NCBI GenBank assembly: GCA_000934665.2
Contig: KZ538306.1
Coordinates: forward strand, 1 to 64,000
DNA length: 64,000 nucleotides
Origin: Catajapyx aquilonaris
Taxonomy: Eukaryota
Direction: 5' to 3'
Shown here: one piece after another, positions 1-64,000 of the stretch
Position numbering within the stretch: the first letter of the stretch is position 1
Layout of the letters: every line of letters begins with the position of its first letter
Position numbers and translations under genes: made by a program
Notes under the pieces: model-generated
What the model was told of the DNA's origin: nothing
What the model saw: the letters and a program-made list of their open reading frames with translations, nothing else
Database searches by the model: none

Positions 1-1108
1 ATAATCTACGTATGTAAGGCAAAAAAAATAAAATTTGTTTGCCTGTGGCAACAGAATTTTGTTGGTGATTACCATAGAAGCAGGCCTGTAAATGGTTTAA
101 TTTTGCACTTCCCCCAATTTTTTTATTCCGATTTTTTTGTCCCCTCCCCCCAATGTATCTCCACCTTGCCGTGGGGGTGGGCTTTCGTTTTCCCATGATC
201 CTGAAGAGCTATGCCGGCGGTAGTTTCGTCTACTGGTAGGGCCGCCCAAGTTGGACAGGTCTTTGGGATAGGAGACAGACTAAGAGAGATACCAGTCTTT
301 CCTCTCTTCTTTTTCCTCTTCGTTTCTCTCTCCATCTGTCCCACCTTTTTGTATTCTGATAACCACTTAGCCATAGTTGCGTGGCTCTTTATGACCCAGA
401 ATTTTTACACCCTTCCAGTGCCTACATCTGCAAGGGAATGAGTAGTTTTGCATTTAATATTGCTTGAGATCTAAGAAGATTTCGGTGTAATTATCCACGC
501 TCTTTTTTCCCCGTGCGAAGAACGGGTACCGCTGCTAGTATGAAGATATATTTATATATTATTATCTTTCATCTACGTGCCACACATGCCATGCAAAGGT
601 TAACTCGAAGGTTGTACCATATAACAGTCAGGTTTTACATTTTTACATCATCATATTCGCATGAATATCTCACTTGCTTATATGATGTAATTATAGCCAT
701 TATTTTTCTCAGATGATCCATAAAGATCCACTGGTATTACATATTTAAGTCGTTGGGTTTTCCTAGTGTAAAAAGCGACGAGGGGCTGGTTTCAGAAACA
801 TGCCGGAAATGTAACCGCGACAATTGATATCGGCAAGGTCAGTTCAAAATAAGGAAAAAAAAATATTGTCCTGATAGTGATTCGTGTGAAATAAAAATGT
901 TACAAACGTCATGAAAATGAGCAGGACGTATGACAACTGATGCAATTACTACAGTACACGATAGTGCTATGTGTACGGAACATTACGTTTGAAATGGAGT
1001 AACGTTAAGAAACTGTTGTGCGCCGCTACCTTCTAATAATAATTGATAGTGATAGTCGGCTGATAAAGTGTGTGTGTAACTTCCCGACGGATTATTGAGA
1101 CCTTGTGA

Positions 1109-8917
<7,809 letters not shown>

Positions 8918-9281
8918 AACGACCAGACCTCTCAAGAAGTGAGCTGGAACTACACTTGTCACATGCACTTCATATTATGTAAATACAAATGAAATGTACA
9001 ATATGGCGCATTTAATAATACTCATCGATTCACACATGATTCCGTGGATTTATTTAGGCCTGTTCTTTTTTATACAGGTAAGGGGTTGCCCTCTACCAAA
9101 ATTTTTGTGGGTGGAAGCTGACCTTTCTTGATGCGATTGTATACGATGCTTCGTACAAAAAAAAAACGCTCCTTTTAACACATTACTACATTATCTGTTC
9201 AGATCACTTCCAATTGAGAGCTGACCTGAAGCAATGCAACATGTCCCTCTTCCTGCATGATTTGTCTCCAAATTCCACGCC

Positions 9282-9351
9282 AACTTTTGGCTACTTATTT
9301 TGGAGCATCCAACATCAATGTTGGATGCTCCAAAATAAGTAGCCAAAAGTT
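9282..9351. repeat. Perfect palindrome, 34-bp arms with 2-nt spacer
   Basis: aacttttggctacttattttggagcatccaacat-ca-atgttggatgctccaaaataagtagccaaaagtt. Confidence 0.95.
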
Positions 9352-12270
9352 AGTTGTAGCCGTTAACTCATTTTAGAGCATAACTAACAGCAGCTGCTAT
9401 GGTAGTGATAAGTGATGTACGTCGTGTGAGTGAGTGACGTCAGATCCTTGAATCCGGAGAGTGGGTGGGTGGGAGGTTTTTCTTATCATTTCGAGACTGG
9501 ATGTCAACGGAGGAGGTTTTGCAGCCGGGCTGGACAATACGTGGCACCACCGAATGTATACCGCACCATATCGCCGGTACGTTGCAAATTGTACCATACA
9601 CAATCTTTGGAGGTAGAGATGTATAGCACACGCCTGAAAGTAATATTAAAGTGTGCTTATGCATGTACCCAATTGGGATGGGAGCCATTTGATTTGCAAT
9701 GTTCCTTAATTAAGTAATTAATTACGCATTTTGCACGTAGGTGCTGCTGCGAGGACACAAGCATTGTCTTCATGGGCCTCCTGAGACAATTAATGCAACA
9801 GTCAAGTTGGGCCAAAAATGCACCTACGAGCCGTCATGCTGGTGGAGTGATTTTGATGGTGAGTTTGCTTCAGAATTTGTGTACATGTCACAATAAGGTT
9901 AATGGTACTAGCTGTACCACATCAGAGATCAGACTTGTATATTCCCGACTTCAGCGGAGTAGGAACATGCTTATACCTCATTAATTTATGATACAAGTTG
10001 GATATCATGCGTCCGAATTGTACCAGGGCTCATCACATGTAGTTTCAGCGTGGCTGCCATGCTTATCAAAAAGCCTCCTTGATGTTCAATCATGTGTTCA
10101 ATAAGGTCGATTATATATTTTTTTTCCTGTTGCATTAGACTGCTGCGCTAATATTAAAGGTCCAGTTGCAGTGCTTTAATGTGCTTTAATGGATCATGAA
10201 TGCAGAAATTACAGCAATATAGTTCCCAAACCTTTTGTCCAATGGAGCCCCCCTTGTAGTAAGAATTTGACAGCGGAGTCCCTGATGACAATTTCTCACT
10301 TTCAATGTGTTTTTGTACTGCACTGTGTATATCGTTGCAAAATATGGGTAGCCTATAATTTTGAATTCTGTTTCAATATATTTAATTAGGTGGAAAATAG
10401 TCTCCATCTTTTAGGGTTAATGGAAACGGTGTTATTGTATTTATGTGTAGAGAGGGGCCTTTATGTATCTAATACTGTGTTTCCTCACAAACTGATTCAT
10501 CAGTATACTTGGGAGAGTAGGTCATCTAGGTCAGAAGTCCTTGATTGGCTTTGTAGTTACATTGTAGTGGATGTGCAATATATTCTTGCTGTCTTGACTG
10601 GAAGGGTGAGTCATTGTAGCTGCATGGCTTAAATTGTAATAGGACAATAGGGTATCCCTATTGCATTTATTTATTATGGCCAGTAAAATACATTAATCGT
10701 TTCAGAATGATGTGACCTTCAGCTTGCCTTTTTTTGCAACGTGCGGATCGAATACATTGCTTATACGTAGTTTTCCATTATTATAAAAGTTGAAGCAAAA
10801 AAAAAATTCTGCCAGATTTCTAGTGTCAACTGCCATTGGATGCCAGTGACCTTATTCCAAATCTTCTGACTCTTCTACAGGAGCTGTCCTCACTGTGGTC
10901 TTCTGCCTAGAGCCGACTGCTGAGCTGCGCATTTCATGCATCAGATTCTCCAACCTTGGCTGCCCTTCACCTAGTCTGGAGAGCAATTATATGGTGAGCA
11001 TACCAGTTGCAACCTCCTTTTGCATTGCAGGAGCCCTATAGTTAGTATATTCCAAGTGCCAGGCATTATCTTTCCATTATGTTATTTTGGACTGGAGCCA
11101 GAAAATAACTGTCATTATGAACACTTTGAAAAGTTGCATATTAAGCTTGATTAGTTCCTCATAATTGAAGTTTTGCTTTTGCATGTCATTGGATTAATTA
11201 CTAGGCTGCAATAAGACGAGTGGAAATTTCCCTGAATCTTTTACATTCAGTTATCTCCATGGAATATCCTTGAATTTTTTGAAGTGATAAGGTCACACAT
11301 TTGCTGTTCCAAATTCACCTGATTAATAGTTGGCAATGTCAGTACAGTGTTGTTAGCTGCCATGATCAGTTAATAGCATTTTTATGGTTACAAGTTAAAT
11401 GCGATGCCATTGCTACTGTATTCTAACTTCCTATAATTTGTCTTGCATCCATTCATTTCAGTTCGCCAGAGTGAATTAATTTGCCAATTAAGTCAAAGCA
11501 AATGTTCGTTGACGCATCTGCTGAACTGATTGTGTTGAAATTGTGTGTTTGGCAATAACTGATATCTTGATTGCGTCACGTGATGATAACATTACAATAT
11601 TTAAAGTACAGTAGTTCAAGACTGCCGACAATAATTATTATTGCTGACAAAGATGTCGATGAGTTGCTCTTGCAGAAGTTCATCCAGTCTCATTTATGTT
11701 AAGGTTCCAGGTTATTTGCAGGCATCAAACAAATCTTGGTGGAATTTGTAGTCTGCTAATGTGATTCAAATTGTCCAAAACAAAACATTTGATTTTGTGG
11801 CAATGCAACCTATAATTAATTAGTAGCTAATTCTTTTGATAACCACTATTACAGGTCAAAAGTCACTGCTTGGCATACCATATAATTGCCACAAAGATGC
11901 AATGAGCACGCTCAATGACAGTCATGTGACATAATTACCCTTTGCAGAATGATGATGCATCTGATTGGTCTCTGGACATCACCTGCCTGATTCTGCCAAA
12001 CCAACAATGACTTTGGCCTCATCCCAATCAACTTCTGGAATCAAGCGATGTGAGGGGCCGTCCTCATCAGATGCCTGAAACCCTCATTTGCCATCTTGGC
12101 AGACCAGACATGGACATGGTAAGCATTACACTATTGTACCTTGTAGAAATATTGGTCAGTACAATCATGGAAAAATGCTTCTAGATACTAATTTTCCTGT
12201 TGAGATTATGGCTGGAAAGTCAATTGCATTCGCGACAGTCTGTGCCAAACAGATGTTACTTTCATAAAAT

Positions 12271-12470
12271 GAGGGATGTGGTGGAAAAATGTGATTTTTC
12301 TGGACCGCTAATTGAAGTTTGCACTCTCTTCACAAATCATGAATGACACGTGAACCTGGAGTATACCAAACTATATATTGTCATGTCCTTTACATAGTTG
12401 GTAGACCTGAGTGTGTTTAGGTTAAAAATGACTAAAATGGGGGTTATCATCTTTTTCCACCACACCCCTC
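12271..12470. mobile_element. Small MITE-like element
   Basis: gagggatgtggtggaaaaa ... tttttccaccacacccctc near-perfect inverted termini; TSD not clear. Confidence 0.5.
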
Positions 12471-14236
12471 AAATCATTATGCAACAAAAATTGTCAAGTT
12501 TATTTTCCACGTTTGTTCCTTGAGTCAAGAGACTTTAATTGTTAGTTACGCTTTTGATGAAGTTGCCAGTCGTACTAGAACAGTAGCTATTAGAAGGAAA
12601 TGTTAATTGCCCATTCATTTTGAAGGCTGCAGCTAACCATTATTATGAGGAGTTTAAAGAAAGATTAAGTACCGGTATTACATTAACACCATACAACATC
12701 AGGTGCTTGTTGTGGCCATCTTCGGTAAGTGTGCGCGCAGTAGGTGGTCATAATTATACTGTATTTGTCCGAAATGCATATTCTCTTCTTGTGATGTCAC
12801 ATTTTTCTGAGTCGTCGTCTTGTCTGTTGAGCACCTGTGGGAGCGAGTGGGAGTCATTTGACATGGGCCTAGCCACCCCTTTGTTGACGTCATGTATCTA
12901 CAAGTGAAATCAGCTGCATTGCACAGTCTGCTGTGCTAACACATGATCCTAATTTTGGTCTGTAATCGGGTATTGATCAAGTTTCCACTGCAATGTTTAA
13001 AATGGAATCATTCAGTCTTCAATAATTCTAAGTAGTGTACATAATATGAGGAAATCATTCCAATATGACTGATTGTTCTGCAAGGTCGTCATAATTAGGA
13101 TTTGCAGTTGTTCATAATTTTTTCTAATTCTTTCACAGGTTGTCAGTTTTGGGCCAGCTCATTTCAGCATCGAGAATCGTCCTTGGGGAGTGCAGATGTG
13201 AGGGATGCAGATGTGAGGGGTGCAACAGCCACTACTTCGCGGAGGATGCTTTGGACCAGTCTTTGGGGAGACAATGTGAAGATCCCACTTGGTTCGACGG
13301 ACAGCTGACTTTCATCCCAATCCACGTCTCCAATCAGATGCGTCAAACTCATCTTGGTTGTTCTTCGACTGAGCATTTGCAACTCAACACCCATGGTGAG
13401 CATCACATACTTGTACCTTTGTGCTGCTGCTATCCCAAGTTGTTTGGCAGAAATTTGCAGGACTAAAATGGGGTCTCTCATTATTGAGCCTTATACTTGA
13501 TGGGAGGATGCTGAGGAAATTTGTTGTAGCATGCCTCACATTCATGGTTTAATAAATATGGGAAGGCATTAATTTAATTTTTGTGAGCGCAAAACCTACT
13601 CTCACGTCAGATTTTCAGATGGTAAAATGGGTTGAATATTGCATTTTGAGACATGAAAAAGGCAGAGAACTGTTGCAAAGTGGAGGAAGGTATCAAAATG
13701 GTAATTCTCATTAATAAATGGCATATCAAGCTGCAATTACATTTCAAAACTGACTGAAATCATTTAGCCATGTGACTATAAGTGTATATTGGCCAATACT
13801 TCTCACTCAGCAGATTTATAGGATTCCTCTTTTCATAACAAAGGTGATGTCATTGGCATAAAAAATTTTGTTGTTGTGTAGGCCTGGACACCACAGCTGG
13901 TGCCAATGATTAATTCCAAGTATGTTGATTAAATAAATTTGCAATATGTGAAGGTACTTCATGGCTTTTATCCTTAGCATCTGCAAGCCATTTGAGTTCA
14001 GCTGGCTGGTTAAAATTATTCTAAGTCTTTCAAGGTCAAATTCTGGTGAAAAGTTCCATGCTTTCCCACTTGATCATGTCCATTTTAATTTACTGCCCCC
14101 TGTCCAAGTTTCTCTAGTTTCCTTTTCTTTCTAGATTGTCATCATCCTGGAAAAGAGCAGTCAGAAGAACAGTTATATTATTGTCGACATATCTTTATTG
14201 CTTTTTTTGTACAGTGTATATTGGCTGTAATAAATA

Positions 14237-14470
14237 GTGTCGTTGCCTCTCCTCCCTCCACCTACTGATGGCCGGGGAGAGGCTTTGATGGATGGGGGCC
14301 CATGGACGATGTATGTTACGTTGCCCTCCTTCCCCTATCCTCCCAGGGCTTGCCCTGGGGGGGATAGGGTAAGGAGGGAAATGTAACGTACATCGTCCAC
14401 ACGTGCACCCCCATCCATCGAAGCCTCACCCCGACCATCAGCAGGCAGAGGGGGGAAGGGCCAAGGCACT
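14237..14470. repeat. Long GC-rich imperfect inverted repeat (arms about 115 bp, 2-nt loop)
   Basis: Centre cccagggc-tt-gccctggg; arms pair out to cctactgatggccggggagaggc / gcctcaccccgaccatcagcagg. Confidence 0.9.
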
Positions 14471-16667
14471 GCTGGCATGAACCAATAAGACTCTCACCGG
14501 ACTCTGAAAAACGTTTACAGAAAAAAGGGGGAGTGGCTTGAAGATAGGCTCCGCGACAGCGGACTTTGCGAATGCAGGGGTGGCCGGGGCCGCCCGAAAT
14601 TACGCCCGGACGACCCCGGCCTTTTTCGACGACTAAAACTACAAGAATTGAGCCTGCAAGTTTCCCCCCCTTCGACGTCATGCACTTGGCACATGACGTC
14701 GAAGGAGGGGAGCCTAAATGCAGGCAGTGAATCAGCCTCTCTTCATCATGAGCCAAGAAGTATTAGCACATGATGCCAAAAAGGGGAAGATTTGAAGGGG
14801 GTAAAAGGATGACTGGACCCATCTGGGCTGCAACTGACTGGAAAGAGAAGAAAACAAAGGGGCAAAAATAGGGACAAGAAAAATGATGCTGATCAGTCAG
14901 GACTGCTGGCTTCCAGAGTGGCACCATCTCAGCAGCAGGCTGCAAATCACCATCACTAGAAAGAGAACAAATTTTAAAATTGTCAATTCAAAAACACATT
15001 AGAAAAGGCCATTGCAATTACATGGATATTGAACTTATGCATGGCTTCCTGCACAGAAATTAGGCGAATTTTAGATGCCATTTCCCAGCCAAACAGCTGC
15101 CATTGACATGGTCTCATCCTTTTTTAACGAGAGCAAATCCTCATGACGTTTGCAGCGAACGGTTAATTGGAAATACTGCATACAAAGCTTTGCCAGAATT
15201 CTGATGTCGTAAAAAACTCAGGCTGTAAAAGCAATTCCACACAAGAGGTTCCCATTTCTCCAGAGAAAGCAGATGCATTCAGAATAATGTCATTTTATTG
15301 CTGTCAGTAATGCTCACTAGTCAACATTGCACAGGCGCAAACGCTCAAATCCATGCAAGTGCATTGAGACCTTGATCTCAATCATGATACTGACCTACAG
15401 CAATATCTCATTACAGGCATCCTCCTCTGGTAACAATGGTCCTGGAAATACCTGCTGCTCTTCCTCCAAGCAAAGGAAATCTGAAAGCAACAGAAATGCA
15501 ATAATGTAAATCAGGTGAAACAGTTAGCCATGTGCAATCCATTGTTATGCAAGACCCAACATACACTGAAGTGCCAAGAGTCATGTAACTTGTTATTTCA
15601 TGAGGTCCATTTTCACCAGATCCTACATCCAGATGGCATGGCTCAATCAACATCTCTCTGGGTCTTCCCTCCAGTCATATGGAATCAATGCCACGACTTT
15701 TGGCACTTCAGTGTAACGCAGGAACAGATGCACATTAATTCAAATGCTATTATGCACTGCAATCACTGAATTACTGCTGAAACTCGGCCAGAAAAAATAT
15801 GCTCGTGTTAGGAGCTAATCAAAATAGCAGCAGCAATAAGGTTGGTCTGTGATGCAAGTCAATGATCAACATGTCGCATTAGAAGCGTATCATCCTATAC
15901 TGGGAGCCACTTGATATATAATCAATAGCTATGGGTGATGGCAAGTAAATTATAATTACTGGTACAACTGGGCATTCAATTCGCCTTAATTCCATTCAAA
16001 GTACTCTGACAAGTTACTATGAGCTTCACTGTTGTACTGCAGATTTGGGCAATGCATTATGGTGCATGAATGGATTGACTTCTCTTCCACATTTAACACC
16101 AATGCCTTCTATCCAGCATTGTAATTCGCTCAATCAGCAAATTAAACAAGTATTAACTCCCATTTTGGAATAATTACAATCATGATTGTATTGGACTGTG
16201 ATTCGTTAATTATTGATGGCTTTTCCAAATTGCAATTTAGTGATGACCTTTGGCTTCTCAGGCAAGAACCCCTTTTTTCCAGGCCACACCCCACTATACT
16301 TTCCCAATGGTATGGCAGTGCTAATGTGTTCAAATAAAAAGTTTGTTGTATTGAAGAAGTGCATTATTATTTGTGAGACCCAGTCCAAGGGCACATGTGT
16401 TGGTTCATGAAATGGCTTCTATAGATATTCAATGCGAATTGCTGTGGTGGTTCCAAATTATAAATTGTTCGTTAAAATGAATGGAATCCTAGTCATCAAC
16501 AAATGCTTAAAATCTAAGTCGAATAACAGTTGGATAAGATAGTTATCTGAGAGTTGCTCGTCAAAAGCATGAGCCTTGAATACTGTAATCTATATATTTT
16601 TAGATTTGACCATCAAAAGTTAATTATGCTTTGAGAAGGCACCTGTAATCTATACACTGGTGATACC

Positions 16668-17750
16668 ACTACTGGAAAATGGCCTGGCAGTGTTAATTTG
16701 TAAAAGAGCTGCATTGGAAACGTTAAATCTGACAGTTGAAATCAATTTCCTGAGTTATTTCACCTACTATAGATTGTAGACTTCTCACAAAATGTGGTGA
16801 GTAAGTGTTACTTATGAATTCACTGCGAAGCATACTTAAGACACTTGATTGAACCTGTGAGGAAATTGTAATTACTCTGCAAGTTAAAGAGCAATGACAA
16901 GAGCATTGTGACATTGATGGTTATGTATGTTTCACTCCCAGGCTCAATTTCGCGATGAAAATGCATGTCCTGTGCAAATCTTTCAGTTAAGTCTTCCCTT
17001 CAATGGCATTCTTCTAATTAATCTGCTTATAATTTAGCAGTGTATTTATAGTGGCTATTTAAATATTGCTTCCCAATTAATCATGCCACCACTGTACTTG
17101 CCCAATGCCAGTGAAGTTCACTTAGCATAAAAATCACCTGCATATCCATGTCACAAATATGAATTAGTAGAAAATGAATCAGGTTTTAACACCCTGTGGC
17201 ACTAACATCTCTTCCATATATACCTCAGAATATAAATATAACAAATGTCACAATTATACAACTTATATTCTAATGCTATCTATAGCCTATACTTATCTAT
17301 TCTTGTAATTCTAATAATTGCTATAGTATAATCATACAGCTGAGATTCTAATGTTATCTATACTTATAATATATTGTAATCAATGTTATCTATAGACCTG
17401 CTTATAACTATCAATGTTATCGTACAACTTATATTCTAATGAGGCATATGGAAGATGTTGGAGCCACAAGGTTATTAAAACATGATTCATTTTCTACTAA
17501 GTTAATTCATAAACTGAAACACTAATGTGCAGTATGGTCATTTTCATCGCGAAATTAAGGCTTGGAGTGACATGTGCCTACTTATGCTTCGCAGTGAATA
17601 CACAACATGCACCACCACATTTTTTTAAATGAGAAGGCTGCCACATAATAGGTGAAATACAAGTCATTGTTTCCATCTGCCAGATGCAACGTTTATAATG
17701 TGTTTTTTTTTTGCGAATTAGCACTACTGCCAGGCAATTTTTCAGGTAGC
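16668..17750. mobile_element. Degenerate foldback / long-TIR element with AT-rich internal subrepeats
   Basis: Nested reverse-complement matches: gcctggcagtg/ctgccaggc, attcactgcgaagcata/tatgcttcgcagtgaat, aatttcgcgatgaaaatg/cattttcatcgcgaaatt, tagtagaaaatgaatca/tgattcattttctacta. Confidence 0.75.
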
Positions 17751-18699
17751 CTAATTAGTAGTGAAATTAACCCTACAGTAGCACTACCTCAAGTCAAAAA
17801 TGTCTCTGCAGCCCATTACATAAGGCTCACACCAGGGCTCTGATTGTCCAGGACGAGTTTTCAGCAGCGATTCCTAATAATTGATGCACCCACAAACACT
17901 AATTAGACTGCTAAGTTTGGCAATGAAGACCTGACACACACATCTCTGTCACGACTACTACTCCCAAGTTGTCATCACATTTCGATCCTTCAACTCAAAC
18001 TTAAAAAAAGACACGACGAGGCACCAATAATGAAGGCGAGACAATAGGACTTACCAAGTGCGGCATCAGTGTTGGCATCTGAAGTCACTCGAAGAACCAT
18101 GATTGCGCTGTAGTTGATAGAATCAGATGACCACGTCGGTTGCTGGAGAGTCACGAAATGAGTTGTCCATCGCAGCAGTCATGTCTCCAGAGCAATGCAG
18201 ATGTTTCAGGCTGCTTCTGCAAAGGGTGAATAAATTGTGTAAGATCAAAATGTCAGGCAACAAGTCACTATAATAAACTATGGAATGAGTTTAGCAGTTA
18301 AAAGCACAATTTTTCATCAACTAAAGGGGATTTATTCCACACCTCCTAAGGAAAAAATCAAATTAGTTGCTATTTACAGCACTTGAGCAAAGGTAGGCTG
18401 CACCTTCATGTAATATTGCTTATCAAGTAGGTTGTCAAATACAACAATTTTTTAATTTGGCTTCATTGCAAAATAGACGCCATTTTAAGCTCATTGCAAA
18501 AATGTAAGAATGAGCTTGAGAAAAATGAATGACCATAATGCCACATCAGCACATTAAGAGCTGCAAATATAGAACCAGAATATATTTTACACTCATTATA
18601 TTGGGGTAAAGACATAGACCTAGCTACCATTGATTTAATTGTTATAATGTTACAGGTAAGTCAAATCAAGATCGTTTTAACAGTTTTCCAATAAAAATG

Positions 18700-19390
18700 A
18701 CAGGTGGGGCCAAGTTGGCATTCCACTCTTAAAATTCTAGCTTATTATTCATTGGCTGAGTTGAAGATCAGGATTTAAAATTATTAATTGATCAAATGGT
18801 GCAATAAGGATGGCTTACAGGATCGATTGTGCCATATGTGACAAGATAATCATTTTTATGCATATAAAGTGAAACTGGTTTTAAATAGACCCGTTGAGTA
18901 GCGAAATCCTGGGCTCGAAATTTTGCAATTTCTGGATTTAAAATGGCCACGACAAGACACGCACTAGGAATCTTCAAGAATTATTCTCAATTTTTTAGAC
19001 AATGGCCAATTACATTTTAGGCCTAACAAAGAAATTGGCAATCGTCGTACCATTGTCTGAAATTATTGAATTGCGAATTCTGGAAGGTTCCTATATATAG
19101 TGCATGCTGTGGCCATTTATAATGCAAAAAAATTGCAAATTGTCAACTTTCGAGCCCAGTTTTCATTACTAAAATGACATTTTAAAAACCAGTTTCATTT
19201 CATGAAATATTAAGAACGTCTAATAAAAATAAATCTGTCACGGCAAAATCAATCCTTCTGGAAGACCACCTTTTGTACAATGCCCATTTTGAGTCAAATA
19301 ATTCGCAAACTGCAACTTAACGAGTCCAATTCTAGTGGAACCTCATGACTACCCTAATCAAGTGGGGTACAATGGGCCAGCTCGTCTGAA
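18700..19390. mobile_element. Second degenerate foldback element, centre near 19025
   Basis: gaaactggttttaaa/tttaaaaaccagtttc, ctgggctcgaaa/tttcgagcccag, aaatggccac/gtggccattt, agacaatgg/ccattgtct in nested order. Confidence 0.7.
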
Positions 19391-20831
19391 CACGTCAGTC
19401 AGTTTTAATTAATCATTATGACTCAAAAAGTTGGGCATATTCTATACTATTAATGCAAATGAGGCAATAAAAATTGTCCACACATTCCAATAGTCTCCTG
19501 AAGTCATTTTCAGTGTTAAAAATTCGCAAATAACCGAATTTCAAACCCTGCTTTTCACCAAGGCCTGATAGAAAATTGGGAGTTGCGATATTTTCCTTCA
19601 TCAACAATCCCCCACTGGAAAAGCACAGGAATTGGCAGGAAAATTGATCATGGAAGAGGTCAAGAGGGTTGTGTTTGTCAGGTACTCACCAGAGTTGTAA
19701 GGGAGGTCGTCAAGTTGCGCTGCATGTTAACACATCCCCGCGATGGCCATTTTGACAGTCGATCAGCGTCGATGGAGACACGTCTGCAGTCCTCGAACCC
19801 AATAAGTGTTGGCCTTCAAGTCAGTGTTGTCTTCCCTAGAAACAATGCTCAAGATATAATATATGCTGCAATATTTCGCAAGTGCTTGACTGGTTGAATG
19901 GCATAGTAGGTATGCACAATGCATGCTGTGTACTATCCCCCAGTGATTAAGGATGCTTACCATATGGTGCAGGTCCGTCTTCAGAGAGAACCTTCTCAAT
20001 GCAGCTCCAGGCAGGGAAAGAAAGATTGGGCAGTTTCCTACCCCCCATCCACCCAATCCCCCTCACACGTCATATCTACATCAAAATGATTCGATCTGAC
20101 TATAGTTCGATGCAGCTGGAGTATGACACGAGGCTTCAAGGCCTCTTCGCGAGTACAGTGCAATGCATGATGGTCCATCCTTGTCCTTCAGAATGACGAC
20201 AACAATAGATCTGCATGTTGAGCCGAGGTCAGCTTTCGTCACACACAAATCATGTGGTGCATGTAACCTATTGCCTATCACTAATCTGTGGACGTATTTT
20301 AACCCCGTCTAATAATAACTTGCTGGTCCAATCGTCCTATTGGGGATATTTTTTTATTAATAAATTAATATTGTTGTTGGGATTCACTTTAATTTATTCG
20401 GAGCTGCATGGAGCCTGCGTTTCACTGGCATTATTGTTGTGTCTCCGCTAAATCCAGCTCGACAACAATTGCAAAGGATGTCGAGTGACAATGAATCTTT
20501 GACAAAATGAATGGTGCACCTTATTATCGCTTATTGGGTACTGCTGCACCAGCATTTTTTTTTTTGTTGTGATGGCAGTGACATTTAATTGCTAGTAAAA
20601 AAATTATCAGTATTCTTGTTAACTTCATCCTTTATTTTATGTTTTTACATATTTTAAAAAAAAATTGTGGGTAGTGCTTCTGACCCATTGGGTACAAGCA
20701 CCTTGACCTTTATTATTTTTTTGTTGGAATTAATGAGTGCACACTGTACTTGTAACTTGTGTCAGTAAAAGCGCTGATATTTTATTTAAGCTGTAATGAA
20801 TGTTACATTTATGGCACTAAATTACGGTTAA

Positions 20832-22440
20832 TTAGACACTCTCTTCAGAGAACAAAATCGTAGAATCTTCTTCGAGACCGTTGCTGATGCTAGCAGTATT
20901 AATCATTCCATGAACTCCAATATTTCCTTTATCACTGATGTTGTAATCAGAATTTAGAACATGAATAACGTCGGTCACAGTACCAATCACTTGGACGCTA
21001 ATGGATGTATTAATATTGTCAGGTGGTGATGTGAAATTGACCATTCCAATGCTCTGATATTGGAAATTCTCCAATTGCATCAATCCGTCATTTGCATCTC
21101 GCAGGTCCGACAGGCTTGTGAAACTGTCTTCATACGAGAGATACACATTGTTATGTCCGATCACCAAAATCCCATTGCTGTACGTGTAATTAGTCAGGTG
21201 CTTGTTAATGAGCAAATGCGAGTCTCCATATGTGGCCGCAGACTCATAAGCATCTGTTGTACTGAACATCTGAAAGACAATTTTAAAATCTCTTTAGACA
21301 TTAGTTGTGACAAATTTGATCATATTAATTACATTAATGAATTTTTGTGAGATTGCGTTTACCGTCAAGCCTTCATCAATCAAAGTAATGTTCAGATGCT
21401 GTAAGATATCACCGGTCGTCTCAATGTTGTCCGAATTATTGGCGTATTTGGTGGAGACTACTTCTGTGACACTTGCTGTTGTGTTGGCTATGAATGTGTA
21501 AGTTTTCACGTCAAAGTGAAGGTTACTTGTTGCCGTCAGCTGCGCATGACTGTCTTGCTGAATCTGTCCATCGCTGACCATTGCAATGTCTGAGTGATCT
21601 CGGTAATTGACCAAAGACTGGACAACTGCTCTGTAGTCGGCCACATCCGTTTTATTAAAGTTGGCCTGCAAATTTTGACATTTGGTATTATTAACGAGGT
21701 ATTAATTAAGCGAGTAACTTACTTGAATGCTTGATAAATGGGTGATGTTTCCTTTGGGTGAGAACAAACTAGTGGTTTCATCTAAACTGAAGCCTCCCTC
21801 CGTCACACTCAGGTTCCCTTTCCTGTAGTAATTAAGAGTCAAATCTGCGGATGAAACTGTGCCGTAAGCAGACCAACTGTACAAAGTGGAGTCAGCTTCA
21901 GGCAGCTCTGTTACATTTCCATGTTCCTTTAACATGACACTTGAGGTCATCGGAGCCAGCTGTAAAAAAATTCAGTTCACATCTTGTCATAGAAATTAAG
22001 CAACAATCACATACTTTTGAATACAGTTTGATGGCACGATGAGTACTGATTTTCTGTTCGCTCCAGTGTTTCCCCATGGTGTATATAGTCTCCGTAAATT
22101 CATCGGTGAAGCAATTATGCAGGCAAAATGCAATGTTGCCTACTGTATCTGCAATTAGAAAGCAATTACACATTACATTGGAGTGACTAATTGCGACACT
22201 TACTTGCACTTTCCAGGTGTGTCAATTTTTCTCCGGCATGTCGATTAATGTTGTGCAGATAGCTATTGTGTCGTTGGAAGACAGCATAACTTTGGGGAGC
22301 TTCATATCCTGATGCTGTGGTAATAATTAATTCGCTAATTAGCATGCTTCATTCCTTTTATTAGAGAACAGGCAGTTTGGAAAAGGATACTCACAACTTA
22401 AAGCAAGGCAGAGGAAAAGCAGTGTTGAATAAACCGTCAT
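20832..22440 (-). CDS. Uncharacterised secreted glycoprotein, family member A (6 exons, about 422 aa)
   Basis: Exons 22440-22395, 22314-22204, 22148-22015, 21959-21723, 21665-21363, 21269-20832 join in frame with GT-AG introns; signal-peptide-like MTVYSTLLFLCLALSSSG; at least ten NxS/T sequons. Confidence 0.85.
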
Positions 22441-22576
22441 TGTTCAGCTAACAATAAGTTGTATTGAAAATTCACCACAATGTTGCAGTATCAATAGATA
22501 AGCAATAATTGAAGAGCAATCTGATATGTCTCAATGACAGGTGACGTGACCAATTATTACGTATCCAATAGCCACA

Positions 22577-22743
22577 ATGAGGACACAAGGTATCATTGCT
22601 CCTTCTCTGTCTCCTTCAAAACTGCATGTAACAACTGATATGACATTGCACATAATCGCAACAATGTTTGTTCATCATAGGCTACACGGATGTGCATTGA
22701 AATGATTAGATCCTACACCAAATTTTGGGAAGACAATTTGATG
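22577..22743 (+). pseudogene. Truncated, disabled copy of exons 1-2 of family member C
   Basis: Aligns to 25015-25178; 1-nt insertion after the ATG, first donor changed GT to GC, indels and stops in exon 2; similarity ends at caatttgatg. Confidence 0.8.
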
Positions 22744-23298
22744 TACTTTAATTACCCGCCTTTTCCATCACATTCGTAATTTCTCAGTCAGATGGTTAAA
22801 AAGTATTGCTAATGGTATTTTCAGTCATATTTTATTTCATTTGTTATGTAGCCGAAGTTAAATTTTCCGAGATAACATTACAATAACACAAACCAGATCG
22901 GATTTTTAATTTTCTTTAAAAAAAGTTACCACCCCTAGTTCATTGGCAAGCGGCATTAACTTTTCAGCACATTTTACAATTAATTTGTAGGCCTTCATCA
23001 TGATCAGGAAATTTGTTTTACTTGAACAAAATAGTGAAGTGCGAAGATATTACGGCGTATTGAAGAGAATCTTATAATGCAATCAATAAGAATAATATTG
23101 CGGCATAAAAATATAAATGGAGTTGATCATAATCGTTTGTTTTGAGAAAATATTGACATTTTTTTTTTTAATTAAATACTTCATATTTTTATCTTGGAAT
23201 GAGGGCATACTGTACTTGTAACTTTGTATTGGAAAAAGTGCTGATGTTTTATTTAAGCTGTGATGAATGTTACATTTATGACACTAACTTATGGTTAA

Positions 23299-24908
23299 TT
23301 AGACACTCTCTTCAGTGAACAAAATCGCACAATCTTCTTCGAGACTGGGGGTGCTGTTATTAGTAGGCAGCGTCAAATTGATAATTCCATGAACTCCAAT
23401 ATTTTCTTTATCACTGATGCTGTACTCAGACTTTGGAAGATGAATAACGTTAGTCACAGTACCAAGCACTTGGACGCTAATTGATATATTCATAGTGTCA
23501 GGTGGTGCTGTGAAATTGACCATTCCCATGCTCTGATACTGGAAATTCTCCAATTGCATCAATCCATCATTTGTATCTCGCAGGTCAGACAGGCACGTGA
23601 AACTGTCTTCATACGAGAGATACACATTGTCACCTCCGTACAACAAAATCCCATTGCTGTACGTGTAATTAGTCAGGTGCTTGTTAATTAGCAAATGCGA
23701 GTCTCCATATGTGACTGCAGACTCATAAGCATCTGTTGTACTGAACATCTGAAAGATAATTTTAAAATCTCATTAGACATGAGTTGTGACGATCATATTA
23801 ATTGCATTAGTGAATTTTTGTGAGGTTTCCTTTACCGTCAAGCCTCCATCAATCAAAGTAATGTTCACATGCTGTAAGATATCACCAGTCGTCTCAATGT
23901 TGTCTGAATTATTGTCGTATTTGGTGGAGACTACTTCTGTGACACTTGCTGTTGTGTTGGCTATGAATGTGTAAGTTTTCACGTTAAAGTGAAGGTCACT
24001 TGTTGCCGTCAGCTGCGCATGACTGTCTTGCTGTATCTGTCCATCGCTGACCATTGCAATGTCTGAGTGATCTCGGTAATTGACCAAAGACTGTACAACT
24101 GCTCTGTAGTCGGCCACATCCGTTTTATTAAAGTTGGCCTGCAATTTTTGACATTTGGTATTATTAACGAGGTATTAATTAAGCGAGGAACTTACTTGAA
24201 TACTTGATAAATGGGTGATGTTTCCTTTGGGTGAGAACAAACTGGTGGTTTCATCTAAACTGAAGCCTCCCTCCGTCACATTCAGGTTTCCTATCCTGTA
24301 GTAATTAAGGGTTAAATCTGCGGATGAAACGGTGCCGTAAGCAGACCAACTGTACAAACTGTCGTTAGATTCAGGCAGCTCTGTTACATTTCCATGTTCC
24401 TTTAACATGACACTTGAGGTCATCAGAGCCAGCTGTAAAAAAATTCAGTTCACATCTTGTCATAGAAATTAAGCAACAATCACATACTTTTGAATACAGT
24501 TTGATGGCACGATGAGTACTGATCTTTTGTTCGCTCCAGTGCTTCCCCATGCCGTATATAGTCTCCTCAAATTCATCGGTGAAGCAATTACGGAGGCAGA
24601 ATGCAATGTTGCCTACTGTAGCTACAATTAGAAAGCAATTACACAAGCAGTGATCGCAGTGACTAATTACGACACTTACTAGCACTTTCCAGGTGCGTCA
24701 ATTTTTCTCCGGCATGTCGATTAAGGTTGTGCAGATAGCTATTGTGTCGTTGGAAGACAGCATAACTTTGCGGCGTTTCATATCCTGATGCTGTGGTAAT
24801 AATTAATTAGTTAATTAGCATGCTACATTCCTTTTATTAGACAACAGGCAGTTTGGACTCACAACTTAAAGCAAGGCAGACGAAAAGCAGTGTCGAATAA
24901 ACCGTCAT
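23299..24908 (-). CDS. Uncharacterised secreted glycoprotein, family member B (recent tandem duplicate of A)
   Basis: Highly similar to A in exons and introns; intact frame; same six exons; ATG at 24908. Confidence 0.85.
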
Positions 24909-25014
24909 CGTTCAGCTAAGTGAAAATTCGCCAAATATCTGGCAGTATCAATAGATAAGAGATTGACGAGCAATCTGATATGTCTCAATGACAGGTGACG
25001 TGCCAGTAGCCGCA
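24909..25014. promoter_or_regulatory. Putative compact bidirectional promoter between members B and C
   Basis: 106 bp between divergent ATGs; contains GATA-type words (gtatcaatagataag, ctgata) and caggtgacgtg, all conserved in the duplicate at 22441-22576. Confidence 0.55.
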
Positions 25015-26652
25015 ATGAGGATCCAAGTATCATTGCTCCTTCTCTGCCTCGCTCAAAATTGTACGTAACTACTCATAACACATTACACAAAATCGCAACA
25101 ATGTTTGTTCATCACAGGCTACACGGATGTACAAAACGATGCGATCCTACAACAAATTTTGGGAAGACAATTTGATGCCAATCAATATTGGGGACGACCT
25201 TGGGGACGACATTCTGAAAAAGTGAAGCATGCAAGTATGTACATTTTTTTTTTTCCATGTGCACAACAATGTAACAATGTTTCCACTTAAGATGCCGTAC
25301 ATGTTGTCAACTCATGCCTTCAAAACATCGGATTCAATGAATTCAGAGAGATAGCTGCCTGCTTGGCCGAACGTTTGAGGCTACAGAAACTCAGCACTAG
25401 TCACGCCTTCGATTTACTATCAAAGGTATGCTATCAGCTTTCGATAAAAATTTCTGATTGTCACTTTAAAATATGACAACCGCCGCTTTTATAAATTTTT
25501 TTAAAAAAACAAATCGCCAATTTTTATGCTTATTTTTAGGCAGGTCCTGTGGAATTCGACATAAGGTTGAACGAACATGGAAATAGATCATACTTGATGG
25601 CAACTACAGCAGGATTACATACTTGGTATGCTAGTGGCACGTTGTCGACTCCGAATCTAAATATGCAGTACATCAGGGAAGGTTCGCTGCTTCTATCTTA
25701 TGATTGGTTGGTCATGACGGAAAGCACAAATCTGCAATCAGTCCGAGGGAATATCACGGTTGTCTCTCACATTACGGTAAGTCGCAGTCGTCATTCTCTA
25801 TACGTCAACCTTGCAAACTTGTCATGTGAAATTTCAGGCAGACCTGAATTACATGAGATCCAACTTCACGACAACATCTATAGGAATTTTTATGAGCAAC
25901 CAGCAGCGCTCGGACATGTCACTGATCGGTGAAAATGGTAACCTGATCAATGCAAGAGAAGATAGTCAGACATCAGTCGCAACAATCAGCCAAATCCAAC
26001 TAGACTATGCCAAAAGCACTATTATCCATGTCAACACAAACGCAGTCATTTCTGAAGTCGTCCTCACCAAATATTCAGATTCGACCAGCTTGAAACAAGG
26101 AACAAGCTGTGACATTTCGCTACACTTGAATGTCGCTCTGACGGAAGATGTAGGAGCGAAGGTAAAATGTAATGATTTACTAAATTCATGACTTAAACCA
26201 ACTCTTGGATTTTCCAGGTATCGATTGAAACAACGGCCTCTGAATCGACCGTCACTTATGGAAACATGGACGCCCCAATAAGCCACCGCTTCAGCAACTT
26301 TACGTACTTAAACGACATGGTCGTAACCATTGCTAATACCTCCCTGTCCTCTGCGGACAAGCTGCTGTACCACTCGGACTTGAAGGACGGAAATTACCAA
26401 CTGGTGCAGACGGAGGATTTTCATTATCAGAGTAGCGCAGCAGTGAACATGACAGGTCCTGAACTAGAAAAGATTTACGACTTCCAACTGAGCGGTGGCA
26501 TGACTGATATCGTTAACATGCCAAATAGTGCAGACGTTAACATTATTATCATACAGGAAAATGTGGGCGTTCAAGGTTCACTGAACTTGACCTATGCTCC
26601 TAAGAGTGAGCAGGAGGAATGTGAAGTCGAGATCACCGTCCAGCCTGTGTAG
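25015..26652 (+). CDS. Uncharacterised secreted glycoprotein, divergent family member C (6 exons, about 430 aa)
   Basis: Exons 25015-25060, 25118-25234, 25292-25425, 25540-25776, 25838-26161, 26218-26652; signal-peptide-like MRIQVSLLLLCLAQNC; motifs shared with A/B (LxEHGN, WxAxGT, GNIT, EVVxTKY, NxTYxN, FxYQS, NxGVxG); exons 1, 3 and 4 have the same lengths as in A (46, 134, 237 bp). Confidence 0.85.
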
Positions 26653-26880
26653 TCGTCACTTTTCCAGGACAAGTGTTTAAATAATGAGCAGTCTGTCTAG
26701 TTGTTCAACGTGTAATAAACTTCCATAATATATCTTCTTTTTTTTTACAAAACACATTAGAAATATAACTTGTACACTATCTATATACAGCATTGTCTAA
26801 GTGAAGGCACACAATTTCCTGCAAGTACTCACAACACCTACACTTCACACTGTGGCGGAAGACACATCACTTGGAAGAAC

Positions 26881-28701
26881 CTAAGAGCGAAGTCGCGGCG
26901 GCAGCTTGCAAAGGGCATCGTGAACAGGAAGAGAAATTCCTGCAGCTATCGCAATCCCAACAGCGTCACCCAGAGACGCAACGCCCAACGAGAACGACTT
27001 CTCATCCTCAGGACTCTGCAATAATATATAAAAAAATTAATAATCGCAGCTTCGTTGCAAGTGTAAAATTCCTCACATCTTCTGATATCCTGTAGAAAGT
27101 GTTGACGTACGCAGCTCCTCCGAGCAGTCCCTCCCAAAGCACCAGGACCAGAACCACCCAGAAAGACGGCAGGAATAGGTACACGGCCTCAACCGTAAAA
27201 AGAATCACGTTCAATCCCTGTAAAAAATAATCGGAGCGATGTTTCAGCAAATTTCCATCGTCGTCATAGAAACTAGTTCGGTTGCTACGTCATTTACGTC
27301 AGATTCAAGCTCTCAGCAAACTGACCTGCAGTAAAGCCAGCACCCAAGTCTTTCTGATCTGGAACAAATTAACGGACGATCTCGACAGAAACACTCCAAC
27401 TTGGTAGTCAACTTGTAGCCATCTGTATTGCTCCGCAGTGCTCAGCCATATGCCGTTAAAGTTGATCAACTCCGTCTGTCAAATGCCGCCATTAGTACAT
27501 AAACGGCTAAACGCTTAACACAATGACATACCAATCCTTGATTGATGAAGTACTCGAACAGGTAGACCATCCCGAGCGGAACCATGTACTTGAGCAGCTT
27601 CGGCACGATCCGCAACTTCCGCTTCATGCTCAACGGAGGACTTTCCGCAGGCGGATACTGAACGAGAGGACGGCTGCTTCCGGACTCGGACTTGCAGCAG
27701 GTGAACTTGCTTCCAGGATGCTCCAGCAGGATCCAGAAGCTGGCATGAAAATGATAGTCAAAATTTATTCGCATCTGCACAAAGCAAGGTGCTCACCTGG
27801 CGGCCATAATAACTGGAATGACTAGCATTATGAACAGAGTCGTACGGGGCGTCAACCCAACCTGTTTGCTTGTTAACGCAGCATAAGACAGAGCTCCGAG
27901 TACGCCCGAAGCTCCAGTTCCAGAAGACCACGTTGATATCACATTCCTGATGAGAATTCACGATGTTTAATACTGACATATTCATATTCTCCAATTTTTT
28001 CGTCTGCACCTGTTGTACTTGGACGAGTAGGCAAGGTAAGTGACCTCACCCAGTCCTCCGCAGAGTGCCGCACAAATGACGCCGAGGAAGGCCATCCACT
28101 GCGCTACGGAGAGAGCCACCAGAAGAAAGCTCAAGGTGCACATGCCGATCACCAAAGCACTTCGCAGGCTGCGGAAGAATATGCGCTTTACACATTAATT
28201 GTTGGTGAGACAATATTTCAACTTACTGAACGTTAGTGAAAAGGAAGGGTGCGACAATCTTGATGGCCAATGACGGCAGTATGTCGGCGAGGAGGATCGC
28301 GCCTGTGGAAGTCGGGTTGCAGTCTCTGGTCGAGTTGCTGTGAATTGGGACTGGTTCCGTGCTCTGAAAGTGCATCACATCAAGCACACAATAGTTACAC
28401 TGCACACTTTTAATCAAACAATGTAAACCGCATAAGGACTTACATTACTCTGGAAGTCTGTGCTCAGTATGTCATGTGCCGCACTCAACATAATCACGTA
28501 CGAGTAGTTGTTGCACAGTCCCAGCAACCAGAAAGCGGACAAGTTCCGCCATTTCGAACAGCTGGTCGTCTCCTCTGGGTCGCCGCTAACCAAGTCGGCC
28601 GAGGACTCCGATGCTGCAAATGCAAGAAAGTGATAATGACGCTAATTAGCGCAACAAGGTTTCGTACAACATGTACCTAAACCATTCGCTTCCGGTCCCA
28701 T
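26881..28701 (-). CDS. CLN3: Battenin / CLN3 lysosomal transporter
   Basis: [49 protein letters not shown] region exon, [34 protein letters not shown]; stop TAG at 26881; first coding exon uncertain. Confidence 0.93.
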
Positions 28702-29792
28702 TCTCAACGACACACAATCTGCTACGATTCTTATTAATACTACTCATTCTCAGCCAGATCTTATCACCCTGACCCATCAGACTTTGGACTACTTTGTTAT
28801 CTTTTGGCACATCTTACTGTTGAAATGGAAAGCTCAAGGATAAAGGATGATCAGTCAAAATGAGTATGCTTGCATGTATAAATAACAGGATGTTTTTCTT
28901 TAGCGCCTTAGTCGAAACCATCGCCTCACTTACATTTCGTTGCATCATTCCCAGTAACGTTCATGAAATGTATTCAAATTAGCGTATCTTCAAACTCCGA
29001 CTAATTGCAGTATCTAATGTGTGTAATGACCATCACAGATTTGGGATTGCGCAACCTTCCCTGTGGTAAAGATTACGGCATAAGCCGCCATCACTCAGTC
29101 TTGTCAGAAACAATACCTATTGTTGATCATAGGAATACTTATGCAGGGCAAGAAGTTATCCCAATAAAAAATAAAAGACAATGATTTATCGCAGTTTTTA
29201 CAGACTCTTAACAAGTGTTGCCGAACATTCTGATCGTCCCAAGCAGGACATACTGACAAGTAACCCTGCGTTAAACTGGGCCAGCATTATTAGTATAATA
29301 TGATATCCCATTTGCGCAAATCACAGCTACTTTTTTTTTGCCGAAACATTCTACTTTTTATGACAAAGCAGCCTGGGAACGGTGTCCTGCATCTGCATCA
29401 TCAATATGATCTGTATTTTCCAAAGAGACAATCATATTCCTCCACATCCTGCTCACACTAGGCCACATTATTTATGACCATCATCATTCATTCCTGTCCT
29501 TCACGACCTTCAGCTGCAAACATGCGACTCCTACATATCAGCCAATACTTCCTGTACGAACATGGCGCAAACCAAGACAAACTTTTCTGTGACAGTAACA
29601 CATACTTTTTCTACAAATGTTTAAAGGAACTCCTGCCTATCTGCCGCCATATCAGCAACACACACCTTTGTGAAATAAAACAGGATAACAGAGGCACACA
29701 TCTCAAACAGCTAACGGCTAACTTCTTCAATATTCTTAGCAACCCAATGCTCTGAAACGCTGTATAATTATGGCTAATGATTCCTCTCATTA

Positions 29793-29904
29793 AGGTGCGT
29801 TTACATGTGAGCGATTTGACGAGGGAAGAGCGAGTAGCCCTAGTAACAAATATTGTTTGAGGCGAATATTTCAACCGTCAAATTGCTCACATGTAAACGC
29901 ACCT
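29793..29904. mobile_element. Short MITE (Tourist/PIF-Harbinger-like), copy 1
   Basis: aggtgcgtttacatgtgagcgatttgac ... gtcaaattgctcacatgtaaacgcacct; related copy at 45305-45427. Confidence 0.7.
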
Positions 29905-31083
29905 TTGTTGTTGTTGTTATTATTATCATCATCATAAGCTGTTGGAAATAATAATATATTATTATTATTTCTAACAGCTTATGAGTAAGTTCTTTACCAA
30001 TATTTGTAGGCACCTGTTTCATTGTAATAATTATGGCAATAAAAATCCCTTTATTATTATTATTATTATTATATATACTGAGATAGCCGTGTACACGCTG
30101 GTCGTAGCTTGAGTATGAGATTAATGCTGCAATGTAATGAATGAAGGAATGATTATTATATTTTTATTAATGTAATCTTATTGACGAATGTCCAGTACCG
30201 TTGCAATTAACGAAACAAATGCTTATCACTCGATATACGATGAAGTTGTGTGGAAATGGCACAACATGTGGTATGGTTCTGCCTCCCAGCTGCGTACGTT
30301 CAACCAGACCTGATCCAACTGTTGCGACACGCATTGTGTGCACTGTACAACCCCCAAGCGGTATATGCTTACCCAGCACTCCTGCGTTGCCCATCTCCAA
30401 TTCAGCAGCATCCGACCCCTTCTTCGTCTTCCTACACTGCACAGACCCATACTCCTTATTCGCATCCATCCTGCTGCCCACCCAAGGCTCCAATGATACT
30501 TCCTGCTTGCTGATTCCCCCATCACGTGCGAATATCTGCTGGAAAAAAACGTGTGAAAGTCAGGTGGTGGTATTGTCATCATCACATCTGTTTGATGTGG
30601 GAAGGGCGGAGGGGGAAACAATGGCAGAACAATGCAACCAGTCTAACCGTGGGGAGCAGGGAGCCTCACTCAAACGGGCCGCCAGGTCATACTCCGAATA
30701 ATTGATCCCGTAATCCGGATTATCATTGCGCGCACATGCAACCCAATCGCCAAATAACGCATAAGCTCTCTATCCGCTACCTATAGCCGCTACTTATAAC
30801 CGCTTACTGGTAGCCGCTACTAGTAACAGCTTCGTTGAAATTGAACCCAGATGAATCGCACGGTTTCCGGATCAGTTAATTTCGATTAATTTTTTTGGCA
30901 TAGTTTTTAAGCAATCGTTGCACTTCATTTTTAATGGTTAATTAGTGGTAATTAGTGCGTGCTTGATTTGCAGGGGGAGGTATGGCAACCCTGGGGCGGG
31001 GGCAAATGGCGTCTGTGTGACGGAAGAAAAGGAATAATCGGTCGGATTCGGGGCCGTTCTTTTTCCCTTCCAAGTAGTGCAAG

Positions 31084-33747
<2,664 letters not shown>

Positions 33748-34091
33748 ACCGGACAGTAATCCCACGCCTAATCCCTCATTATTGTGATCCTTCAATCGTA
33801 CACCGCAAATTTTTTTACATTTGATGTGAGGTGAAACATGAAGGTACGCCAGTAGAATCCAACTGCAGTATGTCCGTGTATTTTTTAACGCTAATAAATG
33901 TGCTAGGTTACTGTGAGATGACCTGTTCCATTGATGTAAAATCACTTCAGTTCTTATAATTTAATAGCGATAAAACAGATCACTATGAACAAATTCAGTT
34001 AGAAATTACTTTTCAAAGTGGCAGCTTCAAAGTCCGCATCTCGCTCCGTCTGATAATTGTTATTTTTCTGATTCAATAACTTACGGCAAGA

Positions 34092-37000
34092 TCACTTTTC
34101 GCTTTTGTCACTTCGCCGGCCCCTCTGCCCGGCCATCTCGTCTAGCTTCCCATCCAGCCTCCTCTGCAGATGTGCCCGCTTGGTCCGATCCATCCTTTTC
34201 GGAGGTCCTGCGAACCCGTGCTTGTGTAGCTCTTTCCTGGCGTCGATCTTGGCCAACTGGCCACACCCGTGGGCCTCGGGTATGCTGTGCCCGATGCAGA
34301 AACGCATCCGACAGTGCGGGCAAGTCATCCCTAGAGTGGCCGTCAGCGTCTTGCAACCTTTTGTATTGCAGCGGGTGTCCATGCGCTGAAATTGAGCAAC
34401 CACCGCGTCGAAGTCTTCGTCCTGTCCGTTGGCTGCCTTGGACGGTTTTGACTTCCGCTGACACTGCAGTTGGTGCAAGACCATGTTGGCAGGCGGTACT
34501 TGGTGTCCGCACCGTCCGCATTTGGCTGTGGCTGGCGGAGGGACGGCGGGATCAACTGGACGTGCTGGTTTCTTCTTGTGCGACGGAGGCTTGGCAGGTT
34601 TTGTCCCAGGCGGGTCCTCTTGGCGTTTGGGCTTCGGTTGTAACAGTGGTTCGGCAACCGGCTCTTCCTCAACATCAGACGCAGATTCTGCTGGTGGTTC
34701 TTCTGCTGCTTCCGATCGGTCTACTGGAACTGATTCTGCTTCGGCCTTGGCAGCCTGCCTGAACACGACGATGTGACTGGAAATGACAAAATTTCAGATC
34801 GTTGCAAAATTCATTCCAACCATTGCTAACATACCGATCTTGTCCGTCTCCTTGACTAGTATGCCCCAACCCAGCCTCCTCCGCCAGCATATGTACCAGG
34901 CGTCGCTCCCACGAAGCCAGAGTTGCTGGGAAAGCACGGCTCTCCTCCTTTCCCGCCATCACTTCCGCAAGTTCTTCCACCAGCTGCTTCTTCCTTTCTT
35001 CCTGAACTTCATCCGGAATCTTCTCCTTCTCCGGGACCTTCTCCGCAACTTTTTTGTTGGCCTTCTTCTTCTTGGGCTCGGCTTTGGGTGGGGCCCTGAG
35101 GTCTAAATGGGCCGGCCTGCCTTCGGACACCATCTCCGAGTGATACTGAAATGCGGACCTCACGTCCCCTGCGGAATTGGGAGAGACGATTTAACTTACC
35201 GCTTGTTATAATGAATAATTGTATTTACCTTTTGCAGTGAGGTGCTCCAATAGTGTTGCTAATACAGGATCCTTGCCGACGGTGGCCGAATCTCCAAACA
35301 CAGCCAGCTGTCTTCTGGCTCTGGTAATGGCCACGTTCAGCCGACGATGCTCAGCCAGAAAGCCTACTTCGCCTGTCGAGTTGGATCGAACCAACGACAG
35401 AAGGACGACCTCTTTTTCCCTGCCCTGGAAGCCATCCACCGAACGAATCTCCAGGTTGGGGAAGTCCTGACTCAGACGATGTCGAAGGAGCTCAACCTTT
35501 TTCGAAATGTTCAATTGTATTATCTAACAACCTCACCGCAAAAAGTGCATACCTGCAGATTATATGGCGAGATGATGGCTATCTGTTTCGGCTGCAGTCC
35601 AGACGATATAAGGCTGCGGGCATGGGTAGCAACTAGGTCAGCCTCTCCCTCGTTGCCACGAGAACCAGACGTTCCTGCCTGAACCTCTTCCATCTCGCAT
35701 CCAGCGGTGTCCACAAAAATTATCGTTTTATCTGAAATGTACAGCAGAATATTTTTAATACTGCTTAGTAAACAAATCGTTAGATATTAAGTTACGAGCA
35801 CAATCGCAATGTGTACAACTGAAATTGCAGGAAAATTCATGGCCGTCCATGTACTTTATTTTATTCCAGTTATATCCCTCGACTCAGCTGCCTGTGGACC
35901 TGCAATTTATCATTTGGTGTTTGTGCGGAGGGGATGCCGCCCCAAGGGGACAATGAAAATCCTCGGGGCAATGGCATCCTTCCCTTGGCCTGGCCCCCTG
36001 AATGTCAATATATGACAAACACCTATTGAGCACCTCCGTACCGACCTTGCAGTACACAAGGATGCTAATTATACTATAAAAGTACTTTATCATATCCTGA
36101 ACAGCAGGCTACCATAGCTCACACAAAAGCATTCAGGGTTCCCATGAATATTCAGGATGAATCACTCCACAACTTATATAGCATACCAGTATATCACTGA
36201 ATGTCACCGACTGGCACATATTCAGCGCAATCATATTTATTTCAGAACATGTCCTGTAAAAAAATTGTACCAAATCCACATTCTTATTTGCATATTAACC
36301 TTCTCAAAGTTCTCGGAAGAGGATCTACCTTCATTCTCTTCCGAGAATTATTCCGACATGAACTTGTGTGGGAATTTCCATACATAGATAGCAACTGCAT
36401 CCTAATATAGCACTTGTGAGGTGATTAGCCTCAAGCTCAAGGACTAAATTACATAAATAATACAGGATGTAACTAAATCATTAAATCACTAATACTATCA
36501 TGTATGAAATTAATAAATGGATAATAAATTATTACAGTAATAACTAAATTGGTAATGCAGTACCTACGTAAAAATTAATGCCAATGAATAAATTAAATGT
36601 GGTAATACGTATACACTAAAAATTAATAATGAACAACAAACTCTTTAATGTGCCTATTAAGACTACTGTACAATTCGATGAATTTCAAGGACTATTCAAT
36701 ATAATAAAACTGAAATAATAAATTAATAATACAGGATGTAACTAAATAATTAACATAAAATTAATAAAAAATAAATAGTTAATGATTTCAATAATAACTA
36801 AATTGGCAATGCAGTACCTATGTAAAAAAGTTAATGCCAATAAATTGTGGTAACATATAAATTAATGTGTCTATTAAGATTAGTTCAGTCACTACTATTG
36901 CTGTTGATCTTACTTGTCCAGCAGCAGAAGTTTTTAAAAACATGTGCATGCAATATTCACCGATGAGCATTCCTTCTACTGGTAGATGGGAATTACGTAT

Positions 37001-40000
37001 TGACTTGCATTGTGACGCAAGTGGTTAAAATATTTTAAGTCCTGGGCATAAAAAAAGATACGAGATGCTTCAGCATAACTTCTAGCTATAATAATTAGAA
37101 ACCCCCGCCACTGCACCGTGTCATGACCCTTCTACCTAACCATTGCACGTGCACATGTCTCTTTGCTTCAGTGCACGCAACTACAAAACCGCACAAAACT
37201 GCGCAGAGACATTTAACATTTTAACAATACCCTTCACGTCTACAGGCTACGTAATCAATTGCTGGGGTCTGCACGAATAGCAAGTGCATCAAAATGTAGG
37301 AAATGAAATCATTGTTTGCCCTCCAGCATAATAATTGTAGTAGGTCAACTGGTCAAGTGTCACAGGACATGAGTTTTTTTTTAAGTTGACCTCCCCCATG
37401 AGAAATGATTAATCATCAGGTAATTCCCTTGCACTTGAAAATGTATGCCATCACTTGCAATTATTGCTTGTAAATAGGCCGCTCCATTATTTTCAAAAAC
37501 GACATGTTGTTGTTCTTGATGAAAATCGCAAGTAATGAGCAACCTTCACGAATATTCAGTTGCGGAAGGTTGTACATGGCACGTACCCGAAATTTCACAG
37601 CATCATGGTCCAATTTGCAACAATACAAACCGAATTTACTACGCAAGCGTATACTCAAGGCTATACAATGACAGCACAATATATTGCTACGTACTCTTTT
37701 TTTATAGTATATAATTTTTTTATAAAAAAAAGTCGCACACATATTCCGCACGTGGTCCGTCCCTCTTCAGGTCACGTGCTCGTACTTTCACCTCTCTCAA
37801 ACTCTGCCCCACTTACTTTACGTCACACATGTTTGGAGTGTGTGTGTGTGTCTCTGTATGTGTTTTGATGAGAAGGAATGGCAGTAGTGGCCAGGGATCC
37901 AGTGTCACAACAAGAACCGTCCACACCACATCTGATCCCATATTGCTTATGGGCAACAACAACAGGTAAAAGTCTGTCATCTTTTCATTAGAATTCGGGG
38001 GTGGTCATTAAGACGCGACCCAGACGCGTCTAGAAATATGCCAGTTTGAAATAATTATTCCCGCTCTTTCCCGAGTTTCTCCAACCTTTTAACTGCAGTT
38101 TAAATGCAGATCTTTAGTATACGGGGCGCCCTCGAGTTGTAGCTTAGCGCTATACGAACAAGACGCGACCGAGACGCGTCTAAATATGCCAGTTTGAAAT
38201 TATTCCCGCGCTTCACTGAATCGTCATAAGGTGAGATTAGGTTAGGACAGGTTAGGATAGGTTAGATGATAGGTTAAGGTTAAGGTTAGGTGAAGAGAGG
38301 AAAGGTTAGGTTAGGAGAGGTTAGGTTAGGGAGCATATACTACATAAGAGCCGCAAACATTATTTTTCCGCGTCTCTCTGTTTGGGGACGTTGCCAAGAC
38401 TGGCGGTCATTTTGAAGTGTGGGCAACGCCAACGAGGTATAAATAGAGTACAGGCAAAAATAGGGTCCGCCATCTTTGATTCGCGCGTGTTCTTGACGTG
38501 TAGTTACCATGCCCGCCAAAAACCAGCAAAGATGGCGAACCCTATTTTTGCCTGTACCCTATTTATACCTCGTTGGCGTTCCCCACACTTCAAAATGGCC
38601 GCCAGCCTTGGCAACGGCGCCAAACAGAGAGACGCGAACATCAAAGGCGTCGACAGAAGTTTGCGCCTCTTATGTAGTATAAGCTCCCTGGTTAGGTTAG
38701 GAAAGGAAAGATTAGGTCAGGAGAGGTTAAGTTAAGGTTAGGTTAAGAGAGGAAAGATTAGGTCAGGAGAGGTTAGGTTAAGGTCAGGTTAAGAGAGGAA
38801 AGGTTTTAGGAGATTATAGGTTAGGTCAGGAGAGGTTATAGGTTAAGAGAGGATAGGTTTTAGGAGTTTATAGGTTAGGTCAGGAGAGGTTAGGATAGGT
38901 GAGGTTAAGGTTACGTTAGGTTGAAATAGTTGAATAGGATCTTATCAATTCGCTACAACTATTGCTTTTGTGCTAAAGGACTAGACAAATAATTGTTAGA
39001 ATCGTATAGGTGCGATGGTGATCATAAAAACAAGGTCGCTTCTCCCCAAAACTTTCAACTGCAGTATGTGTACTACATGTTTTCTTTGAGCCGAAATCAG
39101 CACCGTAAAGCCGTAAACATGTGGCATGTAGGGCACTTGCTTCTACTGTATGTAGTACGATGCTTTTGTGTAACTCAGGCCATTACACTTTTATCTTTTC
39201 TGTCTGTGTAGCACCCCCCTCCCCCTCCGAGAAAGCCTGCAAGTGTACACGAAATCTACTTTCGTTTTAAACAATCGCAGATTAATTAATTCGCGCCCAA
39301 TTAAAACACGAACTCAATCGAAACTGAAAGCAAATAAGTGTCCTAGATATCCACCGCCATAATTAGTGTGAATCACTCTCTATTAATCACCATGCGGGCT
39401 ACTTCACACTATACTATAGATGGAGGCCCTCTTAATTACAATGTAACACAACCGTGCAATATATGTCACGGCTAAGTCGTAAAATGTGTTTAACTACAAA
39501 TTACCCCCAGCTATTATTTTTTTTCTTAGTCTTCTTTCATTTCAAGTACAACATTGCAATGACCCTGCATGAGGGCACCTACATCGTCTGTGTTGCCCTT
39601 GATATGCCCACATGAGCTACATACTCGTAATGCAATAATGCAACCGGTTATACTTGCAGAAGAAGAAAAAACAAGTCCTCTGTTAATTTTAACATGCTCT
39701 CAAAATATTTCGCCAAACTTTCACTCCGGGTGAAGGTGCGATCGCCAATTCCGCCAATGTCATCTTTCTGCCAATTTTCTATAGGCAATAAAAACTTTCA
39801 CGTACGTATCAGGTGAAAGCGTTTTTTTTTTTCTTCCCCTCGATATATTTACTTTCTATCAGCAGAAGTATTTTCGCGAATATTTTTTTTTCATATGGAC
39901 ATTGCGAAAATATGTAGGTTAGATGAGTCCCACCGGATATGTCAACTTCCGCTTTATTTAGTAGTAGTGTGTGTCATTAATATGCATATGGGCATTTATA

Positions 40001-43000
40001 GGAGCTCTTTAAGAGCTGGTTAATATTTACATGACACTAAAGGGTCTGGTTCTTCTTCTTTTTTTTCACAACACTTCTTTTGCAATGTCCAACTTCCTTT
40101 GTGTGACAAAATTACATGTCCGTCGACCTCTCGCATACCAGACAGTTCATAGGATTAGAACTAATGACCTTCCAGAAGGTCTCTGTAATATGTGATCATT
40201 GAATTAATTTATGGCCAAATGTGAGCATTTTTTTTTTGCAAAACCAGGACAAGGGCTAATGTGCGCAAAATTTTTAAAGGGGGTCATGTAGTTACACGAT
40301 CGAAGTCTATATAGAACCACCAATGGATTACGAAGGTCTGCTTACGCAACCTGTGAACAATAGGTTCAAATAAAGTTAATATTATTCAATGCAAAACTTA
40401 CATTGCCAAGACGTAAGGGGAAGGAGGGAGGGTGCAGATCAAAACACCATCATCGTAACAATGCCAAGACGTGCAAGTGCTCTTCTCATGAATATTACTT
40501 GCAACATGTCAAAGAGACGTGCAATGTCCTTCACCTGAATTTGTGATTGTGGATTGAAATGTCACAATATTACATATACTACACTATAATGTTGCGGTTC
40601 AGAAAAGAAGTGACTCCTGCTTCGTGATACGTGCATATTTTATTTTAAATTTACTTATTTATTTTATTTCATTCAATTTGTTTCATTCATTTATTTTATG
40701 TTAATTAATTTGGTTGATATGGGTTATTTTATTTTATTCATGTGTTTTATGTAGGCTAATTGATTATTAATTTGGTTAAGGTGTTACTTAATTTTATTTA
40801 ATTAGGTTCATGTCACTTAATTTTAATCAACTACTCTTGTTTTATTTAATTACCAGAATTACATTAATTCGTTAATTTTACTTATTTACTCATTGATTTA
40901 CTTATTCAAGTATTTACTAATTATATATTTACTTGTTTATTTACTTAATTATTTATTTACTTCTTTAATTACTTATGTACTTATTTATATTGTACATATT
41001 TGTGTCATTTTATTTTATTTATTTATTTATCTACAATATGTTATTTTATTGGTTATTCATTCAGTTAATGTGGAATTTAATTGTATTTAACAAATTTATT
41101 TTATTAATTAGGTTAATGCTATTTATTTCATTGTATTAATTTTATTTGTGTATTAATTTGAATTAATTTGTTAACTTTATTAATAATTTCACTTGTTTAT
41201 TTACTTGTGCAATTATTTATTAACCTTATTTTACCTCATTTATTTATATATGAGCTCCTTAGGGGTGTATGGACATGATATAACTGTGACAAAAAATATA
41301 GCATGCGAAAATAGAATCCCACAGGTCATGTAATCACACTACCTTCTCGAAAAATTAAGTACGGATTTACCTCACATTTCTGGGAAAATTGCGGCCATGG
41401 TCATGAGCAATATTAATCATATATTATGATCATGCAATCTTTCTATTCTTACAAACTAGGAAGAGTTGTTCCCACTGCAAATGAAGTGTGCTTTTTCGCA
41501 TATGTCCGGCAGGATGAAGCTGACACCGCTTCTAGTCCTTCTGGTCTCAGGGATTCCGTGCTGCTACCCGTACATCAGGCCAACCGTGCTTGTCGAAGGT
41601 ACTTTGTGATGCTGTCTCCAACCTGGCAGTGCCACTTTAACAAGCTGCGTTGCAGGTAAAGACTATTGGGAGCAAGTGGGGAGGCAGGAGCTGAAGGCAG
41701 CGTTGAACAGGGAGAGGACGGACAGGGTGGCCCGCAATGTCATCCTCTTCGTTGGAGACGGTATGGGCGTATCGACTGTCACCGCAGGTCGGATATTCCG
41801 TGGGCAGAGGGACAACCATCCGGGAGAAGAAGGGTACCTCAACTTCGAGCGCTTCCCACATGTCGGTTTGCTCAAGGTCCGTTGCAAAAATTTATAATAT
41901 GAAGAACTTGGAACTAAAGCTCCATGTTTCAGACCTACAATGTGGACAAGCAGGTTCCAGACTCGGCAGCTACCGCCACCGCCCTGTTCACTGGGTCCAA
42001 AACTAACTACTTCACTGTCGGTGTTGATGCCAGTGTCAAGTACAATGTGTGCGACTACACCGTGCTTCAACAAGCAAAGCTTGAGAGCATTGCAAGCTGG
42101 GCTCAACAGGCTGGGAAAGACACAGGTATTGCTACATAGATCAACATTGAATAGCCCATATTAATCCTTATTCCTGCGCAGGTATTGTAACCAACACTCG
42201 CATCACTCATGCTACCCCAGCTGCAATGTATGCCAATTCGCCAAGCCGCTTCTGGGAGTGCGATGGTCAGCTACCGGTAGGCAAAGGTTGCACGGACATA
42301 GCTCGGCAACTGGTCGAAACTGAGACTGGACGCAACTTCAACGTTATAATGGGAGGCGGCCAGCTCCAACTGGGGGCTATAACTTCAAGGACTCCTGGCG
42401 GAGGATGCAAACGGTCAGACGGACGCAACCTCACCCAGGAATGGCTCGACGAAAAGCAGGCAAGAAATACAAGCGCCAAGTTTGTCACCAACAGTGGCGA
42501 GCTGTTCGGGATAGATCCTAGTTCAACGGAGTACGTCCTCGGGTTGTTTGCACCCGGACACATGAGTTGGGACCAGGAACGACCGAGGGGTCTGGACGGA
42601 GAGCCGAGCTTGGCGGAAATGACTAGGCAAGCAATTAAGGTGATGAGCAAGAATAAGAATGGGTACGTGCTGATGGTGGAGGGCGGCCGGATCGACCACG
42701 CACATCATCAGAACCTGGCGCTCAAGAGTTTGCAAGAGGTGGTGTCATTCGATGACGCGGTGGAAGCAGCAGTGAAGGAAGCAAGCAGGGATACCCTCGT
42801 GTTAGTCACAGCAGACCATTCGCACACACTCACAATCAACGGATATCCCGAGAGAGGACAGCCCATTGAAGGTCACTTAACCCAAGTTAATTAACATCGC
42901 TTGGTCTATAATACGTAATTATTTCAGGCGCAACGAGTGAACAGGACGGATTCATGTATGAGACCCTGAGCTATTTCAACGGACCTGGGTACAGCACCTA

Positions 43001-46000
43001 TCGTGAGCAGCAGGGTACCGGTACAGACGTTCAGTCAACCTGGCGAGACATTAGGTCCACCAATTTCAGCGATCCAACCCTTCCCCATTTCTCCGCAATA
43101 TTCATGAACATATCTTCACATGGAGGTGAAGACGTCAGCATATACGCACAAGGTAAGAGCCCATTTATTGATGCCACGAGTAATAATAGTTACCCGTAAC
43201 ATAATGCAGCTTCAGTACTATTTTAAAATTCCATGCCGTACTACCCACTCGAATAAAAATACTGATGCGGCACATTTTCATTTTAGGCCCAATGTCGCAC
43301 CTGATTCACGGAGTGCATGAGCAAACCTACCCGGCATACGTAATTGCGTACGCAGCGTGCATAGGACCTTACACTGATAACTGTGCACGTGATCTACCAC
43401 GACCGGATCCAATCAGACCGTCCAAAGCAACTCTGACTGCCAGTGTTAATAGCCTCGCAATTATTCTAGTGGCACTAGCAATAGTGCTTTAGACTTTTGT
43501 GTTAATGCCGCCCTCTGTGAGTGCCAATTTGTAGAGTGATGTTTGTTAATATTCATGCATTAAAAAGCATGCCTGCGTTGTACTAATATGTTCTTGATGA
43601 ATCCCAGTCGATATACAGTATTACCGTCAAGCGGGGTTGACTTTGTGACAAAATCAGTATTTTTCAAATCTCAGGCCACAATTATTTTTAACGTTTTCGC
43701 CGCAACTGTCCCCAGTAGTTGGCTAAGAAATTATATAAAATGATGTAAGATTGAACTTGTTTTGTAGAAGATACGAGGGTGTTAGACTAAGTTCGTAGTT
43801 TTGCAGGGTGACTTTGTGACAGCAGCAGCTTGTCGCGAAGTCCATCGGATCTTATTTAATAATAATAATAATAATAATCCGGGTAGTGCACGAACTCCTT
43901 GCGAGTTATATGGCACGGACCCTTATTACTCATATACATAGTATACATCAGGACCAGATAACGTAGCACCCGGGCCCATGGGCAGGGTAACAGGAGGGGA
44001 TGTGCAAGGTGCAGTGCAATGTCTTAACTAGGCCATTTTTAGTGAACTCCCCCGGGTGGTTTAGTATGTTGGAAATACCACCCGAGACGAAGCCAGAGGT
44101 GACCCTGAACTCTGCACAAGATGAAGGGGGTGTCCCCGGGTTGGGATCGAACCCGGGACCTTAACATCCGTGGGCGCATACGTTACCGCAGCACCACTCC
44201 GCCTCCCTTTATAGTTTTGACCTACATATCAGTCCTTTTCAACTCGAAATTATAAAAACCATAAGTCAGGCAACAAAATCAGCCACCGAGGATTTGAACT
44301 ATAAGAAAATGACCAAATGTTTTTCATAACATTAAATTGTGACTGACCATTCTGTAAGTAACATATCATTTCTACGCCTACCCATGTAAAAATGATATGT
44401 CGGAAAATAAAGAGTTTGTGGAGTTACTTTGTTATAATTTCTGTCCCTCATGTTTAGCCTTAAAGAAATGAACATTGTCGCAGTCCTTTTCAACAAATGT
44501 AAATATTTCTGTAATGTATCAAGTTATGATCTGCAATGCAAATAGGTAGTGAAAGGATGGTACGAAAACAAAATATGAAACCATTTCTAGTGATCCGAAA
44601 AACTTCAAAAAATTGTCACAAAGTCACCCCCCCCCCCACGAAATAGTGACTCACCAGTGTCGTCCGTCTCTTCCACCCCTTCCAAATCGCACAAACGACG
44701 TCCTTTCACCGACTCATGGGCAACGAGCCTCCCTTGATAGAACTTCCCAGATGACCACTCCATAATATCCTGGTGCATCCTGTACTGCACGGTGAGCATC
44801 CTCACAGCCTGGTCTCCAAACAGGTTGATGGCCCTCTCTATCAAACTGGTGGACAATCCTCGCTTAGATGCCTCTTGGCTCACCACGGTCGGCGGCAACT
44901 GATGCGGATCACCTGCCAGCACCACCTTGCTTCCAGCCCACAGCATGGCGGCCCAGCAGCTGGTCTCCAATGCCTGGGAGCACTCGTCTATCACCACGAC
45001 TCCAAAGTGAGGACGCCCCAATTCGGTGTGAGGAACGTTGCGTAAGGGACCGTCGTCTCCTGACGTGGACAAGGTGGCCAACACAACAGGTGCATTCTTA
45101 AGGGTTTCTCGGAGAGAGTTGGTCTCACGCTTACGAAATTCCTTCCGCAGCGTCTTGCACTCGGTGCGGAGACGATACCGCTCCGACTCCTTCCGGCAAC
45201 CCCTGAAAAATGAGTGAAATTGCATTCGATGGTTCACATGTAGCATTATAACGTCCAAAAATCTGCATTGTGTCATTTTGCACAAAATTATATTCACTTG
45301 TATTAAGCCGCGTTTACATGCGAGCGATTCGCTCAGCAATTACACCAATTGTTGATTTTCACTCCCAAACAATTGATATCAATCGCTGCATATTGCTGAT
45401 CAAATCGCTCACTTGTAAATGCAGCCTCATGCAACTTTGTGTACTGATGTGACGTCACAAATGTTTCAATAGCAACACTGCGACTATAATGCAAAACTCA
45501 AGTCGCCGGATCTCACCTGAGCTTCGTATGTGCCACATCTAGTTCCTTCCTGACATCCCGCAAGATCTCGGCCTGATCCCCTTTGGCAAGCACCGCATCC
45601 AGAGAGTATTTCTGAAGCTCCTTCATCAGCCTAGCGGGATGCCCCAACCGCACCAATCCGGGGCATTCAGTAGCAAGCCTCTCCGCCAGGTTGTCAACAG
45701 CCACGTTGGAGGGAGCACACGCCAGTACCTTCTCCCCAGATCTGAAAAGTAAAATTGCCAAGCATCACACTTCGGCTACAAGATTGTTAACGATTATTTG
45801 TGCTGCTGTTGTTATTATTACCGGACACATTGAAGAATAAACTCTGTCACGGTTGTCGTCTTTCCTGTTCCAGGCGGCCCATGTATGACCCCAAATTCCC
45901 TCTGGCACAATGCAAATCTGACAGCCTCCTTCTGCGAGTCGTCCAGGCTTGTATTGTAGTACGCCAGCTGTCCCTTTGAGTCCACGATGGCAGGCGGTAA

Positions 46001-46531
46001 GGTAACATGTGGGGACGACAACTGTCCAGAGTTGAACATTAGTTCTAGAAACAAATTTCCAGTCTTTTCCGCAGCTTCCAGCCGATCCAGCGCCCTTTTG
46101 AGCCTCCTGTACGTTACATCGTTGGCCAACTTGACCAGCTGGTACGTCCCGCTATCCTCCAACTCCAGTACATCCCAGGTGTCCTCAAACGACACGCTCA
46201 GCCCTGAATCTCCACTGACATGACTCAGAACACCGGTTGCGACGTAATCAGTCGACCGACTCGACCTGACCCCTATGATGTCCCCGCTGCTCATAGAGTG
46301 TGAAGGCAACTTGCAGTCCTTCATAGGCTCGAACGTGACCACGCATCGTCCGAACAGCCCAGTACAATGGGATCCTACCCTCAGTTTCAACAAGGAAACG
46401 CCCTTTTGCTGCAGCTGCTTTGGAGACAGCTCCTTCAGCAGTTCCTGGGACTCCTGGATCTCTGCCTGACGCTCCAAAGACAGCAGCTCGCGCTGGGTGG
46501 CCACAAAAGACTCCACAGTACTTCCAGACAT
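34092..46531 (-). CDS. IGHMBP2: DNA-binding protein SMUBP-2, SF1 helicase with R3H and AN1 zinc finger
   Basis: [98 protein letters not shown]3H ([18 protein letters not shown]), AN1 ([20 protein letters not shown]). Exons approximately 46531-45822, 45742-45517, 45203-44656, 35731-35552, 35496-35229, 35168-34833, 34776-34092. Confidence 0.95.
38236..38922 (+). repeat. Degenerate interstitial (TTAGG)n-like tract, interrupted by MITE copy 3
   Basis: ggttaggttagg variants interspersed with gagag; TTAGG is the common arthropod telomeric unit. Confidence 0.8.
38328..38689. mobile_element. Mutator-like MITE, copy 3
   Basis: Same TIRs and interior as copies 1 and 2; 9-bp flanking duplication ggttaggtt. 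Confidence 0.9.
40635..41252. repeat. AT-rich low-complexity tract (ttat/ttac-like)
   Basis: Strongly T-biased degenerate simple repeat. Confidence 0.8.
41514..43492 (+). CDS. Alp: Alkaline phosphatase, probably GPI-anchored, nested in an IGHMBP2 intron
   Basis: Signal peptide [30 protein letters not shown]; catalytic [46 protein letters not shown]; hydrophobic tail [13 protein letters not shown]. Confidence 0.95.
43620..44645. mobile_element. Non-autonomous DNA-transposon relic with a nested SINE
   Basis: Termini ggggttgactttgtgacaa ... ttgtcacaaagtcacccc; a further gggtgactttgtgaca word at 43806; no transposase ORF. Confidence 0.55.
43858..44209 (-). mobile_element. tRNA-derived SINE, copy 1
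   Basis: Minus strand reads agtggtgctgcggta (A-box-like) ... gggttcgatccc (B box), body homologous to 54460-54827, (ATT)n tail. Confidence 0.85.
45305..45427. mobile_element. Short MITE, copy 2 of the 29793 family
   Basis: gcgtttacatgcgagcgatt ... aatcgctcacttgtaaatgc. Confidence 0.6.
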
Positions 46532-46620
46532 CTTTTTAAGATTAATTTTCACAAAGATTTGTAACGTTCCAAATGTTTCGAACACTTCATGTGAAGGCGG
46601 CCATGTTGGAAAAGAAAAAG

Positions 46621-46878
46621 TATCGATATGTAGAATTACTTATATATCGATATTCATATACTGAACCATGTGCTAAAATATCGATACGTAGAAACACATT
46701 CATATCGATATTATAAAACATCAATATATCGATATTCATATACTGAAACATGTGATAAAATATCGATATGTGGAAACACCATTATATCGATATTGTAACA
46801 AAAATATCGTCACTGAAAACTGAAATATCGATAGTTTATACTTAAAAATCGATACCAGAAACGTAAATATATCGATAC
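46621..46878. repeat. Array of about nine TATCGATA words upstream of IGHMBP2
   Basis: TATCGATA recurs about every 20-40 bp; the word equals the Drosophila DRE (DREF site). Confidence 0.75.
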
Positions 46879-47551
46879 GTTCCTTTTTTTTTTTTAACAA
46901 GAAGAGGATTTCACACGTATGTACTATTTTAACGATTTTAAATTTGCAATATGGAGGCAAAATTGGAGAAAGTACAGAGGGGAAAATTGTCCATAATAAT
47001 GCTCATTTGACATTTCAGCTCTAAATATTAAATACAAATCGATACCGTACGTAAAAAACGCCGATATATCGATACGTTTGAATTTGCCCGCTCGTTTTTA
47101 GTTCAAAAAGGCACACATGCATTTTTTTTAAAATTAAAAAATAAATTGCCATAATGAAGCGAAAATGTGCAAAAGTGAAACCTGAGAATTTTATGCAATA
47201 TTCATATTTCCGCTGTATATGACAAGTTCACGTGGGCCGTTTTTACACTATTTTAATTTACTTTATAATGTAAGTACTTTTTTTTTACATACACATTATT
47301 ATGATCTACCATGGGTACGGCATCGGGGACAAATACCGTACCACACACAAAAAAAGTACGAAACAATATTGTACCTATGGTAATGTGACGTTTTGTTTAC
47401 TTTGAGCCGTCCTTCTAGGCGGCGGCTTTGGGTCAAAAAAATATTAATCCAAATTTTGAACATTTGTCTCATATCCGCCGAATTTTGATTTCCGGCGTGG
47501 TGCTATATCGTAGCCTAATTAAACAGGTGATTAGTACAAAAAAAAAAAAAA

Positions 47552-48881
47552 ATGACGTCTCGATCCAATGACTTGGCTAAACCAAAGCGTAGGATTGGAA
47601 CAGAGACATTGGCATATCCTTCCCTCTACAATCTCCTCAAATTGAAGAACATAGATGGTAAGTTAGCATAATTACTGACTTTAATTGTGTAACATTTACC
47701 ATTTACATCTCTTCATTTGTTTAGAAGCCAGTCCGCGTATAGAACAACTGAGCAAGCCGAAGAAGTTTCATCGAGACTACAGGAAGCCAAGGTACTGTTC
47801 ACGTAGTTTCATATCCGCACATAGATGGCGCAACATCCCTCTATGCACACTACAGCCACTCTCTGTTGTGCGAGAGTTAGTGACACTAGCAGGTCGGACA
47901 AACATCCGATTTTTTTGATATCATAACCTAATATTTTCCAGACGTGTTCCACCGTTCTGTGAAGGATATCGCGTCAAGAAGGCGGGCAAGAACGAGCCTT
48001 CAAGCTCGTTTATAGACAGGTTGGCCACACCTAAGAAACTTCCGGAAGAGTACGTGCGAAACAGGTACTGCATCAATGTCCCCAAAAAATTAGTTTCGGA
48101 CAATATTAATTCCCGTTTTAAACATTCCAGAGATGACATTTACTCCGTGGCCCCATCAGCCTTGACGTACCAGACTACATCTCGTATCCTTACGATGTCC
48201 GAACCTCATCCTAACAAGACAGTTGCAGCCAAGCCATGCGTCTCGTGCGATTACACAAGTATGGTATGCTGACATGTTCTGTATACATACCAGAGTTGAC
48301 AATTGTAATTGTCCTTTTGCAGCATGGCTTGGTCCCCAGCCTTCCACCAACTACGTGGCCACCTGGAGGACAACGTTTCTCTCGGAACCCAAGAGGCTGC
48401 CCAAAGAGTACCGGCCACCGCAGGAAGCAATCAAAAAGATCCACGAAGCAGTACTGACCGTATGTATCGACAGTACAGTTCACGGAGAGGACCTGAAGCT
48501 CAAAAATAGGCTGATCTTTACTAGGCGACGCTAACGAACGTTATTGTGGATTTGCCACGACGAATGTATTCGGACGCGTCCAACTCCCGCCACGTCGTCG
48601 CGTAGTAAAGATCACATGTTGGAGGCTTCAGGTCTGCTACCTTTTCGCGTTGTACACGTTCGCGATTGATGTCTTTTGACATGATCCGTTTACAGTACGA
48701 GGCAACGGACCGGATTAAGGAGATATCCAAGCCAAACGTGCATCCAAACACCAACGCCAATCCAAATGCCTTCCAGGTGTCCGCCGCCGCCAAGCACTAC
48801 AAAATTAGCGATCGACTGGAAGATCTCAGCAAGACCAATCCGCTCAAGCAAAGGGTCAAATTCACAGGGGTCCCACACTGA
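47552..48881 (+). CDS. THEG-repeat (testicular haploid expressed-like) protein, multi-exon
   Basis: Repeated S.Ri..La.PK units: ASPRIEQLSKPKK, FIDRLATPKKLP, TTSRILTMSEP, TWRTTFLSEPKRLP, ATDRIKEISKP, ISDRLEDLSK; short GT-AG introns; family assigned by motif recall. Confidence 0.7.
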
Positions 48882-49764
48882 TCAATCGTCTGCAATTAAA
48901 ATTATTTTTTTTGTAAATTTAAAAAAAGTGCCTCATATTAATTGACTGTGCATTAATAATACAATGCGACATGTTTTTCGACCTTTTCCCAGAGGTAAGT
49001 GCTGAGTATAGTGTGTACGGAAGTTTTCCTGCAAGCGTAGCGTTGGAAATAAGTGCATCGCTTATTTTACCAGTACTCCATCAACCATACAGAGAGATTG
49101 CCAGACATCATTGATAATGCCAACCGTGCAATCTGCGTGGATTGTGTTGCGCACTCGGTTGCGCTCTTTTAAAAAATAAATAAATAAATAACATCAGAGC
49201 TATAGTACAATCTGGCGTGTTTTTCGCTATTTTTTTCACTCCCAGTGATAAGTGGTAGTGTACGGAAGTTTCATGCGCAGAGAATCCTCCTGAAAACGTG
49301 CGAAACAAGTTTACGCAACACGCAATTCTCTGCAAAGCACCACCTATTCCGCGTCGAGAAATATATATAAATTACATAACAGTTCGTGGCAGCTAAGTTT
49401 GTGGCTATATTAAATATGAAACGGTGTAACTGTTAACACAATTTGAACTGTGTTGAATATTTTGACACACAAATTGTGTCGTTGCGTTTTGTGAATACAG
49501 CTTGTTGATTATAAGCCTAGTGGTGTTTGTATAGTATTTCCAGGGCTGTATGAACGGCGGGTCATTAGAGTTCACTGACAGCAAAGGGCCTCTTCTGCGG
49601 CTGCGGGGCAGGAGGGGGGTGGTAAAAGGCGGGGCTGCTGCAGCCTCACAAAAAAAAAGAAAGAAAGAAAGATAAAAAAATATATATCCCACAGTAGATG
49701 GGGAAGAGAAGCTGACGCGGCAGAGGAAGGCTCTCTGAGGAGGAGAGACGGACTTGCCAACATC

Positions 49765-51245
49765 ATGTCTCCTGTGCTGGAGGTTGCTTGTCTTATTCTG
49801 CTGACGTTGGCTGTGGTCGACGGCACCAGTCAGTTCCCCGATTTCTACACCTTCACCGTCAACGACATCAAGGGAAATCCGGTGCAACTAGAGAAGTACA
49901 GAGGGAAGGTCCGTACTTGATGAGCTAGGTCACGTTACGTTACGCTGCAAGGCCACGTTAGCAGTCACGTTACGATGTAAGGTCACGTTACGCCAGTTGT
50001 TACGTTACGTTGCCAGGTCACGTTAGTAGTTACGTTACGCCAGTCGTTACGTTACGTTACGCCAGTCGTTACGTTGCCAGGTCACGTTAGTAGTTACGTT
50101 ACGTTGTAAGGTTACTTTACGCCAGTCGTTACGTTACGTTGCCAGGTCACGTTAGTAGTTACGTTACGTTGTAAGGTTACTTTACGCCAGTCGTTACGTT
50201 ACGTTGCCAGGTCACGTTAGTAGTTACGTTACGTTGCAAGGTCACATTAGTAGTTATAAATATAAAAAAGAAATCGGTGCCACAATATATTTCTGCGGAT
50301 GAGACGATATATCATAAGAAAATATTTTTTTTAAAACTAAATTTTGGGTATTTAGACTCAAAAAAAATGCAGTTTTCGGACTCTTCCCTAAGTCAACGGT
50401 ATGTAAGACGTCAGCGTGCCAAGTTTCAGGACTCTCAGTAGTCCGGAAGTGGATTAGGTAGCCATGACATATACATAAATACTGTACCAACAAACTTTCT
50501 GCTTTATATACTGTAAGTTCCAGTTATGTTGCAAGTTGCTAAAATTTTCCATGGCTGTTCAGGCAGGTGGTTCACCTGAAACGTTGCGGCTTTTTGAAAT
50601 TCCCAGTCACCTGTGGTTATTCAGTGACGTGTGAAACCACTTGCCGTGACACCTCTCACATGTCATGCTTCACGAACTGTCCCATTATTAGCATCCATTT
50701 ATATGAACATTCTCATACGTGACAGGTGACACTGGTTGTTAACGTCGCAAGTCAGTGCGGCTACACTGATGCTCATTACAAGTCGCTGAAGAGGCTGCAC
50801 GACATACTGAGCTTCAAAGGGAAGTTTTCGGTCCTGGCCTTCCCTTGCAACCAGTTTGAAGAGCAGGAACCGTGGGACAATGAAGTGATCGAGGAGTTTG
50901 CTACCGGACAGTACGGAGTCGAGTTCCCCATGTTCAGCAAGGTGGACGCTATTGGTGAAAACGCCGAACCTGCCCTGAAGAACTTAATAGGTCCGTTCGA
51001 CTTGTACATACCGCATTACTTGCAATACCTTTACCAACACAACGCTCCTTACAGATCAGTCGTCCGTGGCGCCTGACTGGAACTTCTACAAGTACTTAGT
51101 CGGCATGGACGGACGTGTCATCAAAGCATGGGGAACCAAAATAGGAATTGAAGACATTTTCGACGAGATCAAAGCTGCTGTGGACAAAGCTGAGGCGGAG
51201 GAAGAAGAGCGGCAGGAAAATTCATCGGACAAGGACGAACTGTGA
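49765..51245 (+). CDS. GPX7: Glutathione peroxidase 7-like (Cys type, ER-retained)
   Basis: Exons 49765-49908, 50726-50990, 51055-51245; signal peptide; LEKYRGKVTLVVNVASQCGYT (Cys codon TGC), VLAFPCNQF, PDWNFYKYLV; ends KDEL*. Confidence 0.92.
49928..50255. repeat. (GTTAC)-based satellite with a roughly 60-bp higher-order unit, GPx7 intron 1
   Basis: gttacgttacgttgccaggtcacgttagta recurs four or more times. Confidence 0.9.
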
Positions 51246-51983
51246 TGCCCACCATTCCCACCACCCAACTCACGGACTTCCATTACGTTAGCCAGTAGTA
51301 CGAAAAAGTGAATGTGCCTTCCTCTTTTGCATGTGGGTATTGTTGTGTACTTATTTATTTTTTTGGAGTAGGTGTTAAAATGAGTCACTGATTTACTATG
51401 GTGCTGTGTGGCACTTTTGTGAAATGCCTTCTGTACTACTGACAGGTGGATTTTTTAATTTTATATGCCCCCCCCCCCCAAAAAAAAAAAGTTTTCCCTA
51501 ACTAAGGCGCGACTGAACGGAAGACCCATTTGGTAATACTCAAAATATTCCTGATACAATGTCAAGACCCACCTTTTACAAGTTACAGAGGCAATGTTCT
51601 ATAGCAATGTCCGCACATGTAGGTTTGGTCTCGAGGATTTTTATTCAGGGAACTTGTGCAATAAAGGGTCAGGGATCTTCTGGTGCAGGGGTTCTCTTGG
51701 TGATGCAGGGTCAGTTCATACCATCCGCATTATTGGCATCACTCGTATTTACTTAATCGTGCATTTAAATATTTTTTTCTGCTGTACTTTTAGCGAGAAG
51801 TGTACTTACAGTTGGAGAAAATTTGGAATACAAGTCAAGATATCGTTTTATTTTTTAATTTTTTCTTTATTTTTCCAAACAGGGAAGATTGTGTGGTGCA
51901 CTGATCCTACAATTTGGCGAAAATAAAGTTTAAAAAAAAAAACAAACGGTAGCGAAAAACAGGCTACGAGGACTTCATCTCCA

Positions 51984-52056
51984 GGCAATTTGAGAAGCTT
52001 CCCCGGGACAGCCGTCTCGACGACTTTACCTGTCCCGAATCATATGTCAACCTGCC
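51984..52056 (-). promoter_or_regulatory. SECIS element (type II) in the SPS 3'UTR
   Basis: Minus strand: GGCAGGUUGA-cau-AUGA-UUCGGGACAGGU-AAA-GUCGU-CGAG-ACGGC-UGUCCCGG-GGAA-gcuuc-UCAAAUUGCC. This gives helix I, an AUGA/GA core, 12 nt to an unpaired AAA, and an apical mini-stem. Confidence 0.85.
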
Positions 52057-52516
52057 TCGAGATAAAAAAAACTCCCTCTTTTGAAGTGGGCTAGAAATAA
52101 TTCTGCCCTTGAAATCACCTTTCTTTTTTTTTTTGTCTAGCATTTTTTTAAACATATTTTTCTATTGAATCCCATTGTTATTTTTCTTTTCTTAAAAATT
52201 CCACAAGACTGCATTGACCTACTGTCTACAAAAATACGTGAACTTCACTCATCTCCGTCACCTTTTCTTGAATTATATTTTTGTGCCTGGATGACCAAAT
52301 TTTTTTATATCGGCAAAGGAAAAAAGAAAAGAGAGAGACAAAAACCAAATTTTAAAAAATACAACCAGGAACTATCGCGACAGGAATGTGTTTTAACTAT
52401 TTCGATGGGAACAAAAAAGATTTGCACGAGTTTGAAGATAAATTTTGTCCTGACCGTTATCATCAATTGTACAAAAAATTTAAAGAGTCATTCATGATCA
52501 GCTTTCTTTTTTTTTT

Positions 52517-54780
52517 TTACCACAGTTCCCCATCTTTCTCCTTGGCCGGAACCTCGATGACCCGAGGCTTGTCGATTATCCGGGCTGTGCGGTTGCCCTT
52601 CTCCACGATCCCGATGATCCAGGCTTGGTAGCTCTCCTGCTTCTCAATGTCCTTGCAATACGCGGCTGCCTGTTCTCTAGGCAGGCAGATCAGCAAGCCG
52701 CCTTCCGAGAAAAGATAGCCATTGTGAAACACGAATCGCAAATTGTATGGTTACAAAAAAAAAAGCTGCAACATGGCTCACCCGATGTTTCCGGCGAGTG
52801 TCCCTGCAGCAGCTGGAACATGTTTCCGCACGCCTTTGCGACGGCCGCCATCTTCGCGATCACCGGTAGATTGTGTATGACAAAGGACACTTCGTTCTTC
52901 TGGTGTTTGGCCAAGTTCTGGGCGTGCCCCAGGAGACCGAACCCAGTGACGTCTGTGGCCCCGTGGGCGTTGTATTTGTGCATGAGTCGGGCGGACGTCC
53001 TGTTGAGCCGCGCCATGGAGTCCATGGCCCTCTGGTAGGATTTCCGCACGTCCTCCTCCGACACCACCAGCTTGATCCGGTTCCACCTGTCCGGCTGGTC
53101 CAACCACTGGTGAGCGTTGACCGCTACCTGAGTCCCGAGGGGCTTCGTAAGGACCAGTACATCACCCACCACTGCATTGTCAGGACTGCCGACAAAAAAA
53201 AAAAATTAGCTAAAAACATGAGCACCAACCGAGGTGAATCTGGAAATGAAAAGACGAACGCTTACACAATGAATTCGTTGGGCTGGCATACGGTTGTGGC
53301 TACTCCTCCGATGGTGCACCAGGGATTCATAACTGTTTGGCCACCCATCACATTCGTGCCAGCTTCATACGCCGCATCCTGTGAAAAATCGCATCGGTGA
53401 CATATCCTCTAGATTTGTACTGTAACAATGCATTGCCCTAGAACCAGCACAGGAAGTCTATAGATTCCAAACTTGCACAATTAGATCAGTATACTCATCA
53501 GAATTAACTCAAGGTCAGTTCGTATAAAAATAACGACCTCGAAGAGTGCGGATATCACTGCAGCAAATGAACCTAGGCAACCTAGAGACGTCACTAATCA
53601 GCATGTGACTTGTCCCTTCAAGCCCCTCTCAGCCGAGTACAGGCCTACTTATACCTTGAATCCTCTCATCATGAGGGGAATGACTACGTCTCTCTCCTTT
53701 TCAGTCATCTTGGTTGACACGGCCAGCAGCATAAGCATGTTGTCGCACTCGGTCACTCCCATGGCATACATGTCACTTAGTACGTTGGAACAGGCGATCT
53801 TACCTACAACAAACCACCTGAATTACGCTTGCCGTTAACGATTTAAGAAATGCCAAGTAATATCTACTACGAGAAGTCCTTTTTTTAACCCTGTAATGCC
53901 CACTGGGTCATATCTGGCACACAATTTAGTGCAATTTTTATATTTCCTGTAAGTGCCAAATTGCTCTAAATGGTGTGCCAGATATGACCCAAGGGGCATT
54001 ACAGGGGTAAAATGCAAAAAAATTAATGCAACTGTCAGAAGGCCAATTACTTCCGTTCCTGAAATGGAGTGAAATTTAAGCGCTTCTCGAAAGTAGAAAC
54101 CTTTGATTTCTTAAGCTGACAGTTCAACTGAACGAGAAAAAAAAGACGATGATGATGGGTTGAAATTTTTTTTAAAAAACTTCTGATTGTTAAGTTTTAC
54201 CCATCATGTACGGGTCTTCAACAAGGGGATAGAAGAAATCGGTTGTCTGCACCAAAGACAACCCGCCGTGGCGGAGGGGTACAACACAAGCATCCATGCC
54301 AATCCCTGAAACGAGAAGAAAAAAAATATGCATCCCCCGTTAAGTCTCAAACACAGCTTTCAACATAAATTAGCAGCTCGTACAGTCGAGATTTTTATTA
54401 TTATTTTAAACACTTCATTTACCGACATTATCTGCATTCACCCGATATTCACTATAGTCAAGGGGAGAAGAAGTGGCGCCGCGGTAACGCGCACGGCCAC
54501 GGATGTTAAGGTCCCGGGTTCGATCCCAGCCCGGGGACACCCCCTTCATCTCGTACAGAGGTCGGTCACCTCTGGCTTCGTCTCGGGTGGTATTTCCTAC
54601 AAACTAAACCACCCGGGGGAGCTCACTAAAAATGGCCACACGTCAGATGCACTGCACTTGCACATCCCCTCCTGTCATCCTGCCGGTGGGCCCGGGCGAT
54701 ACGTATAAAGGCTCCAATGTACACAACAAATAAAGGTCCATGCGATAAACCCTGATAGGGTGAAAGCATTACCCAACCAA

Positions 54781-54833
<53 letters not shown>

Positions 54834-55500
54834 CTATAGTCTACGTGGCAATTTATTGCAATGAAATGTATTGCGCATCGTACGCTACATCATGTTTTTA
54901 ACGGCTCACCTAATAGCGGGTAACGTGTCAGTCCGGCTCATTCGGGCCATGCTTTGTCTATACACTTGCTGATTAGGCCCAGCTTCCCCAACCGCCATGA
55001 TTGATCCTTTTTTTTTTGTAGAGGGTGGCTCCACCTACCTCCCATACAAAATAAGAAAAAAAGATCCCTAGTTCCCATCCTGGCAAAACCATGGGGGACA
55101 GTCAAGGACAAATTCCCCCCTCCAACCGGCCATTTATATTTTTCCTCCTCTTTCGAGAGCCGCTCACGTGTTCTCTGTACACTTTGAACGTACCGATCCT
55201 GGGTATGGCCATCTGCATGAAGTGCGCGTGCTCATGATCCTGTCCGCCGGCCCCTCCTGCGTTGTTGGCCTCGTCGGCCACCAGTCCCTCCAGGAGCTTG
55301 CAAAGAACCTCCTGGGGGACCTTACACCCTCATCCTTTCAGGTCCGTGAACCTGGTCAGTCGGAAGCCGGCGTCCAGGTCATGAGCCGCGGGGTCGAAGG
55401 GGCGCCGCAGGGCCAGGGCGTTCGGGTTGGTCCCCAGCTCCAGCTGGGCGGCGGCCGCCACCGCCTCCCCCGCGCCGCCCTGCCCGTCCTGCTGCGACAT
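52517..55500 (-). CDS. SelD: Selenophosphate synthetase with in-frame UGA (predicted selenoprotein)
   Basis: Exons approximately 55500-55194, 54305-54201, 53803-53654, 53378-53266, 53185-52783, 52701-52517. [24 protein letters not shown](TGA 55332-55330)-[54 protein letters not shown]; ends EKDGELW*. Confidence 0.95.
53889..54006. mobile_element. piggyBac-like MITE in an SPS intron
   Basis: TTAA-ccctgtaatgccc...gggtcatatctggcacac ... gtgtgccagatatgaccc...gggcattacaggg-GTAA; TIR of about 45 bp; TTAA target with one mismatch on the right. Confidence 0.75.
54460..54827 (+). mobile_element. tRNA-derived SINE, copy 2, with TSD
   Basis: A-box-like agtggcgccgcggta, B box gggttcgatccc, (TTA)n tail, 14-bp TSD tattcactatagtc (54446-54459 and 54828-54841). 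Confidence 0.9.
55284..55320 (-). promoter_or_regulatory. SRE-like stop-codon redefinition hairpin 9 nt downstream of the SPS UGA
   Basis: UGA GGGUGU AAG GUCCC-CCAGGAG-guucuuugcaag-CUCCUGG-a-GGGAC: a 12-bp GC-rich stem with one bulge. Confidence 0.75.
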
Positions 55501-57383
55501 CACCACCGTCTGAACCCGGTTCAGCTCCGGCTGCTGCAGCTGCAGCACCGCCGATATCTCCTGCGGTAGGGCCGCCACGGCTGTCGCTTTTGGATTCCGA
55601 CTCTGCCCCTCCCGGTCCTCCTCCCGACTCTCTCTCTCTCTCTAGAGGTTGGCTACACTTTTTGGTCGCCCCAACGCGGCTCGACTCCCCACTGCAAAAT
55701 GGCGTGCTCCCCTTCCCTCTCAGGGTGGCGTAGCTCTCCAACCAAGCTGTGAACAAGCCGTCCACTAAAACGCATAGCTGCTGCTTGAAACAGCTGCCAC
55801 ACCATACTTCCCAGCGTGGCACTAAGCTGCTTACGATCCCAATAGCTGCTTACAGTCACCCGGATGAAGACGCTGCCCCGGTTTTAAATTTTTGCAAGCG
55901 GCGCTCTGATTGGTCCGTCCGTTCCCGCGTTTGGAGGCGAGGGAGCGGCGAGTATTTTGAGAGAGGGGAGCCACAGGGGTGGGATTGGGGCGTCGATCGG
56001 ACCGGCTTGTTGATGGGGTTCGAACCGGAGGAACTACGCCTCGGGGCGGCCCCTGGTCCGTCTTCATGGGTGCTTGAGGATCTGGTCTATCCTTCCAGAG
56101 CGTTTCCAGGCCGTTTCCGAGCTGTGGTACGGCGCCGGTAGTTCGCGCCTGTTTTGAGACAAGTGTACCGTGCCCTGAGCTTGGAATTACGATGGGTTTT
56201 CCATGCGACGACGACGAGACATGAAAAATTTTCCGCTTCCCACACCAACCGGCTATTAAATTTTGTTGTTGTTGTCTGGCCTGGTATTACCACGTGCGTT
56301 CTCATTTTTTTTTGCAATGATTTTTTTTTATTTTTAAGAAAGAAAGTTTGGCGCGAACATTTTTCGCGCGGATCGAGTTTTTTCGTTGGCTTCTTCACAC
56401 CTGTTGGGGGTTTACATGTTGCGTGCGAGATTGGCATGCATCATGGACCGACAAATATATTAAATTGGGGCATTATAATTTCTCCCTCCCTACATATATG
56501 GTCTCTGGATGAATAAATAATTCTGATGTTTTTTGTGAATATTTTTGTACGCGCATTTTTTGTGGAGTCGTAATTGTTTATTTTTTCCCCTCTCTAAACG
56601 GCTCTGAGAATGGATGAATAAAATACTGATAAAAACGAAATGAATTATATTGTACGCGTTTTTATGGACTCGACGATTGTTAATTTTTTCAGCTCTAAAC
56701 GGCCCTGAATGGATGAATAAATAATGCTGATTAAACCACGCAATGAATTTTTTTGTACACGTCCTATATTATATGCACATGCAGCTTACAGCACACTCAT
56801 GATAGAGCATGTGGAAAACGTATGGGGTTATTGTTGTGATTACAGTTAAAACTGGCAATAATAATGATGGCACTTAGCAACGCATGAATAACTGGGTTGT
56901 CTTCTCTCTAAGCTCAAGTGGAACGTCGTATAAAAATTGATTGTTATGGAGCTATAGTTATCTGCCAATATGTATATATATTTTTTAAAAAATTCAGAAG
57001 CTGTACGTGCAAGCATAAGTATTATGATAAATTAACGGCAACACACTGATTTGCTGATCTCCAAAAGGGTGAGTCCGAGTACAATCAGGTTGTGTAATAA
57101 AATACAGTACTCACATCATAACTTTTCAAAAAGTAGGCGGTGACCTCTGCCCATCCACTTTACAACCTTGATTCGTGGATCAGAGGGTTGGTACAGTGAT
57201 GTCCATAAGAAATCTCTTTGAAACCCATGCCGTGTATTGCGTAACAGAGGTCGTAATAATTAGGAAATGCCTCCTTTTTTTTGGACAAGTTATGATTTTG
57301 AGTATACTGCATTTATAAAAAGTTCAAAAACAGTTTTCCAGATAACCCTGCTGCCTCCTAATAAGACATTGTGAGCTTCAGAC

Positions 57384-60300
57384 ATGTCAAGTTCGCATGG
57401 ATTAGTGGCTCGGCAATCTTCCGACACCGCACTGTGCCCGCCGATATGCTGCTGCTGTCGTTCTGTGACGTCCCAGGACGGATTTCTCGTAAGAATAACG
57501 TCTCCGAAAATCCGAAAATCTCTGAAAAATCCCTCGAATCAGACGCATTTTTTGCCCTAATTTTCCACATAGAGCGTGGCGGGGTCGACGGAATCGTTCT
57601 TCAGCGTGCCTCCAAGCCAAACGTCTCTGGACAACGCAGCGTCTCCTCCTCCTTCTCCTCCTCGTCGCTCCTACAGGACATCCCCATCTGCAGTCAAGAC
57701 AAGGGACGGCACCGTCTACGGAAATGACTGGAGAGATGCCGGAAGGATCTCTCCGACGGATTCCGATCCGGCAGAGACACTGTAATGCGTTTGTTCCGTG
57801 AATTTTTTTTTGACACACAGTACACTTTAACACTTGGGGGGTCTGTCGAAAAAGGTTCAAGAGACTGGGATCTCCGCCTAGTTCGATTCTGCTGGTGCCT
57901 GAGACGGCAGCAGGCCAGTGGTACAGACAGAAGCCAGAACCACGGTCGCCCTGCCCATGCAGCTCCCAGGAAAGCACAGTGGTCCAACCAGATCCACCTC
58001 CTCGTCCCCAGAAGAACAGAAGGCAGAAGCCCGAACCCTGCCCGTGCAGCTCTAAAGAAAGCTTAGTGCTCCAGTCAGATCCGCCTCCTCGTCTCCAGAA
58101 GACTTCCAGCGAATCCGTCCAGAAGGCACCCTGCGATCATTCCACCTGTCCAACCTACCAGGAAGAAGAGCCGAAGAAGGAACAGTGTCGGAATGACACA
58201 TGCCCAAAGCAGCAAAGACGCCGTCGGAGAAACGACGAGACCGCACGGGACAAGATGAAGAGGAACGAGATGGTGATAGTGGACATCGAGGAGGAGGTCA
58301 AGGTCAGAGTGACTCCGGAGGAGTCGTCGGAAGGCAGCGGTCCGACATACGTGAACATCCAGGAGGTGATCAGGAAGAAGGTGAGGGTTTTCGTGAGGAA
58401 GTCGTCGAAGGCAGCGGGGGACGGGACAGCGGATCGAGAGGAGGTGGAGGACCGGAAGGTGAAGAAGATGGTGTGCAAGATAATGTCAGAGGACGAGGAC
58501 GTCATGAGACAGCTGAGGATGAAAGCGGACAATCTGTCCGGACTGGCCGAGAGGGTACGGCAGGAGAGGCTGGCCGGAACGATCCCAGGAGACCGCGTCA
58601 AGGCAGAGACGAAGGGTTACCAGGAGTACATCGCGACGCGAGAGAAGCGTCGAAGTCCGGACGAAGACAGGGACAGAAAAAAACGATATAAGGTACTGCG
58701 TCCAAGTTCTCTCCGTGTTCGCGCCGTTTTTCTCGTGCTTCCTACTCCCACCGTTTGACTTGTTTTTTTCAGGTAAGGGACCTTATTCCCACTGACGAGG
58801 ACAGGGTTAGGCCCACGAGGCCCTCACCCAGCTACAAGGAGCCGGAACCTGAGGGTCCCACGTTTCCGTGCGGGTATCGTCGTCGCGGTTCGCCACCGGA
58901 CAGGCCGCCTCCGCCGCCGGTCGTGAGGAGGAGAAAGACCCCGTGGGCTCCAGAATACTCCGACGATATCGACGACGATCTGCACGTGTCATTCAAGCTA
59001 CCGGAAGAACAAATCAAAGGTACCGACTCTCCGCTTGTGAAATTCAAGCTTCCTGATGAAGAACCGCCTCCGCCGCCGCCGGTCCAACCTTCTGACCCGA
59101 CAAAATGGGACCAGGAAGACGACGACATGTGGCCATCGGACTACGTAGCACCCAAGATGAGGCCCAGGTCTGCTTCGGGTGATAGCACGACCTCTGCGGT
59201 GTATCCTGCAGGTCTGGATCGCTAACCAACCATTACTATATAGCTCGACCTTCCAGGGCTGAACTTTCCTGCGCGACGAAGTGGCCGAAGTCGCGGCGCC
59301 TCTGGCCAATGAACGTTGTTGTGGCTTTGCCACTTGCTTTCGTTTCGCCCATTCGGACGCGTAGGAAAGATCTTCCCATTATTTTAAGACCTGTTTCACG
59401 ATTTGAGGCTGGGTCGCACGATTTGAGGCTGGGTCGCACGATTTGAGCCTGGGTCGCACGATTCGAGCCTGGGTCGCACGATTCGAGGCTGGGTCGCACG
59501 ATTTGAGCCTGGGTCGCACGATTTGAGCCTTGGTCGCACGACCAGAAGCGTCTGGTCGTGCGACCGAGGCTCAAATAGTGCGTGCGCTGTAAACAGGCGA
59601 CTCGTGACTAAATTGTCCTCTCGAACCGCAGGCCGGGGAAGACCAAGGGACGACTCTACGTCCAGCGAAACGGCCTACCACATCCCGTACTCCGGTTACT
59701 CCCGACGGTACTCGAAGCTGGACTACGACGAAGGGGCGATCCCGGGCATCCCGATCAGTCCCAAGTTCGACTCCATACGGAGCACGGGCACCGACACGTC
59801 CAAGATGAGGTCGAGGGCCGGGTCGGTGGCCAGCACGTCCTCGACGTACGAGGCGGCCGCGGTGTTCGACTTCATGAACGAGCGTTACCCGACGGAGGAA
59901 GAGTTGCACGCGGTACCCATGCCGACAGTCACGACGTTGCCGCCCGGCGGAGGGCGAAGGGATTCCAAGATAGACGAGTACCAGCGGAAGGACAGGCTGC
60001 AGAAGGCGCTCAGGTCCCACTTCAAGGAGTACAACGTGGAGCAGAAGAAGCCGACCATAACCTCGGTCATGAAGGACGAGAGGATCAAGACCATCCTGAA
60101 GGAGGGACCGGAATGCCCCTGCGACGGCGCCCCGAAGGACACGAGAGCCGATGTGTACACGCCCGAGCAGGTGGCGCGCCTTCTGAACGCGATCACGAAC
60201 GGGAGGAACATGATGGTGGACACCACGTCGAAGTCGGAGAGTCCAAAAAACGACAACGGACGTCGAGTTCCAGGCGGTACGGACACTTATATTGACCCCG

Positions 60301-61532
60301 AGTCTCCGAAGCAGAACACGCCTTCCAAAGAAAAGGCGAAGGTCGAACCAGCAAACGTTCCCCAGCCGATGCTTCTGACCGTGGTGGAAGAAGGACCGAT
60401 AACAAGCAAGGAACGTGTCAGAGTCGAAAAACACGCCAAAGTGGTCAGCCCTCGGGTCAGTCCTCAGATCAGCCAGATCAAGACCTACATGCCTAATAAG
60501 ACAGAGCCTAAGAAGAATGACAGCAAGTCGGCAAGCCCAAGAAGCTCCATCCTCAATCAAATAGCGACGTCATGGAACAGTTTGGACAAGTTCCTGGGCG
60601 CCGGAAAGACAAAGCTGAAGGACAGCTTGAAGAGACTGGGATCCAGCGAGGCCCTCAAAGCAGCAGGACAGGAGAGGAAGGGGAGCATCAAGACGGACCA
60701 GATGACGAAGAAGTCCAGCAGCAGTGGCAGCGACTCTTCCGTGGACAGGTCGAAAACCAAGGTTCCCAGGAGCCCGATCGGAAAGGAAATCAAGCCGAAA
60801 CTGAAGGAGCGGTTTATGACGGGCTCCAGCGACTCCCTGGTAGGAAAGGAGAAGAAGAAGAAGACAAGCCCACGAGAAGACGAGAAGAAGAGGAAGGGGT
60901 CCATCACTGCAGACTCTTCCAGCGAAAGGAAGGATCCATCAAAGAGGAAGGGCATTGACATCAAGACAAGACTGCAGAAACGGGGTTCCAGCGACTCCCT
61001 GATTGGGAAGAAGACGAAAAGGAAAGGATCCAGCAGCGGCGAGTCTTCAAGCGAGAAGATTCCAAGTAGCCCTAGCAGACAAGCCAAGAAGAAGACAAGC
61101 AAGAAGGCGCTCGTCAAGAAGGATAGCTCCGTGATACTCGCGCCGAAAAAGGCGACGTTCAGCACCTTCGGTAGGAATCCGTCCCTCAGTCCCAGGTTTT
61201 CGGACGAAAGCCGAAGACAATCCATCAAGAAGGAAGATCGTCCGAAGCAGTTGAGCAAACCCAAGAAGGAAGAGAAGATGAGGGAACCCAAGAAAGGCGA
61301 CGATAGGAAGAACCATGTCAAATACGTGGTTCAGGTTGAAGACTTGCCGTCCAGAGAAGAAGTGGCGAACGGCGTCGCAGAACCGCCGGTACAGAAGGTC
61401 ATAGTGCCCAATCGACGCGGGTTGATGGATCAACCCAAAGCGATGCCTGCTGCAGACGGCAAGAAAAAGATTCAAGGAAAGATTCGACACATGAGCATAA
61501 CAGTGTCTCCCAAAGACAAGGTCAAGAAGTAA
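57384..61532 (+). CDS. Uncharacterised low-complexity protein (5 exons, about 1154 aa; Pro-rich N-half, Lys/Ser-rich C-half)
   Basis: Exons 57384-57488, 57573-57781, 57882-58692, 58773-59211, 59632-61532 join in one frame (3465 nt) with GT-AG introns; no domain recognised. Confidence 0.75.
59390..59599. repeat. 20-bp tandem repeat (gcacgatttgagcctgggtc, about 7 copies) plus one inverted unit, intronic
   Basis: Directly visible; closes with a hairpin and outer cctgttt/aaacagg words, MITE-like. Confidence 0.85.
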
Positions 61533-62852
61533 CTCATTCAGGACATAAATCGTGCATTTAAAAAAAAAATGGTAACAAAGTCAGAGCAAAAATCTAATGT
61601 GAATAAATAAATATTTTTTTCTATATACGAGTTGTGTCCATATATGAAGTACAGAACTGACATGTGAGTTGGGTACCGACTGTTTGAAGTTTGAATATTT
61701 TCATTGTAATCTCGGTGATAATGATGTAGAAAATGCATAATATTCGACTACAAAATAATGAGGGGATAATTTTTTTTAAAAAAACAGCCAAGTACACTTG
61801 AAAAACGGTCGTAAAATGAGCGAAAAGAAAAACGGATGATTACCGGTACTTAACTTTCACTGGTACAATCTTGAAACTTTTTAAGTCCATATGTTGCCTC
61901 AGCTCAGCTACATACGCAAATGTGCAATTAATACAAAATGTTAAAATATATAATTGCTGCACGTATCTCGGTTAGANNNCCCCCCCCCCCCCAAAGTGGA
62001 CTTTGTTGTTGATCTCACTTGTCAGCAGACGACCCCTCCAAATATTATTTTATAAAAAATGCAAGATATGCTGGAAGAGAGGACAGAATATTATGCGAAT
62101 AAATAAATAGGAACTTGCTTTTTTCCAGATTAAGGTCGAGGTAAATCGGATCCTTCCAAGCCATGTTAAATATTGGTTTCAAAATCGAAGAGTTACTTTG
62201 AAGTTAAATAAATTTTGACTTTCCAGTCACGTTCTTGATTTTTTTCCCCCAACGATATGTGCTGCTTGTAATGTTAAAAAAAACCATGGTAACGCAACAA
62301 TGCTTGCCAAAAATGTTGTTTTCTACGAACAAGTTTGCAGGATGAGGATAATTTCTAGCCCACTGCGCATACTTCAAAATTTCATAGTGATTTAAGGTAC
62401 AGTCGTTATTTTGAAACGTACAATTAAAATTTTCGAAGCCCTCGAAATGTACTTTTCAATCATGTGTGACTCGCAAGTCTGCTGAATCATTATGTTGCAA
62501 GATGATTTATTCAAATGCTTTGTAAAATTGGGCGACGTCGCCTGGTACTTCATGTGCCATTAGTTATTGTTTAAAAACATGCAAGTTACACATCCATAGG
62601 ATAATACAACAGGGAACAATACATTGTAACAAACAAATGTGACGTTTTCCCCCTGTTTTGTATTGTTGAATTTACTGTAACTTAGGCCACGCACTGATTT
62701 ACAGAGGGTTTGACATTGTTGACAACAATTGAACTGACAGTTATTACAGTGGCGCAAATGGGCTTGTACTGATAACAACTAATGACCCTCAGGGGTCCAA
62801 ACTATACAGCTTAAAAATTATTGTCTTTAGAAACTCAAGCTAACAAAGAAGC

Positions 62853-64000
62853 ATGGCTCGTGACAACAACGGACCCGGCACATTCCCAAGACAATATCAA
62901 TCACCGTTGAGTCCAACCCCTTCTGTTTACTACGACTGCATATCGGACGGAGTAAGGCAACTATAAGGGCCAGAAAACTTCTTTTTTTTCATTTGGAAAT
63001 AGTGACAGAAACATTTCAAACTATCACTTTCCAACCTCTGAAAAAGTTTTCTGAAAGTGTTGCAGCCTTTTAAAAAACGAATAAAATATTAAGTAACTTC
63101 AACTTTGCTTTCTCAGAGTCATTCAGTATCAGACGCCTCTTTCCACTCCGTCATATTCGACGAAAGCAGCACTACCATTAACCAGGAGAAACAACATGGG
63201 AACCAGCCACAGACGCCTCCGCACTACCCATCAGATGTTGGTTCAACATCATCATCAGCCAGTAGAAACATGTCAAAGCCTATTTTATCTGAAAAACGCA
63301 ATTTGCACAGAAGCACGTCGTCACCGTCTGCCAAGAGGGTTAAGTTTGCAGACGACACTATGGACCACAAATTGGAAGGAAAAAGATCTTTCAACAGGAG
63401 AACAACTAAGTTCAAAGTGCCATCAATTCAGGACATAGTAAATTTTGTCAAATCGGTCCCATCAAAAGTGTTCGACAAGCCTGTTGAAAATGTCGATTTC
63501 GCTGACAGTCCATATTTGCACCCAGTCCAAAGAAGCATTCCTAAGATACGAAGCACGCCAAGGATGTCCCCAGGTAAGGATCCACTGATTTAGGAGTTAA
63601 TCCGGTTCATATCATGTCAAATATTGTAGAGGTAATGCAATGCAGTACCCACATCATAACTCCCNNNNNNNNNNNNNNNNNNNCCCCCCCCCCCCCCCAA
63701 AAGGCAGGTCCTAAATATTGCGATCTCTGTGGTTAAGCCATATTGTGACAAAACATTCAATTGCAGAACCTGTGTCACCACAAGTGGAGAAATATTACCC
63801 TCGAGATTTTGTTGAACCGGACAATTTCTACGCGGCTAAGGAATATTATGAACCGAACGATGGTTTATTAAGAGATGGGTTGCTTGGAGTCATAGATCAT
63901 AGCAATCTCACTATGAAAATGATTAATCGCAGGGTCAGAAACCTGTCCAAAATAGCGGACATTGTTAATACTAGACAAGTGCGACCAGAGAAGCCCAAGA
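62853..64000 (+). CDS. Uncharacterised protein, 3' partial, with an RVxF motif
   Basis: Exons 62853-62951, 63117-63573 and 63767 to window end are phase-compatible and open; contains SAKRVKFAD. Confidence 0.65.

Follow-up and report, generated by a model that had tools for sequence, protein, structure and literature searches.

The window analyzed here, a 64,000-nt stretch of Catajapyx aquilonaris contig KZ538306.1, carries on its minus strand (55500-52517) a selenophosphate synthetase (SPS) gene of six exons, which together form a spliced frame of 1263 nt and 420 codons with an in-frame TGA (Table 1). All five predicted introns have GT-AG boundaries (5/5), and each was found exactly joined, with 0 mismatches, in one contig of sequencing run X5, in which the five joints appeared as CT..AC ends on the plus strand, corresponding to GT..AG on the gene strand. 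This 2385-nt spliced contig (record 25) contained 0 other letters and 0 gaps, left the TGA unchanged and ran unbroken through a SECIS-like element downstream of the coding region. Run X5 came from a study different from that of the DNA runs; it bears no label as RNA, and the spliced contig lies inside it. Its depth was absent in 3 of 30 bins, all of which were intronic. The SPS gene is thus spliced and transcribed, and the SECIS-like element lies within its mRNA, which settles a point on which a preliminary description of this locus had made its reading depend. Because the spliced contig carries 118 letters beyond 51700, the mRNA ends near 51582. The 3'UTR in the spliced transcript is 935 nt long, and every canonical poly(A) signal is located downstream of the SECIS-like element; between the stop codon and the element there was no canonical signal, only the variants TATAAA (52309) and AATATA (52279). 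No second allele-like copy of the exons was present among the DNA contigs at 90% likeness, a level at which a diverged paralogue would escape, and ARAGORN predicted 0 tRNA genes in the window.

Table 1. Features of the SPS locus (positions in the window) and the evidence or details for each.
Feature	Position	Strand	Evidence or details
Transcribed span	51700..55687	-	Spliced contig: 5'UTR, six exons, 3'UTR
Exon 1, coding part	55194..55500	-	ATG at 55500; contains TGA, hexanucleotide and SRE; spliced contig; selD positions 1-29
In-frame TGA, codon 57, Sec/Cys site of SelD (G-X-G-C-K)	55330..55332	-	Translation, selD profile
GGGTGT hexanucleotide	55324..55329	-	Directly 3' of TGA
SRE-type hairpin (predicted)	55283..55321	-	13 pairs (6+7, one bulged A), 12-nt loop region, starts 9 nt after TGA
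Exon 2	54201..54305	-	Translation, selD profile, spliced contig
Exon 3	53655..53803	-	Translation, selD profile, spliced contig
Exon 4	53266..53378	-	Translation, selD profile, spliced contig
Exon 5, AIRS_C domain	52782..53185	-	Translation, Pfam, selD profile, spliced contig
Exon 6, coding part	52517..52701	-	TAA at 52519-52517; translation, Pfam, spliced contig
SECIS-like element, form 2 (predicted)	51975..52065	-	Fold, descriptor scans, R1 match, inside spliced contig
Canonical poly(A) signals	51640..51871	-	AATAAA starts 51871, 51852, 51645; ATTAAA 51859

Translations of the exons were collinear with the NCBIfam selD profile TIGR00476 (profile positions 1-29, 40-78, 75-121, 122-159 and 162-263), and exon 5 alone scored 104 bits (E 8e-30). 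The profile was scored exon by exon, so its 125-bit cut-off, which is meant for whole proteins, was not applied. The Pfam domains AIRS and AIRS_C were also matched, the last exon corresponding to AIRS_C positions 108-154. Judged by these profile matches, the gene is a member of the SelD/SPS family. The protein motifs quoted in the preliminary description were present in the translation, and its impression of an SPS1-looking protein was accurate: identity to a hemipteran SPS1-Arg protein was 88% over 405 residues, and exon 5 was 97% identical to ant SPS1 and 96-97% identical to ant, wasp and bee proteins. According to the Discussion of Mariotti et al. 2015 (PMC4561486), unduplicated SPS2 genes are SPS1-like in sequence, because SPS1 retains the parental constraint.

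The TGA was found where it had been described, within the G-X-G-C-K motif (LKG[TGA]GCKVPQ), and aligned with a column that holds Arg, Leu or TGA in related genes. We compared 80 related loci, including 37 TGA-type, 28 Arg-type, 1 Leu-type and 14 site-unknown loci, so that 66 of them hold the site. If the TGA reflected a null allele or a mistake in sequencing or assembly, the gene would be a pseudogene or an ordinary Cys or Arg form. However, contigs of three DNA runs (from one sample) and the X5 spliced contig covered the TGA with 0 differing letters, the frame remained open for 363 codons past it, and the same TGA was present in 37 of the 66 relatives. No support for such an error was found in these data, and it is ruled out by the DNA and spliced contigs as far as contigs, from which rare variants are dropped, can show; we therefore regard it as extremely improbable.

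The GGGUGU placed directly after the UGA by the preliminary description is indeed there. Among the relatives, GGGTGT was found in 36 of the 37 TGA-type loci, at synonymous positions; GGGTG[CT] occurred in 5 of the 28 Arg-type loci, in which these positions vary. The hairpin described 3' of the UGA is also present, but it has 13 pairs, not 12. Folding of a 74-nt stretch gave an MFE of -34.1 kcal/mol (z -3.07), a stability that none of 200 shuffles reached. The mean z of the corresponding hairpins was -3.67 for TGA-type sequences (27 distinct) versus -0.31 for Arg-type sequences (22 distinct); the hairpin was retained in the TGA-type relatives and absent from the Arg-type relatives coding for the same peptide. 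Thus, across the 66 related loci, hairpin and GGGTGT accompany TGA and not Arg, which is a modest new detail of this analysis. Covariation within the SRE was not significant (89.2% of cells paired vs 88.6% in shuffles, with 39 of 500 shuffles reaching the observed value); only one pair was changed on both sides, and compensatory changes were few. Analysis of a larger, HRE-like three-stem fold gave no support for it (149-nt fold, z -1.25), and the simple downstream hairpin stayed when 70 nt of upstream context was included. Since the larger fold was not significant, no three-stem clover is shown. The signature of unduplicated SPS2 (uSPS2), that is, GGG-UG[C/U] after the UGA plus an SRE stem-loop, was found in the window gene, and the same pattern appeared in 36 of the 37 TGA-type relatives. 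Human SEPN1 likewise has a stem-loop, its SRE, within a few nucleotides after a Sec UGA; that element was tested experimentally (Howard et al. 2005, cited in PMC4561486), whereas the hairpin in the window is a prediction.

Regarding the SECIS element, its proposed location in the 3'UTR held, whereas the distance of about 460 nt from the stop codon should be replaced by 474 nt (TAA to AUGA) or 452 nt (TAA to the base of helix I). Form 2 SECIS elements are characterized by an AUGA/GA non-Watson-Crick quartet, a helix II of ~9-12 bp, an unpaired 5' AA and an apical mini-stem. These features were present in the predicted fold, with the quartet itself lying beyond the energy model: the core (52043-52000) is preceded by helix I and includes AUGA (52043-52040), a 10-bp helix II, unpaired GUAAA and the 3' GA (52001-52000), and its apex forms a 3-bp mini-stem with a 5-nt loop. 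In the MFE fold (-41.4, z -4.37), GA lies opposite UGA, and 1 of 200 shuffles was as stable.

Several descriptors and models were used to examine the specificity of this element. With a strict SECIS descriptor, it was the only zero-mismatch match in 128 kb; the total of 5 matches in the window, compared with 2.1 +/- 1.3 in 40 block shuffles, was not above chance because the shuffles also reached a maximum of 5. An energy-based descriptor gave 4 matches in 128 kb (the element and 3 others), i.e., about one chance SECIS-like hairpin per 32 kb. It did not discriminate between the types of relatives, since Arg-type loci were matched about as often as TGA-type loci (4/28 vs 5/37), and the four Arg-type matches (L058, L059, L061 and L062) represented one and the same element. 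A looser version of the descriptor matched 14 of 33 TGA-type and 6 of 26 Arg-type loci. The Rfam SECIS families matched neither 49000-57000 at E<=1 nor 51940-52100 (161 nt) at E<=10; low sensitivity of these models seems likely, because 20 related loci were also unmatched at E<=10.

We then used a covariance model (R1) built from the 3'UTR elements of nine relatives, the window being excluded. Its single match in the window at E<=10 (51988-52055, 19.8 bits, E 0.019) was the SECIS-like element. This agreement is partly circular, because the training elements were chosen with our own SECIS descriptor, which the window element also satisfies, and the E-values are rough. On the 80 related loci, R1 gave 22 matches, all on the gene strand: 17 of the 37 TGA-type loci and 5 of the 14 site-unknown loci were matched, and none of the 28 Arg-type loci nor the single Leu-type locus. 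R1 had no match in the other 20 of the 37 TGA-type relatives: nine of these had <400 nt after the stop codon, four were insect-clade loci (L001, L002, L003 and L005) with no match in 730-2334 nt downstream, and seven had 523-1326 nt after the stop codon and still showed none. A further modest detail is that SECIS-like elements accompany only TGA genes outside the insects.

These distributions bear on whether the window gene might be an SPS1-UGA paralogue, a gene type that occurs in Hymenoptera and some Paraneoptera and whose UGA is read through without Sec; the stem-loop would then be a chance structure or a decaying relic and a fast-evolving SPS2 would exist elsewhere. Insect SPS1-UGA genes have an ultraconserved GGG-UG[C/U] and a stable downstream hairpin without a SECIS (PMC4561486). 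The window gene resembles those of Hymenoptera, Rhodnius and Pediculus, which carry the HRE readthrough element, in its UGA at the same codon, its downstream hairpin and its high protein conservation; the combination of TGA, GGGTGT and hairpin is exactly the SPS1-UGA signature (PMC4561486), and both the chance rate of SECIS-like hairpins under the energy-based descriptor and the lack of an Rfam score would fit such a gene. However, the window gene differs in having a SECIS-like element in its transcribed 3'UTR, which is the only R1 match in 128 kb and lies on the right strand, and R1 matched none of the Arg-type (0/28) or insect-clade TGA (0/4) loci. In addition, a quick ML tree of 67 rows, run as had been suggested and with insect SPS2 rows left out, placed the window gene outside the starred 15-row insect SPS1 clade (SH-aLRT 95), in an unresolved 24-row group with malacostracans (SH-aLRT 83). 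The matching published sequence, moreover, is listed as an unduplicated SPS2 (see below). An SPS1-UGA paralogue appears therefore unlikely, with only a slim chance of being correct. Two topology tests on the same tree concerned a separate origin of Arg in a 17-row Arg clade among metagenome loci. A single clade of all Arg rows was rejected (p-AU 0.00018), but the group concerned had been chosen after the tree and cuts through the insect clade. In a cleaner test, the Arg clade joined with the insect SPS1 clade was not rejected (p-AU 0.41).

Both the gene and the idea of a double function are already known from a paper published in 2015 (PMC4561486). Supplement S8 of Mariotti et al. 2015 (file evolutionary.insects.fa) contains a row named Catajapyx_aquilonaris.SPS2, which also appears in figure SM5.1. 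By eye, the visible ~295 nt of this row were identical letter for letter to window exon 1 from the ATG, with no difference seen over that part, and the matching stretch includes TGA GGGTGT and the hairpin, printed in lower case in the file. Figure SM5.1 shows the matching row with those of SPS2, ahead of the insect SPS1 rows, and uSPS2 is explained in the accompanying text; the row is classed as unduplicated SPS2, and it is on this published class that the 'unduplicated' status of the window gene rests. Our literature search revealed no paper joining Catajapyx and selenoprotein, and its results on SPS1-UGA were limited to Mariotti et al. 2015 and its preprint. Beyond the visible part of the published row, the present analysis adds the position of the SECIS-like element, the intron-exon structure in the assembly and the transcript evidence, of which the exact position and the place inside the spliced transcript are modest new details.

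Taken together, the gene structure is intact and transcribed, the TGA is real, and the four signals are present and follow the conservation pattern described among relatives. The gene is very probably the SPS2-Sec of a hexapod-grade arthropod, already listed as Catajapyx_aquilonaris.SPS2. With the uSPS2 class (PMC4561486) it shares the Sec-site UGA, the SRE, the hexanucleotide and an SPS1-like level of protein constraint. Like SEPHS2 and Drosophila SelD2/SPS2, it combines a Sec-UGA in the catalytic site with an SRE and, by prediction, a SECIS in the 3'UTR. On the other hand, vertebrate and insect SPS2 genes evolved fast after duplication, and insect SPS2 lacks the hexanucleotide (PMC4561486), whereas the window gene is slow-evolving and retains it. 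Splicing of the six exons yields an mRNA of ~2.4 kb, and selenocysteine is the residue most likely inserted at its codon 57, the UGA. The machinery for Sec insertion would be brought in by the SECIS in the 3'UTR, and GGGUGU and the SRE hairpin may slow termination and favor recoding, an enhancement for which Howard et al. 2005 (cited in PMC4561486) provide the basis. The resulting Sec enzyme would have 420 residues and synthesize selenophosphate.

The preliminary description was right in recognizing a Sec-type SPS with its recoding kit, but its dual-function proposal restates the 2015 hypothesis of Mariotti et al. (PMC4561486), which is an addition to the SPS2-Sec reading and compatible with it. 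In this hypothesis, the same UGA gives rise to both a Sec enzyme with SPS2 function and a protein with SPS1 function, made by SECIS-independent readthrough with a different residue at the site; in insects and vertebrates, separate genes carry the SPS1 function (PMC4561486). We consider such dual output possible, although on the doubtful side. The distribution of the hexanucleotide, whose 36 TGA-type carriers include the four insect-clade loci with no SECIS match, and the insect SPS1-like conservation of the protein argue for it. Supplement S6 of the paper also describes the hexanucleotide as inversely related to the presence of an SPS1 paralogue and, in combination with a SECIS, as 'an indicator of a double function'. 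Against it, the hexanucleotide and hairpin could act for Sec insertion alone, and the paper itself gives no peptide across the UGA. An mRNA isoform that lacks the SECIS, which is a speculation in Mariotti et al. 2015, has no sequence support here because the canonical poly(A) signals all lie 3' of the element, and for the same reason any choice would be expected on SECIS-containing messages. More tentatively still, one mRNA with one UGA might yield Sec in a SECIS-dependent manner or a standard residue depending on the hexanucleotide and SRE, the choice being made at the ribosome and perhaps set by selenium supply.

Following the published idea, the gene lends itself well to testing, in a natural setting, whether a single UGA can give two functionally distinct proteins before duplication separates them. 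If dual output is true, this hexapod lineage just outside the insect duplication would preserve the ancestral dual state and offer the obvious setting for such a test. The locus also illustrates that a complete eukaryotic Sec recoding kit can be recognized from raw sequence, and that genes of this kind are prone to truncation in automatic annotation. The truncation anticipated in the preliminary description fits the relatives, as many crustacean, scorpion and millipede records have 315-327 residues and start downstream of the UGA site. Elsewhere in the window, an IGHMBP2-like exon was found at 45821-46531, with best matches of 42-50% identity to sequences from echinoderms, vertebrates, molluscs, a copepod and a spider.

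We confirmed that the selenophosphate synthetase (SPS) gene in the window is a genuine Sec-type SPS with a full recoding kit, including a predicted SECIS; Sec insertion is likewise predicted. Based on the reading of ORFs and splice sites, the gene comprised six exons separated by GT-AG introns throughout, and its spliced frame (1263 nt, 420 codons) contained a sole internal stop, a TGA at codon 57. The NCBIfam selD equivalog TIGR00476 matched the exon translations collinearly (profile positions 1-29, 40-78, 75-121, 122-159 and 162-263), and Pfam AIRS and AIRS_C also matched them. The TGA context, ...TDLKG(TGA)GCKVPQEVL, corresponded to the catalytic Sec/Cys site, as the preliminary description had proposed.

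Features of the window, with the SPS gene and its neighbours
Feature	Position	Strand	Remark
SPS gene	55500-52517	minus	six exons
SPS exon 1, coding	55500-55194	minus	GT-AG bounded
SPS exon 2	54305-54201	minus	GT-AG bounded
SPS exon 3	53803-53655	minus	GT-AG bounded
SPS exon 4	53378-53266	minus	GT-AG bounded
SPS exon 5	53185-52782	minus	GT-AG bounded
SPS exon 6, coding	52701-52517	minus	GT-AG bounded
In-frame TGA	55332-55330	minus	codon 57
SRE hairpin	55321-55283	minus	3' of TGA
Predicted SECIS element	52065-51975	minus	3'UTR
Poly(A) signal AATAAA	starts 51871, 51852, 51645	minus	downstream of SECIS
Poly(A) signal ATTAAA	start 51859	minus	downstream of SECIS
High-copy repeat	54440-54713		SPS intron 1
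Palindrome	53896-53999		SPS intron 2
Phospholipase-C-like gene	3206-8764	+	ORF list; long Ser/Asp/Arg runs
Actin-related protein exon	32200-33376	+	ORF list
Alkaline phosphatase exon	42151-42894	+	ORF list
IGHMBP2/SMUBP-2-like helicase exon	45818-46639	-	ORF list
Glutathione-peroxidase-like gene	49579-51245	+	tail to tail with SPS gene

The stretch was present in five public runs; contigs of four of these, including three DNA runs from one sample and X5 from a different sample and study, were compared with positions 51700-55800. The SPS exons were covered in the three DNA runs with 0 differing letters, and no exon-exon joints of the gene were found in the contigs of these runs. A 2385-nt X5 contig starting at 55687 lacked precisely the five introns of the model, which have CT..AC at their ends on the + strand; therefore, the gene model was confirmed by a transcript-like assembly. 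X5 depth was absent from three intronic bins of the gene. The TGA was unchanged in the X5 contig as well as in the DNA runs, which ruled out a sequencing error. In the same contig, exon 6 was continuous to 51700 and followed by 118 further letters, and the 3'UTR of approximately 935 nt included the proposed SECIS element. Between the SPS stop and this element only weak variants, and no canonical poly(A) signal, were observed.

The hexanucleotide GGGTGT was located directly 3' of the TGA, in agreement with the preliminary description. A hairpin was also present as described, beginning nine nt past the TGA, although it had 13 pairs (6+7, with one bulged A) rather than 12. The 74-nt stretch containing it had an MFE of -34.1 kcal/mol (z -3.07), and none of 200 shuffles folded as well. 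When 70 nt of upstream context were added, the same hairpin was retained and the larger fold was not significant (z -1.25); thus, the structure was read as a plain SRE, with a three-stem HRE left unsupported.

A search with exon 5 as query yielded 80 related loci on contigs of metagenomes and metatranscriptomes; 66 of these loci contained the site (TGA in 37, an Arg codon in 28 and Leu in one). GGGTGT followed the TGA in all TGA-type loci but one (36/37; L064 had GGCTGC), whereas Arg-type genes encoded the same Gly-Cys with varying synonymous positions, and only five of the 28 had GGGTG[CT]. A set of 27 distinct TGA-type sequences, that of the window among them, had a mean MFE of -26.4 and a mean z of -3.67 across the 66 nt from the TGA, compared with -17.4 and -0.31 for the same region of 22 distinct Arg-type sequences encoding nearly the same peptide. 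Covariation in the hairpin was weak (paired cells 89.2% versus 88.6% in shuffles, with 39 of 500 shuffles reaching the observed value); one pair was altered on both sides, and slid registers paired 37-63%. Therefore, what supports the hairpin is that synonymous sites are conserved and that Arg-type genes differ, rather than compensatory change.

The type II SECIS described downstream of the stop was predicted as a form-2 element, with helix I and a helix II of 10 bp, an internal loop in which AUGA (52043-52040) faces GA (52001-52000), unpaired GUAAA and a mini-stem of 3 bp (MFE -41.4, z -4.37; one of 200 shuffles folded as well). Rfam SECIS families matched neither this element nor any in 20 related loci. 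A strict SECIS descriptor gave 5 matches in the window versus 2.1 in shuffles, the SPS element being the only one with zero mismatches, and an energy-based descriptor gave 4 matches in 128 kb and did not separate TGA-type from Arg-type relatives; with counts near chance or non-discriminating, our own descriptors are too unspecific to carry the SECIS claim. R1, a covariance model trained on 3'UTR elements of nine relatives (window excluded) that had been chosen with our own descriptor, matched just once across the entire window at E<=10, at 51988-52055 of the minus strand (19.8 bits; E 0.019, such E-values being rough). Among the 80 related loci, R1 yielded 22 matches, all on the gene strand and 13 of them outside the training set: 17/37 TGA-type, 5/14 with the site absent from the contig, 0/28 Arg-type and 0/1 Leu-type. 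Seven TGA-type loci had no match despite 523-1326 nt of 3'UTR. Nor was there any in the 730-2334 nt downstream of four insect-grouping TGA-type loci (L001, L002, L003 and L005), as should be expected of SPS1-UGA genes (insect SPS1 with a UGA read through without a SECIS). Candidate SECIS elements with a 5' core of UUGA, not AUGA/GUGA, were observed in L044, L046, L048 (~1300 nt past the stop) and L042 (917 nt), in a clade also containing Leu-type L078; R1 matched the first three at 19.8 bits and left L042 unmatched.

The protein indeed resembled SPS1: exon 5 shared 96-97% identity with proteins of ants, wasps and bees and 89-94% with those of crustaceans, scorpions and millipedes, and the full-length sequence, aligned over 405 residues, had 88% identity to a hemipteran 'inactive selenide, water dikinase-like protein'. 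A quick ML tree with 67 rows, insect SPS2 rows left out, placed the window gene outside the insect SPS1 clade (15 starred rows) and within an unresolved group of amphipods, decapods and isopods; its top identity in this set was to a decapod (90% over 326 columns). Loci L043-L069 (17 rows), L010, L021 and L057 were Arg-type SPS with the hairpin lost and no SECIS match, and the 17-row clade was placed beside TGA-type SECIS-bearing contigs, not within the named insect clade. A single clade of Arg-type rows and insect SPS1 was not rejected (p-AU 0.41).

Mariotti et al. (2015; PMC4561486) trace the SPS1 genes of metazoans to separate duplications of a Sec-containing SPS2, with further arthropod duplications mentioned as 'not shown'. 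In their account, SRE/HRE stem-loops lie 3' of the UGA, and SPS1-UGA genes have an ultraconserved GGG-UG[C/U], which occurs in scattered fashion among other metazoan SPS2 and is absent in insect SPS2. Unlike insect SPS2, the window gene carries GGGTGT. The first row of their supplement file evolutionary.insects.fa is Catajapyx_aquilonaris.SPS2, whose first ~295 nt, counted from the ATG, equal window exon 1 by eye, the TGA GGGTGT and hairpin among them. In figure SM5.1 and the gene tree this row stands as an SPS2 immediately outside the insect SPS genes as a whole, and supplement S5 sets out the 'unduplicated SPS2' class. The dual-function role suggested in the preliminary description is thereby a hypothesis already published for this very class of gene and, to the extent of the compared ~295 nt, for this very gene. 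Among the papers searched, no other linked Catajapyx to selenoproteins, and 'SPS1-UGA' occurred only in that study and its preprint. The window gene is well suited to testing whether a single UGA is decoded in two ways.

Several other features of the region were observed. The intron-1 repeat, probably a SINE, was of extremely high copy number (summed contig depth ~180,000-320,000 versus ~20-35 in the flanks, DNA runs), and many variant contigs broke there; a stretch at ~54480-54560 on the + strand looked tRNA-like by eye, and ARAGORN called no tRNA in it. The near-perfect ~100-nt palindrome in intron 2 (contig depth ~16,000-35,000, DNA runs) resembles a MITE rather than a microRNA gene. It matched the models of mir-548 (33 bits) and mir-2011 (30 bits) weakly, below their gathering scores of 90 and 80, respectively. 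The top database matches of the helicase had merely 42-50% identity. The product of the neighbour downstream of SPS appears to be glutathione-peroxidase-like and resembles the GPx7/8 type, with an active-site Cys instead of Sec (NVASQCGYT) and a C-terminal KDEL.
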